In this document: positions 1 through 64,000 of the stretch, one piece after another | Layout: the number at the start of each line of letters is the position of its first letter | Numbering within the stretch: the first letter of the stretch is position 1 | Assembly: GCA_965209085.1 (NCBI GenBank) | Contig: OZ242376.1 | Coordinates: forward strand, 1,120,001 to 1,184,000 | Origin: Nitrosopumilaceae archaeon | GTDB lineage: Archaea > Thermoproteota > Nitrososphaeria > Nitrososphaerales > Nitrosopumilaceae | Length of the DNA: 64,000 bases | Reading direction: 5' to 3' | Notes under the pieces: generated by a model | Seen by the model: the letters and a program-made list of their open reading frames with translations, nothing else | The model's database searches: none | Told to the model about the DNA's origin: nothing | Program-made: the position numbers and the translations under genes

Positions 1-440
1 AATGATTGCCGGTTTGATCTTTCAATAGTTTCAATTGGTACGAACTTATTATTTTGATCTTTTTTCTTTATGTCAAAATGTTCTTCAATGTCTCCATCTG
101 TTTTTCTCCAAGATCGTTCGATGCTATATTCTGTTTCTTTTCCCATGTGGAAAAATTTGAATTTAACTGTAATTGATGCATGATCTGCGGATGTTGAACT
201 TTTTAAATATCTGTGGATTTTACGTGCAAGGAATTTTTTGTATGTATTATTAGTGCAGTGTTTATCCATGATCAATATTCCATAAAGACACAGCGTAACG
301 GATTCAAATAATGTTGTCTTCCCGGCACCATTTTCTCCCCCTATGATGATTATGGGTTTGTCTGGAGAACATGTGAAATCAAACGTGTTTTTACCTTTGT
401 ATACACTATAATCTTGTAATGTTATTTCAGTTAACAACAA
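1..440 (-). CDS. dndD: DNA sulfur modification protein DndD (SMC-like ATPase), 5' part; runs off the window
   Basis: Not in the ORF track. Manual translation from TTG at 440 gives MLLTEITLQDYSVYKGKNTFDFTCSPDKPIIIIGGENGAGKTTLFES, with a Walker A motif. It starts 1 nt after the dndC stop, behind a GGTGG SD-like motif. Confidence 0.9.
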   Translation of the reverse strand, partial: MLLTEITLQDYSVYKGKNTFDFTCSPDKPIIIIGGENGAGKTTLFESVTLCLYGILIMDKHCTNNTYKKFLARKIHRYLKSSTSADHASITVKFKFFHMGKETEYSIERSWRKTDGDIEEHFDIKKKDQNNKFVPIETIERSNRQS

Positions 441-441
441 A

Positions 442-1950
442 TTATCCACCAAATTCCTTTTTTGATGTTTTTTGTTTCTCAAGATCGTTTACGATCTCGT
501 CTAAATCATCTCGCCATTCTTCTCCGAGTATTTTATTTATCCTGGGATAAATTTTAGAGTGTTGAGTCATTCCTTGAGATTCACGGGCTACGTTTAGCAG
601 TTTTGATACTAATAATTGGGGTACGTCGTTTTTAGCACAAATTTCTTCTAGTACATCTTGTTCAATTACACCAAATTCGCCTAGGTCTTCCTGAGGAAGG
701 ATCAGTTTATCTCCAATTATTTTTCCATATATGGAATATGCGGAATTTTTCCAATCCCCTCGTTCCACTCGCCAGATCCTTTGAATTTCATGAATTTCAG
801 ATTCCAGAATTAATGTTATGTGTGGGTCCGGACCAGTATTTTGTATTTCCTTTTGAACTCGCAGTAATTTTTCCAAGAATTCTTTACAAAATTCCATAGT
901 ATATGGACCAGGAACTAACATAGAATAAGGATCATCTTTGTTGTTTTCGCCTCTTTTCTTTAATTCCATCTTGGATTCTTGGATTCTTTCGTCAAATGCT
1001 TTTTTACGGGCATCGTCAACAAGTTTCATTTGGCCGGTTCTGCGTTTGAGTGAACGTACTTGTTTTCGTTTTACTGGGTTTTGTGTTTCTTTGAGTTCTG
1101 CACGCAGTTCTAACAGTGGCTGCATCCAATCCTCACCATTATCAATCATGTTTTTCATAGAAGTGTCTTTTTCTACCACAGTACAGACCCAGCAGCCAAA
1201 TCTGCTGTTGCCACATGAGGGTGTACTAGAATCCACTACCAACGGACATTCAGATGAATTGGCATCCTGATACATGGATAACAAATCACGATTGTTGGTA
1301 CCCCATGGATTTTTGTTCTGTAGTAAATAGTCCCAGACATCACTTGTGATAAAATCTCTCAATGGAGTATATACATAAGTCTGAGAGAATTTAGAATGTC
1401 TTGACAGATAGCTATTTTCTATTTCATACAGATTCATCAGCTGGTTTCTTGATCCTGATTCATCCTTGCGTGTTCCAAGAACTACAATTGCTTCTCCGTA
1501 TTCAGATACTTTTTCTTGGATAAACCTATCTGCATTTCTTATCTTTAAACGATCTGTGCACCATCTAAACAGATTACTTGGAGCTGGAAATCCTTTGCCC
1601 AGCAAACATACCCAAAACGAGTCTTCGACTTTTGGACGGATCAAATTAGTAGATATTGGAAGATTTGATTTTTTCCCATATTTTTCCATTTGATCAAGAG
1701 AATTAGTAATAGCTTCGACTACTTTTGGTGATTCAACCAACGTATCAGAAGATATGATAAATATTTTTTTTTGTAGTTTTTTTGGAGGTAATTTTGACAG
1801 TGCATTCCAAATTAGCTGGGTCATACACGTAGAATCTTTACCGCCACTAAATCCCAATATCCATGGTCTGTTATCATTTAGGTAAACTTCTTGTATTTCA
1901 GCATAGATGTCTTTCAAACTATGGGATTTGAAGACAGAAGGTTCTGGCAT
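442..1950 (-). CDS. dndC: DNA phosphorothioation sulfurtransferase DndC (PAPS-reductase fold)
   Basis: PP-loop FSGGKDS, RWCTDRLKI, LGTRKDES, ECPLVVD and SCGNSRFGCWVCTVV motifs; lies between dndB and dndD. Confidence 0.95.
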   Translation of the reverse strand: MPEPSVFKSHSLKDIYAEIQEVYLNDNRPWILGFSGGKDSTCMTQLIWNALSKLPPKKLQKKIFIISSDTLVESPKVVEAITNSLDQMEKYGKKSNLPISTNLIRPKVEDSFWVCLLGKGFPAPSNLFRWCTDRLKIRNADRFIQEKVSEYGEAIVVLGTRKDESGSRNQLMNLYEIENSYLSRHSKFSQTYVYTPLRDFITSDVWDYLLQNKNPWGTNNRDLLSMYQDANSSECPLVVDSSTPSCGNSRFGCWVCTVVEKDTSMKNMIDNGEDWMQPLLELRAELKETQNPVKRKQVRSLKRRTGQMKLVDDARKKAFDERIQESKMELKKRGENNKDDPYSMLVPGPYTMEFCKEFLEKLLRVQKEIQNTGPDPHITLILESEIHEIQRIWRVERGDWKNSAYSIYGKIIGDKLILPQEDLGEFGVIEQDVLEEICAKNDVPQLLVSKLLNVARESQGMTQHSKIYPRINKILGEEWRDDLDEIVNDLEKQKTSKKEFGG

Positions 1951-1952
1951 GA

Positions 1953-3002
1953 TCAGGCGCCACCATCCACAGTATCTGGGACACCTAGTTGTTTTAATAT
2001 CTCATTTGCGGCTCTTTTTATTCCTAGTCGATTTTTCAACATTTTTTTATCCATTACTACTTTATCCTGCCATCTTGGGCTAGTTTTTTTCCAATTTATG
2101 TTTTGCAATCCTTTGAGTTTTCTTCGCCAGTCATTATGTTGTAATAAAACGTATCCCACCAATCCAAGGGCATTTAGCACGTTCGTGTGCGCATGTACAT
2201 AATCTTTTCGTAATTCATATGGACTGATTTTTTTTGCCAGCAATAAATTCCATTCGGGTATGTTTTTGGACACATTGTCCCAATAATCTCTAGCAATTTT
2301 TTGTTTTTCAGCAGATACAGATTTTGTTTTTAGTCTCAAGAGATGTCTTGTGGCATCTGCGATACCGTTTAATGTAAAAAATGCTGTAGATCTATTTGAT
2401 ATGTTTGTTCTTTCTTTTTCAGTTCTGCCATAAAAAATTTCCAAATCATCTGCAAGGCTAACTATGAACTGAGCGTATTCATTACGATGATCATATAGCA
2501 ATCCAAGAGATTTTGTAGGTTTTATTGCATGTTTGTTCAAATCAGCAAACATTTGCTGACTTCGTTTTAATCCTCTATCTTCATAAACTACTACGGATAT
2601 ATTTTCACTATAAAAATCATCTTTTTCGCATACTGATCTAATTGCAGCACATCTGTGTTGACCATCATTTATCAAAATAGGAGCATCGTGAGGTATGATG
2701 AGGCTGCCACATTTTCCGTCAGAGCCACGTCCGGGTGCAGGGATAAATTGCATTTTTTTACCAACAGAGATAGTAATTGATGAGAAAATATAGTTTTTAG
2801 GATGATCTTTTATATAACATACAATTTTTGGAATACGGGAATTTCGGATTTTTCGCTGTGCTTTTAATTCAGGATCTATCCTTGGATCTTCTTCATATCG
2901 AAATTTATCCTTAACCGTAGCAAAGGGGCACATTATTATGTAGAATTCTCGTTTTGCTTGAACGCCTCTCACGGCATCAAATGTTAATCCCTCCATCCCC
3001 AT
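1953..3002 (-). CDS. dndB: DNA sulfur modification protein DndB (DGQHR domain regulator)
   Basis: AVRGVQA, AQR, INDGQHR, QQMFADLN and LYDHR motifs; first gene of the dndBCD operon, with an AGGAGA RBS upstream. Confidence 0.92.
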   Translation of the reverse strand: MGMEGLTFDAVRGVQAKREFYIIMCPFATVKDKFRYEEDPRIDPELKAQRKIRNSRIPKIVCYIKDHPKNYIFSSITISVGKKMQFIPAPGRGSDGKCGSLIIPHDAPILINDGQHRCAAIRSVCEKDDFYSENISVVVYEDRGLKRSQQMFADLNKHAIKPTKSLGLLYDHRNEYAQFIVSLADDLEIFYGRTEKERTNISNRSTAFFTLNGIADATRHLLRLKTKSVSAEKQKIARDYWDNVSKNIPEWNLLLAKKISPYELRKDYVHAHTNVLNALGLVGYVLLQHNDWRRKLKGLQNINWKKTSPRWQDKVVMDKKMLKNRLGIKRAANEILKQLGVPDTVDGGA

Positions 3003-3209
3003 TTCTCGCTATCTCCTGTAATTTAGCGATCAATACATAATTTAAGTCTAGATTAAAACGTGCTTCCAATTACAATGGAAGCTTATTCTAAAATAATTAA
3101 AATAACTAGATTTTCTCACAATCTAATCTTTTGTGCATGATATTAGTTATAAATAATAATCCTAGGCATGCCCATAATCTCCCAAAAATTACTGTTTTTT
3201 ACTAGTAAA

Positions 3210-3377
3210 TCAGAGAGATTTTTCGAGTATTTTTAGATCAGATTTAGTGAGTTTGACCGTAAAGATATTTGCCTTTGGATGCTTTACTCCAGGAGTCAAT
3301 GGGTGAAATACTATTTTTATTCCATTTCCGTCCTTGGTAATATCTACCGGACGTCCACCAATCTTTGCTTCGACCAT
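3210..3377 (-). CDS. Small 55-aa basic hypothetical protein
   Basis: Below the ORF-track cutoff. Manual translation gives MVEAKIGGRPVDITKDGNGIKIVFHPLTPGVKHPKANIFTVKLTKSDLKILEKSL*, with a clean ATG-TGA frame, protein-like composition and an AT-rich element upstream. Confidence 0.65.
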   Translation of the reverse strand: MVEAKIGGRPVDITKDGNGIKIVFHPLTPGVKHPKANIFTVKLTKSDLKILEKSL

Positions 3378-3543
3378 GCATAGTGGCAATATTCGTTGAA
3401 TATAGAGTTATTGTAATAACAGTGTTGAATTAACCATCATACAAATTATACCATATAAAGGACATGATGGAAAAATAGAAAAATCTAAAATGCGTAACAG
3501 TTGCAGCATATATGCCATGAAGACAATATTAGTTGAAATCACT

Positions 3544-5307
3544 TTAAATTTTGTCAATCAATTGTTTCGCGATTTCATTAATTCTATCATCGCCTACACA
3601 ATATTCAGAGTTTCTTATTAAACAATATTTGCTATCAAAAACAGGTACATCCTCATACGTTTTATCGGATATAGAATCCATAATTTTATCATTGTTGTAT
3701 TTTTTATAGTGAATGCTAACTAACCACATAATGTACGGATGTTTATTTTTAGCAAGAGGATAAAGCCCATCATCGGACAGTTTTTTTGAACAGGGAAAAT
3801 GTTTAGCGCGAACGTTAATGTCAGATGGCAATGGTGAGAGATTAACTATTTGATTCATTTCATCAATTATGTCTTGAGATTTACTTTTTTTAGGTATCAT
3901 GTGATCTAAGTTCCACATTGAGCTTTTGTTACCATACATAATTGGTTTAAAGTTAATTACATCAGCATTTCTGTCAGGTAATAAACACGCATTAAAAATT
4001 CTCCGAATGGCATCAGAATTAGACTTTTGTATATTTATTTTCAGCCATTCTTTATTTGGAGACGATTTTATATTATCTAGTTTTACATCGTTATTTATAG
4101 AATCTACCAAATCAGTAAGAATATTTCCAGATAAATTATTACACATGAATTTTTTAGCATGTTTGTCAAGTCGTGTAAGGCTATTATCTATAACCCGACG
4201 GTAAAATACACGTAATAATAGATGTAATTCTTTGGTACTGTCATAATCCCCATCCATGAAATCAGGAATTTTGTTATCAAGGTGGACATATTTATAATAA
4301 TACCAGAAAACTATTGTGATAGGTAATTCACCACATTGAAATATTTCATATAAATATGGATTGAGCAGGATATTATTTTCATCTTCTTTGGTTAATGCAG
4401 AATCAAAATCTTCAATAAATTTCAATAGATCATCAACGTCTTCACTTTTTAAATTATCCCAATTTTTAAACACCAACGTTGGTTTAGTTTTTATTGAATC
4501 ATAGAGATATTTTCCAAGTCTCTTGGACCATTTATTATCTTTGGATTGAAATACATTTGTGAATCTATTTTCAAACTCAGTGATATCATCATCATACCAT
4601 TTTTTTTTTTCAGCTTGTTGAATGATTAAAGAGCGTAATAAATCAACTTGTGATAGATCTAATCCTGTAGAATTCAGGTTGATGAATGTGTGGATAAGTT
4701 CAGATTCATCTTTAAAATCAAAATATGGATCAAGTGCAATTTGTTTTTTTACAAACATTTTAGAAATTTTTTCAGAGAATTCCAGGGCATTTTCATTAAA
4801 TTCCTTGTCAAATAATCTATTCACGCTATTTTTTAATCGAATGTAACTTTCTTGTATGCCCATCCTAGGATAGGATGAAAGTATTCTGTCATTATGCTGA
4901 AATATTGATCGTTTGGCCGCTACTTCAGCTTTTAGTATTGTAAATTTATGTTCAAGATCTTGCCTATCGGGTTCGTTACTTAATACAATCGGATATAGGT
5001 AATTCAACATTGCAGTTGCCAAAGCAAATCGCTGCAATCCATCTAATAGTATGGTAGCTTTATCATCTTTACTTGATGCAAGTATGACAGTACCGAATAA
5101 TATCGCATCGGATCCTATGAATTCTTTAATTTCGTTGTCTTTCCAGACGATATTTCTCTGATAGCTTGGAATTAATATCGGTTCAGGATCTAGTTCTTTG
5201 ACCAGGTCAGACCAATCTTTAATGGGATCATTTTTATTTTTGCATAGTGCGTATTTTACAGCATATTGCCAAAATGGAGGAAGCTCGCCCAATCGCTTTA
5301 TAGTCAT
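3544..5307 (-). CDS. DUF262 (ParB-like NTPase) plus C-terminal HNH/DUF1524-like protein; GmrSD/SspE-like nuclease
   Basis: IPSYQRNIVW, LLDGLQR and FINLNSTGLDLSQVDLL are DUF262 motifs; the C-terminal NLDHMIPK...NLSPL...IN is HNH-like. Confidence 0.8.
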   Translation of the reverse strand: MTIKRLGELPPFWQYAVKYALCKNKNDPIKDWSDLVKELDPEPILIPSYQRNIVWKDNEIKEFIGSDAILFGTVILASSKDDKATILLDGLQRFALATAMLNYLYPIVLSNEPDRQDLEHKFTILKAEVAAKRSIFQHNDRILSSYPRMGIQESYIRLKNSVNRLFDKEFNENALEFSEKISKMFVKKQIALDPYFDFKDESELIHTFINLNSTGLDLSQVDLLRSLIIQQAEKKKWYDDDITEFENRFTNVFQSKDNKWSKRLGKYLYDSIKTKPTLVFKNWDNLKSEDVDDLLKFIEDFDSALTKEDENNILLNPYLYEIFQCGELPITIVFWYYYKYVHLDNKIPDFMDGDYDSTKELHLLLRVFYRRVIDNSLTRLDKHAKKFMCNNLSGNILTDLVDSINNDVKLDNIKSSPNKEWLKINIQKSNSDAIRRIFNACLLPDRNADVINFKPIMYGNKSSMWNLDHMIPKKSKSQDIIDEMNQIVNLSPLPSDINVRAKHFPCSKKLSDDGLYPLAKNKHPYIMWLVSIHYKKYNNDKIMDSISDKTYEDVPVFDSKYCLIRNSEYCVGDDRINEIAKQLIDKI

Positions 5308-5355
5308 GATTTATCATACATCAATTTGTTAAATAAGGTTATCATCTATTTTATA

Positions 5356-5436
5356 GTATGAGGTCACGTCATGCCTAGAATTTATGCAATAAATGAAGAT
5401 GTAGGCACAAAATAGCACGAGGTGCTGACCTCATAC
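5356..5436. mobile_element. 81-bp MITE-like element with IS66-type ends
   Basis: Perfect terminal inverted repeat GTATGAGGTCA...TGACCTCATAC; the same terminus occurs on the IS66 remnant at 63664; internal GCCTA/TAGGC stem. Confidence 0.7.
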
Positions 5437-5555
5437 TGTTTTGGATTTTATTCACGGGTAGAGCCGCATCTAATGATAGATTTTTAAACGAATTGATGCT
5501 TACATGCATAATTTAATAATAAATATTATATAATAACAAAATTATAATACAATTA

Positions 5556-6809
5556 TTGACTAATAATGATTTAAGATTAACCAAAGAAAATAATTTTTAT
5601 GGGTTATGGTGGATACCTAATGAAAAAAATAAAGTATTTGGAATTTTAAAATATTCACCAAAAAAGATGATCCTAGAATTACATGAAGGATTTAATTTAG
5701 AAAAATATTATGCACCGATTATTTTTGGACTAGTTAAAGGTGTTAAATTTACATTACAAAATGCATATGAGATATCATCAGGAAATGGTATTTCAAAACC
5801 CGCAGAGGTTTATGATGTGACATATGCATATGTTGGCAAACATATGAACATAAAATCATTTAAATTCAAAAAATTTTTCCTCAATCTGTCATTATCCAAA
5901 TATTTTATAAATTTAACGGGATTCAAATTAAATTTAGATCCTAAAGATATCATGATAGGAAAATTCAAATTAAATTATAATGCCGTTCCTACTAAAAAAT
6001 ATAAAATAAATGATGATATCAAATTAACGTTAATTGTAGTTTACAAAATGATACGTGAAATATATAATCATCCAATTATTGATGAAGATTATGTGATAAT
6101 TGTGGAATGTAATGATGGTATGAATACAAATGATTTATTTGAATTTATTGATAGCATACGTGGATTTTTTTCATTGGGATTATGTCATGTCGTGCAACCT
6201 CTAAAAATTGAATTTGATTTATTAGAAGAAGAAAGCACTTTGCTGAAAGAAGGAATGATATTTACAACAATTTTCAATAATGAACAAAAAATAACTAATC
6301 CGGATATCAGAAATATCATATATACATATAGATCAATAGAACCAAATTTTGAATTATATTTAAAAAATTGGTTTGGTAAAAAATCAAAAATTGCGATCAT
6401 GTATAAATTATATTCTACAATTTTATATACGAAAGGAGGTTATTTTGATAATGATTTTTTATCATTAATAAGGGGTATTGAATCATATTATAGATCATTT
6501 GAAGAACACAAAAAGAAAAAATTATCTGAAATGCTATCACTTATAATGGTTAAATATTCATTTTTATTCGAAAATATTGATCAATCAAAATTCATAAAAT
6601 CTGTTGTGGATGAAAGAAATTATTTAGTGCATTATGATAAAAAAAAATATGATAATTTAAATTCACAATCATTATACAATATACAACATATATTGATGTT
6701 AATTATTGAATCATTATTGTTAACTGAAATTGGATTTACTCAGGATAAAATTAAAATTATAATGTTAAAGAAAATAAAATGGTATGAACCATCTAATTGG
6801 TCTTTTTAA
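5556..6809 (+). CDS. ApeA-like protein (ApeA N-terminal domain plus HEPN RNase)
   Basis: The N-terminal GLWWIP...GILKY pattern is typical of the ApeA NTD; FLSLIRGIESY helix and HEPN Rx4H motif (RNYLVH); very AT-rich. Confidence 0.8.
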   Translation: MTNNDLRLTKENNFYGLWWIPNEKNKVFGILKYSPKKMILELHEGFNLEKYYAPIIFGLVKGVKFTLQNAYEISSGNGISKPAEVYDVTYAYVGKHMNIKSFKFKKFFLNLSLSKYFINLTGFKLNLDPKDIMIGKFKLNYNAVPTKKYKINDDIKLTLIVVYKMIREIYNHPIIDEDYVIIVECNDGMNTNDLFEFIDSIRGFFSLGLCHVVQPLKIEFDLLEEESTLLKEGMIFTTIFNNEQKITNPDIRNIIYTYRSIEPNFELYLKNWFGKKSKIAIMYKLYSTILYTKGGYFDNDFLSLIRGIESYYRSFEEHKKKKLSEMLSLIMVKYSFLFENIDQSKFIKSVVDERNYLVHYDKKKYDNLNSQSLYNIQHILMLIIESLLLTEIGFTQDKIKIIMLKKIKWYEPSNWSF

Positions 6810-7266
6810 ATTATTGGTTTTAACGGCTCAATCTATGAATGAGTGTTTTTTGTAAAAACCTGATCAAAACCATTCAAAATTATGCAATATATTCACCAAT
6901 TCAACATCAAGCCCAGCAAGTCTTACCAGTACTGCCAATATTGGGTTTTAGCGTATAATAGATACCTCAGATCATGAATTATTGTAATAACTGTGATCAA
7001 AAAACGTTGCTATTGTGCAATGATATATTTTTAAACGAATTTATGCTTGCGGACATATTAAAATTATATAGATTTCAAATATTAATTTGAGTTAAAATTG
7101 CCATCATCTCTAGCGTTAAAATATTTCTATCTGTAATACATTTTTTGAAAGTAATTTTCCATTTATAGACCAACGATCTCATATGCCATTTTCCTTTTGG
7201 ACTGACATTAACTAGAGTTCTAGTTATCAAGTATGCAGCTAAAACTAGCTCTGGAATTGCATCCAA

Positions 7267-8049
7267 TCATGTCACCGTCCATTTTGAAAGTGATTTTTGA
7301 CACAAGCGTGTAATATGCGATATAGACGAATCATCAATCATGCACATATTTTGTACGTTACGTATTGGAGCAGGATTACCTGTAAGATCTCCAGTATGCA
7401 GATGATCCAGGATTGATTTTATCATCATATCATCATGTCCGCTTCCAAACATCTCTATTTTCAGCATCAGGGTCCAATCCTCCAGACGGGCATACACGGT
7501 AGATATTACCAAGTCTGGACCATACAGGTCATCTTCGCAAACATGACCAAATCCAGACTGCCTGTTGGCAATTGCACACTGCCTAATACGGTCTATCCCA
7601 TACTCATCAGATAGGATTCCCAAAGGTGCCATAACTGAAACAAAGGCAGTGTTTTCTCCACGGTACAAAATCTTTAGAAATTCCAGACAATATTTTGGTT
7701 TGGAGAATACATCTTGTATTTTGGCCATTCTAGAACGAATAGACCCATCTATAATCAGGAGATCTGCGGCAGATGAATTCCGGCACAACTGCGATTCAGT
7801 ATTCATGGCCCACATCAATGCGTTATATGATGGAATATTCCTCATGCCACATTCAGAGTGCCCTTCCCGTATGCTGCATGATGCATTGGCAGATGCAGCA
7901 GTTCCAACCCATAAATCCAACTGTCCATATTGGAAAAATCGTATATTGCTTCCAACTGCAACAACCTCTGATTCAATTTTTTGTGGTTCATGTGCGGTCC
8001 ATTTTCTTACCCCTATTACTGTCGATCTGTCTTTTAATTCATCATACAA
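7267..8049 (-). CDS. NurA-like nuclease-fold protein, probably catalytically degenerate
   Basis: LLIIDGSI motif, YARL...LKIE strands and a C-terminal GxP..-like helix as in NurA. The first catalytic Asp and the C-terminal His appear to be absent. Confidence 0.65.
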   Translation of the reverse strand: MYDELKDRSTVIGVRKWTAHEPQKIESEVVAVGSNIRFFQYGQLDLWVGTAASANASCSIREGHSECGMRNIPSYNALMWAMNTESQLCRNSSAADLLIIDGSIRSRMAKIQDVFSKPKYCLEFLKILYRGENTAFVSVMAPLGILSDEYGIDRIRQCAIANRQSGFGHVCEDDLYGPDLVISTVYARLEDWTLMLKIEMFGSGHDDMMIKSILDHLHTGDLTGNPAPIRNVQNMCMIDDSSISHITRLCQKSLSKWTVT

Positions 8050-8118
8050 TATGTAATGTATAGATTACATTATTAATATAAGTTTATCTTTTTATGGGTT
8101 AGACACGTAAATGAAAAT

Positions 8119-8322
8119 ATGGAAATAATCAATTCCGAAGATGTGATGGTGTTTAAAATAAAAACAATAGCGTTGATTTTAATTCTAATCGTCATAATTG
8201 CAATAGCTGTCAAATTGCTCGGACGTAGATTTTTAATTGTTATAGGTGTTGTTTCTGTCATGTTTTTTTTATTAATTATGCACGGGATCTATAGTTTGAT
8301 ATCCGTGCTGGTATCAATATAA
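8119..8322 (+). CDS. Small two-TM membrane protein
   Basis: Two hydrophobic segments joined by a KLLGRR loop; the start may be a downstream ATG. Confidence 0.5.
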   Translation: MEIINSEDVMVFKIKTIALILILIVIIAIAVKLLGRRFLIVIGVVSVMFFLLIMHGIYSLISVLVSI

Positions 8323-8458
8323 GAAAAAAAGAGATGTAGGGGCTTTGAAGGTGCCCCAATAACCCTCATCGTTGTTTACAAAGGCACGGATCTTATTCTG
8401 ATCGCATATTTCTGCCAAAATCATGCGACATGTACAGGGTTCTGCTATTTACAAAAGG

Positions 8459-8533
8459 CGGGCCCGAAGGGCTTCGATCCCTCGACCTAACACTCCGCAA
8501 GCGTTCGCACTATCCATGCTATGCAACGAGCCC
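8459..8533 (-). tRNA. tRNA-Arg(GCG)
   Basis: Reverse strand reads GGGCTCGTTGCATAGCATGGATAGTGCGAACGCTTGCGGAGTGTTAGGTCGAGGGATCGAAGCCCTTCGGGCCCG. Acceptor stem GGGCTCG/CGGGCCC, anticodon loop TTGCGGA, T-arm GAGGG-ATCGAAG-CCCTT; no intron and no complete encoded CCA. Confidence 0.95.
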
Positions 8534-8851
8534 ATGGTTGCGGAGATTTGCCCCTTAATGTTGATTGCGCGTCATCAAATCAGATCGCAGACATGGAAAT
8601 AGAATATTAAAGAATTAAAATTGGATATTCTCAGATCGAGTATCTTCCAAAAGCGTTACCGCCGTATAATTGTGTCAAACACCATGTACACCAATATCAA
8701 TCTGCTACAACGTTGCAAAACACCAAACGTCAAATATGTATATACTTGAAGAGTACAGATTTACGGTAAGCGTTCAAGATAGATGCGTAATAAAATACGA
8801 TTTAGTATCAGATATAAAAAAAACTTGATTGTGAAAAAGCAGGTACTATCT

Positions 8852-11800
8852 TTAACCACGTTTAAAGACGTTCCGGTCTATCTCTCTTTCTGCGGTATTG
8901 CCAGAAAAGTCCTGTATGTTTGAGAGGAGGGTGATCTGGACTACTGTAGAAGTGAACTGGTTTATGGATATTAACACAGTATTTGAGCCGATCTTTGTAA
9001 CGTCCTGGATCTCTATTCCTATTATTGCATAGTTTATCGCATTATCAGATGGCGCAGTTATCGGTTCGCTAAACGTGAGGATTATTTCAGTTGTGGTTGT
9101 TGAAATGGCAGATACTAGTACAGGAGGTGCCAAATCCTGCGTACTAGTGCGAGTTAGATTTACACTATCACCAAGAATGTTAAGAATATCGCCGGATTGT
9201 TCTATAAATGGGGTTGTGCCGGTTCCAAATGGAGATGTCATTGTGAGTGTAACTGTAGTGTCGTCATTTGAGAGTGCAATCGAATCGATGGTTGCATCCA
9301 CGATCAAACCATATGATACTGTATAATCAGAAATGTCCAATGTTGCAGGATTTATGGTCATATTATACTGTATGACTATTGTCCTATCGTTGGAAATGTA
9401 CTGACCCATAGAGTGAGTATTGTTTGTCAAAATAGAGCTAGCTGTAAAGATGTTTCCGCTTGTATCTTCGATATTGGAGCTATATTCTGTAATACTAATA
9501 TTCAATACCGCATCAGGAAACGACGTTAGGAATGGGGATATGCTCAGGGTGTTTCCAGAGATGCTACTAGAGATGAAGGTTAAGGATCCGTCGATATCAA
9601 GTAATTGGAGAGGTGCTGTTCCGGGTATAAATTGAACATTCTCGTCAAAATACACCTCTATTAGATTAGAGGATACTACAGTGGCGCTTTTCATCGACGG
9701 TTTTATTCCATCAGATACGGTAATGGTTGTAAATGATAGACTGTTTCCTGCAAGATCTGTAAGCTCGCCAAAGTTTGAAGAGATGTCAAATTGGATCTCT
9801 GGCTGAGAATTTGATTCAAACGGGGTTGAAGGAGTAATTGTAATTTCAAGTATACTCTTTGGTATTGCAGACCCGTCTTTTACGTTAAATGATGTCAGGG
9901 AATATCCCGTAATTTTCAGAACAAAGTCTATATCCGCAGTAATTGCAATGGATTCATCAAATGCGACAGAAACCAGATACGGGGTGAGGGTTGTAGACGA
10001 GTTTATGGTAGGAGCTTTTGTATCCACCACGACGTTTGTAGAGGTAATCGCATCCTGGTTTATGGTTGATGGGATACCGTTTTTGTCCAGTATGATTGCA
10101 AACGTGGTGTTGCCGTTTGTATCGCCGCTTTGCACGGTAATGTTTGCATAAATTGTATTACCGGTTATTAAAGTGGCATCAGCACTCCTTCCAAGTATTG
10201 TTGCGCTTGTGAGAGTAGATCCGATGTATAGATCAGAGGTAATTTTAACGGTTATCAGATCTCCAGATTTTGCCAGATTGCTGCTGTATGCGCTGTCGCT
10301 GAATACATTCACGATAATTCCGGATACGGTAATGGTGCGTGTTGCATTATTTGGCACGTTTCCAGCATTATCTGCTGGTGCAGTATACGTTATGGTATTC
10401 TCTCCTATGATTGAGACGTTTAGGTTTGAAACGTTTGATGAGACAGTTCCAGTATACAGGAGATCATTGTCTGCAACGGTTGCGTTATAGTCAGTATAAT
10501 TTTGATTGATGGGTATCGTATAATTTAGCGGACCGGACAGGGTTATGAGCGGCTTTTCAGTATCAATGATAATGTTTGCTGAATCCAAATCAGAGGCGTT
10601 TACTGTAAGTGTAGGGCTTGAGATAAAGTATACTGTAATGTTAAATGCTACAGGTCCGTCTTGGCCATCCTGTACAGTATAGTTTGCATACAGGGTGTTG
10701 TTTTGTATGGTATTAATTGTAGTAATGTTTGCGATTTCAACTGTAACGTGTGAGATAATCTCGTTTGCAGTCAGGGTTATTGTTACAAGATCGCCTGCTT
10801 TTGCGTATGCAGGATTGCCGTTATTGCTAGTTATGTTAAGCGAGTCTAACATGGATGGAGTAGTGTCTGATACTGTAACGATGCGCGTTATGATTGGACC
10901 CAAGTTTCCTGCCGGATCATCAGGTGCCTTGTAGGATATCTTGTATGTATCCTGTGTGAACGTGTCCACAACAGTATCGCCGGTAATTGTCATATCACTT
11001 GCATACGAGGTATCAGTTGCAGTGGCACCTGGATCCGTATATGTCTGACCATACTCAGCATTGGTGTTGTTTGCGCCATTGAGGGTTATGTTTGGAGGTA
11101 TGGTATCTATGATAAGGTTCTCACCTGTAAGATCATTTTGTGTTACATGGATTACATTATTTGTGGAATTTTCCACGCGGATGCTAAATGTGAGGTTGCC
11201 GTTTGTATCACTTTGGGTTACAATCTTTGTTAATGATATGCTGCCGCCTGATGCAGATGCTGTAAAGTTGCCATCTTGTATGTTACCTGTTGCGTTTCCA
11301 ATATCAGATCCGTCAGTTACAAGCGTGATTGTTATCACATCGCCGGACTTTGCATAACTAGAGTTTGAATTGTCACTGTTCACGATCAGTGATGTGAAGA
11401 TAATTGGATCAAAATCGACCACCGTTACTGTACGGTTGATGCTATCTCCGAGATTTCCTGCATTATCATCATCTGCCTTGTACGTGTAAACAAAAACAGC
11501 GCCAAGTATGCTGGTATTAAGTGGGGGGTTTACTTGGACGGTGTAATTGTCCGAATAGTTTGGATCACCGTCTCTTGCAGTGGCACCTAGATCAGTATAT
11601 GCGCTGTCTAAAACTATGGTTGTGTTTGCAGGCCCTATCAGGGTTATGTTTGGAGGTATGGTATCGACAAATACGTTGGAACCGGTTAGATTGTTTTCTG
11701 TTACCGTAGTAGATACGCCATTAGAGTTTACAACTGTGATTACAAAAGTGATATTTTGTTCAAGGTTGGAAGAGGATGGAACTGTGTTTGCTATACTCAG

Positions 11801-14800
11801 ACTATTGTTGGAGATATATTGTGCAGATTTAGATATTTCAAATACGGTTGCCGTGGCTGCCGAGGCAGAGATGGTATCGTTTGCGGTTATCACTATGTCA
11901 AATGCATCTCCTGCTTTGAGATATCGATGAGAGGGTGTTGCAATATCAATGGTCAGTTGGGTAATCTCAAGTTTTGGTAAAGATTTCACTATAACCGTAC
12001 GCGTTATGGTAGGACCTGGATTGCCTGCATAATCATCAGGTGCAGTATAGGTGAGCGTATAGTTTCCCACACTAGTTGTGGTCACAGATCCTGTTGGCAG
12101 GATGGTTTTATTGCCGTATGAGAGATCATAGGCTGTTGCATTTTTATCCGCATACGTACGATTCAGTATTGATATGGTGTTGTTTGCATCGTTGAGTGTT
12201 ATGTTTGGCGCCGTTGTATCTATGATGATATTCTCACTAGTCAGGTCATCTTGTGTAACTCTGATTGCATAATCGCTGGAATTTGTCACATATATGTCAA
12301 ATGTGAGGTTGCCGTTTGTATCATCATTTGTAATGGTTTTCTCGAAGAGTGTGTTGCCGCCAAATGAATTTGACGTAAAGTTGCCTCCAAGTATGTTACC
12401 TGTTGCTCCTCCAATATCGGAACCGTCAGTTCGAAGCGTGATTCTTATCACATCGCCAGCCTTTGCATAATTGCCGCTGGCGTTTGAATTATCACTTGAT
12501 ACAGTCAGGGATGTAATGTTAATTGGATCATAGTCTATTACGCTTACTGTACGGTTGATGCTAGCTCCCAAGTTTCCTGCCGCATCAGCATCGGCTGTGT
12601 ATGTATATGTGACAGTATCTCCAATATTACTTGTATTAAGCGGGCCAAATGTTACAGTATAATTTGATACAGAATAACCTGGACTCTCATCTAGTGCCTT
12701 GGCACCTGGAATGGTTGGGTTTTGTGTGCCTACAAATACTGTATACTGTGCTGGTCCAATCAACTCTATTCCCGGAGGTATTGTATCAACAAACACGTTT
12801 TGGCCTATAATATCATCTTGTGTCAGATTGAGCGTTACTTTGAGAGAGTTTTCAAGTGAAACAGTATAGTTTGCATATCCTTGTATGCTTGCAGTTGGAA
12901 TTGTAATTGATGCGTTTATCGTGTTTAACCCAAAGGTTGTAGTGGCAGATACTGACGGGTTTACAAATTGCACCGCATATGAGAATATGGTATCGTTTAC
13001 GGCAAGTTGCATGGAAATTGTATCTCCGGCTTTGGCGTACATGTCATTGGCGTTGTTGCTAGCAATTGAAAATGCCGACGGTATTGATTCTATCGCATGT
13101 TCAAGTTTTATGATTTGCACGCCATCACTTGTACGTGAGGTTACAACAGCGTATGCATCGCCGTTTATCGTTACAGTTTCAATAGCATATGGATCGGCAA
13201 GATATGATGTATCCGTATTTGATCCTATGGCAGATACTGGTTGCGGCAATTGGGGATTTGTAATATCGATGATTTGTACTGCATTGGCAGGTTTGGATGG
13301 TGCAAGGGCATATGTTGAATTTTCCACCCGTATGGTTGCAATATCCTGCGCTGAGACAAGTGCCGGATATTCGTTTTCGTTTTGTACAGCTGAGACTGGG
13401 AATGGCAACTCCATATGCGTAATATCTATGATTTGCACTCCATTATCATCGCCTGTTGCCAGGGCGTATATGCGGCCATTTTGGTGGAGAATCTCAATTG
13501 CAACAACATTGGATAGCTCCAAATCCACACCATTACTATCACTTATGACATGCACCTGGACCGGGGATGCCGGATTGCTAATGTTGATTATTGCAATATT
13601 ATTTCCATTACGTGACGCAGCTAGGACATACGTTGAGCCATCAATGTTTACTGTTGTAACGTATTGTACGCCATTTAATGCATAGTCTGTGCCGTTTTTC
13701 ATGACTCCCACGTGTATGGGGGATGCAGGATTTGTAATATCTAAAATTGCAACCCAGTTGTTTGGAGACGAGGGTACCAAGGCATATGCGTTGTTATCTA
13801 TATGGACTGTGGAGACTGAATACGGTACATCAAGGAACGGGTAATTTGTGCCTTTTACAATGCTAGATGTTACAATAGGTGAGGCAGGGTTTGTAATATC
13901 CATCATTGTAACACTGTTGGAAAACAATGATGCTGTCACTGCATACGTTTTAGATTGTATTTGGATTACAGATATGCCAATTACGCCATTTAGGTTTTCA
14001 TAGTTTGCAGTGCTCGTATTTGCGCTAAATACCAGACTAGGTGATTGCGGGTCACTAATGTCCAAGATTGTAATGCTACTACCGCCATAACCTATTGCCA
14101 GTGCGTATGTAGTGCCGCCTATTTGGGCAATTTCAAGATTGCGCGGATCCTCTAGATGCGGATATGCTGCAGATTTTGTTACATTTGATGTAGGGGATGC
14201 TAGGAAACTGTATATCTGATTTGTCAGTGAGATCTCTGGCAGTATTTCCACGCTGATATCTCTTGTTATTTGCCTTTGGTTGCCTGCCCAATCCGATACG
14301 GCATATGTTACCACGTATTCGCCGACACTGTTTGCATTAACAGTGTCCGTACCTGATACATCCTGTTTGCCGTATGATGTATCATACGAATATGCTCCAT
14401 CATCTGCGTATGTGGCACCAAGGTGGGATACTGTATTGTTTGCACCATACAGGTATAACAGGGGCGGTATGGTATCTATGATAAGGTTCTCGCCTGTAAG
14501 ATTATCTTGTGTTATACGGATTGCATGGTCTGTGGAATTTGTCACATATATGTCAAATGTGAGGTTGCCGTTTGTATCATCATTTGTAATGGTTTTCTCG
14601 AAGAGTGTGTTGCCGCCAAATGGATTTGACGTAAAGTTGCCTCCAAGTATGCTACCTGTTGCTCCTCCAATATCGGAGCCATCAGTTCGAAGCGTGATTC
14701 TTATCTTATCGCCAGCCTTTGCATAATTGCCGCTGGCGTTTGAATTATCACTTGATACAGTCAGGGATGTAATGTTAATTGGATCAACGACAACCACTGT

Positions 14801-17800
14801 AACTGTACGGGATATGCTATCTCCGAGATTTCCTGCATTATCATCATCTGCCTTGTACGTGTAAACAAAAACAGCGCCAATTATGCTGGTATTAAGTGGG
14901 GGGTTTACTTGGGCGGTGTAATTGCCCGAATAGTTTGGATCACCGTCTCTTGCAGTGGCACCTGGATCAGTATATGCTCGATCTTGAGCTATGGTTGTGT
15001 TTGCAGGCCCTATCAGGGTTATGTTTGGAGGTATTGTATCGACAAATACGTTGGAACCGGTTAGATTGTTTTCTGTTACCGTGGTAGATACGCCATTAGA
15101 GTTTACAACTGTGATTACAAAAGTGATATTTTGTTCAAGGTTGGAAGAGGATGGAACTGTGTTTACTATACGCAGACTATTGTTGGAGATATATTGTGCA
15201 GATTTAGATATTTCAAATACTGTTGCCGTGGCTGCCGAGGCAGCGACGGTATCGTTTACGGTTATCACTATGTCAAATGCATCTCCTGCTTTGATATATC
15301 GATGAGAGGGTGTTGCAATATCAATGGTCAGCTGGGTAATCTCAAGTTTTGGGAAAGATTTCACTATAACCGTACGCGTTATGGTAGAACCGGGATTCCC
15401 TGCATAATCATCAGGTGCAGTATAGGTGAGCGTATAGTTTCCCACACTAGTTGTGGTCACAGATCCTGTTGGCAGGATGGTTTTATTGCCGTATGAGAGA
15501 TCATAGGCTGTTGCATTTTTATCCGCATACGTACGATTCAGTATTGATATGGTGTTGTTTGCACCGTTGAGTGTTATGTTTGGTGCCGTTGTATCTATGA
15601 TGATATTCTCACTAGTCAGGTCATCTTGTGTAACTCTGATTGCATAATCGCTGGAATTTGTCACATATATGTCAAATGTGAGGTTGCCGTTTGTATCATC
15701 ATTTGTAATGGTTTTCTCGAAGAGTGTGTTGCCGCCAAATGGATTTGACGTAAAGTTGCCTCCAAGTATGCTACCTGTCGCTCCTCCAATATCGGAGCCA
15801 TCAGTTCGAAGCGTGATTCTTATCTTATCGCCAGACTTTGCATAATTGCCGCTGGCGTTTGAATTATCACTTGATACAGTCAGGGATGTAATGTTAATTG
15901 GATCAACGACAACCACTGTAACTGTACGGGATATGCTATCTCCGAGATTTCCTGCATTATCATCATCTGCCTTGTACGTGTAAACAAAAACGCCAATTAT
16001 GCTGGTATTAAGTGGGGGGTTTACTTGGGCAGTGTAATTGCCCGAATAGTTTGGATCACCGTCTCTTGCAGTGGCACCTGGATCAGTATATGCACTGTCT
16101 AAAACTATGGTTCTGTTTGCAGGTCCTATCAGGGTTATGTTTGGAGGTATGGTATCGACAAATACGTTGGGACCGGTTAGATTGTTTTCTGTTACCGTGA
16201 TAGATACGCCATTAGAGTTTTTAACTGTGATATTAAAAGTGATATTTTGTTCAAGGTTAGAAGGGGATGGAACTGTGTTTACTATACGCAGCGTGTTGTT
16301 GGATTGAGATTGTACAAGGTTGGATATTTCAAATACGGTTGCCGTGGCTGCCGAGGCAGCGATGGTATCGTTTACGGTTATCACTATGTCAAATGCACCT
16401 CCTGCTTTGAGATATCGATGAGATGGTGTTGCAATATTAATGGTCAGCTGGGTAATCTCAAGTTTTGGGAAAGATTTCACTATAACCGTACGCGTTATGG
16501 TAGGACCGGGATTCCCTGCATAATCATCAGGTGCAGTATAGGTGAGCGTATAGTTTCCCACACTAGTTGTGGTCACAGATCCTGTTGGCAGGATGGTTTT
16601 ATTGCCGTATGAGGTATCATACGAATATGCTCCATCATCTGCGTATGGGACATCAAGGGGAGATGGTGTATTGTTTACACCATACAGGTATAACATGGGC
16701 GGTATGGTATCTATGATGAGGTTCTCACCTGTAAGATTATCTTGTGTTATACGGATTCCATGGTCTGTGGAATTTGTCACACGGATGCTAAATGTGAGCT
16801 CGCCGTTTGTATCATCATTTGTAATGATTTTCTCGAAGAGTATGTTACCGCCAAATGGATTTGACGTAAAGTTGCCTCCAAGTATGCTACCTGTTGCTTC
16901 TCCAATATCGGAGCCATCAGTTCGAAGCGTGATTCTTATCTTATCGCCGGCCTTTGCATAATTGCCGCTGGCGTTTGAATTATCACTTGATACAGTCAGG
17001 GATGTAATGTTAATTGGATCATAGCCTATTACACTTACTGTTCGAGTAAGGCTAATGCCCAAATTTCCTGCCGCATCAGCATTAGCTGTGTACGTATATG
17101 TGGCAGTATCTCCAATATTACTTGTATTAAGCGGGTCTGATGTTACAGTATAATTTGATATTGAATAACCCGGACTGTCATCTAGTGCCTTGGCACCTGG
17201 AATGGTTGGGTTTTGTGCGCCTACAAATACTGTATACTGTGCGGGTCCAATCAACTCTATTCCCGGAGGTATTGTATCAACAAACACGTTTTGGCCTATA
17301 ATATCATCTTGTGTCAGATTGAGCTCTACTCCAAAAGAGTTTTCAAGTGAAACAGTATAGTTTGCATATCCTTGTATGTTCATAACTGGAATTGTAATTG
17401 ATGCGTTTATCGTGTTTAACCCAAAGGTTGTAGTGGCAGATACTGACGGGTTTACAAATTGTACCGTATATGAGAATATGGTATCGTTTACGGCAAGTTG
17501 CATGGAAATTGTATCTCCGGCTTTGGCGTACATGTCATTGGCGTTGTTGCTAGCAATTGAAAATGCCGACGGTATTGATTCTATCGCATGTTCAAGTTTT
17601 ATGATTTGCACGCCATCACTTGTACGTGAGGTTACAACAGCGTATGCATCGCCGTTTATCGTTACAGTTTCAATAGCATATGGATCGGCAAGATATGATG
17701 TATCCGTATTTGATCCTATGGCAGATACTGGTTGCGGCAATTGGGGATTGGTAATATCGATGATTTGTACTGTATTGGTAGAGTCTGATGGTGCAAGGGC

Positions 17801-20800
17801 ATATGTTGAATTTTCCACCCGTATGGTTGCAATATCCCGCGCTAAGACAAGTGCCGGATATCCGTTTTCGTTTTGTACAGCTGAGACTGGGAATGGCAAC
17901 TCCATATGCGTAATGTCTATGATTTGCACTCCATTATCACCGCCTGTTGCCAGGGCGTATATGCGGCCATTTTGGTGGAGAATCTCAATTCTAATAACAT
18001 GATATAGCTCCAAATCATCATTATCATTTATGACTCCCACCTGGACCGGGGATGCCGGATTGCTAATGTTGATTATTGCAATATTATTTCCATTACGTGA
18101 CGCAGCTAGGACATACGTTGAGCCATCAATGTTTACTGTTGTAACGTATTGTACGCCATTTAATGCATAGTCTGTGCCGTTTTTCATGACTCCCACGTGT
18201 ATGGGGGATGCAGGATTTGTAATATCTAAAATTGCAACCCAGTTGTTTGGATACGAGGGTACCAGGGCATATGCGTTGTTATCTATATGGACTGTGGAGA
18301 CTGAATACGGTACATCAAGGAACGGGTAATTTGTGCCTTTTACAATGCTAGATGTTACAATAGGTGAGGCAGGGTTTGTAATATCCATCATTATAACACT
18401 GTTGGAAAACGCTGATGCTGTCACTGCATACGTTTTAGATTGTATTTGGATTACAGATATGCCAAGTACGCCATTTAGTTTTTCATAGTTTGCAGTGCTC
18501 GTATTTGCGCTAAATACCAGACTAGGTGATTGCGGGTCATTAATGTTCAAGATTGTAATGCTATTACCGCCAAAACCTATTGCCAGTGCGTATGTAGTGC
18601 CGCCTATTTGGGCAATTTCAAGATTGCGCGGATCCTTTAGATGCGGATATGCTGCAGATTTTGTTACATTTGATGTAGGGGATGCTAGGAAACTGTATAT
18701 CTGATTTGTCAGTGAAATCTCTGGCAGTATTTCCACGCTGATAGCTCTTGTTATTTGCCTTTGGTTGCCTGCCCAATCCGATACGGCATATGTTATCACA
18801 TATTCTGCAACACTGTTTGTATTAACTGCACCCGTACCTGATACATCCTGTTTGCCGTATGATGTATCATACGAGTATGCTCCATCATCTGCGTATGTGA
18901 CACCAAGGTGGGATACTGTATTGTTTGCACCATATAGGTATAACAGGGGCGGTATGGTATCTATGATAAGGTTCTCGCCTGTAAGATTATCTTGTGTTAT
19001 ACGGATTGCATGGCCTGTGGAATTTGTCACACGGATGCTAAATGTGAGGTTGCCGTTTGTATCATCATTTGTAATGGTTTTCTCGAAGAGTGTGTTGCCG
19101 CCAAATGGATTTGACGTAAAGTTGCCTCCAAGTATGTTACCTGTTGCTACTCCAATATCGGAGCCAACAGTTCGAAGCGTGATTCTTATCTTATCGCCGG
19201 ACTTTGCATAATTGCCGCTGGCGTTTGAATTATCACTTGATACAGTCAGGGATGTAATGTTAATTGGATCATAGTCTATTACACTTACTGTTCGAGTGAT
19301 GCTCATACCTGAGTTTCCTGCCGCATCAGAGTTTGCAGTATATGTATAGATTACAGTAGATCCCACAGTACTAGTATCCAAAGTGCCGCTTACACTTGAA
19401 GTATATTCTGCAACGTATCCAGGACTGCCGTCTGTTGCAACAGCACCCGGGATTGACGGATTTGCAGATCCCACCAGTACTGTCTGATATGATGGGTCAA
19501 CAAGGGATATTCTAGGCCGGATTGTGTCAACAAAAATGTTGCCGCCTGCCGATAGGTCACTTTCTGTTACAAACAAGGTTATACCTGCAGCGTTTGTAAC
19601 CCCCACTGCAAAGGTTGCATACGATTCTATCGGGGCAGATGGTACTGTCAGTGTGGCATGATAGTTTTCACCGTTTATCGTTACAGACGGAGTTGAGCTT
19701 TGTATTTGGCTTGTATGAGAGGAGATTGCATCAGTTATGGTAAAGTCCAAGGTGAGGGTATCACCTGTTTTTACAAATGCCGGATTTGAATTATCTCCAG
19801 TTAAGGTTAAGGTTGTAGGGGCATAGTCCATTTTTATGATTTGGAGTCCCTCTGTGCGCGAGATTACTAGGGCATATGTTAAACCATCAATGATTGCAAT
19901 AGAGATGTCTCTTGGATCATCCAAATTTTCATAACCGCCTGTATTATCAGCAATGGCAGATGCCGGAGAGGGATTGAATGGGTCTGTAATGTCTATTACC
20001 TGGATGCCATCATCAATGGATGCTGCCACTAGGGCAAAAACTGATGTGCCAAGTTTTACAGTGATGATTTTAAATGCGCCATCTAGTTCCGGATATGTTG
20101 CATTGTCTGTGATGTATGATGCAGATTTAGGGAGAAATGCGCTGTTAAGATTTAGGATTTGGACGCCATCATCCAAATAGGATGCCACTAGGGCAAAAGA
20201 TGTGGATCCTATTTTTACAACAGTAATATCAGCTGCGCCGTCTAGCTCGGGATAAGTTGTACTGTCTGAAGCGAATGATACAACAGATGCGCTGGATGGG
20301 TTAGGATTGTTGATGCGTATTATTTGGACACTATCATAATCATAGGCTGCTACTAGGGCAAAATGTGCGTCATTTATTGTTGCAGTAGTAATGCCTTGTG
20401 CGCCAAATACAGTAGCAGCACCGAATGAGGTATGACTAGACGGGGTTGTAATGCGTATGAATTGGACAGCATTACTGGCAGAGGATGCTACTGCAGCATA
20501 AATTTGGCCCCCTATTGTTGTAACTGCAATATCATGCGGGGCATCCAATTTTGGGTAAGATCCATTATTGTTGCTGATTGTTGTAGTAAGAGTAGGTGAT
20601 TCAGGGTCGCTTATGTCGATGATTGAAACAGAGTCACCGTTTGTATCAGATGATACAGCATATGTTGTGGAGCCGTCCTTGTATATGGTCGTATAATTTG
20701 CATTTACAAAAGAGTCATTGCTGTATGTTATGACAGGCAATATGGGATTTGTGATATCTGCAATAATGAGATATCCATCTCCGCTGCCCATCAAAACGTA

Positions 20801-23800
20801 TGGGGTGTTTGATATTTCAAAAAAGTTTACAGTGTTGAATGTTTTGCCGTTTGTACTGGTTATTTTTCCGGCAGGTGTGTCAACAAAATTGTGTTTAAAT
20901 CCAATGTGTGCTGCATTTTGCACGTTGACTGTTCTGGTAATTGTACTGCCAAGGTTTCCTGCCGCATCGTTTGCTGCAGTGTAAGAGAGCGTGTACGTGC
21001 CTACCGTACTGGTGCTTATTGTACTAGTGCTGTATACAATAGTATCTGCATATGAGGCATCAGTTGCAACAGCACCCGGATCCATAAAAGTGACCCCTTG
21101 GGCTATGGTTATATTTTGAGCACCGCGCAGCGATATGGCAGGTCTTATTGTATCAATTGTAACGTATGAATTGTCAGTTATTTCAGAGTTTGTCATGTAT
21201 AAGATATTCCCTCCGGCATTTTCCAATAAAATGGTAAACATTGCATCACCGTTTGGACTTTGATCAGATATTGTAGCAGAAAGGGTCACAGTGTTGCCAG
21301 ATATTGCAGATGTAGCATTTGTGCCAAACAGCGTACCGCTTACACTGGTCGGATCAAAGCCATCCAAAACAAGTGTGAGTGATACTGTATGTCCGGCGCG
21401 TGCAAAATTATCACTGCCAGTGCCTGATATGCCCAAAGATGTAACAAGTGTTTGCGAGCTATTTGATACGGTAACTGTTCGTGTTATACTAGGACCGGCA
21501 TTTCCTGCCCCATCTGTAGCTGCAGTATACGTGTACGTTACTGTAGAGTTTATCACGCCAGTATCCAAAGTGCCGATGATTGCAGTAGTAAATGTATAAG
21601 GATAGTTTGGGTCCCCATCAGTTATGATTACACCAGGGATGGACGGATCAATTGAATTCAAAGGTACCGTAAAAGATGAGTTACCGATGAGGGATATTTC
21701 AGGTGCGATTGTATCGATGAATGTGCGACTGTTCTGCGGTATGCCACTCTCTGTTACAGACAGGGTTGTACCCTCAGCGTTTGCAACCTGTATTGCAAAG
21801 GTTGCATACGATTCTGTTTGTACAGGAGGTACGGTTATTGTTGCACTAAAATCTGCGCCGCTTATGGATACGGCAGGGGTTAATCCCAGTATTTGGCTTG
21901 TATGAGATGAAATTGTGTCATTTACGGTAAATTGTAATGTGAGTGTATCGCCTGTTTTTGCATATGCCGGATTTGAATTATCTCCAGTTAAGGTTATAGA
22001 GGTATAGTCCAGTTTTATGATTTGGAGACCGTCATTATTTGAGGCTATAAATGCATATATTTTGCCATTTATGGTTGCAGTAATAATATCTCTTGGGTTA
22101 TCCAGATTTACATAACCGCCAGTATTATCCGTGAGAGAATATGTAGGTTGGGGGTTGTATGGGTCTGTAATGTCTATGATTTGGACGCCATCATCATTAA
22201 TGGATACTGTCAAAGCATAAACTGATGATCCTACAGTTACGGTGGTGATCCTATATGGACCATCTAGTTCATCATAGCCATCTATTCCATCTGTTACACT
22301 TGATGCATTTGATGGGTTGTATGGGTCTGTAATGTTTATGATTTGGATGCTATCATCATTAAAGGATGCCACCAAGGCATAAACTGATGATCCTACAGTT
22401 ACGGTGGTGATGCCATATGCACCATCTAGTTTATCATAGCCATGCATTCCATCTGTTACACTTGATGCATTTGATGGGTTGTATGGGTCTGTAATGTCTA
22501 TGATTTGGACGCCATCATCATTATTGGATGCCACCAAGGCATAAATTGATGCACCGATTGTTACAGTGGTAATGTCAAATGCGCCTCCTAGTTCCAAATA
22601 ACCATCCGTATCATCGGTAAGGTAGGATACATTTGAGGGGCTGAGGGGGTTTGTAACGTCTATGATTTGGACGCCGTTTGTAGGAGAGGCCGATGCAAAC
22701 AGTGCAAAAGTTGAGGCACCTATTGTTACGGTTGTAACGCTTTGTGCATTGTATAGTCGCGGATACTCTGTGCCGTTTACAAGTGTTGCAATAACAGAGG
22801 GGGATGCAGGTGAGCTGATGTCGAGTATACTAGTATTACCGATACCACCTGCAGCTATGGCATATTGGGTATTATCTATTGTAAAGATGGATGTTTTGTA
22901 TGCAGGTATGAAACCGGTATTATTAAATACTATACTAGGTAATGCAGGATTTGTAACGTCTGCAATAATCCATGCTGCGCTGGATCCTTCCGTTAACAAG
23001 GCATATGTTTTACCACTTGTTTCAAACAGATTGATGGTAGTAGGAGGTATATTGGTTGAAAAATCAGTACCTTTTGTTAGTATTCCACTCGGAGAGTGGA
23101 TAAATTTAGTTACAAATGCCAACGGCGCTGCATCCAAAACAATCACAGTACGGGATATGGTGTTTCCTTGATTTCCTGCAACATCTGCAGGAGCTGCATA
23201 GGTTAGCGTGTACGTACCTGCAACATTTGTATTTACAGTACCTGTGCCATTTACGATGGTATTCGAATATGAGGCATCAGTTGCAGTAGCACCCGGATCC
23301 GTAAAAATAGCCCCCTTTGCAACGTTTACATTGTCTGTACCGCGCAGCGATATGGCAGGTTTTATTGTATCAATTGTAACGTATGAATTGTCAGTTATTT
23401 CAGAGTTTGTCACGTATAAGATATTCCCTCCGGCATTTTCCAATAAAATGGTAAACATTGCATCACCGTTTGGACTTTGATCAGATATTGTAGCAGAAAG
23501 GGTCACAGTATTGCCAGATATTGCAGATGTAGCATTTATGCCAAACAGCGTACCGCTTACACTGGTCGGATCAAAGCTATCCAAAACAAGTGTGAGTGAT
23601 ACTGTCTGTCCGGCACGTGCAAAATTATCACTGCCGGTGCCTGATATGCCCAAAGATGTGACAAATGTTTGCGAGCTATTTGATACGGTAACTGTTCGTG
23701 TTATACTAGGACCGGCATTTCCTGCCCCATCAGTAGCTGCAGTATACGTGTACGTTACTGTAGAGTTTATCACGCTAGTATTCAAAGTGCCAATGATTGC

Positions 23801-26800
23801 AGTAGTAAAGGTATCAGGATAGTTTGGGTCCCCATCAGTTATGATTACACCAGGGATGGACGGATCAATTGAATTCAAAGGTACCGTAAAAGATGAGGGA
23901 CCGATGAGGGATATTTCAGGTGCGATTGTATCGATGAATATGCGACTGTTCTGCGGTATGGCACTCTCTGTTACAAACAGGGTCGTACCCTCAGCGTTTG
24001 CAACCTGTATTGCAAAGGTTGCATATGATTCTGTTTGTACAGGAGGTACGGTTATTGTTGCACTAAAATCTGCGCCGCTTATGGATACGGCAGGGGTTAA
24101 TCCCAGTATTTGGCTTGTATGAGATGAAATTGTGTCATTTACGGTAAATTGTAATGTGAGTGTATCGCCTGTTTTTGCATATGCCGGATTTGAATTATCT
24201 CCAGTTAAGGTTATAGAGGTATAGTCCAGTTTTATGATTTGGAGACCGTCATTATTTGAGGCTATAAATGCATATATTTTGCCATTTATGGTTGCAGTAA
24301 TGACATCTCTTGGGTTATCCAGATTTACATAACCGCCAGTATTATCCGTGAGAGAATATGTAGGTTGGGGGTTGTATGGGTCTGTAATGTCTATGATTTG
24401 GACGCCATCATCATTAATGGATACTGTCAAAGCATAAACTGATGATCCTACAGTTACGGTGGTGATCCTATATGGACCATCTAGTTCATCATAGCCATCT
24501 ATTCCATCTGTTACACTTGATGCATTTGATGGGTTGTATGGGTCTGTAATGTTTATGATTTGGATGCTATCATCATTAAAGGATGCCACCAAGGCATAAA
24601 CTGATGATCCTACAGTTACGGTGGTGATGCCATATGCACCATCTAGTTTATCATAGCCATGCATTCCATCTGTTACACTTGATGCATTTGATGGGTTGTA
24701 TGGGTCTGTAATGTCTATGATTTGGACGCCATCATCATTATTGGATGCCACCAAGGCATAAACTGATGCACCGATTGTTACAGTGGTAATGTCAAATGCG
24801 CCTCCTAGTTCCAAATAACCATCCGTATCATCGGTAAGGTAGGATACATTTGAGGGGCTGAGGGGGTTTGTAACGTCTATGATTTGGACGCCGTTTGTAG
24901 GAGAGGCCGATGCAAACAGTGCAAAAGTTGAGGCACCTATTGTTACGGTTGTAACGCTTTGTGCATTGTATAGTCGCGGATACTCTGTGCCGTTTACAAG
25001 TGTTGCAATAACAGAGGGGGATGCAGGTGAGCTGATGTCGAGTATACTAGTATTACCGATACCACCTGCAGCTATGGCATATTGGGTATTATCTATTGTA
25101 AAGATGGATGTTTTGTATGCAGGTATGAAACCGGTATTATTAAATACTATACTAGGTAATGCAGGATTTGTAACGTCTGCAATAATCCATGCTGCGCTGG
25201 ATCCTTCCGTTAACAAGGCATATGTTTTACCACTTGTTTCAAACAGATTGATGGTAGTAGGAGGTATATTGGTTGAAAAATCAGTACCTTTTGTTAGTAT
25301 TCCACTCGGAGAGTGGATAAATTTAGTTACAAATGCCAACGGCGCTGCATCCAAAACAATCACAGTACGGGATATGGTGTTTCCTTGATTTCCTGCACCG
25401 TCTGCAGGAGCTGCATAGGTTAGCGTGTACGTACCTGCAACATTTGTATTTACAGTACCTGTGCCATTTACGATGGTATTCGAATATGAGGCATCAGTTG
25501 CAGTAGCACCCGGATCCGTAAAAATAGCCCCCTTTGCAATGTTTACATTATCTGTACCGCGTAGCGATATGGCAGGTTTTATTGTATCAATTGTAACGTA
25601 TGAATTGTCAGTTATTTCAGAGTTTGTCATGTATAAGATATTCCCTCCGGCATTTTCCAATAAAATGGTAAACATTGCATCACCGTTTGGACTTTGATCA
25701 GATATTGTAGCAGAAAGGGTCACAGTGTTGCCAGATATTGCAGATGTAGCATTTGTGCCAAACAGCGTACCGCTTACACTAATCGGATCAAAGCTATCCA
25801 AAACAAGTGTGAGTGATACTGTATGTCCGGCGCGTGCAAAATTATCACTGCCAGCACCTGATATGCCCAAAGATGTAACAAGTGTTTGCGAGCTATTTGA
25901 TACGGTAACTGTTCGTGTTATACTAGGACCGGCATTTCCTGCCCCATCAGTAGCTGCAGTATACGTGTACGTTACTGTAGAGTTTATCACGCTAGTGTCC
26001 AAAGTGCCGATGATTGCAGTAGTAAATGTATAAGGATAGTTTGGGTCCCCATCAGTTATGATTACACCAGGAATGGACGGATCAATTGAATTCAAAGGTA
26101 CCGTAAAAGATGAGGGACCGATGAGGGATATTTCAGGTGCGATTGTATCGATGAATATGCGACTGTTCTGCGGTATGGCACTCTCTGTTACAAACAGGGT
26201 TGTACCCTCAGCGTTTGCAACCTGTATTGCAAAGGTTGCATATGATTCTGTTTGTACAGGAGGTACAGTTATTGTTGCACTAAAATCTGCGCCGCTTATG
26301 GATACGGCAGGGTTTAATCCCAACAGTTGGCTTGTATGAGATGAGATTGTATCATTTACGGTAAATTGTAATGTGAGTGTATCGGCTGTCTTTGCATATG
26401 CTGGATTTGAATTATCTCCAGTTAAGGTTATAGATGTATAGTCCAGTTTTATGATTTGGAGGCCATCATTATTTGAGGCTATAAATGCATATATTTTGCC
26501 ATTTATGGTTGCAGTAATAATATCTCTTGAGTTATCCAGATTTACATAACCGCCAGTATTATCCGTGAGAGAATATGCAGGTTGGGGGTTGTATGGGTCT
26601 GTAATGTCTATGATTTGGATGCCATCATCATTAAAGGATGCCACCAAGGCATAAACTGATGATCCTACAGTTACGGTGGTGATGTCATATGGATCATCTA
26701 GTGTATTATAGCCGCCTACTTCGTCTGTTACACTTGATGCAGGTAATGGGTTGTATGGGTTTGTAATGTTTATGATTTGGACGCCATCATCCACAGCGCC

Positions 26801-29800
26801 TGTCACCAAGGCATAAACTGATGATCCTACAGTTACGGTGGTGATGTCATATGGACCATCTAGTTCATCATAGCCGTCTATTCCATCTGTAATGTTTGAT
26901 GCAGGTAATGGGTTGTATGGGTCTGTAATGTTTATGATTTGGACGCCATCATCCAAAAAGCCTATCGCCAAGGCATAAACTGATGCACCGATTGTTACGG
27001 TGGTGATGCCAAATGCGTGCCCTAGTTCAAAATAACCATCCGTATCATCGGTAAGGTATGATACAGGTGATGGGTTGTGTGGGTTTGTAACGTCTATGAT
27101 TTGGACGCCGTTTGAAGGAGAGGCTGATGCAAACAGTGCAAAAGTTGAGGCACCTATTGTTACGGTTGTAACGCCTAGTGCATTGTATAGTCGCGGATAG
27201 TCTGTGCCGTTTACAAGTGTTGCAATAACAGAGGGGGATGCAGGTGAGCTAATGTCGATTATACGAGTAGCACCGTTACCACCTGCCGCTATGGCATATT
27301 GGTTATTATCTATTGTAAAGATGGATGTTTTGTATGTAGATGCGAAAGAGGTATTACTAAATACTACACTAGGTAATGCAGGATTTGTAACGTCTGCAAT
27401 AATCCATGCTCCGATAGATCCATGCGCTAACAAGACATATGTTTTACCACTTGTTTCAAACAGATTGATGCTATCAGCAGATATCACGGTTGGAAAATCA
27501 GTACCTCTTGTTAGTATTCCACTCGGAGAGTGGATAAATTTAGTTTCAAGTGCCAACTGCGCTACATTCAAAACATTCACAGTACGGGATACGGTGTTTC
27601 CTTGATTTCCTGCAACATCTGCCGGAGCTGCATAGTTTAGCGTGTACGTACCTGCAACATTTGTGTTTACAGTACCTGTGCCATTTACGATGGTATTTGC
27701 ATATGAGGCATCAGTTGCAATAGCACCCGGATCCGTAAAAATAGCCCCCTTTGCAACGTTTACATTGTCTGTACCGCGCAACGATATGGCAGGTTTTATT
27801 GTATCAATTGTAACGTATGAATTGTCAGTTATTTCAGAGTTTGTCATGTATAAGATATTCCCTCTAGCATTTTCCAATAAAATGGTAAACATTGCATCAC
27901 CGTTTGGACTTTGATCAGATATTGTAGCAGAAAGGGTCACAGTATTGCCAGATATAACAGGTGTAGCATTTGTGCCAAACAGCGTACCGCTTACACTAAT
28001 CGGATCAAAGCTATCCAAAACAAGTGTGAGTGATACTGTCTGCCCAGCACGTACAAAATTATCACTGCCGGTGCCTGATATGCCCAAAGATGTAACAAAT
28101 GTTTGCGAGCTATTTGATACGGTAACTGTTCGTGTTACACTAGGACCGGCATTTCCTGCCCCATCAGTAGCTGCAGTATACGTGTACGTTACTGTAGAGT
28201 TTATCATGCCAGTATCCAAAGTGCCAATGATTGCAGTAGTAAAGGTATCAGGATAGTTTGAGTCCCCATCAGTTATGATTACACCAGGGATGGGCGGATC
28301 AATTGAATTCAAAGGTACCGTAAAAGATGAGTTGCCGATGAGGGATATTTCAGGTGCGATTGTATCGATGAATATGCGACTGTTCTGCGGTATGGCACTC
28401 TCTGTTACAAACAGGGTTGTACCCTCAGCGTTTGCAACCTGTACTGCAAAGGTTGCATATGATTCTGTTTGTACGGAGGGTACGGTTATTGTTGCACTAA
28501 AATCTGCACCGCTTATGGATACTGCAGGGTTTAATCCCAGTATTTGGCTTGTATGAGATGAGATTGTGTCATTTATGGTAAATTGTACGGTGAGTGTATC
28601 GCCTGTTTTGGCATATGCTGGATTTGTATTGTTGCTAATTATGTTAACCGGTGGTGATTCCAGTTTTATTATTTGGAGACCATCATTTGAGGCTATAAAT
28701 GCATATATTTTGCCATTTATGGTTGCAGTAATAACAGCTCTTGAGTCATCTAGATTTTCATAACCATCAGTATTATCCATGAAAGAATATGCAGGTTTGG
28801 GGTTGTATGGGTTTGTAATGTCTATTGTTTGGATGCCTTCATCAAAAATGGATACCACCAAGGCATAAACGGATGATCCTACAGTTGCGGTGGTGATGCT
28901 ATATGGACCATCTAGTTCATCATAGCCGCCTATTCCTTCTGTTGTACTTGATGCATTTGATGGGTTGTATGGGTCTGTAATGTTTATGATTTGGACGCCA
29001 TCATCATTAATGGATGCCGCCAAGGCATAAACGGATGATCCTACAGTTACGGTGGTGATGCTATATGGACCATCTAGTTCATCATAGCCGTCCATCCCGT
29101 CTGTAATGCTTGATGCAGGTAATGGGTTGTATGGGTCTGTAATGTCTATGATTTGGATGCCATTATCATAGGATGCCACCAAGGCATAAACGGATGCGCC
29201 GATTGTTACAGTGGTGATGTCATTTGCGTCTCCTAGTTCCAAATAACCATCCGTATCATCGGTAAGGTATGATACAGGTGAGGGGCTGTGGGGATTTGTA
29301 ACGTCTATGATTTGGACGCCGTTTGAAGGATTACCTGATGCAAACAGTGCAAAAGTTGAGGCACCTATTGTTACGGTTGTAACGCTTTGTGCATTGTATA
29401 GTCGCGGATACTCTGTGCCGTTTACAAGTGTTGCAATAACAGAGGGGGATGCAGGTAAGCTAATGTCAATTATACGATTAGTACCGGTACTACCTGCAGT
29501 TATGGCATATTGGTTATTATCTATTGTAAAGATTGATGTTTTGTATGCAGATGCGTAAGAGGCATTAACATATACTAAACTAGGTGATGCAGGATTTGTA
29601 ACGTCTGCAATAATCCATGCCCCGCTAGATCCATGCGCTAACAAGGCATATGTTTTACCACTTGTTTCAAACAGATTGATGTTATTAGTAAATATCGGGT
29701 CTGGAAAATCAATACCTCTTATTAGACTTCCACTCGGAGAGTGGATAAATTTATTTTCAAATGCCAACTGCGCCACATTCAAAACATTCACAGTACGGGA

Positions 29801-32800
29801 TATAGTATCGCCGGCATTTCCTGCAGCATCTGCGGGGGCAGTGTATACAAGCGTGTACGTGGCTATTACATTTGTATTTACAGTACCTGTGCCATTTACA
29901 ACAATATCATCATATGAGGCATCAGTTGCAACAGCGCCCAGATCTATAAATACAGTACCCAATACGATAACTGAATTATTAATTCCGCGCAGTGTTATGC
30001 TAGGTGGTGTATTATCTACTGCAAGTGGCATACTTGAGTCATTTTGCGTAAGGCGTACAGTGAGGCTGTTGTCATTATTTGAAATGTAAATCTCAAATGC
30101 AAGGTTTTCAGTATCTGCAATGGATTCGGAAACTTGGAGTGTAAATTGGGCCTGCGTTTGCGTCTTTAACAGGGAGGTGGAAATTCCAGCAATTGTTGCA
30201 CTTGCATTTCCAATTATTCCATCCGTTATGACAGTTAAAGTGAGCGTATCGCCAATTCTCGCAAACGAGGTATTTTTTGCATTATTACTAGATAAACTCA
30301 GCGAGGTGGCAGCAATCGCAATGTCTGTTACGTAAAGACTTCGTTGTACCGAATCCGGGAAATTGCCTGCTGCATCAGGTGTGCCAGTATATGTTATGGT
30401 AAAAATTCCAGTCTGCAATGTCGATATACTTGAAACTGAGACTGAACCATTATACGAGGGATTTCCAAGATCAGATATGGCATATCCGGGATCAATGTAT
30501 GCGGTGTTTTGTATTACGCTCTGAGCGCCTTTCATTAATGATATGACAGGTTTCACAGTATCAATAGTAACATGCGAGTCATCGGTGAGTTGCCCATTTG
30601 ATAGTGATGTTTGGGAGCCGTCAGATTCAGTAACAGTTATTGAAAATAAAACATTTCCATTTGCCGTATCAGATGACACTATGGCAGTAAATACCGCCTG
30701 ACTGCCAGAAAATACAGATGTAAATGATTCTCCAAATATTGTACCTGTTGCACCGTTGGGACTTGATGTACCTGTATCAAGTGTAACTTTTACATTCTGA
30801 CCTGCGCGTGCAAAGTTGTTGCCAGATGTGCTTGTAATGGACAGCGAGGATACTGGGATTGAATCCACGTTTATTACCAGAACGGTTCTATCTATTGACG
30901 GACCCGGATTTCCTGCAGAATCATCATTTACAGTATATGTTCGGGTAAGAGAAGAGCCTACTGTGCCAGTATTTACATTTCCAACGTCAGTATAGGTGTA
31001 ACTTTGCACATAGTTTGGGTCCCCATCAGAGGCAATGACGCCGGGGATGAACAATGGGGCATTTCTTGGGATGGTATAGTCAGCATTACCAGTTAGTGTT
31101 ACTCTGGGGGGGATTGTATCTACAAATACGTTGGATGTGAAATCATCATGTATTATTCGTATGCTGTCCCCATGTATGTTTGCAACATTTGCCTCAAATG
31201 TAGCATACTCTTCGCTTTGAATGGATGGAACAGTTGTGGTGGCAATAAAATTTTTGCCGCTTACAGTTACAGTCGGGTTTAATCCCAACAGTTGGCTTGT
31301 ATGAGATGAGATTGTATCATTTATGGTAAATTGTACGGTGAGTGTATCGCCTGTTTTGGCATATGCTGGATTTGCATTGTTGCTAGTTATGTTAACCGGT
31401 TGTGTTGATTCCAGTTTTATGATTTGGATGCCGTCCTCAAATGATGTTGCCAAAATATATGTCAAGTCATCTATGGTTATAACAGAGATTTCTCTTGGAC
31501 TGTTCAAATTTGTATAACCATTCTCATTGTCTACAATGGCAGATGTCGGCAGAGGGTTGTATGGGTCTGTAATGTCTATGATTTGGACGCTGTCATCACT
31601 AATGGCTACCACTAGGGCAAAAACTGATGTGGCGATTGTTGTAGTGATTGTTGTAGTGGTGATGTAATATGCGTCGCTTAGTTTGTCATAACCGCCTATG
31701 CCATCGGTAATGGTTGGTGCCGGTTGTGGGTTGTATGGGTCTGTAATGTCTATGATTTGGACGCTATCATCATTAATGACTGCCGCTAGGGCAAAAGTTG
31801 ATGATCCGATTGTTACGGCAGTAATACTATATACGCCGTCTAGTTTATCATAACCGTCTTTGCCATTGGTAATGCTTGATGCCGGTTGTGGGTTGTATGG
31901 GTCTGTAATGTCTATGATTTGGATACCATCATCAACAAAAGCTGCCACTAGGGCATAGGTGGATGATCCGATTTTTATGGCAGTAATGCCTAGTGCGCCA
32001 TTTAGTTGATCATAGCCGCCCATACCGTCTGTAATGAGCGATACGGGTTGGGGTGAGGATGGGTTTGTAACGTCTACGATTTGGACGCTGTGGTCATTGC
32101 GGGCTGTTATCAGGGCATAGATAGATGCGTCGATTGTTACTGTTGTAACGCCATGCAGACGGTCTAGTTTTGGATAGTCTGTGCCGTTTTTAATGGTTAA
32201 AATAACAAAAGGTGATTCAGGGTTGCTAATGTTGAGGATCCAAAAACGATCAAGTTCGTTGACGGCTATGGCATATGTGGTATCGTTTACTGTAAAGATG
32301 GATGCATCATTTGCACTAAATGGAGCGGTACCATTGGTAAAAGAGGTATTTTCGTATACTAGGCTAGGTGATGCAGGATTTGTAATGTTTACAATAATTA
32401 TACTGCCAGATTCACGATTAAGCATTAAAGCATATGGTACATTGTTTATTTTAAACGAGTTTACAGAGGTGTGACGTGCATTATTAGTGGTGTTTAAATC
32501 AGTACCTCTGGTTAGTGTTCCACTCGGAGAGTGGATAAGTTTAGTTTCAAGCACCAATTGCGCCGCATTCAAAACATTCACAGTACGGGATATGGTATTT
32601 CCAGTATTTCCCGCACTATCTGTAGGAGCTGCATAGGTTAGAGTATACGTGCCCAAAGTATCAACATTTACAGTATTACTTGAATATACAACAGTATCCT
32701 CATATGAGATATCAGTTGCAACAGCACCTGAATCTGTAAAAGCGTCTCCCCGTACAATGTTTACAGTGTCAAGACCTAGCAGCGATATGGCAGGTTTTAT

Positions 32801-35800
32801 TGTATCAATTGTAACGTACGAGCCATCTGTAATGTCATAATTTGATACATGCAGGAAATTCCCGCCGGTACTTTGTAATGTAATGAAAAATGTTGCATTA
32901 CCGTTGAGACTTTGATCAGATACTTGGGTGTTAAAAGTGACCCTGTTGCCTGATATGACGGGTGAAACATTTACACCAAGCAGCATACCGCTTGCACTAG
33001 ATGGAGTAAATCCGGTTAAATCAAGTGTGACAAGTGTTGTCTGGCCAGTTTTTGCAAAATTATCGCTGCCGGAGCCAAGTATTGTTATACTCAAAGATGT
33101 GATTTCCGGTTGTGCCGCATCAGATACTGTAACTGTCCGTGTTACGCTGTTACCTAAATTTCCTGCCCCGTCAGTATCAGCAGTATACGTGTACAGGACA
33201 ACAGAGCCAGGTACACTAGTATTCAAAGTTGCATTTGCACTAGTAGTAAAAGTATTTTTGTAGTTTGGATCCCCATCACTTGTTAGTGCGCCTGGAATTA
33301 GCGGATTAGCAGTACCCATCGGTACGGTAAATGATGGCGAGCCTATGATGGATATTCCAGGTCCAATCGTATCGATGAATACATTGTTGCTCTGCGATAT
33401 GTCACTCTCTGTTACAAACAGGGTTATATCCTCAGCGTTTGTAACCTGTATTACAAAGGTTGCATTTGATTCTGTTTGTACAGGAGGTACAGTTATTGTT
33501 GCACTAAAATCTGCACCGCTTAATGATACGGCTGGGTTTAATCCCAGTATTTGGCTTGTATGAGAGGAGATTGTATCATTTATGGTAAATTGTACGGTAA
33601 GTGTATCACCTGTTTTGGCATATATGGGTTTTGCATTGTTGCTAGATATAACCAGTTGTGTTGATTCCAGTTTTATGATTTGTAGACCTTCATCATTTGC
33701 GGCTATAAATGCATATGTTGTGCCATTTATGGTTGCAGTAATGACACCACGTGATCTTTCCAGATTTACATAACCATCAGTATTATCCATGATGGAAGAT
33801 GCAGGTTTGGGGTTGTATGGGTCTGTAATGTCTATGATTTGGATGCCATCATCAAAATTGGATGCCACCAAGGCATAAACTGATGATCTTATAGTTACGG
33901 TGGTAATGCCATATGGACCATATAGTGTATCATAACCGTCCATTCCATCTGTTACGCTTGATGCATTTGATGGGTTGTATGGGTCTGTAATGTTTATGAT
34001 TTGGACGCCATTATCATGAAATGATGCCACCAAGGCATAAACTGATGATCCTACAGTTACGGTGGTGATGCTAATTGGATTACGTAGTGTATCATAGCCG
34101 CCTATTCCGTCTGTTACACTTGATGCAGGTAATGGGCTGTATGGGTCTGTAATGTCTATGATTTGGACGCCATCATCATTATTGGATGCCACCAAAGCAT
34201 AAACTGATGCACCGATTGTTACAGTGGTAATGTCAAATGCGCCTGCTAGTTCCAAATAACCATCCGTATCATCGGTAAGGTAGTATACATGTGAGGGGCT
34301 GTGGGGGTTTGTAACGTCTATGATTTGGACGCCGTTTGTAGGATGGGCCGATGCAAACAGTGCAAAAGTTGAGGCACCTATTGTTACGGTTGTAACGCTT
34401 TGTGCATTGTATAGTCGCGGATAGTCTGTGCCGTTTACAAGTGTTGCAATAATAGAGGGGGATGCAGGTGAGCTGATGTCGATTATACTAGTAGTACCGA
34501 TACCACCTGCAGCTATGACATATTGGGTATTATCTATTGTAAAGATGGATGTTTTTAATGCAGGTGTGAAAAAGGTATTATTATATACTATACTAGGTAA
34601 TGCAGGATTTGTAACGTCTGCAATAATCCATGCTCCAGCGGATACTTCCGCTATCAAGGCATATGTTTTACCACTTGTTTCAAACAGATTGATGGTATCA
34701 GAAAGTATCTCGGTTGAAAAATCAGTACCTCTTGTTAGTGTTCCACTAGGAGAGTGGATAAATTTAGCATCAAGTACCAACTGCGCCACATCCAAAACAT
34801 TCACAGTACGGGATACAGTATTACCTAAATTTCCTGCACCATCTGCCGGAGCTGCATAGTTTAGCGTGTACGTACCTGCAACATTTGTATTTACAGTACC
34901 TGTGCCATTTACTATAGTATCCTCATATGAGACATCAGTTGCAACAGCGCCCAGATCCGTAAATGTCGATCCCTTTGCAATGCTTACATTATCTGTACCG
35001 AACAGCGATATGGCAGGCCTTATTGTGTCAATTGTAACGTACGAGCCATCAGTAATGTCATAATTTGATACGTACAAAACATCACCGGCTGCATTCTCCA
35101 ATGTATAGTAAAATGTAGCATTACCGTTTGGACTTTGATCAGATACTCGGGTGTTGAGAGTAAACTTGCTGCCAGACGGTGTAATATTTTCACCAATCAG
35201 GCTGCCGCTTGCACTAACGGGGGTAAATCCGGTTAATTCAAGTGAGGTGTATACTCTATCGCCAGATTTTGCAAAAATACCACTGCTTTCTATGCCCAAT
35301 GATGCAATCTCTTGTTGCATAGTATTTGATACAATAACCGTACGTGTTACACTATTACCGGTATTTCCTGCCACATCAGAGCCGGCAGTATACGTGTACA
35401 GTACAGAGCCTAACACGCTAGTATCAAAAGTTGTATTTGTACTTATAATTATAGTACTTGCATAATTTGAATCTCCATCAGTTGCTATCGCACCGGGAAT
35501 AAACTGATCAGATGCACCAGGTGGTACAAGAAGTAATGATGGACCGGTGAGGGATATTGCAGGTGCGATTGTATCAACAAAGACGTTACTGTTTACTGGT
35601 ATGTCGTTTTCTGTTACAGTGCGGCTCAAACCGCCGTTGGTTGTAATATCTACTGCAAAGGTTGCATACGATTCAGTTTGTGTAGATGGTATGGTTATTG
35701 TTGCATTAAAATTAGTATCATGTATGGTTACAATAGGGGTTAATCCCAATATTTGGCTTGTATGGGAGGAGATTGTATCATTTATGGTAAATTGTACGGT

Positions 35801-38800
35801 GAGTGTATCGCCTGTCTTTGCATATTTGGGGTTTGAATTGTTGCTAGTTATGCCTATGGGTGATGATCCTAGTTTTATGATTTGGATGCCCTCATCGTAT
35901 GATGCTACCAAAATATATGTCAAGTCATCTATGGTTATAACAGATATTTCTCTTGGACTTTGCAAATTTGTATAACCGTTCTCATTGTCTACAATGGCAG
36001 ATGTCGGCAGAGGGTTGTATGGGTCTGTAATGTTTATGATTTGGACGCTGTTATCTTGAAAGGCTGCCACTAGGGCAAAAACTGATGTGCCGATTGTTGC
36101 AGTGGTGATGTGATATGCGCCGTTTAGTTTGTCATAACCGCCTTTGCCATCGGTAATGGTTGATGCCGGTTGTGGGTTGTATGGGTCTGTAATGTCTATG
36201 ATTTGGACGCTATCATCATTAATGGTTGCCGCTAGGGCAAAAGTTGATGATCCGATTGTGATGGCGGTAATTCTAAATGTGCCGTCTAGTTTATCATAAC
36301 CGCCTATGCCATTGGTAATGTTTGATGCCGGTTGTGGGTTGTATGGGTCTGTAATGTCTATGATTTGGACGCCGTCATCATTAACGGCTGCCACTAGGGC
36401 ATAGATGGATGATCCGATTTTTATGGCGGTAATGCCTAGTGCGCCATTTAGTTGATCATAGCCATCCTTACCGTCGGTAATGAGCGATACGGGTTGGGGT
36501 GAGGATGGGTTTGTAACGTCTACGATTTGGACGCTGTGGTCATTGCGGGCTGTTATCAGGGCATAAACGGATGCGTTGATTGTTACTGTTGTAACGCCCT
36601 GCAGATTGTCTAGTTTTGGATAGTCTGTGCCGTTTTTAATGGTTAAAATAACAAAAGGTGATTCAGGGTTGCTAATGTTGAGGATCCAAAAACGATCAAG
36701 ACTGTTGACGGCTATGGCATATGTGGCATCATTTACTGTAAAGATGGATGCATCATGTGCAAGGAATGCAGCGATACCATTGGTAAAAGAGGTATTTTCG
36801 TATACTGTGCTAGGTGATGCAGGATTTGTAATGTTTACAATAAGTATATTGCCAAATTCACGATCAAGCATTAAAGCATATGATACATTGTTTATTTTAA
36901 ACGAGTTTACAGAGGTGTAATATGCATTATTAATGGTGTTAAAATCAGTGCCTCTGTCCAGTGTTGCTACCGGAGAGTCATTAAATATAGATACAAATTT
37001 AATCGGTGATGCAACCTGTACGCGTACAGTACGGGATATAGGGTTTTCTTGATTCCCTGCATAATCATCAGGTGCAGTATAGGTGAGCGTATAGGTTCCC
37101 ACACTAGTTGTGGTCACAGATCCTGTTGGCAGGATGGTTTTATAGCCGTATGAGAGATCATATGCTGTTGCATTTTTATCCGCATACGTACGATTCAGTA
37201 GGGATACGGTATTGTTTGCACCGTTGAGTGTTATGTTTGGCGCCGTTGTATCAATGATGATATTCTCACTAGTCAGGTCATCTTGTGTAACTCTGATTGC
37301 GTAATCGCTGGAATTTGTCACATATATGTCAAATGTGAGGTTGCCGTTTGTATCACTTTGTGTTACAGTCTTTGTTAAGGATATGCTGCCGCCGGATGCA
37401 GATGCTGTAAAGCTGTCTCCAAGTATGTCACCTGTTGCGTTTCCAATATCAGATCCGTCAGTTACAAGCGTGATTGTTATCACATCGCCAGACTTTACAT
37501 AACTAGAGTTTGAATTGTCACTGTTCACGATCAGTGATGTGAAGATAATTGGATCAAAATCGACCACCGTTACTGTGCGGTTGATGCTAGCTCCCAAGTT
37601 TCCTGCCGCATCAGCATTAGCTGTGTACGTATATGTGACAATATCTCCAATATTACTTGTATTAAGCGGGTCTGATGCTACAGTATAATTTGATACAGAA
37701 TAACCTGGACTCTCATCTAGTGCCTTGGCACCAGGAATGGTTGGGTTTTGTATGCCTACAAATACTGTATACTGTGCGGGTCCAATCAACTCTATTCTTG
37801 GAGGTATTGTATCAACAAACACGTTTTGGCCTATAATATCATCTTGTGTCAGATTGAGCTCTACTCCAAAAGAGTTTTCAAGTGAAACAGTATAGTTTGC
37901 ATATCCTTGTATGCTTACAGTTGGAATTGTAACTAGTGTGTTTATCGTGTTTATACCAGAGGTTGTAGTGGCAGATACTGACGGGTTTACAAATTGCACC
38001 GCATATGAGGATATGGTATCGTTTACGGCAAGTTGCATGGAAATTGTATCTCCTGCTTTGGCGTACGCATCATTTGAGTTGTTGCTAGCAATTGAAAATG
38101 CCGACGGTATTGATTCTATCGCATGTTCAAGTTTTATGATTTGCACGCCATCACTTGTACGTGAGGTTACAACAGCGTATGCATCGCCGTTTATCGTTAC
38201 AGTTTCAATAGCATATGGATCGTTAAGATATGATGTATCCGTATTTGATCCTATGGCAGATACTGGTTGCGGCAATTGGGGATTTGTAATATCGATGATT
38301 TGTACTGCATTGGCAGGTTTGGATGGTGCAAGGGCATATGTTGAATTTCCCACACGTATTGTTGCAATATCCTGCGCTAAGACAAGTGCCGGATATCCGT
38401 TTTCGTTTTGTACAGCTGAGACTGGGAATGGCAACTCCATATGCGTAATGTCTATGATTTGCACTCCGCTATCACCGCCTGTTGCCAGGGCGTATATGCG
38501 GCCATTTTGGTGGAGAATCTCAATTCTAATAACATGATATAGCTCCAAATCTACACCATTACTATCACTTATGACATGCACCTGGACCGGGGATGCCGGA
38601 TTGCTAATGTTGATTATTGCAATATTATTTCCATTACGTGACGCAGCTAGGACATACGTTGAGCCATCAATGTTTACTGTTGTAACGTATTGTACGCCAT
38701 TTAATGCATAGTCTGTGCCGTTTTTCATGACTCCCACGTGTATGGGGGATGCAGGATTTGTAATATCTAAAATTGCAACCCAGTTGTTTGGATACGAGGG

Positions 38801-41800
38801 TACCAGGGCATATGCGTTGTTATCTATATGGACTGTGGAGACTGAATACGGTACATTAAGGAACGGGTAATTTGTGCCGTTTACAATGCTAGATGTTACA
38901 ATAGGTGAGGCAGGGTTTGTAATATCCATCATTGTAACACTGTTGGAAAACAATGATGCTGTCACTGCATACGTTTTAGATTGTATTTGGATTACAGATA
39001 TGCCAATTACGCCATTTAGGTTTTCATAGTTTGCAGTGCTCGTATTTGCGCTAAATACCAGACTAGGTGATTGCGGATCACTAATGTCCAAGATTGTAAT
39101 GCTACTACCGCCATAACCTATTGCCAGTGCGTATGTAGTGCCGCCTATTTGGGCAATTTCAAGATTGCGCGGATCCTCTAGATGCGGATATGCTGCAGAT
39201 TTTGTTACATTTGATGTAGGGGATGCTAGGAAACTGTATATCTGATTTGTCAGTGAGATCTCTGGCAGTATTTCCACGCTGATGGTTCTTGTTATTTGCC
39301 TTTGGTTGCCTGCCCAATCCGATACGGCATATGTTATCACATATTCTGCAACACTGTTTGTATTAACTGCACCCGTACCTGATACATTCTGTTTGCCGTA
39401 TGATGTATCATACGAGTATGCTCCATCATCTGCGTATGGAACACCAAGGTGGGATACTGTATTGTTTGCACCATACAGGTATAACAGGGGCGGTATTGTA
39501 TCTATGATAAGGTTCTCGCCTGTAAGATCATCTTGTGTTATGCGGATTCCATGACCTGTGGAATTTGTCACATGGATACTAAATGTGAGCTCGCCGTTTG
39601 TATCATCATTTGTAATGGTTTTCTCGAAGAGTGTGTTGCCGCCAAATGGATTTGACGTAAAGTTGCCTCCAAGTATGCTACCTGTTGCTACTCCAATATC
39701 GGAGCCAACAGTTCGAAGCGTGATTCTTATCACATCGCCAGACTTTGCATAATTGCCACTAGCGTTTGAATTATCACTTGATACAGTCAGGGATGTAATG
39801 TTAATTGGTTCATAGTCTATTACACTTACTGTTCGATTGATGCTCATGCCTGAGTTTCCTGCCGCATCAGAGTCTGCAGTATATGTATAGATTACAGATC
39901 CCACAGTACTAGTATCCAAAGTGCCGATGATTGTGGTAGTAAAGGTATCAGGATAGTTTGGGTCCCCATCAGTTATGATTACACCAGGGATGAACGGATC
40001 AGTTGAATTCAAAGGTACATTAAAAGATGAGGCGCCGATGAGTGATATTCTAGGTCCAATTGTGTCGATGAATACGTTGGAGGCTAGTGGTACGTCGTTT
40101 TCTGTCACAGATAGGGTTGCGCCATCATTGTTTACAACCTCTGCTGCAAAGGTTGCATACGATTCAGTTTGTACAGGAGGTACGGTTATTGTTGCACTAA
40201 AATCTGCACCGCTTATGGATACGGCGGGGGTTAATCCCAGTATTTGGCTTGTATGAGATGAGATTGTATCATTTATGGCAAATTGTATGGTGAGTGTATC
40301 GCCTGTTTTGGCATATTTGGGGTTTGAATTGTTGCTAGTTATGCCTATGGGTGATACAATTTCAAGCGGTGATGCATCCTGTACGCGTACAGTACGGGAT
40401 ATAGTGTTTCCTTGATTCCCTGCATAATCATCAGGTGCAGTATAGGTGAGCGTATAGGTTCCCATACTAGTTGTGGTCACAGATCCTGTTGGCAGGATGG
40501 TTTTATAGCCGTATGAGAGATCATAGGCTGTTGCATTTTTATCCGCATACGTACGATTCAGTATGGATACGGTATTGTTTGCACCGTTGAGTGTTATGTT
40601 TGGCGCCGTTGTATCAATGATGATATTCCCACTAGTCAGGTCATCTTGTGTAACTCTGATTGCGTAACTGCTTGAATTTATCACATATATGTCAAATGTG
40701 AGGTTGCCGTTTGTGTCGCTTTGCTCGATGGTTTTGTTCAGGTGTATTATTCCACCATTACCGGAGATTTCATGTGTAAAGTTGCCGCCAAGTATGTTGC
40801 CTGTTATACTTGTAATATCGGTGCTGACCGTGTTAATCTGAATTCTCACAGTATCGCCTGCCTTTGCATAATTGGTACTGTTCACTGAATTATTACTGCT
40901 CACGGTCAGGGCTGTGATGTCAAGTGGTCCATGGTCTATCACTGTCACGGTTCGGCTGACGCTTGTTTCAGGGTTTCCTGCCTCATCCGAATCTGCCGTA
41001 TACGTGTAGAGAATTACAGAGCCAATTTTACTTGTGTTCAAAGTGCCGTTTCTGGTGGTGCTAACAATGCCAGAATATTTTGGATCCCCATCGCTTGCAG
41101 TGGCGCCTGGAATGAACGGGTTTGTGGTGTCTACAAATACCGTATAGTTTGCATCCCCGATCAGTGTTATGCTAGGGGATATGGTATCGACAAATACGTT
41201 TTGAGTAGCCATATCATTCTGTGTTACAACAAGGTTGGAAGTTTGATTATTTTCAACCACTGCCCTAAAGTTTGCATATCCTTCCCGTTCGGTGGCCGGT
41301 ACAGTTATGCTAGCGGTAAAGTTTTGATCAGCAAAGTTTGATGATGCATCCAGGTCCAGTATTGTGGCATAACCGTTATCAATTGTATCATTTACTGTAA
41401 ATTTGACGGTCAGCGTATCTCCTGCTTTTGCGTATACCGGGTTTATATTATTGCTGTTTATTGACAAGATTTTTTCTTTGTTTGCAAATTTTATTATTTG
41501 GACGCCATCATCACCAAGGGATGCGACCAGCGCGTATACGGTATCATTCAAAGTAACGGAGGTAATGATATTTGGATCGTATAGTGTATCAAAACCATCT
41601 ACATTATCACGTATGCCATATACGGCAGATGGAGATGAGGGATCTGTAATGTTGATTATTTGGATGCCGTTATCAAAACTAGCTGTAACTAGTGCGTATG
41701 TGGCGTTTTCCAAAGTAATGGTGGTGATGCTGCGCGGGTGATCCAATGTATCAAACTCACCTACACCATCACGTATGCCATATACGGCAGACGGAGATGT

Positions 41801-42760
41801 GGGGTCTGTAATGTTGATTATTTGAACGCCAGACTCAGCATATGCTGCGACCAGCGCGTATACTGTGCCATTCAAAGTAACGATGGTGATGCCGAATGGT
41901 TGATGTAGTGTATCAAAACCATCTACATTATCACGTATGCTGTATACAGCAGACGGTGATGAGGGGTCTGTAATGTTGATTATTTGGATGCCGGGGGTAT
42001 TACTATTATAAGATACAACTAGTGCGTATGTGGCATCTTCCAAAGTAACGGTGGCAATGTCGCGCGGTGAGTATAGTGTATCAAAATCACTATTAGGTTT
42101 TATATTAAATGTGGGAGATGGCAATGATGGGTCTGTAATGTTGATTATTTGAACGCCGCTATCACCATAGGATGTGACCAGCGCGTATACGGCGTCGTTC
42201 AAAGTAACGGTGGTAACGGCAGATGGTCGTTTTAGCGTATCAAAACCACCTACATTATCACGTATGCTAGATACGGCAGACGGTGATGAGGGGTCTGTAA
42301 TGTTGATTATCTGAACGCCGTTCTCACCATAGGATGTGACCAGCGCGTATACGGCATCGTTCAAAGTAACGGTGGTAACGGCGAATGGTATATCCAACGT
42401 ATCAAAACCATCTACATTATCACGTATGCTATATACGGCAGACGGTGATGAGGGGTCTGTAATGTTGATTATTTGAACGGCGTCATCAGTATAGGATGTG
42501 ACTAGCGCGTATACGGCGTTGTTCAAAGTAACGGTGGTAATGCCTTGTGGATCCGATAAAGGATATTCTGCGCTATGGATTATGTTCGATGTGGGGTATG
42601 CGAACAGACCTTGGACTGTGACAATTGATAGTATTTGCGCGGCATTATTTTCTACCCCATATGCACGATTTACTGAGATATCCTGATCATCGTATACAAA
42701 TGGTGAAGTAAATGGTAGAGGCGATAGTAATATTAATATGATTATGAGTGCAACGTACAT
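8852..42760 (-). CDS. Giant (11,302 aa) exported surface protein with about 12 LVIVD-type beta-propellers and many Ig-like/DUF5011-like spacers
   Basis: Hydrophobic N-terminus (MYVALIIILILLSP); 54-aa blades YALV..DDGVQIIDITDP.NP; spacers DT..P.I.L.G...DPGA.A.D...Y.Y.A..D.AGN; S/T/N-rich with many N-x-S/T sequons; uninterrupted frame. Confidence 0.92.
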   Translation of the reverse strand: MYVALIIILILLSPLPFTSPFVYDDQDISVNRAYGVENNAAQILSIVTVQGLFAYPTSNIIHSAEYPLSDPQGITTVTLNNAVYALVTSYTDDAVQIINITDPSSPSAVYSIRDNVDGFDTLDIPFAVTTVTLNDAVYALVTSYGENGVQIINITDPSSPSAVSSIRDNVGGFDTLKRPSAVTTVTLNDAVYALVTSYGDSGVQIINITDPSLPSPTFNIKPNSDFDTLYSPRDIATVTLEDATYALVVSYNSNTPGIQIINITDPSSPSAVYSIRDNVDGFDTLHQPFGITIVTLNGTVYALVAAYAESGVQIINITDPTSPSAVYGIRDGVGEFDTLDHPRSITTITLENATYALVTASFDNGIQIINITDPSSPSAVYGIRDNVDGFDTLYDPNIITSVTLNDTVYALVASLGDDGVQIIKFANKEKILSINSNNINPVYAKAGDTLTVKFTVNDTIDNGYATILDLDASSNFADQNFTASITVPATEREGYANFRAVVENNQTSNLVVTQNDMATQNVFVDTISPSITLIGDANYTVFVDTTNPFIPGATASDGDPKYSGIVSTTRNGTLNTSKIGSVILYTYTADSDEAGNPETSVSRTVTVIDHGPLDITALTVSSNNSVNSTNYAKAGDTVRIQINTVSTDITSITGNILGGNFTHEISGNGGIIHLNKTIEQSDTNGNLTFDIYVINSSSYAIRVTQDDLTSGNIIIDTTAPNITLNGANNTVSILNRTYADKNATAYDLSYGYKTILPTGSVTTTSMGTYTLTYTAPDDYAGNQGNTISRTVRVQDASPLEIVSPIGITSNNSNPKYAKTGDTLTIQFAINDTISSHTSQILGLTPAVSISGADFSATITVPPVQTESYATFAAEVVNNDGATLSVTENDVPLASNVFIDTIGPRISLIGASSFNVPLNSTDPFIPGVIITDGDPNYPDTFTTTIIGTLDTSTVGSVIYTYTADSDAAGNSGMSINRTVSVIDYEPINITSLTVSSDNSNASGNYAKSGDVIRITLRTVGSDIGVATGSILGGNFTSNPFGGNTLFEKTITNDDTNGELTFSIHVTNSTGHGIRITQDDLTGENLIIDTIPPLLYLYGANNTVSHLGVPYADDGAYSYDTSYGKQNVSGTGAVNTNSVAEYVITYAVSDWAGNQRQITRTISVEILPEISLTNQIYSFLASPTSNVTKSAAYPHLEDPRNLEIAQIGGTTYALAIGYGGSSITILDISDPQSPSLVFSANTSTANYENLNGVIGISVIQIQSKTYAVTASLFSNSVTMMDITNPASPIVTSSIVNGTNYPFLNVPYSVSTVHIDNNAYALVPSYPNNWVAILDITNPASPIHVGVMKNGTDYALNGVQYVTTVNIDGSTYVLAASRNGNNIAIINISNPASPVQVHVISDSNGVDLELYHVIRIEILHQNGRIYALATGGDSGVQIIDITHMELPFPVSAVQNENGYPALVLAQDIATIRVGNSTYALAPSKPANAVQIIDITNPQLPQPVSAIGSNTDTSYLNDPYAIETVTINGDAYAVVTSRTSDGVQIIKLEHAIESIPSAFSIASNNSNDAYAKAGDTISMQLAVNDTISSYAVQFVNPSVSATTTSGINTINTLVTIPTVSIQGYANYTVSLENSFGVELNLTQDDIIGQNVFVDTIPPRIELIGPAQYTVFVGIQNPTIPGAKALDESPGYSVSNYTVASDPLNTSNIGDIVTYTYTANADAAGNLGASINRTVTVVDFDPIIFTSLIVNSDNSNSSYVKSGDVITITLVTDGSDIGNATGDILGDSFTASASGGSISLTKTVTQSDTNGNLTFDIYVTNSSDYAIRVTQDDLTSENIIIDTTAPNITLNGANNTVSLLNRTYADKNATAYDLSYGYKTILPTGSVTTTSVGTYTLTYTAPDDYAGNQENPISRTVRVQVASPIKFVSIFNDSPVATLDRGTDFNTINNAYYTSVNSFKINNVSYALMLDREFGNILIVNITNPASPSTVYENTSFTNGIAAFLAHDASIFTVNDATYAIAVNSLDRFWILNISNPESPFVILTIKNGTDYPKLDNLQGVTTVTINASVYALITARNDHSVQIVDVTNPSSPQPVSLITDGKDGYDQLNGALGITAIKIGSSIYALVAAVNDDGVQIIDITDPYNPQPASNITNGIGGYDKLDGTFRITAITIGSSTFALAATINDDSVQIIDITDPYNPQPASTITDGKGGYDKLNGAYHITTATIGTSVFALVAAFQDNSVQIINITDPYNPLPTSAIVDNENGYTNLQSPREISVITIDDLTYILVASYDEGIQIIKLGSSPIGITSNNSNPKYAKTGDTLTVQFTINDTISSHTSQILGLTPIVTIHDTNFNATITIPSTQTESYATFAVDITTNGGLSRTVTENDIPVNSNVFVDTIAPAISLTGPSLLLVPPGASDQFIPGAIATDGDSNYASTIIISTNTTFDTSVLGSVLYTYTAGSDVAGNTGNSVTRTVIVSNTMQQEIASLGIESSGIFAKSGDRVYTSLELTGFTPVSASGSLIGENITPSGSKFTLNTRVSDQSPNGNATFYYTLENAAGDVLYVSNYDITDGSYVTIDTIRPAISLFGTDNVSIAKGSTFTDLGAVATDVSYEDTIVNGTGTVNTNVAGTYTLNYAAPADGAGNLGNTVSRTVNVLDVAQLVLDAKFIHSPSGTLTRGTDFSTEILSDTINLFETSGKTYALIAEVSAGAWIIADVTNPALPSIVYNNTFFTPALKTSIFTIDNTQYVIAAGGIGTTSIIDISSPASPSIIATLVNGTDYPRLYNAQSVTTVTIGASTFALFASAHPTNGVQIIDVTNPHSPSHVYYLTDDTDGYLELAGAFDITTVTIGASVYALVASNNDDGVQIIDITDPYSPLPASSVTDGIGGYDTLRNPISITTVTVGSSVYALVASFHDNGVQIINITDPYNPSNASSVTDGMDGYDTLYGPYGITTVTIRSSVYALVASNFDDGIQIIDITDPYNPKPASSIMDNTDGYVNLERSRGVITATINGTTYAFIAANDEGLQIIKLESTQLVISSNNAKPIYAKTGDTLTVQFTINDTISSHTSQILGLNPAVSLSGADFSATITVPPVQTESNATFVIQVTNAEDITLFVTESDISQSNNVFIDTIGPGISIIGSPSFTVPMGTANPLIPGALTSDGDPNYKNTFTTSANATLNTSVPGSVVLYTYTADTDGAGNLGNSVTRTVTVSDAAQPEITSLSITILGSGSDNFAKTGQTTLVTLDLTGFTPSSASGMLLGVNVSPVISGNRVTFNTQVSDQSLNGNATFFITLQSTGGNFLHVSNYDITDGSYVTIDTIKPAISLLGLDTVNIVRGDAFTDSGAVATDISYEDTVVYSSNTVNVDTLGTYTLTYAAPTDSAGNTGNTISRTVNVLNAAQLVLETKLIHSPSGTLTRGTDLNTTNNARHTSVNSFKINNVPYALMLNRESGSIIIVNITNPASPSLVYENTSFTNGTAPFSANDASIFTVNDTTYAIAVNELDRFWILNISNPESPFVILTIKNGTDYPKLDRLHGVTTVTIDASIYALITARNDHSVQIVDVTNPSSPQPVSLITDGMGGYDQLNGALGITAIKIGSSTYALVAAFVDDGIQIIDITDPYNPQPASSITNGKDGYDKLDGVYSITAVTIGSSTFALAAVINDDSVQIIDITDPYNPQPAPTITDGIGGYDKLSDAYYITTTTITTTIATSVFALVVAISDDSVQIIDITDPYNPLPTSAIVDNENGYTNLNSPREISVITIDDLTYILATSFEDGIQIIKLESTQPVNITSNNANPAYAKTGDTLTVQFTINDTISSHTSQLLGLNPTVTVSGKNFIATTTVPSIQSEEYATFEANVANIHGDSIRIIHDDFTSNVFVDTIPPRVTLTGNADYTIPRNAPLFIPGVIASDGDPNYVQSYTYTDVGNVNTGTVGSSLTRTYTVNDDSAGNPGPSIDRTVLVINVDSIPVSSLSITSTSGNNFARAGQNVKVTLDTGTSSPNGATGTIFGESFTSVFSGSQAVFTAIVSSDTANGNVLFSITVTESDGSQTSLSNGQLTDDSHVTIDTVKPVISLMKGAQSVIQNTAYIDPGYAISDLGNPSYNGSVSVSSISTLQTGIFTITYTGTPDAAGNFPDSVQRSLYVTDIAIAATSLSLSSNNAKNTSFARIGDTLTLTVITDGIIGNASATIAGISTSLLKTQTQAQFTLQVSESIADTENLAFEIYISNNDNSLTVRLTQNDSSMPLAVDNTPPSITLRGINNSVIVLGTVFIDLGAVATDASYDDIVVNGTGTVNTNVIATYTLVYTAPADAAGNAGDTISRTVNVLNVAQLAFENKFIHSPSGSLIRGIDFPDPIFTNNINLFETSGKTYALLAHGSSGAWIIADVTNPASPSLVYVNASYASAYKTSIFTIDNNQYAITAGSTGTNRIIDISLPASPSVIATLVNGTEYPRLYNAQSVTTVTIGASTFALFASGNPSNGVQIIDVTNPHSPSPVSYLTDDTDGYLELGDANDITTVTIGASVYALVASYDNGIQIIDITDPYNPLPASSITDGMDGYDELDGPYSITTVTVGSSVYALAASINDDGVQIINITDPYNPSNASSTTEGIGGYDELDGPYSITTATVGSSVYALVVSIFDEGIQTIDITNPYNPKPAYSFMDNTDGYENLDDSRAVITATINGKIYAFIASNDGLQIIKLESPPVNIISNNTNPAYAKTGDTLTVQFTINDTISSHTSQILGLNPAVSISGADFSATITVPSVQTESYATFAVQVANAEGTTLFVTESAIPQNSRIFIDTIAPEISLIGNSSFTVPLNSIDPPIPGVIITDGDSNYPDTFTTAIIGTLDTGMINSTVTYTYTAATDGAGNAGPSVTRTVTVSNSSQTFVTSLGISGTGSDNFVRAGQTVSLTLVLDSFDPISVSGTLFGTNATPVISGNTVTLSATISDQSPNGDAMFTILLENARGNILYMTNSEITDNSYVTIDTIKPAISLRGTDNVNVAKGAIFTDPGAIATDASYANTIVNGTGTVNTNVAGTYTLNYAAPADVAGNQGNTVSRTVNVLNVAQLALETKFIHSPSGILTRGTDFPTVISADSINLFETSGKTYVLLAHGSIGAWIIADVTNPALPSVVFSNTSFASTYKTSIFTIDNNQYAIAAGGNGATRIIDISSPASPSVIATLVNGTDYPRLYNALGVTTVTIGASTFALFASASPSNGVQIIDVTNPHNPSPVSYLTDDTDGYFELGHAFGITTVTIGASVYALAIGFLDDGVQIINITDPYNPLPASNITDGIDGYDELDGPYDITTVTVGSSVYALVTGAVDDGVQIINITNPYNPLPASSVTDEVGGYNTLDDPYDITTVTVGSSVYALVASFNDDGIQIIDITDPYNPQPAYSLTDNTGGYVNLDNSRDIITATINGKIYAFIASNNDGLQIIKLDYTSITLTGDNSNPAYAKTADTLTLQFTVNDTISSHTSQLLGLNPAVSISGADFSATITVPPVQTESYATFAIQVANAEGTTLFVTESAIPQNSRIFIDTIAPEISLIGPSSFTVPLNSIDPSIPGVIITDGDPNYPYTFTTAIIGTLDTSVINSTVTYTYTAATDGAGNAGPSITRTVTVSNSSQTLVTSLGISGAGSDNFARAGHTVSLTLVLDSFDPISVSGTLFGTNATSAISGNTVTLSATISDQSPNGDAMFTILLENAGGNILYMTNSEITDNSYVTIDTIKPAISLRGTDNVNIAKGAIFTDPGATATDASYSNTIVNGTGTVNTNVAGTYTLTYAAPADGAGNQGNTISRTVIVLDAAPLAFVTKFIHSPSGILTKGTDFSTNIPPTTINLFETSGKTYALLTEGSSAAWIIADVTNPALPSIVFNNTGFIPAYKTSIFTIDNTQYAIAAGGIGNTSILDISSPASPSVIATLVNGTEYPRLYNAQSVTTVTIGASTFALFASASPTNGVQIIDVTNPLSPSNVSYLTDDTDGYLELGGAFDITTVTIGASVYALVASNNDDGVQIIDITDPYNPSNASSVTDGMHGYDKLDGAYGITTVTVGSSVYALVASFNDDSIQIINITDPYNPSNASSVTDGIDGYDELDGPYRITTVTVGSSVYALTVSINDDGVQIIDITDPYNPQPTYSLTDNTGGYVNLDNPRDVITATINGKIYAFIASNNDGLQIIKLDYTSITLTGDNSNPAYAKTGDTLTLQFTVNDTISSHTSQILGLTPAVSISGADFSATITVPPVQTESYATFAIQVANAEGTTLFVTESAIPQNSRIFIDTIAPEISLIGPSSFTVPLNSIDPSIPGVIITDGDPNYPDTFTTAIIGTLNTSVINSTVTYTYTAATDGAGNAGPSITRTVTVSNSSQTFVTSLGISGTGSDNFARAGQTVSLTLVLDSFDPTSVSGTLFGINATSAISGNTVTLSATISDQSPNGDAMFTILLENAGGNILYVTNSEITDNSYVTIDTIKPAISLRGTDNVNVAKGAIFTDPGATATDASYSNTIVNGTGTVNTNVAGTYTLTYAAPADVAGNQGNTISRTVIVLDAAPLAFVTKFIHSPSGILTKGTDFSTNIPPTTINLFETSGKTYALLTEGSSAAWIIADVTNPALPSIVFNNTGFIPAYKTSIFTIDNTQYAIAAGGIGNTSILDISSPASPSVIATLVNGTEYPRLYNAQSVTTVTIGASTFALFASASPTNGVQIIDVTNPLSPSNVSYLTDDTDGYLELGGAFDITTVTIGASIYALVASNNDDGVQIIDITDPYNPSNASSVTDGMHGYDKLDGAYGITTVTVGSSVYALVASFNDDSIQIINITDPYNPSNASSVTDGIDGYDELDGPYRITTVTVGSSVYALTVSINDDGVQIIDITDPYNPQPTYSLTDNTGGYVNLDNPRDIITATINGKIYAFIASNNDGLQIIKLDYTSITLTGDNSNPAYAKTGDTLTLQFTVNDTISSHTSQILGLTPAVSISGADFSATITVPPVQTESYATFAIQVANAEGTTLSVTESGIPQNSRTFIDTIAPEISLIGNSSFTVPLNSIDPSIPGVIITDGDPNYPYTFTTAIIGTLDTGVINSTVTYTYTAATDGAGNAGPSITRTVTVSNSSQTLVTSLGISGTGSDNFARAGHTVSLTLVLDGFDPTSVSGTLFGTNATSAISGNTVTLSATISDQSPNGDAMFTILLENAGGNILYMTNSEITDNSYVTIDTIRPAISLRGAQNITIAQGVTFMDPGAVATDASYADTIVYSTSTISTSTVGTYTLSYTAANDAAGNLGSTITRTVNVQNAAHIGFKHNFVDTPAGKITSTNGKTFNTVNFFEISNTPYVLMGSGDGYLIIADITNPILPVITYSNDSFVNANYTTIYKDGSTTYAVSSDTNGDSVSIIDISDPESPTLTTTISNNNGSYPKLDAPHDIAVTTIGGQIYAAVASSASNAVQFIRITTPSSHTSFGAATVFGAQGITTATINDAHFALVAAYDYDSVQIIRINNPNPSSASVVSFASDSTTYPELDGAADITVVKIGSTSFALVASYLDDGVQILNLNSAFLPKSASYITDNATYPELDGAFKIITVKLGTSVFALVAASIDDGIQVIDITDPFNPSPASAIADNTGGYENLDDPRDISIAIIDGLTYALVISRTEGLQIIKMDYAPTTLTLTGDNSNPAFVKTGDTLTLDFTITDAISSHTSQIQSSTPSVTINGENYHATLTVPSAPIESYATFAVGVTNAAGITLFVTESDLSAGGNIFVDTIRPRISLVDPSYQTVLVGSANPSIPGAVATDGSPGYVAEYTSSVSGTLDTSTVGSTVIYTYTANSDAAGNSGMSITRTVSVIDYDPINITSLTVSSDNSNASGNYAKSGDKIRITLRTVGSDIGVATGNILGGNFTSNPFGGNTLFEKTITNDDTNGNLTFSIRVTNSTGHAIRITQDNLTGENLIIDTIPPLLYLYGANNTVSHLGVTYADDGAYSYDTSYGKQDVSGTGAVNTNSVAEYVITYAVSDWAGNQRQITRAISVEILPEISLTNQIYSFLASPTSNVTKSAAYPHLKDPRNLEIAQIGGTTYALAIGFGGNSITILNINDPQSPSLVFSANTSTANYEKLNGVLGISVIQIQSKTYAVTASAFSNSVIMMDITNPASPIVTSSIVKGTNYPFLDVPYSVSTVHIDNNAYALVPSYPNNWVAILDITNPASPIHVGVMKNGTDYALNGVQYVTTVNIDGSTYVLAASRNGNNIAIINISNPASPVQVGVINDNDDLELYHVIRIEILHQNGRIYALATGGDNGVQIIDITHMELPFPVSAVQNENGYPALVLARDIATIRVENSTYALAPSDSTNTVQIIDITNPQLPQPVSAIGSNTDTSYLADPYAIETVTINGDAYAVVTSRTSDGVQIIKLEHAIESIPSAFSIASNNANDMYAKAGDTISMQLAVNDTIFSYTVQFVNPSVSATTTFGLNTINASITIPVMNIQGYANYTVSLENSFGVELNLTQDDIIGQNVFVDTIPPGIELIGPAQYTVFVGAQNPTIPGAKALDDSPGYSISNYTVTSDPLNTSNIGDTATYTYTANADAAGNLGISLTRTVSVIGYDPINITSLTVSSDNSNASGNYAKAGDKIRITLRTDGSDIGEATGSILGGNFTSNPFGGNILFEKIITNDDTNGELTFSIRVTNSTDHGIRITQDNLTGENLIIDTIPPMLYLYGVNNTPSPLDVPYADDGAYSYDTSYGNKTILPTGSVTTTSVGNYTLTYTAPDDYAGNPGPTITRTVIVKSFPKLEITQLTINIATPSHRYLKAGGAFDIVITVNDTIAASAATATVFEISNLVQSQSNNTLRIVNTVPSPSNLEQNITFNITVKNSNGVSITVTENNLTGPNVFVDTIPPNITLIGPANRTIVLDSAYTDPGATARDGDPNYSGNYTAQVNPPLNTSIIGVFVYTYKADDDNAGNLGDSISRTVTVVVVDPINITSLTVSSDNSNASGNYAKSGDKIRITLRTDGSDIGGATGSILGGNFTSNPFGGNTLFEKTITNDDTNGNLTFDIYVTNSSDYAIRVTQDDLTSENIIIDTTAPNITLNGANNTISILNRTYADKNATAYDLSYGNKTILPTGSVTTTSVGNYTLTYTAPDDYAGNPGSTITRTVIVKSFPKLEITQLTIDIATPSHRYIKAGDAFDIVITVNDTVAASAATATVFEISKSAQYISNNSLRIVNTVPSSSNLEQNITFVITVVNSNGVSTTVTENNLTGSNVFVDTIPPNITLIGPANTTIAQDRAYTDPGATARDGDPNYSGNYTAQVNPPLNTSIIGAVFVYTYKADDDNAGNLGDSISRTVTVVVVDPINITSLTVSSDNSNASGNYAKAGDKIRITLRTDGSDIGGATGSILGGNFTSNPFGGNTLFEKTITNDDTNGNLTFDIYVTNSTDHAIRITQDNLTGENLIIDTIPPLLYLYGANNTVSHLGATYADDGAYSYDTSYGKQDVSGTDTVNANSVGEYVVTYAVSDWAGNQRQITRDISVEILPEISLTNQIYSFLASPTSNVTKSAAYPHLEDPRNLEIAQIGGTTYALAIGYGGSSITILDISDPQSPSLVFSANTSTANYENLNGVIGISVIQIQSKTYAVTASLFSNSVTMMDITNPASPIVTSSIVKGTNYPFLDVPYSVSTVHIDNNAYALVPSSPNNWVAILDITNPASPIHVGVMKNGTDYALNGVQYVTTVNIDGSTYVLAASRNGNNIAIINISNPASPVQVHVISDSNGVDLELSNVVAIEILHQNGRIYALATGDDNGVQIIDITHMELPFPVSAVQNENEYPALVSAQDIATIRVENSTYALAPSKPANAVQIIDITNPQLPQPVSAIGSNTDTSYLADPYAIETVTINGDAYAVVTSRTSDGVQIIKLEHAIESIPSAFSIASNNANDMYAKAGDTISMQLAVNDTIFSYAVQFVNPSVSATTTFGLNTINASITIPTASIQGYANYTVSLENSLKVTLNLTQDDIIGQNVFVDTIPPGIELIGPAQYTVFVGTQNPTIPGAKALDESPGYSVSNYTVTFGPLNTSNIGDTVTYTYTADADAAGNLGASINRTVSVIDYDPINITSLTVSSDNSNASGNYAKAGDVIRITLRTDGSDIGGATGNILGGNFTSNSFGGNTLFEKTITNDDTNGNLTFDIYVTNSSDYAIRVTQDDLTSENIIIDTTAPNITLNDANNTISILNRTYADKNATAYDLSYGNKTILPTGSVTTTSVGNYTLTYTAPDDYAGNPGPTITRTVIVKSLPKLEITQLTIDIATPSHRYLKAGDAFDIVITANDTISASAATATVFEISKSAQYISNNSLSIANTVPSSSNLEQNITFVITVVNSNGVSTTVTENNLTGSNVFVDTIPPNITLIGPANTTIVLDSAYTDLGATARDGDPNYSDNYTVQVNPPLNTSILGAVFVYTYKADDDNAGNLGDSINRTVTVVDFDPIIFTSLIVNSDNSNSSYAKSGDVITITLVTDGSDIGNATGNIQDGNFTASASGGSISLTKIVTQSDTNGNLTFSIRVENSTNNVIHVTQNDLTGENLIIDTIPPNITLNGANNTNAEYGQTYTDPGATATDTSYASDMTITGDTVVDTFTQDTYKISYKAPDDPAGNLGPIITRIVTVSDTTPSMLDSLNITSNNGNPAYAKAGDLVTITLTANEIISHVTVEIANITTINTIQNNTLYANYTVQDGQDGPVAFNITVYFISSPTLTVNASDLDSANIIIDTEKPLITLSGPLNYTIPINQNYTDYNATVADNDLLYTGTVSSNVSNLNVSIIGENTITYTAPADNAGNVPNNATRTITVSGIIVNVFSDSAYSSNLAKSGDLITVKITSDLYIGSTLTSATILGRSADATLITGNTIYANITVQSGDTNGNTTFAIILDKNGIPSTINQDAITSTNVVVDTKAPTINSSTTLTPYLVSVAFDESIAITADIDFVLKITGYSLTSFNVKDGSAIPKSILEITITPSTPFESNSQPEIQFDISSNFGELTDLAGNSLSFTTITVSDGIKPSMKSATVVSSNLIEVYFDENVQFIPGTAPLQLLDIDGSLTFISSSISGNTLSISPFLTSFPDAVLNISITEYSSNIEDTSGNIFTASSILTNNTHSMGQYISNDRTIVIQYNMTINPATLDISDYTVSYGLIVDATIDSIALSNDDTTVTLTMTSPFGTGTTPFIEQSGDILNILGDSVNLTRTSTQDLAPPVLVSAISTTTTEIILTFSEPITAPSDNAINYAIIGIEIQDVTKIGSNTVLISINQFTSTVVQITLLSNIQDFSGNTAEREIDRNVFKRG
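12540..19330. repeat. Type-A propeller cassette duplicated at an offset of about 4.49 kb; third copy at about 37580-39870
   Basis: Near-identical ORFs at 12885/17376/37911 and 14280/18765; the block SFLASPTSNVTKSAAYPHL occurs three times. Confidence 0.85.
14570..17030. repeat. Tandem repeat of about 1116 bp (Ig-only module containing TPSHRY), with a third copy near 11430-12540
   Basis: Matching ORFs at 15131/16247 and 14896/16012 (offset 1116); the protein block KLEITQLTI.IATPSHRY occurs three times. Confidence 0.85.
21130..28600. repeat. Tandem 2217-bp (739-aa) repeat, about 3.4 units, inside the giant gene
   Basis: Identical or near-identical antisense ORFs recur at a 2217-bp period (22662/24879; 23208/25425/27642; 21624/23841/26058/28275). 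Boundaries are approximate. Confidence 0.9.
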
Positions 42761-42799
42761 ATTGTACTGTCACATATAATTGTTACATATAATTGTACA
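42761..42799 (-). promoter_or_regulatory. Probable leaderless archaeal promoter of the giant gene, with a duplicated TATA-containing 12-mer
   Basis: ACATATAATTGT occurs twice at 13-bp spacing. On the minus strand TTATAT lies at -27..-32 and -14..-19 from the ATG. Confidence 0.5.
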
Positions 42800-42945
42800 G
42801 TAAATGGTAGCCCTACAAACCCCTCTCTGAGAGGATTTTAACCAATTCTGTGTGCGAATTGATCCCCCTCATACGCATAGTCTCATAAAAGGTCAGAATG
42901 ATGCCAAGCTTTCTCATGCCTTTTGCGTTTTTCAGTCCTCCCTTT
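42800..42945 (-). mobile_element. IS66-family right-end remnant (subtype 1)
   Basis: Terminus GTAAATG; encodes KGGLKNAKGMRKLGIILTFYET; homologous to 53688-53929 and 61745-62114. Confidence 0.75.
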
Positions 42946-43788
42946 TGGTGCGGATCCATGTACAATGAGAACGATTTTTGCATTAAAAATGATAAGATCG
43001 GAGGGCTCATTTTATCATTGCCCTCCGTGCGGTGCCAAATTCTGATGGCATCGCACATCCTATTGCAGAGTGTACCCGGTTCGGATTATAGCCCTCAAGG
43101 CGTATGATACTGCATTCTCTGCGTCCTGGAACGTCTCAAAGTCACGCGGCCAGACATACTCTTTCTTGAGGCTCTCATGGTAGGATTCCACATGAGTATT
43201 TTGCTCTGGCGTATGGTAGTGGATGAATTCTGACCTCACACCGTATGCTTTTACAGCTTGTCAAACTGTAATGAAACATACTGGGAACCGTTATCTGTTC
43301 TTAGGGTAGGATTTGAGCAATCCGGTTTCTTGGAGGCTAAAGCTTCAGTTAATGCTGCAATGGCAGTCTGTGACCGCTCTTGGCTCAAACGCATATCCTA
43401 CCCATTCACGGGTAAATGCAAAGGATGTTGAATAGGTAACACCATTTGTCCGGACCGCACCAAATGTACGTCATGTCAGATTGCCTGAGCTGATCCGGTC
43501 TTTGGGTTTTGCAGGCGTATTCCAGCCCAGATAATTGTATATTTTCTTCATTTTTTTGCAGTTTACAGGTTTACATGTAATGCAAGATATGGCAGCATCC
43601 CTCCAACGACTGAACGTCATCGGACTAATATTGTGTCTGCAGTACAGCTGAGGTAATGCGTGTGTTTATTGACTCATGATGATACGCATCTTTTCATCTA
43701 GAGCATGATGTGGTCTTATTGGCAAATCCACTCGAGGGGGTAAAATTTGTAACACTTGGAGTGTTCTCATTTTATGGGGTCCACTCCG
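42946..43788 (-). mobile_element. Decayed IS3-family (rve integrase) element
   Basis: Frameshifted fragments LRTDNGSQY and HYHTPEQNTHVESYHESLKKEY; imperfect TIRs TGGTGCGGATCCATGTACAATGAGAAC and CGGAGTGGACCCCATAAAATGAGAAC. Confidence 0.75.
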
Positions 43789-43841
43789 TTACGGATAATA
43801 AAGTAAATACTTGATCCATGATCAAGGTATAATCAAATGTT

Positions 43842-44918
43842 TCATCCACCGCATTTCTCACGCAATACATCCCTTGCCTTTTGCAACGCCTCATCATTTG
43901 GAGTAATCTTCAAAGCCATATCTGCACATTCAAGTGCCTTATCATTCATCCCAAGTTTTACATAACAAAATGATTTCTCACTCCATGCTGCAGCGTAATC
44001 TGGTTTGACTTTTAATACAGCATTATACGCATCTAATGCCTCATGATACTGTCCCATACGGGATAACGCATTTGATTTACCATGCAGTGCAAGCATATTT
44101 GTAGAATCCGTCTGCAGCACCACATTAAAGCACTCTAGTGCTTTTTTATAATTTCCATAGTGTGCTAGAACATTTCCCCTGCTTGCCAAAGCATTTGTGA
44201 AACTTGAATCAATCTCCAATGCCCGCTCATAGCAGGATAATGCCTGCTCGAATTCACCCATGCTGTAGTGTATGTCGCCTTTGGCGTGAATTTCAGCTGG
44301 ATTATTAGGTGCCATTTTCATTGCCAAATTATTGTATTTTATCGCATTTTCATGATCACCTGATCTTAGATATATCTGCGAGATAAACTCTAGTGCATCA
44401 AGATTATCCGGCGAACATTTTAGAATTTTTTGTACAGCATTTATGCTCTCCTTTGGCCTATCTAGCATATCTAACGCATATGCTTTGTTAAAAAGTGCCA
44501 TAACACTTTCAGGTTTTAATTTCAACTCCATCTCAGAGTATTCAATTGTTTTCTCATAATGCCCCAAATTCCGGCAGATTGTGGCAATTGAATGCATAAT
44601 GGCAGGATCCGGCCTTGTGGACAATGTTTTTTTATAAATCTCCAATGCCTCCTCAAAGTGCTCGCCCACAAGCAATATCGTGGCCTTGTTGCAAAGGGCC
44701 TCAAAACTATTCGGATCTATTTTTAGCGCATCATTTACGTATTTTAAGGCGTTTGTACTCTGTCCAATCTTATGGTATGCCGTAGAGGCGTTTATCAGTA
44801 CGGCAATGTTGTTTTTTTCAACCTCTAGTATTTTCTCATAGTATTCTATGGCCTTTTCATAATTGCCAGATAAAGCGTGATCATATGCTAAATCAATCCA
44901 TTCTTCCATCTCGCTCAT
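43842..44918 (-). CDS. Tetratricopeptide repeat protein (about 10 TPRs)
   Basis: 34-aa periodic G....A...Y..AL...P pattern along the whole length; ATGA overlap with the upstream ATPase gene. Confidence 0.9.
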   Translation of the reverse strand: MSEMEEWIDLAYDHALSGNYEKAIEYYEKILEVEKNNIAVLINASTAYHKIGQSTNALKYVNDALKIDPNSFEALCNKATILLVGEHFEEALEIYKKTLSTRPDPAIMHSIATICRNLGHYEKTIEYSEMELKLKPESVMALFNKAYALDMLDRPKESINAVQKILKCSPDNLDALEFISQIYLRSGDHENAIKYNNLAMKMAPNNPAEIHAKGDIHYSMGEFEQALSCYERALEIDSSFTNALASRGNVLAHYGNYKKALECFNVVLQTDSTNMLALHGKSNALSRMGQYHEALDAYNAVLKVKPDYAAAWSEKSFCYVKLGMNDKALECADMALKITPNDEALQKARDVLREKCGG

Positions 44919-47900
44919 GAATCATCACCTTTTAGATCCTCGCTCTTTGAGGCTGATTGTCCATGCTGTTTATTTGGGGATGCTTTGGGTTTATAGTCAT
45001 CGGGTAAATCCACTACAAACGTGCGTACCTTGTCATACCCATCATCCAATTCCTCGCGTATTTCCTCAATTTTCTTACTAGAAGACCAGACATGGCACAT
45101 ATCAAAACCAAGTTTTATCCATTTGCTCATGTTAAATTTGACGTGCTCTGGATGCGATTTAACCTCGGTCTTTGATTCAATCTCAACTGATACGGACAAA
45201 CCAGTTGAATAATCATATGCTACAAGGTCTGGCCTTAAATCCCCGCTTTGTATTGCAAAGCATACAAACCATCCTTTTTTTCTATAGTAATCGACTGCCT
45301 GCTGCGCTATAAGCGGCGTCTCCTCGGACCTGCCAATCAGATAATAATTCAAATCAATGTACGCATCAAGTGCTCTTTTACTTAGAGAATATATGGGACT
45401 GCGCTTTACCTTTGGGTTTGGCATCTTTTGCACATACTCTAAATCATTTAAAGATGCCAAGGATGCAGATACATCATCGCGTGTGGATGCATTTACACCC
45501 CGGGTTATCTCAATTAGAATGTGGGGTCCATCTTGCAGATACAGGATTATCCTCCATTCCATTTCATACGGTAATGTTTGTGTGCAAGATTCCATCCATT
45601 TTTTGGTGCTGCGGGCCATTTCATCAGAGTTTGATGAATCTTGTATATCCTCAGGCTTTATTCCATATCTCTCCTTTGATGTTGTAATTATCTGCTGCAC
45701 CTGCATATCGTCAAGTTTGGGAATGGGGGGAGGCAGGGAATTTGTATAAGCTGGCATTCCAGATTCGTGTCCATCCGGCGCTTTTTGCCGTATGAAAAAC
45801 GCATGATCTGCCAATCCTGCAAGTGAATCGCGAAGTTTTTCAGAGTATGCTGGATCCACCATTAGTGCAATTTTGGATGCATCAAAGCCGGATAATCTGC
45901 CAAATATCATAGTAGAGCAATTCCCCATTATTCCCTCTAGTATTTTTCTCTCAATTTGTGAGGCATTCTGGTGTGCCAATATGAGGCCAAGTCCGTACCC
46001 TCTTGCCTGTGCAAGCAAAGTTCCGATAAGACCCATGTGCCCTATGCGCTGAAACTCATCAAGTGCCAAAACTACCGGAGTACGCTTGGTTCTGTCAGTT
46101 TCTGCAGCCCGTTTTTTTACAGCATGCCAGATTTTTGAAACAAGGGACATTAGTAAGATCTTGTGTGCATCCTCGGGAGTATCAGTGTCACTTATGCGGA
46201 TTAAAACCACAGTGCCGGGTTTTAATATTTGGCTGAATTTTACCGTCGTTTTTCTAACTCCAAAATGGCGGCGCAGATATTTATCAATTACAAACGGCTC
46301 TACGCGGTTTAGTATCGGAGTCCATGCATCAAATCTCAAGGATGCAGCTGACTCTAATGCCTGGATGAATTCTTTATTTGGAATGCGGTATTGGCGTTTT
46401 ATGCGCTCCAGTGCCCCGTTTTTTTTAAACAACATTACAAGATTATGCAAATCAGCCATGGTTGGAGAGTCTATGTTGTGGTATAAGAGCTGCAAGACCA
46501 GCTTGAAGAGCCGCTCCATTTGCACAAATGTCTGCGTTTGAGAGTAAAATTCCTTGAACATTTCAAGTATATGATCCACCATGAAGGAGACTGTTACGTC
46601 TCTTTCACCGTTTTTGTGCTCTGGGAGCTCTAGCAGATTTATTCCAAAATCCGTCTTTTTTATGTCCAAAAGGACTACATTTATGCCAGGCGGGGTGCAT
46701 TTTATAAATTCAAACGTGTCATCATCTTTGTTATCTATGCCGATATACGTGCACGGCATATCTGATGCAATTGATGCTATGATATGCGAGTAGAGGTTTA
46801 AGAGCAGTGTTGTTTTACCGCATCCAGATGATCCTAGAACGTACGTATGCCGGATTAGATCCTGAGGATCATATACTGTAACTTTGGATGTGGCTTTGAG
46901 TATTTGCCCGTATTGTACATTTTCTGCATTTATTTTCTTGTCAGTTCCTAAAATCCAGCCGCTGCGTTCAGGCGTGAGTGACTCATGATGCGGCCTGTTG
47001 TATCTTAACGGGAGTGCCTCATCGTATGGCATGTGGCATACAGTGTCTGTTAACTCTTTGGCAGTAACGCAAAAGAACGGAACCATGTCGCGGCCTCTGC
47101 CCCATTTTCCATCTTGCCATATTTTCTCATTGCGATATAGTTGGTTTATTGCCTCATCATCATATAGGATTCTAGACTTTAGATACTGTTCAAAATATTG
47201 GTGGCTCGGATACTGCATTAGGATGCCGCTATCCTGTTTTGAGCGCAGCTGTTTAGCTAGGCTTTGCATGATTTTCAGGTTTGCATCATACTCGTCTGCT
47301 TCAAAGATTCCGCGTATTCCCATTACGCAAAGATTCTCCTGTTCTCTTTGGATGTAATCCGGATATGCTATGCGCATGAATTCGGGTATTTTTTTATCGC
47401 TTGGGATTTTCACCTGGCGGTAGTTTGGTTTGAAATTAGAGCCCAAAGATCCCTGCAATTCAACCTTATCTTTTGTAATGTCAGTTATTGCATCCTGTAG
47501 TGCACTCAAATGCCTGCTGCATGCAGTATCAATTCTCTCATCGCGTACAAATAAAATCTGAATCCATGCATAGTTCATCTTTGAGATAGCCGAGATGATT
47601 GACTCTAGAAAATCAGTACTGTCATCACGCATGGGTGAAAAACTAAACATGTGTGAGAGCTCTATATCAAATGGTATTGTTTTTTTAGGTTTGCCTGCAG
47701 GTTCTGTCTGCTCTAGTATTTCATAATTTACAACGTTTAGCGAATTTGCGAAAAATTTCATATCGCCTTTAGGAGCTCCCAAGATTATACGCACTTGCTC
47801 AGATTGTGGCTCTTTCCATAATTCATATGCCCTTATTCTGTCAGTTACGATAGTTCTAGTTGGCTCTAATTTTTTACCAAATGTCGGATAAGCTTCTGCC

Positions 47901-48073
47901 AATTGTATTTCATATGCTGTGTGATTTGGAGGTTTTCTCATATTGTGCATGCCGCCGCCAAAAAAGTCAGGATCTAGTACTTTGATGGTTTTGCCGTTTT
48001 CTTTGATTTTTATCCATTTTTCAATTTGTACTAATCTGCCCAGCCAGTCTCTTTTGTATTGATGCCAAATCAC
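44915..48073 (-). CDS. HerA/VirD4(TraD)-like P-loop ATPase with C-terminal wHTH and PD-(D/E)xK-like domain
   Basis: HTYVLGSSGCGKTT (Walker A), VVLALDEFQ (Walker B), LAQARGYGLGLILAHQ (Arg finger/sensor); C-terminal RPDLVAYD...SVEIESK. Confidence 0.8.
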   Translation of the reverse strand: MIWHQYKRDWLGRLVQIEKWIKIKENGKTIKVLDPDFFGGGMHNMRKPPNHTAYEIQLAEAYPTFGKKLEPTRTIVTDRIRAYELWKEPQSEQVRIILGAPKGDMKFFANSLNVVNYEILEQTEPAGKPKKTIPFDIELSHMFSFSPMRDDSTDFLESIISAISKMNYAWIQILFVRDERIDTACSRHLSALQDAITDITKDKVELQGSLGSNFKPNYRQVKIPSDKKIPEFMRIAYPDYIQREQENLCVMGIRGIFEADEYDANLKIMQSLAKQLRSKQDSGILMQYPSHQYFEQYLKSRILYDDEAINQLYRNEKIWQDGKWGRGRDMVPFFCVTAKELTDTVCHMPYDEALPLRYNRPHHESLTPERSGWILGTDKKINAENVQYGQILKATSKVTVYDPQDLIRHTYVLGSSGCGKTTLLLNLYSHIIASIASDMPCTYIGIDNKDDDTFEFIKCTPPGINVVLLDIKKTDFGINLLELPEHKNGERDVTVSFMVDHILEMFKEFYSQTQTFVQMERLFKLVLQLLYHNIDSPTMADLHNLVMLFKKNGALERIKRQYRIPNKEFIQALESAASLRFDAWTPILNRVEPFVIDKYLRRHFGVRKTTVKFSQILKPGTVVLIRISDTDTPEDAHKILLMSLVSKIWHAVKKRAAETDRTKRTPVVLALDEFQRIGHMGLIGTLLAQARGYGLGLILAHQNASQIERKILEGIMGNCSTMIFGRLSGFDASKIALMVDPAYSEKLRDSLAGLADHAFFIRQKAPDGHESGMPAYTNSLPPPIPKLDDMQVQQIITTSKERYGIKPEDIQDSSNSDEMARSTKKWMESCTQTLPYEMEWRIILYLQDGPHILIEITRGVNASTRDDVSASLASLNDLEYVQKMPNPKVKRSPIYSLSKRALDAYIDLNYYLIGRSEETPLIAQQAVDYYRKKGWFVCFAIQSGDLRPDLVAYDYSTGLSVSVEIESKTEVKSHPEHVKFNMSKWIKLGFDMCHVWSSSKKIEEIREELDDGYDKVRTFVVDLPDDYKPKASPNKQHGQSASKSEDLKGDDS

Positions 48074-48326
48074 GCATTATAATGCACTTTGTAATAAAAA
48101 AGGTTATTGATCATTTAAGCGGTAATTATACATAAAGTATGCCTATTAATGCAAAAATTATACAGATATGTACGTGTAAGATGAAAATATGACACTGGGT
48201 CTATTTTAGTATAAAATATTCTTTTAAAAATCATATGAATATCATGATCGTATTAGATCATAAATATGAGATTAAAATTTTAAGTTCAGCATAATTTTTA
48301 AAATTTTGATAAAAATACAATAATTG

Positions 48327-48575
48327 GTACCTGTCTAGAGTTTTGAAGTTAAATTGGATAGATATTCTTCCAAATAATCATGAAAGTTCAGATTCCTCAA
48401 CCTGCACGTCCCCTTTATGCTCATCAATATCATGTGAGCTTTGGCTCCATCCTCTGAGCGGTGAGCATTTGTAATCTTGCGTATTACGACATTTGGTCAA
48501 ATCCCCTCTCTCGGCGGTATTGTTGTGTCAGTCAGTACCCGTTTTTTAGAAACGTAAAGGGCACATCTTTTTCTC
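48327..48575 (-). mobile_element. IS66-family 3' remnant (subtype 2)
   Basis: Minus-strand fragments NNTAERG and VVIRKITNAHRSEDGAKAHMILMSIKGTCRLRNLNFHDYL; terminus begins GTA. Confidence 0.65.
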
Positions 48576-48946
48576 GCACGTCCGATTTGCATCAGAGAGT
48601 AATATTTCTGAATTTTACCAACGTCTTGCAAAAAAAAGAGGATCATCCAAGGCCAAAGTTACAGCAGCTGCCAAGATGCTTGATATCATATTTCGTATGC
48701 TAAAGGATAGGAGTGAATTTGAAATACATCATAGTTAAAGCAACAAACCGCGGGTTAGACTTTGGGGATGTTACCCCGGCTGCATAACTGCGGTAAGCTT
48801 TAACATGTGGATAAAGATGGTTGTTGAATTAAATCCCGAATGGATAGATGTTTTTTCATCTTTTGGTTGGAAACAGACACATAGCGAAAGCCATGCCGCA
48901 TGACACAAAAAAGCAAGAAACCCTTAAAATGTATTCACATGGATAA
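48576..48946 (+). mobile_element. IS110-family 3' remnant (copy A) with its non-coding right end
   Basis: HVRFASESNISEFYQRLAKKRGSSKAKVTAAAKMLDIIFRMLK is homologous to the C-terminus of the 52320 transposase; it ends in CACATGGATAA like copy B. Confidence 0.8.
48739..48943 (+). ncRNA. Predicted IS110 bridge/seek RNA (copy A)
   Basis: Stem CCGCGG/CTGCGG with two 10-nt loop strands around a GGGG/CCCC hairpin, followed by a second loop with ATGGTTGT and ATGGATA. The scaffold is shared with copy B. Boundaries are approximate. Confidence 0.65.
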
Positions 48947-49009
48947 GGTCTAATGATTTCACACCATTGAATCATTTTCAAACAAATAAACCTCGATTAT
49001 ATGTAAAAA

Positions 49010-49657
49010 TCAATCTTTGGGAATTATTGCATTTTTTATATCTGTGTCTACCTTATCTTTATTACTCACAATAATTTGTCTACAAATTGGTCCGGAAGTC
49101 CATGCGTCTCGAACTTCACGGTTCTCTTGATATATTTTAGCAATGTTATTAATTTGTTCATTAGTAAAATAAGAACAATCACTCAAAAATTTTGCATTAG
49201 CATTTGCTTCCCTATAACTTGTCGACGTTTTGAGTGTTTTTATCTGTTCATCTAATGCCAATACACCGTCATTTACATATCGTATCAATCCATGACTTAG
49301 TTCATTAATTTCGGAATTTTTTATTTCAGGAGATATTATTTTAGCATGATATTGTCGCATAAATCCATATGGTTCCAGGTCATCAATACGAACAGTATAA
49401 ATTCTCTTATTATTTGCTATGGCATATCCAACTTCATGATCAGTGTATTCTGCACTACGAAAATTATTTGATAGTAAAACCATAAATAATTCACATTTTT
49501 CTATTTGTGCTTTTAATTCATTTAACCAAATATCTGATATGATTAGATCCTTGGAAGATATGAAAACGTCTATGTTTTGTTCGCTGAGTTTATCGTGAAG
49601 TGTATTGGCCACTTCTTTATCCTTATCTGCATAACTAAGAAATACACTGACCATCAT
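49010..49657 (-). CDS. TIR-domain protein with a helical C-terminal domain
   Basis: VFLSY.DKD, VFIS, W..E..IEKCELFMVLLS.NF..AEYTDHEVGYA, with the catalytic Glu retained. The ATG at 49657 is preferred over the TTG at 49702. Confidence 0.88.
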   Translation of the reverse strand: MMVSVFLSYADKDKEVANTLHDKLSEQNIDVFISSKDLIISDIWLNELKAQIEKCELFMVLLSNNFRSAEYTDHEVGYAIANNKRIYTVRIDDLEPYGFMRQYHAKIISPEIKNSEINELSHGLIRYVNDGVLALDEQIKTLKTSTSYREANANAKFLSDCSYFTNEQINNIAKIYQENREVRDAWTSGPICRQIIVSNKDKVDTDIKNAIIPKD

Positions 49658-49733
49658 AATTTGTATTAAATTATATGATATGTAAGTATAGTGATACGCC
49701 AAAGTTCATGAGCGTTTGACCGTTTATGTATAC

Positions 49734-50992
49734 TAGATGTCTTACGTAATAAAAAATTCGGCATAACAATATATTGTGCCTAATAATTAAAGTGTTATGT
49801 TAAAAAATCACATTCTGGAATATGATTTACAGTTAATCTAAGACAATACGCCACATGTCAATTATGTGATCACCGTTTGCAGTAATTCATGTTGGAACAA
49901 TGTAGGTTTGCAAACCCACGCGACAACATGTACATCTGGTCAATATCGGGCGTGCAGTATGATGTTATAATGAGCGTGCCCACTCATTTTTGTAATTTAT
50001 TAATCCGTTTACAACCTGCACGATTCCATCATATTTATCAAATCGTGATCGGAATACATCTCGGCGTATGTTGAATTTCTTAATTCTGCTGTAAACATGT
50101 TCTATCCGTACACGTACGCTTGAGAGTAATTTATTGTGAAATATTTGTTCGCGGGTTCTCTTTTTATTTTTATATTTTTTACAGGGTATGATCGAATTTG
50201 CTTGTGGAAACGCGTCATGTATTCCCTGATATGCACTATCATAGAGATTTGAAACAGAATTCAACAGATCCTGCGTAATTTTGTTTTCACACTGCAGTGG
50301 GTGGTTCTCTTTTACAATGGCATAATCGTGTACACTGCCAGGATATGACATTGAGCTATACAAGATCATTCCGTTTCCGTTTATGACTTCTGTTGTTTTT
50401 CTGGTATGTGTTTTGTGCTTGCCAGAATAGTTTTTCTTTTGTTCTTCCTTGTCACTTGGACGCCATACCCGTTGTTCGGTAGCATCTGTAACGCAATAAT
50501 TGTCAGGAAAATTCTTTTCAAGATCTTTGGAAGATTTTATTTCTAAAACTTGTTTGTGTAGTTTATGTGGAGTTGGAAGAATATCTGCCAATATCTTTAG
50601 AATCATGCCTATGTTTCGTTGTACATTACTTTGATCCAAGTCAAACATGTATCCTATTTTTTCATACGACTGGTATTCTCGTAAATAAACAAGCGTCATT
50701 ATTAACCGATCTGGCAGTGACAAGTGATGTTTCCTGCCTCCTCCTGGACTTCGTTGTCTTTCTGCTGCATCTGCAACATCCAGCTGGCATTCAAGATATT
50801 TTTTACGTATGCCAGGAATCAAGGAATCAAATTCTTCGACCGTAAGACCGGTAAACGCCTTGAATGCACGCGGTTTTTTGCGCATTGTCGTTTCTGAGAA
50901 CACAAAACACAGTAAACATGCATGAAAATAGATCGATGTGATCTAAAAGTTTGGACTGCATGATTGAATTTCTTTATTACGCAAGGCATCTA
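49734..50992 (-). mobile_element. IS5-family (ISL2-like) element, apparently intact
   Basis: TIRs TAGATGTCTTACGTAATAAA and TAGATGCCTTGCGTAATAAA bracket a full transposase gene. Confidence 0.88.
49965..50903 (-). CDS. IS5-family DDE transposase
   Basis: FTGLTVEEF, GGGRK and an HTH, then DATEQ, YSGKHKTH, GSVHD, DSAYQG and RVRIEH. Confidence 0.9.
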   Translation of the reverse strand: MFSETTMRKKPRAFKAFTGLTVEEFDSLIPGIRKKYLECQLDVADAAERQRSPGGGRKHHLSLPDRLIMTLVYLREYQSYEKIGYMFDLDQSNVQRNIGMILKILADILPTPHKLHKQVLEIKSSKDLEKNFPDNYCVTDATEQRVWRPSDKEEQKKNYSGKHKTHTRKTTEVINGNGMILYSSMSYPGSVHDYAIVKENHPLQCENKITQDLLNSVSNLYDSAYQGIHDAFPQANSIIPCKKYKNKKRTREQIFHNKLLSSVRVRIEHVYSRIKKFNIRRDVFRSRFDKYDGIVQVVNGLINYKNEWARSL

Positions 50993-50993
50993 C

Positions 50994-52111
50994 TATACTG
51001 ACACGCAAAAGTAACTGCAATTTATGACTCTAGGCACAATGTAACCGCAAGATATTTGGATCACCTCGTGTATGAATCAATCATGAACAAAGAACATCAG
51101 GAACTGTATAATGCAAGCAGGCATGTCAAAGATGTACGAGAAAACGAAAAAATACATTTTGTAAGCATGGTCAAATACCAAAACATATCCATAGCTAAAG
51201 CTTCTGAATTATTGATGAAAAGCTACAACTGGGGCAAAGAATGCATGCAACGATATGACGAGCTTGGATTAGACGGTCTTAAAATCCTGCCCAAATCGGG
51301 CAGGCCTTTATTATTATCAAATATACGATTTAAAAAAATTATTGACATGACAAGACGAGAGAACGGTTCAGTTGATCCAAAACAGGTAATGCACAACATT
51401 AAACGCAAAACCGGAGTAAAATATCACATATCAAATATCAAATATCAGAAAAAGACTCCACAAATTCTCATGTCAGCAAGGCTCCAAAAAGAATTCATGT
51501 CAATGCAGCGCCAGCATCAGTCTGCTACAACGGGTCACAAAACACTAGGCGTCAAATACGCCTACTTGAAGAGCGTGGATTTGCAGTAGGCGTTCAGGAT
51601 GAATGTATAATAAAATACGATTCATTATCCGGCAAGAAACTCTGGATTGAAATAAGCAAAAATTGTTACGTAAAATCCACAGGTTCTCACAAAAAAGTTG
51701 TTGTCTTTGGAGTACTCTTATAGGATGGCAGGCAGATGTTTGCAAGCTTTGATTTGTTTGATGCAAAACCATTTCTCAAATTTTTAAAAATGGCTCATCA
51801 AAAATTTGGAAAAATTTGCATGATTGTGAATAAAGCTGCACAACACAGAAAATCCAAAATTATTAAAAAATATATCTCCGAGCACAAAGATGAGGTAAAG
51901 CTTTTGTTTTTCCCAAGTTTACCGTTTCTGAGTGCCGTTGAAGAATGCTGGCATCAGGCCAAACGTGTGTTGGTCGTCTCTGAATATTATGAAACATTTG
52001 AGAATATGAAATACGCAATTTCAGAATATTTTAGAACTGTACGATTCAAAGTATCAATCATGGATTTTATTATGAGAAAAGCTGCAGAATGCAGTTACTT
52101 TTGATCCGCAG
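50994..52111 (+). mobile_element. Decayed IS630-family element
   Basis: HTH ORF at 51056 (GLDGLKILPKSGRP) and DDE fragments (VQDEC; MIVNKAAQH with D>N; PFLSAVEECW); inverted repeat CAAAAGTAACTGCA at both ends. Confidence 0.8.
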
Positions 52112-52114
52112 TTA

Positions 52115-52319
52115 TCCATGTGCCTCTTTTTTAAGTATTTCATGCGTTTTTCCATATTTTTGTACAGTATCCACTAGGGGCTATTTTTCCAATTAAAGAA
52201 TGAGAGACATATATCCATTCGGGGCATTATCCCCACAACCATCTTCATCCACTTGTTAGAGCTTACCGCAGTTAGAATCTCGGAGCACTATCTCCATATA
52301 CTGCGCCGCGGCCGTGCAA
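52115..52319 (-). ncRNA. Predicted IS110 bridge/seek RNA (copy B)
   Basis: Loop 1 is CCGCGG-CGCAGTATAT-GGAG/CTCC-GAGATTCTAA-CTGCGG. Loop 2 is AGATGGTTGT-GGGG/CCCC-GAATGGATAT, which matches the donor junction ATGGATAACCAT. Confidence 0.75.
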
Positions 52320-53441
52320 CTAACTGTAATTTTGTTCAAAATCCCGATTCTCCTTTAGCAACCAGTAAATCACCTTTAGCATTTTTCCAGCTGCTGCAAC
52401 TGCAGCCTTAGAGTTTCCTCTCTTTCTTGCAAGCCGCTTGTAAAATATTGAAATGTCACTTTTTGGTGCATGCAGTACGTGCGAGCGTATTGCCTCAACT
52501 AGAACCCACCTGAGCATTCTGCTTCCTCTTTTTGTTATGTGTCCATGATGTACGAGATTGGCAGAATTGCGGACCGATGGTGCAAGTCCTGCGTATGATT
52601 TTAGCTTTTCAGGATCAGAGAATCTCTCAACATTATCAATCTCAGATGCAATCGTTAATGCCGTAAAATCTGCAATTCCGGGGACAGTTTTGAGTATATC
52701 GGCATACCGGCTTGTACGTGCACTCTTGTAGATCAGTACATTGGCTTTTTGTATCTGATTGTCATAAAGGCCAACGGATGCAAGAAAACCGTCTATTCGA
52801 TAGTCGTTTATGGCTTAAAGGCTTGCAATGTATTTGTACGAAAACGTACGTCCTGGAATTTTAATTCCTTTTTGGAGCAGTATTCCATGTATGGAATTTT
52901 TCATATTTGTTCTCGCCTGTACAAGTTTGTGCCTGTATCGGACCAGTTGTCTTTGCTCTACAATCTTTTTACCTGGAACATGGCACTCGTTGATATATCC
53001 TCCTCGCAGCAAATTTGCCAAAATTTGCGCATCAACTTTGTCTGTTTTTTTAGTGGATGCGGCAATGGCCTTTGTCTGATATGGGTTTGAGAGAATCACA
53101 TCAAGATTTAGTCTATCGGTCATGTATCGGAACAGTCCGTACCAGACAGATGATGACTCCATTACCATCTTTGAACCCTCTGGTATGCTTGTTTGGAAAA
53201 ACTTTCTAATGTCCGCGTGTCTGTTTTCAACACGCGTGTTTAAGATCAGTTTGCCTTTGCCGTCAATTGCTGCTATCTGGAGAAATTCTTTATGGGCGTC
53301 AATTCCAACAAACATGGATTTCCTATTAAATGCCCTAGTGTTTTTGTTTGCATTTTGGGCTTTGTTTTTGGGCTTGCGTTTGTTGACTAATACGGATTTA
53401 TCATTTAAGCAACCATCTGAATTCCTTGATTTCTTGGGCAC
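52320..53441 (-). pseudogene. IS110 recombinase interrupted by one in-frame TAA at 52815
   Basis: GIDAHK, MESS and KTDKVDA (DEDD); the same frame continues after the stop with TVPGI, YAGLAPSVRNSA, GHITKRGS and AAAGKML. Confidence 0.88.
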
Positions 53442-53687
53442 ATATGGTTAGGTATGCTACGTTGACATTTTAGTATTATTGCTATTGCATTAATTTCATT
53501 AATCATACCAGGCACACATTTAGCATATGTGTTTTATTCAGAATCAGATGATCTATACAATGGTGATCAATACAATACAGATCAGTTTAAAGATAAATTA
53601 TTAGCATTAGGCACATTTTTGCCATTTCTCAGAAATGATATTTTTCAAGTTGAATTAACATACGGTTATGATGCAGTGGGATTTTAT

Positions 53688-53929
53688 GTAAATGGCTAAT
53701 CCTACAAACCCCTCTCAGAGGATTTTAACCAATTCTGTGTGCGGATTGATACCCCTCATACGCATGGTCTCATAAAAGGCCAGAATAACACCAAACCTTC
53801 TCATGCCTTTTGCATTTTTCAGTCTTCCCTATTCCTTGCGGTACGGTGCGACAGGACATATTGCACGCTCGGCTGCATTGTTTGTCGGTGCCATTCCAGG
53901 ATGCTACAAAAACGTAAACAAATTGGGTG
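53688..53929 (-). mobile_element. IS66-family right-end remnant (subtype 1)
   Basis: GTAAATGGCTAATCC terminus; DNA homologous to 42800-42945 and 61870-62114. Confidence 0.75.
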
Positions 53930-54379
53930 GGAGGGATCAAAGCTAATTTGTCCTAACTGACTTGGTTTCCATGGCTTTACCCTTTGATTTTTTGCTTTCA
54001 TTATAATCGAGGTTAACATTTGGTGTGATCTGGCAAGATTTCCTCGTCGTTTGTGCTTTGTTGATTTCATTAAATTGACTCTGATCTACTGATTCAAAGC
54101 TTTTTCGGTCATTTACGTTCATGATCTAAAAGCTTTATGGTATGTTTTTGATTTTACTCATGGACAGAGCTACGTTCTGCCTAAATCATAAATTGAAGTT
54201 ATTTTTGCGCGTTAGTAAAGTTTGCCCGCAAATCAAATAGCACGTTTTTGTGCACACGGCCACGTATAATATTCTGTTTTTTGCCATGTATGTGACATTT
54301 TGATTTATTTTGTTGTCTGTTTGAGAACATTATTCACTATGCGTTTTGATCATGACAACACCATAATCAAAATTGTATG

Positions 54380-56056
54380 TCACTGTGATTGATTATGCAT
54401 AAACTCTAATGGCATTATGAAACTGGTTCTTGTTGGAATATTTAATTTCAGAATATTCCATTTTTTCCAATCATCTAAATATGCACGTTGTAGGATAAGA
54501 GCTTGTTGTTTAACGTTGATGGCAATTGTATAATTAATATTACAGTCTAGCGCTTTATCAAAACAATTAATTGCATCATTAAAATTTAATTTTAATATAG
54601 AAAATAATCCTTTTTCTGTATATAATTGTGGATCACTTGGATTAATTTTAATCGCTGAATCATAAAATTTTAATGTATTTACATCATCATTCATTTGCAT
54701 ATACATTCTAGCTATTCCAATATAAGCATGTGATTGGTTTGGATTAATTTCTAAAACTTTTTTATGAAAATTGATTGCATTTTCAAATTCCATGATCCTA
54801 GATAATGCCATTGCATGCAGCATATATGCCTCCTCATATTTTGGATCTAGTTTTACCATTAATTTACAATATTTTATAACATCATGAAATTTATTTTGTC
54901 GATATAAAATATTACATTTTCCTGCATACGCAAATATTTCATTAGGATCTAACTTTAAAGCCTCATCGTAACATGCTAATGATGCATCGAATTCTTTGTG
55001 ATTTAGTAATAATGTGCCTTTTGCAATATGTGCTATTATGTAAGTTGGTTCTAAGTGGATTATTTTATCATAACATTCTAAAGATTCTTCTTTACGATTA
55101 AGTTGTTTTAAAGCTCGTGCTTTTCTTATATATGCAAATATGTATGTTGCATCTAATTCTATAGCTTTATCATAACATGCTAGTGATTCATCAAATTTAT
55201 TCATAGCTTGTAATGCATCTCCTTGATACACATACGCGTCTATTATCGATGAATCCATATCTATTATATTTGTGAAACATGTGTACGCCTCGGAATAATT
55301 TAATAAATCGTATAATGCATTTCCTTTATGCATATATGAAGATATGTCATTAGGTTTTAATTCTAACGATTTATCATAATACATTATAGCTATAGAATAT
55401 TTTTTATTTTTATAATATTCATTACCTTTTATTCTACATTTGTTATTATCTTTCATCATGTTAACTTCCTTCATAATAGATTCTAATACATCCTGTGGCT
55501 CTTTTAGATTTTGTGTTGTTTTAATATCTAATACATCTGATTTTATATTTTCAATACCAGACATCATATTAACTATTATTTCCTTATTATTATTATAATT
55601 ATAATGTGATGCCATAGAATATGATGCAGATTCAGGATTTTTTTCAGCATAAATTATATGATCTTTCAATAATTGTTTTTCGTTAACAAATGATTCTGAA
55701 TCCATATCTATAGATATTATTCTTATAGTTGTTATGTCAAATGGAATATTGGTCGACATATTTTTTCTTTTAACAATTATTGTTGGTTTAATTTGTGCAT
55801 GCCTAAGCCCTAATTCATACATGACATTAGGATTATTTCCCGAAATATCTGCAATAACTATATCTGACATGACTAATTTTTCCATAATTTGGTTTGGTAA
55901 CGATCCCGGTTGATTTATTTTATCAGATCTTAACACAACATCATAATTTAATTCTTGTAAAACTGGAGAAAATATTTTATTAAATATTATATCGGATGTT
56001 ATACGAATATTACTTTCTTCTTTATCTAACGGTGATATGACGAAACAAGATTTCAA
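54380..56056 (-). CDS. Nucleoside 2-deoxyribosyltransferase-like (NDT) domain plus coiled coil plus about 9 TPRs
   Basis: KSCFVISP, RSD and SDIVIADISGNNPNVMYELGLRHA...PFDI are typical of NDT-like effector domains; TPR periodicity starts at about aa 205. Confidence 0.82.
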   Translation of the reverse strand: MKSCFVISPLDKEESNIRITSDIIFNKIFSPVLQELNYDVVLRSDKINQPGSLPNQIMEKLVMSDIVIADISGNNPNVMYELGLRHAQIKPTIIVKRKNMSTNIPFDITTIRIISIDMDSESFVNEKQLLKDHIIYAEKNPESASYSMASHYNYNNNKEIIVNMMSGIENIKSDVLDIKTTQNLKEPQDVLESIMKEVNMMKDNNKCRIKGNEYYKNKKYSIAIMYYDKSLELKPNDISSYMHKGNALYDLLNYSEAYTCFTNIIDMDSSIIDAYVYQGDALQAMNKFDESLACYDKAIELDATYIFAYIRKARALKQLNRKEESLECYDKIIHLEPTYIIAHIAKGTLLLNHKEFDASLACYDEALKLDPNEIFAYAGKCNILYRQNKFHDVIKYCKLMVKLDPKYEEAYMLHAMALSRIMEFENAINFHKKVLEINPNQSHAYIGIARMYMQMNDDVNTLKFYDSAIKINPSDPQLYTEKGLFSILKLNFNDAINCFDKALDCNINYTIAINVKQQALILQRAYLDDWKKWNILKLNIPTRTSFIMPLEFMHNQSQ

Positions 56057-56289
56057 TTATATTCTAAACCTCTATAGAATGGGAACATGATTTGCATCAA
56101 AAAAGACACGATCTAACACATCATTTGATTGTTACGATCGTATTATGTCATTTCACAACCGTTATTGATCTAATGTCATTCATTTCGAAGATTGTAAAAT
56201 ATATAAAATAAAAAAAGAAAGGGTTTGACAGCACCCCAATAGCATTCTACCTTACTGTACGTCTTTTTACGGTCAGAGCCCACTGTGGC

Positions 56290-56435
56290 TTCAGACCACA
56301 TCCGGTCCATTATCACTGGATTCAAATCCCACTTTTGCCACGTTTTTGTACGACGACCATGGCAAGACAAAAATGAGCCCCCGATCCTTTCATTTTTAAT
56401 GCAAAAAACGTTCTCTTTCTACAAGGGCCACACCA
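56290..56435 (+). mobile_element. IS3-family right-end fragment
   Basis: AAAATGAGCCCCCGATCCTTTCATTTTTAATGCAAAAAACGTTCTC...CACCA is homologous to the reverse complement of 42946-43025. The left limit is approximate. Confidence 0.65.
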
Positions 56436-56464
56436 TTATACGGTCTATTGTAATTATGTTAGAT

Positions 56465-57310
56465 TTACCAATCATACTTACCTTTTCTATTTTCAAATTT
56501 ATCAATACTAAATTCTATTTCTGAAAAAGCTTTAGACACACCAACCTGCAGTATTGGAGAGCTGTACATATACATGCCACCAACATTACTAAAAAACCGT
56601 CCATTTGGATCGATCATTATATATGATTCAGTCATAGCATCATTATCTTCAGAGATAATTTGAAGTTGATCATTTTCCAGGCATTTATTTTTTGTAACAA
56701 AACTCTGGAATTTCTCAGAACTGACAAGTAATTTTTCAATTTTGCCGTCATTTTGGCCTTTTATTGGAAGTGCCTGAAATATCTTCCAACGTTTTGGATG
56801 AATTATTTTAATCAATTCTCTGAAATCTTCATTATAATTCCAATCAGTAACCACCGTGTTTAGTTTTACTTTAATCCCCATTTTGTGACATTTTTTAACT
56901 AGATGTATCGATTTTTTAATATAATCTCCTTTTCCACGACCTAATTTCTGCTGTACATCTTCATGGGTTGAATCTATACTAAAAGCAACCCAATCAAGGT
57001 ATTTGCCATAATTTTCCAATAATTTTTCAAGATGAGCACCATTAGTAACCAAACATGTAATCATACCAAGTTGCTTTGCATGAACTATTACATCACCAAG
57101 ATTTTTGAATAGAGTTGGCTCTCCACCTACGAAAGTAATTTTTTCAGTTCCAGCCATGTGCAATTGTGTTAAAATTTGTTGAATTTGATCTAAATTGAGT
57201 GGTATTCGGATGAGTTCATCATTAAATGTTGCAAAGCAATATTCACAGTGTTCATTACATATTTTGATTAAATGAAAATTTACTGAAAGTGGGATATTGG
57301 ATTTAAGCAA
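56465..57310 (-). CDS. Prokaryotic viperin (radical SAM, RSAD2-like antiviral enzyme)
   Basis: SVNFH, CNEHCEYCF (Cx3Cx2C), KITFVGGEP, VTNG, SIDS, KLNTVV, RWKIFQ.L..GQN, M.ESYIMIDP.GRF and the terminal R.G.Y.W characteristic of viperins. Confidence 0.92.
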   Translation of the reverse strand: MLKSNIPLSVNFHLIKICNEHCEYCFATFNDELIRIPLNLDQIQQILTQLHMAGTEKITFVGGEPTLFKNLGDVIVHAKQLGMITCLVTNGAHLEKLLENYGKYLDWVAFSIDSTHEDVQQKLGRGKGDYIKKSIHLVKKCHKMGIKVKLNTVVTDWNYNEDFRELIKIIHPKRWKIFQALPIKGQNDGKIEKLLVSSEKFQSFVTKNKCLENDQLQIISEDNDAMTESYIMIDPNGRFFSNVGGMYMYSSPILQVGVSKAFSEIEFSIDKFENRKGKYDW

Positions 57311-57728
57311 GATTTTTCAGATCCTTTAATTTTTTTAGATCATAAGTTGCAATATTCTCTTGTTTGGAAGCCTTTAGCATATTATTATCAAATGTTACAA
57401 TAGTTGATTCATGAAATTTGGCTGCAGCTAGTATAAGACTATCTGGATAATGGCATATTTCATATTTGGATTCAATGATCTTGGCATATTTCTCCATTGT
57501 TTCGTTTGTTTGAAAAACTGATACTGAAGATCCAAAAAATATTACTTTTTCCACAATGTCAGTATATGATATGTTTTTCTTTTTTTTAGACCAATACACC
57601 TTTTTCACTTCTCCTAGAACAGTATCCATTAAAATGATTGTAGAATATCCACTATTGAATAATAAAGGAATATTCTTGGGGTTGAAACGAAGAACCTGGA
57701 TTACTATACACGAGTCTAAGACTATCAT
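57303..57728 (-). CDS. PIN-domain (VapC-like) nuclease
   Basis: IVLDSC, VLGEV, YPDSLILAAA and IVTFD acidic tetrad; overlaps the viperin start by 8 nt. Confidence 0.88.
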   Translation of the reverse strand: MIVLDSCIVIQVLRFNPKNIPLLFNSGYSTIILMDTVLGEVKKVYWSKKKKNISYTDIVEKVIFFGSSVSVFQTNETMEKYAKIIESKYEICHYPDSLILAAAKFHESTIVTFDNNMLKASKQENIATYDLKKLKDLKNLA

Positions 57729-57820
57729 GCATTATAATCATATGATGCTTAATTCATAACCTTGTTTACCATACAATACCATTCAAGTCTATGCCAATTG
57801 TGAATTTTTAAATAGAATTC

Positions 57821-59614
57821 ATGATTTTTCATATTATATATATGAAATTATCAGACAGGGAGATGAAAATATTAGAAACAATTGAAAAGAAACCCAGAAT
57901 ACAGCAAAATGATCTTTTAGACATAATCAACGCCAAGGCAAATGTTACAGTTTTGAAAGATATTGAAAAATTAATCTTGCAGGACATGATTTTTGGTTAT
58001 AAAATTGGTCAAAATAGATTTTATGAGTTAGAGCCACATCAAGCATTTTATAGAAATTTAGTAATACAAATAAAATATAGAATAACACAATTGATGAACA
58101 TAATAAAAAATATTGAAAAAAAAACTTCAAAATATGGATTGGCTGTGTTACATAACATACAAGAGAATTTTTCACTTTATAATTACAATCCAAGAGATTT
58201 TAAAAATGAAATTGATTGTATAATTCATGATAAACCATATGATGAAATGTCTGCATATCGTCAAAAGATTATCAAAAATATTTCCATGGTAAAAAATACA
58301 ATTAAAGATAATTTATTTGGAATGTCTAATAAATCCATAAATGATATACATATAGAATGTAATCATCTATGTAAAAAATATATAGCTTTAATGCATGATC
58401 GAAATAAAATGAATATATCAAAAGAACGATTTTTGTTAGATGACGAAATTAAAATAGTCGAACACAAATATGCGATACTACATAAGCAATTTTATATTTT
58501 GGAAAAACATTCTAAAATATATATAAAAAATAACCAAGACATAAATGAAATATATGATAGTGATGATTTACACAATAAAAATCATAATGTTATAAAAAAA
58601 AATATACCCGATTCAAATGATGATCAATACTGTAAACGATGTGAAGAAATTTTAGAAATAATATCATATCATGGTTCGCCGATACGTATGTTTATAACCA
58701 ATATTCTATATAATCAACGAAGTTCTATGACCCCCAATACCATTATTAAACACATTACAGATTTAATCAATGCAAAAAGAATTCACATTTTTACAAATGG
58801 TAAAAATACGGCATATTATTTAGCTGATGATGCAAGATATGTTAACTCAAAAAAACAAATTAATGAAAAAATTGAAGAGTGGTACGACATATTGTCCATG
58901 CTAGAACAAAAATCAGATATGTACGATATTGCCATACAAAGAAGTATCTTGAGTTGTTTAAATAAATCGTTTGGGTTGTTACAAGAATTTAACAAAAATA
59001 TGTTTGGAGAATATGCAAAACACGAAGAATCTCTTAGACATGAAACCAACATTCATGAAATGTTTATCACAATATGTCAAAAAATTGATATTGAAAAATT
59101 ACTCAAAAATGTATTAGACAAATGTAAACAAATAAGAGATATTCTATACTATATTAATAAAACATCTAAACATGTCTTTCAATCAGATCAACCTATCAAA
59201 TATTCAGATAATAGTTTAATTCAATTACAAAATGCTGAAAATGATTTGAAAAGATTATGTTATGAGAAAATAGGATATAATGATCCAAAGATTCAAAAAA
59301 TATTTGAAAAACTGTTTATAAATATAGATGGAATGATCGATATGTTATCTAAAAAATCTTTAAAAAATATAGATGAGTATTATAAATTATTTAGAAATAT
59401 AGACGAATTGCTAAGTGACATACATGCTGAAAATACAGATATTGCATCAATTGAAGTTAATTTAATTTTATTAAAAACAGATATGGTTAAAAATCGTACA
59501 ACCAAAAATGAAAATTATGATGAGTTAGTAGAACGTCTGATATCGCTTTTTAAATATTCATGCCATCACGAATTTATTAAAAAATTAATAATTGATTGTT
59601 GTAAGACATCATAA
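57821..59614 (+). CDS. Hypothetical protein with two wHTH plus coiled-coil modules
   Basis: KILETIEK..TVLKDIEKLILQDMIF..KIGQNRFYEL is echoed by EILEIISY..TIIKHITDLINAKRIH..TNGKNTAYYL; very AT-rich; divergent from the PIN-viperin pair. Confidence 0.6.
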   Translation: MIFHIIYMKLSDREMKILETIEKKPRIQQNDLLDIINAKANVTVLKDIEKLILQDMIFGYKIGQNRFYELEPHQAFYRNLVIQIKYRITQLMNIIKNIEKKTSKYGLAVLHNIQENFSLYNYNPRDFKNEIDCIIHDKPYDEMSAYRQKIIKNISMVKNTIKDNLFGMSNKSINDIHIECNHLCKKYIALMHDRNKMNISKERFLLDDEIKIVEHKYAILHKQFYILEKHSKIYIKNNQDINEIYDSDDLHNKNHNVIKKNIPDSNDDQYCKRCEEILEIISYHGSPIRMFITNILYNQRSSMTPNTIIKHITDLINAKRIHIFTNGKNTAYYLADDARYVNSKKQINEKIEEWYDILSMLEQKSDMYDIAIQRSILSCLNKSFGLLQEFNKNMFGEYAKHEESLRHETNIHEMFITICQKIDIEKLLKNVLDKCKQIRDILYYINKTSKHVFQSDQPIKYSDNSLIQLQNAENDLKRLCYEKIGYNDPKIQKIFEKLFINIDGMIDMLSKKSLKNIDEYYKLFRNIDELLSDIHAENTDIASIEVNLILLKTDMVKNRTTKNENYDELVERLISLFKYSCHHEFIKKLIIDCCKTS

Positions 59615-59635
59615 ATATCCATAGGGATTATTTAT

Positions 59636-60522
59636 TAGATGCCTTGCGTAATAAAGAAATTCGATCATGCAGTCCAAACTTTTAGATCACATCGATCTAT
59701 TTTCATGCATGTTTACGGTGTTTTATATTCTCAGAAACGATAATGCGCAAAAAACCACGTGCATTCAAGGCGTTTACCGTTCTTACGGTCGAAGAATTTG
59801 ATTCCTTGATTCCGGGCATACGTAAAAAATATCTTGAATGTCAGCTGGATGTTGCAGATACAGCAGAAAGACAACAAAGTCCAGGAGAGGCATGAAACAT
59901 CACTTGTCACTGCCAGATCGGTTAATAATGACGCTTGTTTATTTACGAGAATACCAGTCGTATGAAAAAATAGGATACATGTTTGACTTGGATCAAAGTA
60001 ATGTACAACGAAACATAGGCATGATTCTAAAGATATTGGCAGATATTCTTCCAACTCCACATAACCTACACAAACAAGTTTTAGAAATAAAATCTTCCAA
60101 AGATCTTGAAAAGAATTTTCCCGACAATTATTGCGTTACAGATGCTACCGAACAACGGGTATGGCGTCCAAGTGACAAGGATGAGTAAAAGAAAAACTAT
60201 TCTGGCAAGCACAAAACACATACTAGAAAAACAACAGAAGTCATAAACGGAAACGGAATGATCTTGTATAGCTCAACGTCATATCCTGGCAGTGTACACG
60301 ATTATGCCATTGTAAAAGAGAACCACCCACTGCAGTGTGAAAACAAAATTACGCAGGATCTGTTGAATTCTGTTTCAAATTTCTATGATAGCACATATCA
60401 TGGAATACATGACGCATTTCCACAAGCAAATTCGATCATATCCTGCAAAAAATATAAAAACAAAAAGAGAACCCATGAACAAATATTTCACAATAAATTA
60501 CTCTCAAGCGTACGTGTGCAGA
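59636..60522 (+). mobile_element. Degenerate, 3'-truncated second copy of the IS5-family element
   Basis: Same left TIR and near-identical DNA to 50992-50105; frameshifts and a stop at 60186; cut by the IS630 at 60523. Confidence 0.88.
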
Positions 60523-61744
60523 TATAGTATAAGAATTTATAATTTACATTTTATCACAAACACACCGAATACAATCTCCATAGTAACAATTACCCCACAT
60601 TATTGTTTCTAAAAAATTAGATAATCGTGCAGTTTGACAAGTTTCATCTGATTAGACAATATGACCCGGTCAATTTTCTTTTTCAGATGTCTGATCGATT
60701 CAAAATGCCCATTTGATATGCATTTTCGTAAAACACGCCACTGGATTTCTATTGGGTTCAGCTCTGGCGTATACGGTGGAAGATAAATTAAACTGATTCG
60801 TCCTTTTCTAGATTTGATGTATTCAAATACGTCACGGTGGCGATGATAAGATGCATTATCATGCACTATTGTCACACGGCCAAACTCTTTTTCCAGGATT
60901 TTTATAAAATCCAAATGACTGTCTTTGTTTGCTTTATCGTAAAACTCGAATATGAAAGAATCCTTGCTTAAAGCTCCAAACATGGTTATTCTGTGTCTGG
61001 TCGGATCTAATGGAACTTGGGGTTTGCTGCCTATGAGGTACCATGCGTTACGGATATTGGTTGTTGGGTAAAGATGAATCTCATCCATGGATACAGTTAC
61101 TGCTCCGTGTGCCTCTCTTTGTGCCAATATGTGCCTAGTTTTTTTTTAAAGCGTTCCTGTTCACTCTTTGATGCAGCTTTGGGATGGTACTGACGGGGTT
61201 TTTGAATTGTAAATCCAAGACGTTTGAGTAAATTTTGTACAGAACGTGGGACATATTGTACCTTGAATTTTTTCCAAATGTGATCCGTTACCATTACAGT
61301 AGACCATGCGGACTGACTATATCCGCATTTTTCAGGTCCGGCAATCAGATCCTTTGTTAGTTTTTCAAGCTGTTTTTCTGAAAGATGGCATTCCCTGCCA
61401 AGACGTTTTATGTTGTATCTTGAGGCTAGTCCATCCTCCATTACCCGTATGAGCCATTTGCATACTGTTGTCTCTTTTACGCCAAGCTCCTCGCCAATCT
61501 TCTCCATTGTTTTGTCCTGTTTTCTTTTAATCCATGAGAGAATACGCTGTTTTGCAACTGGAATCTTTTCTTTTGCATAACAATTTCTAAGATATGTGAT
61601 GCTCATGTTTGGCATGAACTTGATGCCTGCCGGAATTCTGTTCTGTCGCGTCATATTTGCTCTTAAATCTGGTGCGATCTAAACGTAGCGATTAAATTTT
61701 TGTTACAGAGTGGTTAAACGTAATTAATAACTTCTTATACTATA
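60523..61744 (-). mobile_element. IS630-family element, apparently intact
   Basis: TIRs TATAGTATAAGAATTTATAATTTAC and TATAGTATAAGAAGTTATTAATTAC with terminal TA; two overlapping ORFs. Confidence 0.9.
60609..61654 (-). CDS. IS630 transposase, orfA (61097-61654) and orfB (60609-61127) joined by a probable -1 frameshift
   Basis: HTH and winged-helix orfA; DDE orfB (MDE, HDNASYH, LPPYTPELNPIE); slippery TTT AAA AAA AAA C at about 61138-61150. Confidence 0.88.
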
Positions 61745-62114
61745 TTTTGATGCAAAAGCTAGGAAAAAAGCAAAACCGGAAGAATGTGATCTGCCGGTAC
61801 AGGATGTCTTGACAATCGCAGAATCCTACAAAAATGCCGGAAAACAGTTTGGAGTAAAACTTGCCAATGCCACACCCAATTTGTTTACGTTCTTGCAGCA
61901 TCCTGGAATGGCACCGACAAACAATGCCGCCGAGCGTGCAATACGTCCTGTCGCACCGTACCGCAAGGAAAAGGGAGGGCTGAAAAACGCAAAAGGCATG
62001 AGAAGGCTTGGTGTCATTCTGACCTTTTATGAGACCACGCGTATGAGGGGTATCAATCCGCACACAGAATTGGTTAAAATCCTCTGAGAGAGGTTTGGAG
62101 GGTTAGTCATTTAC
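61745..62114 (+). mobile_element. IS66-family 3' remnant (subtype 1)
   Basis: LFTFLQHPGMAPTNNAAERAIRPV..RK..GG is the IS66 transposase C-terminus; it ends in CATTTAC. Confidence 0.8.
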
Positions 62115-63653
62115 CGCCCTTACATACCAATCCTTTATAATACTAGTCGCCACACAATCGTCTTTGTTATAATCAATCACTCTATCAAGTAGTTCTTTGT
62201 GTGTCTCTGGATCATGTGCGTATTGGAGGTATAGATCAATCGATGACATAGCACCTACATCTGTATGTTTCCACTGGTAGCCCATCCATTTGGCTATTGG
62301 TTTAAGACCAGTACCTGGAATTGGAAAAATGTATGAAGAGGTTACTATTGGATGTAGATCATAGAGAATATCCTTTGAAAGAACAAGTTGTTGATCATCA
62401 CTAGATATATCATATTTTTCCATCATTTTGACCATATGTGTTTTTTCATAAGGTGCCCAATGATATAACACATAGTCTTTCTGCGTTCCCAGAAACTCTA
62501 CAAATTCTTTTACCATGTCTTCCTCCGAATCAATATTTTTTGCTACAAATGAGACATATTCCTCCTTGCCATCTTTGCGTATTATAGCACCAATCAAATA
62601 GTCTGTCATGTCTAATTCGTGTGCAGTTTGAGTTGCAAAATCAATGCCTTCTAAATCAAAGAATATTTCCGTAGTCTTCTCTGACAAGGGTTTAGGGGGT
62701 TTGATTTGTACCACTTTATTTTTCAAGATAGCATTTGCATGATGCGTCATTTTGTTTGCATTTATCGCCCCTATTCCATCAATATTCATAAGATTCTGTT
62801 TGCCCGTATTAACAACATCATCAAGTTTTTGGTATCCTGCTTCAACGAGTTTATTTTTCATTTTTAATCCCACGCCATGAAGCAACGATACATCCCGTTC
62901 TTCCAATGCCATTTTGTTACAATAATCATTCCACGGGTACATACATGAACCAAATGTGGGCGATGGTCGCTCCCCATCTTTGATCTTGAACACGCCTTCT
63001 ATTTTATCAAATAACTCGCCCTCATATTCTGCAAATTTATACGGAATCTCATGCTTTTCCATGTTTATTAGATAAAACGTATCTGGAGTATAACCTTGTA
63101 TTTTACCGATTATGTGATTGTATAAAGCTGCCTGAAGTATGTGGCCTTTTTTGATATTTTTGGCAATTTTAATCTCTTTTATGGCATAGTGATGTTTTCC
63201 AAAGATGGATCTACCATCTTCTTTTACAATCTGATCTGCAGTGCCATAAAGTCCTTCAGGTAGGTAATATAATGGAGCATTTAGTATGGCCATAGTTTTA
63301 GATGCCATACTGTCTAGTACTTTACGAAATCCATCTTCAGGAGTATCAAATATCATTGGTTCAGAATTTGGAAATTCTTCTTGATTTACCTTTTCTTCAT
63401 GCTCGTTTCCCATCTTGCCGAGTTCAACAAGGTATGCGTCTGGGATTTTGTCCATTTCTGATCTATCTACAAAATTATTACAGTAAAGATAGAATGGTGC
63501 ATCTACGTATTGACGTATGTCCGTTGCGGTCAGCCTATGTTTTGTTTTATGATTCATGTATATCTCAAATAGATCTTCACAATTGACGCTTTTGGAATCC
63601 CTATTTGTTCTAGATTTGAATATATCCATTTTCAATATGGGCATATGAAACAT
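62103..63653 (-). CDS. TM0106-family RecB-like nuclease (PD-(D/E)xK plus HhH plus RNase H-like)
   Basis: GTADQI, KEIK...HILQAALY, HGVG/DGIG HhH motifs, FFDLE, YHW..YE, GLKPIA and YNKDDC. The real start may be the ATG at 63629. Confidence 0.85.
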   Translation of the reverse strand: MFHMPILKMDIFKSRTNRDSKSVNCEDLFEIYMNHKTKHRLTATDIRQYVDAPFYLYCNNFVDRSEMDKIPDAYLVELGKMGNEHEEKVNQEEFPNSEPMIFDTPEDGFRKVLDSMASKTMAILNAPLYYLPEGLYGTADQIVKEDGRSIFGKHHYAIKEIKIAKNIKKGHILQAALYNHIIGKIQGYTPDTFYLINMEKHEIPYKFAEYEGELFDKIEGVFKIKDGERPSPTFGSCMYPWNDYCNKMALEERDVSLLHGVGLKMKNKLVEAGYQKLDDVVNTGKQNLMNIDGIGAINANKMTHHANAILKNKVVQIKPPKPLSEKTTEIFFDLEGIDFATQTAHELDMTDYLIGAIIRKDGKEEYVSFVAKNIDSEEDMVKEFVEFLGTQKDYVLYHWAPYEKTHMVKMMEKYDISSDDQQLVLSKDILYDLHPIVTSSYIFPIPGTGLKPIAKWMGYQWKHTDVGAMSSIDLYLQYAHDPETHKELLDRVIDYNKDDCVATSIIKDWYVRAVND

Positions 63654-63663
63654 GTATTTATTT

Positions 63664-63850
63664 GTATGAGGTCAGCTATTAAACGACACTGAACATATCT
63701 TCAAAGACGCTTTTACCGTGTGCATTCCACATCAAAACGCACGTTAAAAAGTTTAACATTCTTCTCATGGATTCAGATCCTCTGATCTGTCCGCTTATCT
63801 TACGGCGAACCACGACATCTCGTAATGCCCGCTCGGCTGCATTAGGCCTT
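63664..63850 (-). mobile_element. IS66-family 3' remnant (subtype 3)
   Basis: Minus strand reads NAAERALRDVVVRRKISGQIRGSESMRR; terminus GTATGAGGTCAGC. The right limit is approximate. Confidence 0.72.
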
Positions 63851-64000
63851 ATGCATAATCAATCACTGAGACATACGGTTCCGACTATGACGCTGTCATG
63901 ATCAAAGTACACATGGCCTAAAACCTTCAAGCAGACAACAAAATAAATCAAAATATCATATGCATGACAAAAAGCAGAATATTATGCGTGACCGTATGCA

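Follow-up and report, generated by a model that had tools for sequence, protein, structure and literature searches.

Two IS110-type 3′ ends, A and B, lie in the window (the whole 64,000-nucleotide stretch of archaeal DNA that was analyzed) and raise the question of whether the target specificity of a guide RNA has been rewritten naturally within one genome. This was the inference of the original prediction, and the strings that it quoted were all found, in copy A at 48747–48954 of the plus strand and in copy B at 52312–52106 of the minus strand. We consider it very probable, judging from sequence, that A and B are sibling members of the IS1111 type of the IS110 family, each with a bridge (seek) RNA encoded downstream of its transposase and with retargeted loops (Table 1).

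Table 1. Window positions of copies A and B, of their predicted RNA elements and of neighboring genes
Feature	Position	Strand	Sequence or basis
Copy A, IS110-family, probably IS1111-type 3′ remnant	48577–48945	+	Match to full-length A copies begins at 48577
Copy A transposase remnant, final ∼54 codons	48577–48738	+	BLAST versus full-length A; stop TAA at 48736–48738
Copy A predicted target-binding loop	48747–48794	+	Consensus fold, pair counts
Copy A P1, 5′ and 3′ halves	48747–48753 and 48788–48794	+	
Copy A putative 5′ guide	48754–48763	+	GTTAGACTTT; reverse complement of right flank 48945–48954
Copy A hairpin P2	48764–48777	+	
Copy A putative 3′ guide	48778–48787	+	GGCTGCATAA; sense of left flank ATGCA-TA-A in other A copies
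Copy A predicted donor-binding loop	48809–48853	+	P3 halves 48809–48813 and 48849–48853
Copy A donor 5′ strand	48814–48823	+	AAGATGGTTG
Copy A hairpin P4	48824–48838	+	5′ half mutated in window copy
Copy A donor 3′ strand	48839–48848	+	AATGGATAGA
Copy A right end	48923–48945	+	Kept in all copies and relatives
Copy A A/T-rich box	48923–48929	+	CTTAAAA
Copy A terminus	48936–48943	+	CACATGGA; junction TA at 48944–48945
Copy A right target half	48946–48954	+	AGGTCTAAT; final 9 nt of MITE terminal inverted repeat
Copy B, full-length element	53448–52115	−	Boundaries set by four copies whose left flanks are unrelated and by uninterrupted IS630-like ends
Copy B left end	53448–53439	−	ACCATATGTG
Copy B right-end terminus	52122–52115	−	CACATGGA
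TA either side of copy B	53450–53449 and 52114–52113		
Copy B transposase gene	52320–53315	−	In-frame TAA at 52817–52815
Copy B predicted target-binding loop	52265–52312	−	P1 52312–52306; P1′ 52271–52265
Copy B putative 5′ guide	52305–52296	−	CGCAGTATAT
Copy B hairpin P2	52295–52282	−	
Copy B putative 3′ guide	52281–52272	−	GAGATTCTAA
Copy B predicted donor-binding loop	52205–52250	−	P3 52250–52246; P3′ 52209–52205
Copy B donor 5′ strand	52245–52236	−	AAGATGGTTG
Copy B hairpin P4	52235–52220	−	
Copy B donor 3′ strand	52219–52210	−	AATGGATATA
IS630-like element (outer end is the B target)	50994–52112		∼1.12 kb; DDE_3; inverted termini TACTG...; TA flanks
TraG/TraD-like coupling protein	44915–48073		
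TIR-domain protein	49010–49702		
DDE_Tnp_4 IS	49965–50903		Inverted twin at 59633–60524
TPR protein	54380–56056		
Radical SAM protein	56465–57310		Overlaps PIN-domain gene 57303–57728
Second IS630-like element	60609–61654		
RNase_H_2/DUF2779 protein	62103–63653		

The protein family is defined by the intact A transposase, whose features were taken from a copy elsewhere in the genome and not from the remnant in the window. This protein matches PF01548 (DEDD_Tnp_IS110; 98.1 bits) and PF02371 (Transposase_20; 77.3 bits), both over the cut-off, and scores 219.2 bits (cut-off 140) over residues 2–324 against the NCBIfam model NF033542, “IS110 family RNA-guided transposase.” It aligned to the transposases of ISCro4 and IS621 with the serine motif in register. 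The ISCro4 alignment pairs GLAPSVRNSA with GLTPRRYESG around the catalytic serine (G-L-x-P-x4-S, as the motif is defined in the available text of PMC11187229), and the RuvC-like acidic positions GMDVHK, ME, and KTDKRDA with GIDVSK, ME, and KTDAVDA. The IS1111-type placement holds for every feature tested, a set of comparisons that lies outside the transposase of IS1111 itself. A scan of named genome records with the A transposase returned a single locus, in a Nitrosopumilus MAG. The archaeal origin of the genome agrees with its rRNA genes, for which the full-length archaeal SSU and LSU models outscore the other models of their clans.

Across the genome (1.69 Mb, one contig), A is represented by ∼16 right ends and 12 left ends and B by four copies, with additional fragments of the elements. 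The A and B proteins are 60% identical, and the element DNA is ∼65% identical. The transposase frame is open in two of the seven full-length A copies, and the premature stop of the B transposase is identical in all four B copies. The translation of copy A in the window ends in ...MLKDRSEFEIHHS*, as in intact A copies. Its left end is lost, as the original prediction had cautioned: in BLAST comparisons the homology to full-length A begins at 48577, and the DNA upstream belongs to a different repeat family.

The repeat that cuts copy A (48461–48577) has six further genome copies at 92–94% identity. In a number of further A copies, a truncation or interruption lies only a few bases from this point (query 1141–1148), a possible hot spot of some other element. 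The fourth B copy is broken by a ∼1.1-kb TA-flanked element (genome positions 731144–732258, outside the window) with ∼7 genome copies, and transposons are nested three deep at this site.

The region downstream of the transposase folds into a conserved structure. We aligned 18 distinct versions from this genome, a sister species, and the Nitrosopumilus MAG, and the consensus fold comprises four helices: within P1 lie two 10-nt strands separated by hairpin P2, and P3 is arranged likewise around P4. Pairing is found in 94.7% of the cells of the four helices, compared with 39–49% when the partners are slid by 1–3 columns. Compensatory changes occur at three pairs, including the GGGG/CCCC versus GGAG/CTCC hairpin that had been described as covarying; it is a true compensatory pair (alignment column 29–39, GC in 10 sequences and AU in 6). 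The anchor TAACTGCGGTAAGCT occurs exactly twice in the window, at 48785 (plus) and 52274 (minus), against a shuffle expectation of 0.10, and two occurrences were reached in 0 of 100 shuffles.

A and B agree at only 8 of 20 positions of their target-loop strands, in line with the rewriting that had been claimed, whereas the remainder of the RNA is identical at 70–73 of 88. The accompanying claim that scaffold and donor guides are both kept stands for the scaffold and fails for the donor loop at one base of its 3′ strand (GATAGA versus GATATA). A covariance model built from the alignment detected the RNA in 13 of 151 sampled genomes of the family, belonging to 7 of 27 genera. The 29 matches from other genomes were aligned, and their guides and junctions were extracted, with left junctions where findable. 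A scan of window positions 48000–54500 against Rfam 15 (E up to 1) gave no match at the RNA; the sole match in this interval is an unrelated, weak snoRNA elsewhere.

Filled and empty sites define the element as ACCATATGTG...CACATGGA, flanked by T-A at each end. For A, the empty site is the end of a MITE of ∼90 nt with ∼40 copies and inverted termini (ATTAGAC.../...GTCTAAT), many of which retain an uninterrupted site. Uninterrupted MITEs end in ...TTATGCATA(C/A)GGTCTA(A/T)T, and numerous such ends read TTATGCA-T(A/G)-(A/C)(G/A/C)(G/C)TCTA(A/T)T. The sequence ...ATGCA-TA precedes 11 of the 12 A left ends, a recognizable MITE body surrounds 8 of the 12, and the A right flanks are the remaining 9 nt of the same MITE terminal repeat. 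For B, all four right ends adjoin the same IS630-like terminus, which is uninterrupted in two copies of that element (N-TA-TACTGCGG). The genome-wide collection of copies that had been proposed as a check thus places A at the MITE repeat and B at the IS630-like terminus, with loops that fit their own targets.

The A copies occupy at least 12 different left contexts, and the four B left flanks are mutually unrelated, with the divergence starting exactly at TA. Both observations argue against a spread of the B copies and of flank-sharing A copies by segmental duplication or repeat recombination, in which case the copies would not be independent tests. Two A copies (genome positions 728433 and 959305) do have identical right flanks, and the region is dense in repeats, but we regard this explanation as very improbable.

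The junctions also locate the exchange point. The junction T is present in all 49 tabulated junction rows, and the left junction is invariably T-A-A. At the right junction, the base after T tracks the target (A, or G in relatives), and the next base is A, C, or T. Since the left T-A-A is constant and the right bases after T follow the target, exchange lies at T. The cut is probably placed 3′ of this T, by analogy with IS621, for which the available text describes top-strand cleavage on the 3′ side of a core T that hardly varies (PMC11208158). As ways round the register offset of A described below, we weighed an AA or AC core and a core moved 2 nt rightwards; both are contradicted by the junction bases, and the offset persists under other placements of the exchange point.

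Further features of the ends agree with an IS1111-type organization. The sub-terminal inverted repeats (left ACCATATGTGAA, right TTCACATGGA) are imperfect with a 2-nt indel, and agree with the 7–17 bp expected of IS1111-type elements. In copy B, ∼205 nt separate the stop codon from the right terminus, compared with ∼133 nt between the left end and the ATG.

A second copy of the donor-loop 5′ strand, CAGATGGTTG, is located ∼30 nt inside every A left end and inside that of B (53415–53405 in B). In the element of the Nitrosopumilus MAG (L022), this internal repeat is CAGACGGTAC and covaries with the start of the left end, which would allow a foldback within the left end (AACCATATGTG / CACAGATGGTT). 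All copies and relatives have an A/T-rich box, (T)TTAAAA, that stops ∼6–8 nt short of CACATGGA (52133–52127 of the minus strand in B). It looks like an outward archaeal TATA box, which would drive the transposase across joined ends, or the flank when integrated.

The organization of the RNA and the ends suggests the following mechanism. An RNA encoded downstream of the gene for a DEDD/serine recombinase would carry two internal loops. The donor loop would read the joined ends of the element itself, ...CACATGGA-T|A-ACCATATGTG..., which on the circle would be ...CACATGGA-TA-ACCATATG.... The 5′ strand of the target loop would pair with the top strand in the right half of the target, and the 3′ strand, which has the sense of the left half and ends in T-A-A, would pair with the bottom strand, with exchange at the invariant T. 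Scaffold and donor reading are kept in both families, and the target strands differ: A would be aimed at the MITE terminal inverted repeat (TGCA-TA-AGGTCTAAT and variants) and B at the outermost IS630-like bases, where the TA duplication of that element would form the junction (N-TA-TACTGCG). The RNA would presumably be made and loaded on the recombinase, and the guide pairings would drive insertion.

The right guides match the flanks of their own elements, and the original prediction had stated as much for both 5′ strands. The 5′ strand of A fits AAGGTCTAAT with eight Watson-Crick and two wobble pairs, and A variants fit at 8–9.5 of 10 positions, counting wobble. The 5′ strand of B, when reverse-complemented, gives ATATACTGCG, which in three of the four B copies is identical to the right junction (10 of 10 bases). 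In the window copy of B, the 5′ strand pairs with ACTGCG only (6 nt). Its right junction is one base short (GGATA-ACTGCGG versus GGATATACTGCGG in the three other B copies, at 52112/52113), and contigs from two public DNA runs carry the extra base at 52112. This one-base loss accounts for the short match and for part of the register discrepancy between A and B, which had been given as 3 nt and is 2 nt with intact junctions. Contigs of four DNA runs were examined over 48300–53800, where repeats prevent the reading of empty sites and circle junctions.

A sub-variant of A carries G for C at guide position 7, and the complementary flank, AAACTCTAAT, is found in all four of its copies. Flanks of the C-variant are either of a GGTCT type (6 of 10) or of a CTCT type (4 of 10), the latter being a better fit to the G-type guide. 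These misfits could reflect RNA of the other variant acting in trans. The contrast between guide variant and flank variant is suggestive and not significant alone (one-sided Fisher p ∼0.07). Two relatives, L053 and L058, differ in one guide base, with a matching flank base.

The left guides likewise correspond to their flanks. In all families, T-A-A closes the 3′ strand, and the preceding 4–5 bases have the sense of the left flank: TGCA in A and GGAAG, ACGCA, GGAAC, AGAA, and CATC in relatives, each at its own flank. The left half-site of A, TATGCATA, is palindromic, so that the strand read by the left guide cannot be told from A. The B left guide agrees with the four left flanks at 2–4 of 5 positions, with no consistent match beyond TA; agreement is confined to T-A and usually also the preceding C. 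This poor fit, which had been listed as a caveat, follows from the left target being whatever DNA adjoins the IS630-like element, because the DNA left of the IS630-like end differs at each site and leaves the guide without a consistent partner. The left half-site may be shrinkable to little beyond T-A.

To quantify these matches, we compared guides with their own and with permuted flanks, using 45 elements from 13 genomes that yielded 25 distinct right guides (first occurrence kept) and 17 distinct left guides. With kinship ignored, the first seven bases of the right guide match their own flank at 4.98 of 7 positions compared with 4.03 in permutations (0 of 50,000 as high), or at 3.30 compared with 2.34 (5 of 50,000) when only the commonest single register is used. 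The left guide, also with kinship ignored and in one fixed register, reaches 3.71 of 5 compared with 1.47 (0 of 50,000 as high). Because related copies are non-independent, these figures overstate the significance. On this scale the flanks of other copies do match their loop strands, on both strands of the loop, and natural target reprogramming within one genome is supported by sibling guides that match their own targets.

The same comparisons bear on whether the 3′ region acts as RNA at all. It might instead serve at the DNA level as an end bound by the recombinase, or be a 3′ untranslated region or terminator, with the protein picking the target and the loop matches arising as by-products, e.g. 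of captured target DNA. The two A loop strands together do resemble the MITE repeat with an inserted hairpin, which makes capture conceivable; the RNA is predicted from sequence, a search of the indexed RNA runs turned up none with this sequence, and the single-sequence folding z-scores are weak and not significant (−1.43 and −0.77). Against this reading, across 25 elements, guides that are unrelated in sequence fit the likewise unrelated flanks of their own elements, with strands and order as expected, single guide bases change together with flank bases (L053 versus L058, and the A variants), and the helices are maintained through compensatory changes. In addition, IS110-family members need such an RNA experimentally, as described in the available portions of PMC11187229 and PMC11208160. 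A purely DNA- or protein-based origin of the matches is therefore very unlikely.

A guide–target origin of the B match is also far preferable to the nearly negligible alternative that the IS630-like element repeatedly landed in the TA beside the B right end, since, although IS630-type elements duplicate TA and B ends at TA, the B guide matches seven bases inside the IS630-like terminus beyond the TA, the original right target of B would then lie past the far end of the IS630-like element, where three flanks are unrelated to each other and to the B guide, and some IS630-like copies lack B, but every B copy adjoins an IS630-like end.

The register of the right guide relative to the exchange point is not uniform. 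In the common register, the reverse complement of the right guide reads A-T followed by the flank; it holds for three of the four B copies and, among the 26 rows that derive from other genomes, for 18. A differs from this register, which is common to B, the sister-genome families, and L022: all A copies, as well as the relative L038, are offset by 2 nt into the flank, and the offset is 1 nt in L036 and 3 nt in L042. The flank fit is poor in five of the 26 rows, and relatives with a poor fit include L040, L044, L059, and L039. One fixed guide geometry fails to account for these offsets, and in this archaeal clade the register may vary from 0 to +3.

The relative L038 derives from another genus (genome G001), and its right flank, ACGGTCTAAT, is the same MITE-type terminus, combined with a different guide and the same +2 register. 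Because its flank and register resemble those of this genome, the MITE family and its IS110-type parasite appear to be shared across genera.

The donor loop matches the element ends. Its 5′ strand holds ATGGT, the complement of the left-end start ACCAT, and its 3′ strand holds ATGGAT, which corresponds to the final right-end bases followed by T. Both donor guides covary with the ends in relatives: the right end of family C from the sister genome is ...CATAGAT with the guide ATAGAT, and the left end of L022 is ACCGT with the guide ACGGT. The single base by which the 3′ strands of A and B differ (...GATAGA and ...GATATA) lies after GAT, where B has ATA, the start of its own right flank, and A has AGA. 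Across elements, the three bases after ...GAT equal the first three right-flank bases at 1.77 of 3 positions compared with 1.38 in permutations (22 of 50,000 as high, a generous figure given that the copies are related). This tendency of the donor 3′ tail to equal the right flank implies that the donor loop is not wholly untouched by retargeting.

Although its own transposase gene is interrupted, B may still have moved. The same stop in four copies with independent left flanks points to a spread of B after its own enzyme was lost. The ends of B are intact and the same as those of A, its donor loop and scaffold are nearly identical to those of A, its target loop is its own, and intact A transposase genes are present in the genome. 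These features would allow B to be moved by the A recombinase, and we tentatively put forward, as a possible but rather doubtful reading, that B is a non-autonomous passenger of its sibling that uses its own guide. In the available text of PMC11187229, the seekRNA is described as not rigorously confined to closely related transposases. Alternatively, the stop common to all B copies could result from gene conversion among the copies. If B is a passenger, it would represent a natural RNA-only element that re-aims the recombinase of another element.

A and B closely resemble the IS1111-type seekRNA elements ISEc11, ISPa11, and ISKpn4, as far as these are described in the available text of PMC11187229 (Siddiquee et al. 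2024). Common to both groups are a longer non-coding region downstream of the transposase gene, sub-terminal inverted repeats, targets within repeated sequences, and the same order of matches, with the top-strand match placed 5′ and the bottom-strand match 3′. According to the accessible part of PMC11208160, a bridge RNA could be predicted for 93% of the IS1111 elements in the catalogue. Siddiquee et al. also describe ISEc11 and ISXne4 as related IS1111-type elements that keep the stem and have been redirected naturally by replaced target-matching bases (PMC11187229, available text). Because this redirection is already published, the inference made here is not new in kind, and the mechanism itself is known.

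What is new is the host clade, and that one small genome contains both retargeted siblings and a single-base variant. In contrast to ISEc11-type elements, A and B reside in an archaeal (Nitrosopumilaceae-like) host, their right-guide register varies among relatives, the left half-site of B is essentially unconstrained, and they are characterized here by sequence alone. Also new is their targeting of the ends of other mobile elements, one such target being a transposon–flank junction. Known IS1111-type elements similarly occupy a fixed spot in a terminal or palindromic repeat of another repeated element, but the targets of A and B differ from those in being an archaeal MITE repeat and the very last IS630-like bases plus the TA duplication. 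A literature search combining IS110 with thaumarchaeal names gave, among the matches listed, none that mentions IS110 in the text available.

The comparison with IS621 (Durrant et al. 2024, PMC11208160; Hiraizumi et al. 2024, PMC11208158; PDB code 8WT6; the papers as far as available) reveals both shared and divergent features. Similar to IS621, A and B combine a DEDD plus serine recombinase with a putative bispecific RNA, whose target and donor loops each would read both DNA strands, and with an invariant exchange T. They also possess handshake-like guide bases, which match the partner DNA only once exchange has occurred: the last bases of the left target guide are A-A, the start of the left end, and the donor 3′ tail tends toward the right flank. 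Unlike in IS621, the RNA is located at the 3′ rather than the 5′ end, the order of strand matches is reversed, and the junction is (N)T-A and not CT. The A protein shows only weak similarity to the IS621 transposase, with an E value of 5.6e-06 and restricted to the C-terminal domain.

A and B would extend bridge/seek-RNA-guided transposition to ammonia-oxidizer-like archaea. They form a within-genome series with filled and empty sites that comprises the two siblings with their changed targets, a guide variant that differs in one base and follows a variant of the target, and a guide at a transposon–flank junction. This series provides sequences with which to ask what left-half pairing and which register an IS1111-type recombinase needs, and it bears on whether a guide-bearing element with a dead transposase borrows the enzyme of a relative.

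The surroundings of A and B are rich in other mobile DNA. With at least three other IS types, the segment 44915–63653 has the appearance of a mobile or defense island that has integrated. Positions 19400–42600 are occupied by a very large nested repeat array with periods of ∼162, 1113–1119, and 2217 nt and up to 33 copies, which presumably represents a giant repetitive gene or gene cluster.

Follow-up and report, generated by a model that had tools for sequence, protein, structure and literature searches.

An archaeal IS110-family element with a predicted two-loop bridge RNA beside an IS630-like inverted repeat

Bridge (or seek) RNAs have been worked out in bacterial elements of the IS110 family. 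The stretch analysed here (the window, 64,000 nucleotides of contig OZ242376.1 of a Nitrosopumilaceae archaeon) contains a candidate archaeal counterpart, which raises the question of whether such an RNA lies in its non-coding end and, if so, which DNA its two loops read. The element is an IS110-family member of the IS1111 type, the kind of system that was described in 2024, and its copy in the window is broken. Comparison with related elements suggests that positions 52113-53450 (minus strand) carry a two-loop bridge (seek) RNA whose target loop directed insertion at the end of an IS630-like element, a reading to which we assign a probability of about 0.85. The locus provides a clean archaeal example in which natural insertions allow a direct reading of both loops.

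Anatomy and boundaries of the element

With its premature TAA codon read as X, the window recombinase matched PF01548 (91.9 bits, residues 45-190) and PF02371 (79.1 bits, residues 248-326), and it scored 216.8 bits against NF033542, 'IS110 family RNA-guided transposase', for which the cut-off is 140. The host is archaeal, its SSU rRNA scoring higher with the archaeal model (1472 bits) than with the bacterial one (1107 bits), and the relatives of the element belong to Nitrososphaerota. About 20 sister copies are present in the same genome, and relatives were found in 30 of 201 sampled genomes of the family, this genome included. The boundaries were assigned as follows.

52113..52114, minus strand: right copy of the TA core
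52116..52124, minus strand: right subterminal inverted repeat GGCACATGG; the element ends at 52115
53437..53447, minus strand: left subterminal inverted repeat CCATATGTGCC, which holds the GTG start codon (53441-53439) and pairs with GGCACATGG
53449..53450, minus strand: left copy of the TA core, at the junction of left target and left end; TA is the only sequence common to both junctions in the four copies
50993..52112, plus strand: the target, an IS630-like element (HTH_32 and DDE_3 fragments) whose right inverted repeat ...TGCAGTTACTTTTGATCCGCAG(TA) abuts the right end of the IS110 element

Read on the minus strand, the left junction is cc-TA-ACCATATGTG, from 53450 downward, and the right end ...GGCACATGGA stops at 52115, followed by TA (52114-52113) and then A (52112). 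Four copies of this kind (hereafter W-type) are present in the genome with 98% identity; their left flanks differ and their right flank is common. All four lie against the same repeat in the same orientation with TA at both sides, and empty sites carry a single TA. The other three copies read GGA-TA-TACTGCGG at the right junction. In the window copy one T of the flank has been lost, one base of the terminal TA of the neighbouring IS630-like element being missing, and TA alone is common to both junctions across the four copies.

The placement within IS1111 was made from element anatomy and guide order. With the IS1111 seekRNA elements ISEc11, ISKpn4 and ISPa11 (PMC11187229, PMC11208160), the window element shares a recombinase with DEDD and serine domains, subterminal inverted repeats, a very short left end, a long right non-coding end with the RNA downstream of the gene, and site- and orientation-specific insertion with no duplication beyond the core. 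Subterminal repeats of the IS1111 group span 7-17 bp; in the window element, they (CCAT(AT)GTGCC on the left against GGCACATGG on the right) have nine matching bases and a 2-nt bulge and are inset 3 nt from the core; the gap between core and GTG is 7 nt, and 204 nt separate the stop codon from the right terminus. Also shared is the guide order: in both loops, the top-strand complement comes first (5') and the bottom-strand complement second, the matches overlapping at the core. This order in IS1111 seekRNAs is the reverse of that in IS110, as given in the same two papers (Siddiquee 2024, PMC11187229; Durrant 2024, PMC11208160).

Several traits set the window element apart from ISEc11, ISKpn4 and ISPa11. 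It is archaeal, its RNA is without an Rfam match, and the outward-facing box at its right end is TATA-like rather than a bacterial -35 element. Its recombinase has 373 aa, including a basic N-terminal extension of about 42 aa that is conserved between subfamilies; a length of 330-350 aa is quoted for IS1111 transposases in Siddiquee 2024 (PMC11187229). In the W-type and the intact paralogues alike, the conserved-serine motif of the C-terminal domain is GLAPSVRNSA, with A rather than G after the serine (SA, not SG or TG). The same text gives the IS110 serine motif as G(L)-P----S(G) and mentions TA as an occasional variant.

The two predicted loops and the sequences they match

The right end, of about 205 nt, is predicted to encode a bridge RNA of roughly 135 nt. 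The RNA region and its parts, all on the minus strand, are listed below.

52190..52333, minus strand: bridge (seek) RNA region, match to covariance model R1 (130.6 bits), overlapping the last codons of the gene
52296..52306, minus strand: target loop 5' strand GCGCAGUAUAU, complement of A-TA-TACTGCG (core plus right target, which is the IS630-like right inverted repeat)
52282..52295, minus strand: target-loop hairpin GGAG-AUAGUG-CUCC (helix 3)
52271..52281, minus strand: target loop 3' strand GAGAUUCUAAC, with an invariant UAA (core UA plus A) after the left-target guide AGAUUC
52235..52245, minus strand: donor loop 5' strand AAGAUGGUUGU, which pairs with A-TA-ACCAT (core plus left end) with one G:T
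52221..52234, minus strand: donor-loop hairpin GGGG-AUAAUG-CCCC (helix 5), with compensatory GGGA/UCCC in paralogues
52210..52220, minus strand: donor loop 3' strand GAAUGGAUAUA, identical to right end plus core (ATGGA-TA)

Taken by itself, the 3' end of the window element has an ordinary folding energy (z = +0.98, with 167 of 200 shuffles at least as stable), and its single-sequence fold recovered the first loop and missed the closing helix of the second. As the fold energy is unremarkable, the case for the structure rests on comparison with relatives. RNAalifold applied to 12 diverse elements gave five helices with 26 pairs. In these elements, 96.8% of cells are paired and 15 of the 26 pairs have changed on both sides; the observed level was reached in 0 of 500 shuffles, and slid controls were 31-44% paired. 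A covariance model built from 12 seeds recovered seven elements outside the seed set, scoring 57-112 bits, as well as 20 copies in the window's own genome. The strands of the first loop are variable; those of the second are nearly constant, as are the element ends. An Rfam scan of positions 51000-54500 at E values up to 10 returned chance-level matches only, the best at 20 bits against a cut-off of 140.

[quoted passage not shown] For the donor loop, AUGGUUGU (52242-52235) and AUGGAUA (52218-52212) flank the hairpin at 52234-52221 on the minus strand. The chance of such a pattern was assessed by counting sequences in which the 7-mer of right end plus core stood at most 45 nt downstream of an 8-nt complement of core plus left end, G:T being allowed; it arose in 2 of 20,000 mononucleotide shuffles of the 195-nt non-coding end. 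The donor 3' strand equals the right end plus TA in 12/12 elements, the end variants GGA, AGA and GGG being tracked by the guide, and in L044 the left-end variant ACTAT is paired with the guide AUAG. Among the six non-seed elements with a located right end, this strand matches over at least 7 contiguous nt in three (L032, L053, L054) and over 6 nt in L052, and imperfectly in L031 and L051. In L043 and L045, the pairing of the donor 5' strand with the left end is interrupted by an A:C mismatch.

These results bear out most of the original prediction, which had proposed from the window alone an archaeal IS110 element with a two-loop bridge RNA whose donor-loop guides match the joined ends. The strings that it named are all present on the minus strand at the ends and in the loops, and the match to the joined ends is the pattern seen in 2 of 20,000 shuffles. 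A second loop of like geometry does precede the donor loop (52306-52271, around GGAG-AUAGUG-CUCC). The proposal as a whole agrees with the PF01548, PF02371 and NF033542 matches, the archaeal SSU rRNA, the compensatory changes and the donor covariation; donor-loop bases vary together with the termini in 12/12 elements, so that on this point it survives a refutation check of its own, and the covariance model that it had suggested building from homologous ends has five helices supported by 12 relatives. The core, given there as TA(A), is to be shortened: TA stands and TAA does not, since the other three copies share TA only.

The original prediction contained nothing on a match between the target loop and the flanking IS630-like end. 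The target-loop 5' strand CGCAGUAUA is complementary to TATACTGCG, that is, to the IS630-like right inverted repeat and its TA. On the proposed mechanism, this strand would pair with TA plus TACTGCG (the TA flank of the IS630-like element plus its right inverted repeat), and this complementarity would place all four copies against that repeat in one orientation. Insertion into the terminal inverted repeat of another transposable element has precedent. The W-type 5' strand matches its own target at 9/9 positions (off-diagonal mean 5.4). Over the elements compared, the 5' strand matched its own target at 7.29 of 9 positions and those of others at 5.41, and the 3' strand at 3.7 and 1.34 of 6, respectively; neither difference was equalled in 20,000 permutations (0/20,000 each). 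The UAA of the 3' strand is invariant in 12/12 elements, and the register of the 5' strand differs by 2 nt between subfamilies. In the orthologue L043, from a sister species, the right flank (TAGTGGTGG) and, correspondingly, the guide (GCCACUAUAU) are both different, an instance of natural reprogramming of the target loop between orthologues. In the p-type paralogues, the site is the terminal motif TTATGCATA(A/C)GGTCTA of abundant repeats, which has 137 matches in the genome when up to 3 mismatches are allowed. For annotation, such targeting would explain the pile-up of these elements at the ends of other transposable elements in archaea of the ammonia-oxidising type.

The left arm behaves differently: the W-type left-target guide matches its own left flank at 1/6 nt, a poor fit that would follow if the IS630-like element itself had inserted at TA sites at random. 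The 'half-match' recombination of a preprint lends no support to an unmatched left arm, 'half' denoting, in its abstract, one RNA loop and not one arm. There are also 18 unoccupied occurrences of the 9-mer TATACTGCG; a match to the guide is thus not sufficient to account for the choice of site.

We considered the possibility that the end matches belong to the DNA level, as internal repeats bound by the recombinase or as a consequence of the inverted repeats, and that the stem-loops form a 3' UTR or terminator with no guide RNA involved. This would be in keeping with the unremarkable fold energy, and inverted-repeat ends do make short internal look-alikes easier to find. Yet the compensatory changes that maintain five helices in 12 elements are a constraint at the RNA level, the first loop covaries in both arms with flanking DNA outside the element, and the published IS1111 seekRNA has the same arm order and the same strand logic, with one arm complementary and the other identical. 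We therefore consider this explanation very improbable and retain the bridge RNA.

The association with the IS630-like element could also have come about in the reverse order, an IS630-like element having inserted at a TA beside the right end of the IS110 element, or the two moving together as a composite. Elements of the IS630 type do insert at TA, and the IS110 boundary has a TA. However, the IS110 RNA contains a 9-10-nt complement of the IS630-like repeat plus TA, and unoccupied IS630-like right ends exist that carry a single TA and the same TA-TACTGCGG. The window's IS630-like copy stands closer to an unoccupied copy, at 96.0%, than to any other occupied one (94.3-94.9%). As for a composite, each pair has its own outer flanks on both sides, and neither transposase has a pair of ends that encloses the two elements together. 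Both versions are scarcely credible. The differing far flanks of the IS630-like copies that adjoin IS110 copies, together with the unoccupied state of the closest IS630-like copy, argue instead for independent insertions of the IS110 element.

The shared stop codon

52818..53441, minus strand: recombinase gene, first 208 codons (basic N-terminal extension and DEDD/RuvC-like domain, PF01548)
52815..52817, minus strand: in-frame TAA; the aligned residue is K in the orthologue L043 and R in the paralogue p157, both of them intact
52320..52814, minus strand: recombinase gene, last 164 codons (PF02371, GLAPSVRNSA serine motif) and the TAG stop (52322-52320)

The TAA at 52815-52817 is the sole interruption of the 373-codon frame in the window copy. 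The original prediction, in which the element was said to be inactivated only by this codon and hence open to repair and testing, holds for the frame of this copy; the same TAA is, however, found in 4/4 copies, of which the other three also carry frameshifts or an insertion. As it is common to all four, the genome has no intact copy of the W-type subfamily. The codon is thus real but its repair is unnecessary, because intact relatives exist, namely the paralogues p157 and p694 in the same genome and the orthologue L043, and a bench test need not begin with a repaired gene. The family offers compact pairs of recombinase and RNA, with a TA core and AT-rich targets, intact genes included.

How could a subfamily with a shared stop codon have spread? 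Since every W-type copy has the same TAA, its spread was probably driven in trans, and the likely source would be the intact paralogous recombinase, which is 58% identical; p157 and p694 have the same element ends and donor-loop guides as the W-type.

An alternative is that the copies inserted with an intact recombinase and that the TAA arose once, later, and was spread among them by gene conversion, with no mobilisation in trans and a subfamily that is now dead. Of the substitutions that separate the four copies, 11 are synonymous and 12 non-synonymous (5 and 3, respectively, downstream of the TAA), a synonymous bias that looks as if the copies had partly diverged under selection on the protein, and a stretch of 206 nt around the TAA (element positions 470-675) is free of differences, against 23 substitutions over the 1122-nt gene. 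Simple neutral decay after an ancestral stop fits these counts poorly. The numbers are small, however, and by an informal estimate the synonymous excess is marginal given that most changes are transitions. Moreover, copies of the pA subfamily at different sites likewise share one nonsense codon (codon 80), and the same coincidence would be needed twice. We regard gene conversion as a real but unlikely competitor to mobilisation in trans.

We also considered that the TAA might be tolerated, read-through or recoding yielding enough full-length recombinase for the element to be autonomous. It is, after all, the only interruption in the window copy, it is kept in all four copies, and the synonymous bias continues past it. 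Against this, the orthologue has an ordinary K codon at the same position, and the other three copies carry their additional lesions. Stops lie elsewhere in related multi-copy families, at codon 80 in pA and at about codon 57 in four copies of G176 (two of them checked), so there is no conserved recoding site, and a programmed stop was rejected on the same ground. A split protein is unlikely as well, the first in-frame start after the TAA lying only within the last 65 codons. Read-through is improbable, and spread in trans by the paralogous recombinase remains our preferred account of the W-type.

Relation to characterised elements and a possible circle-junction promoter

The IS110-group elements IS621 and ISCro4 (structures 8WT6 and 9T56) resemble the window element in that a variable target loop precedes a conserved donor loop in the RNA, with one arm of each loop for each DNA strand and an overlap of the arms at a dinucleotide core. 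Between the proteins, sequence alignment is confined to the C-terminal domain (E values of 2e-8 and 7e-6). In IS621, the RNA lies in the left end, upstream of the gene, its arm order is reversed, and the core is CT rather than TA. The closest annotated relatives in the plasmid collection, ISHvo9 of Haloferax volcanii pHV4 and a Halorubrum IS110-family element, are both archaeal but only 32% and 36% identical. The covariance model found nothing beside either of these haloarchaeal recombinases, in one Klebsiella IS110-family locus, or beside more distant thaumarchaeal recombinases, so it is architecture that carries the homology to the characterised bacterial seekRNAs. For 'Hvo9', Siddiquee 2024 (PMC11187229) reports no clear target logo. 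Archaeal IS110 recombinases as such are known (n = 662 in a preprint). In the portions of the literature on archaeal and thaumarchaeal bridge RNAs that were available, neither this family nor a TATA-box junction promoter was described; archaeal ISfinder entries may be among the predicted RNAs tabulated with Durrant 2024 and Siddiquee 2024. The general picture of how the IS110 family works is unchanged by this locus.

The right end also contains a candidate promoter element.

52127..52134, minus strand: outward-facing TATA-like box TTAAAAAA, 12 nt from the right terminus, with a putative role as junction promoter

An A/T box lies 12-13 nt from the terminus in 16/16 right ends, one of them weak, and the GTG is in frame and open in 13/13 relatives whose left end was examined. 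On excision to a circle, the right-end box would come to lie about 26 nt (from the box centre) upstream of the GTG in the left repeat, and the two would form an archaeal promoter only in the circle. A leaderless transcript of recombinase plus RNA would then be made mainly from the circular form. Circles of bacterial IS110 elements, IS621 and ISCro4 among them, are reported to reconstitute a promoter across the junction (Durrant 2024, PMC11208160); for the window element such a promoter is predicted from the positions of box and start codon. It would illustrate how the idea of a circle-junction promoter could be re-implemented with archaeal transcription signals.

Taken together, these observations can be joined in a wider reading, which we put forward tentatively and at less than even odds. 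A guild of bridge-RNA elements in one genome would share ends and donor loop and would use three target sites (IS630-like, GGTCTA-type and CTCTA-type repeat ends). One subfamily would supply an intact recombinase, and two nonsense-bearing hitch-hikers would programme the same recombinase in trans. A TATA-box promoter present only in the circle would drive a leaderless mRNA starting inside the inverted repeat. Several RNAs may thus be using one enzyme.

None of the 11 sequencing runs listed for the stretch is an RNA run. In the contigs of four DNA runs over positions 51700-53900, no joint of right end to left end was present, although rare forms drop out of contigs. The loose contig ends at 52110/52112 and 53450/53454 correspond to flanks of other copies or to empty IS630-like ends in the same genome. 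Joints of the 'opposite strands' kind at 53284-53424 are accounted for by two inverted fragments of the left end at other places in the genome.

An IS110-family element and the predicted RNA of its right end

The gene of the element considered here consists of one long frame of 373 codons, from a GTG start (53441) to a TAG stop (52322-52320), with a TAA at 52815-52817 as its sole interruption.

52113-53450, - strand: IS110-family element, 1.34 kb

With the internal stop read as X, the protein matched both IS110-family domains, PF01548 (91.9 bits) and PF02371 (79.1 bits), and the NCBIfam model NF033542 'IS110 family RNA-guided transposase' (216.8 bits, cut-off 140). The host genome is archaeal, as its SSU rRNA scored 1472 bits with the archaeal Rfam model versus 1107 bits with the bacterial one, and all 11 related loci found in the species collection came from Nitrososphaerota. 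Of 201 genomes sampled from the host's taxonomic family, 30 (own genome counted) contained relatives. These include, in the host genome, a paralogous family (p-type) with about 15 right ends and 58% protein identity to the window element.

The strings on which the original prediction relied were all present, and their joint chance occurrence was 2 in 20,000 shuffles. The fold energy of the right non-coding end was not informative alone (z = +0.98). We therefore give the comparative evidence for an RNA structure, which is strong. The consensus of 12 diverse aligned right ends predicts five helices, namely an outer stem and, for each of two successive internal loops, a closing stem and a hairpin. 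Pairing was observed in 96.8% of the cells of the alignment, and both sides had changed in 15 of 26 pairs. This level was reached by none of 500 shuffles, and slid partners paired at only 31-44%. A covariance model built from this alignment matched seven non-seed elements (57-112 bits) and gave 20 matches in the own genome; in a phylum sample, 4 of 151 genomes matched, every one in the window's family. No match was obtained at two haloarchaeal loci and one Klebsiella IS110-family locus, and no matching family was found in Rfam.

A short hairpin (..YAGC-GAAA-GCYA.., with a GNRA-like loop) is retained in most right ends between the second loop and a TATA-like box; the corresponding stretch of the window copy (52150-52180, - strand) has diverged. 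The model also detected another copy of this RNA in the window:

48725-48868, + strand: second RNA copy (105 bits), right end at about 48945

It belongs to a right-end fragment of a p-type element, which adjoins AGGTCTAATG and has its recombinase gene reduced to the 3' part.

Guide matches, core and target

The second loop (donor loop) reads the element ends. Its bases covary with the termini, the point that the original prediction had chosen as its own refutation test: in all 12 elements the 3' strand equals the final right-end bases followed by TA, and each of the end variants ..ATGGA, ..ATAGA and ..ATGGG has its counterpart in the RNA. The left-end start (ACCAT) is matched by complementary bases in the 5' strand (AUGGU..), and at the related locus L044 a left end ACTAT is paired with a guide AUAG. 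Exceptions are L043, the orthologue in the sister species, and the related locus L045, which have an A:C mismatch in this strand. Among six non-seed elements, the donor match extended over at least 7 contiguous nt in three and 6 nt in one, while two looked decayed.

The own genome (1.69 Mb, single contig) contains four copies of the window element with about 98% identity (W-type; the window copy and those at 856, 666 and 730 kb). Their left flanks all differ, whereas their right flank is one same sequence, the right inverted repeat of an IS630-like element.

50993-52112, + strand: IS630-like element, 1.12 kb, TA-flanked, inverted repeats beginning TACTG, DDE_3 and HTH_32 fragments

Its gene is fragmented in the window (a 177-aa HTH ORF and a 122-aa DDE_3 ORF). 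Six genome copies with differing outer flanks were found, four of them bearing an IS110 element at the right end. Empty right ends read N-TA-TACTGCGG and occupied ones N-TA-[ACCATATGTG ... CACATGGA]-TA-TACTGCGG. As the former have a single TA and the latter a TA on both sides, the core is TA. Originally a TA(A) core was proposed, of which the third base was not borne out; the 'shared TAA' arose because the window copy has lost one T of the flank (GGATAACTGCGG).

The first loop (target loop) reads the insertion-site flanks. Its geometry had been recognized in the original prediction, which left it unassigned; it can now be matched to the IS630-like repeat. The 5' strand, CGCAGUAUA(U), is exactly complementary to (A)TATACTGCG, in which TA is followed by the opening seven bases of this repeat. 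L043 adjoins TAGTGGTGG and has the guide GCCACUAUAU in place of the window guide. Over 12 elements, the target 5' strand matched its own right flank at 7.29 of 9 positions versus 5.41 for the flanks of others (0/20,000 permutations). Similarly, the 6 nt before the invariant UAA of the 3' strand matched the own left flank at 3.7 of 6 positions versus 1.34 for others' (n = 10; 0/20,000). Domains, SSU rRNA, comparative RNA structure and guide/end matches thus agree that the main point of the prediction, a real archaeal IS110 element with a predicted bridge RNA (seekRNA), was right.

Of the two arms, the top-strand complement comes first (5') and the top-strand copy second, an order reported for IS1111 seekRNAs and opposite to that of IS110/IS621 (Siddiquee 2024, PMC11187229; Durrant 2024, PMC11208160). 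At the element ends, CCAT(AT)GTGCC and GGCACATGG form a subterminal inverted repeat that is imperfect; 7 nt of left end precede the start codon, and the non-coding part of the right end spans about 205 nt. Subterminal inverted repeats, a short left end and a long right non-coding end are described as marks of the IS1111 group (Durrant 2024, PMC11208160; Siddiquee 2024, PMC11187229). By the features tested, the window element works like, and belongs to, this group of the IS110 family.

Some observations do not fit. The left-target arm of the W-type (AGAUUC) matches the flanks at 1 of 6 nt only, which is understandable given that the IS630-like copies went into TA sites of unrelated sequence; only one arm and the core are thus matched. 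Since TATACTGCG occurs at 18 further places, all unoccupied, another factor must favour IS630-like ends, candidates being counter-selection of insertions into genes or some structural property of the repeat. The targets of p-type elements, TTATGCA-TA-(A/C)GGTCTA or ..-TA-AACTCTA, correspond to a motif at the ends of abundant repeats (137 matches with up to 3 mismatches, a few of them p-type right-end junctions). The p-type guide ..GAGUUU was associated with CTCTA sites in 4/4 cases, and ..GACUUU with GGTC(T/C)A sites in 6/10 and CTCTA sites in 4/10. A further observation that does not fit concerns the register: in the p-type copies p157 and p476 and at the related loci L045 and L047, the best 5'-strand pairing is displaced by 2 nt towards the right target, compared with the other elements and the donor loop.

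On the same contig (G000:C1), the motif TTATGCAT(A/G)(A/C)(G/A)(G/C)TCTA (e.g. 245769, 546373, 802008) terminates several short palindromic repeat and IS-like families, and p-type copies insert at the TA within it.

Stop codon and probable mobilisation in trans

The prediction that the element is inactivated by one TAA only holds for the window copy, in which this is the single interruption. The codon is however present in 4/4 W-type copies in identical context, and the other three are further damaged: the 856-kb copy lacks 1 nt in codon 10, the 666-kb copy lacks 2 nt near codon 239, and the 730-kb copy carries an insertion of about 1.1 kb. The aligned residue is K in L043 and R in the paralogues. 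Although the W-type thus lacks any intact gene in its own genome, it is present at four independent sites. As intact genes occur in the p-type copies p157 and p694, which share the ends and donor-loop guides of the W-type, we favour the explanation that the W-type was mobilised in trans by the recombinase of an intact p-type paralogue. A seekRNA need not be limited to closely related transposases, according to Siddiquee 2024 (PMC11187229).

We considered the possibilities that the stop spread among the copies by gene conversion after insertion, or that it is read through. Both would be consistent with the synonymous:non-synonymous ratio among W-type copies (11:12, and 5:3 after the stop) and with a 206-nt stretch around the stop without any difference. 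Gene conversion appears unlikely, and read-through far less probable still, as stops at differing codons in other families indicate no conserved recoding site. They are found near codon 57 in the related G176 copies (four copies, two of them checked), and in a second p-type subfamily (guide ..GAGUUU):

G000:C1:476697-477812 and 963210-964322: p476 and p963 (loci L008, L010), common TGA at codon 80, own target loop

Predicted expression, relatives and neighbouring repeats

The GTG start is part of the left inverted repeat, at 7 nt from the core, and is in frame and open in 13/13 relatives whose left end was examined (5 further elements are outside this count). An A/T box (TTTAAAAA, TTATAAA and similar) was present in 16/16 right ends, one of them weak, and ends 12-13 nt from the terminus. 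In a circle, this box would be centred about 26 nt before the GTG, the usual distance between an archaeal TATA box and the transcription start; leaderless mRNAs are common in archaea. By analogy, the junction looks like an archaeal counterpart of the sigma-70 promoter that is reported to form across the junction of bacterial IS110 circles (Durrant 2024, PMC11208160). As the RNA is encoded 3' of the gene, it would either belong to the recombinase transcript or be processed from it.

The nearest annotated relatives are haloarchaeal (Halorubrum, 36%, and ISHvo9, 32% identity to the window protein), whereas the solved IS621 and ISCro4 align in the C-terminal domain only. One survey counted 662 archaeal IS110 recombinases, and 93% of the IS1111 entries in ISfinder have a predicted bridge RNA (Durrant 2024, PMC11208160); the kind is therefore already known, and the window element adds instructive archaeal twists to it. 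The articles searched describe neither this thaumarchaeal RNA family nor its use of the terminal repeats of other elements as targets, and none mentions a TATA-box junction promoter.

A repeat of about 1.27 kb (about 49729-50996), with at least four near-identical genome copies (99.5-97.9%), directly abuts the IS630-like element; this part of the window is a nest of transposable elements. Two W-type left-end fragments lie in inverted orientation at G000:C1:672890-673087, which accounts for 'opposite strands' joints in contigs. Finally, a loose pattern search showed a long array of near-identical segments at about 594-630 kb of this contig, in which the same contexts of 50 nt reappear at intervals of a few kb.
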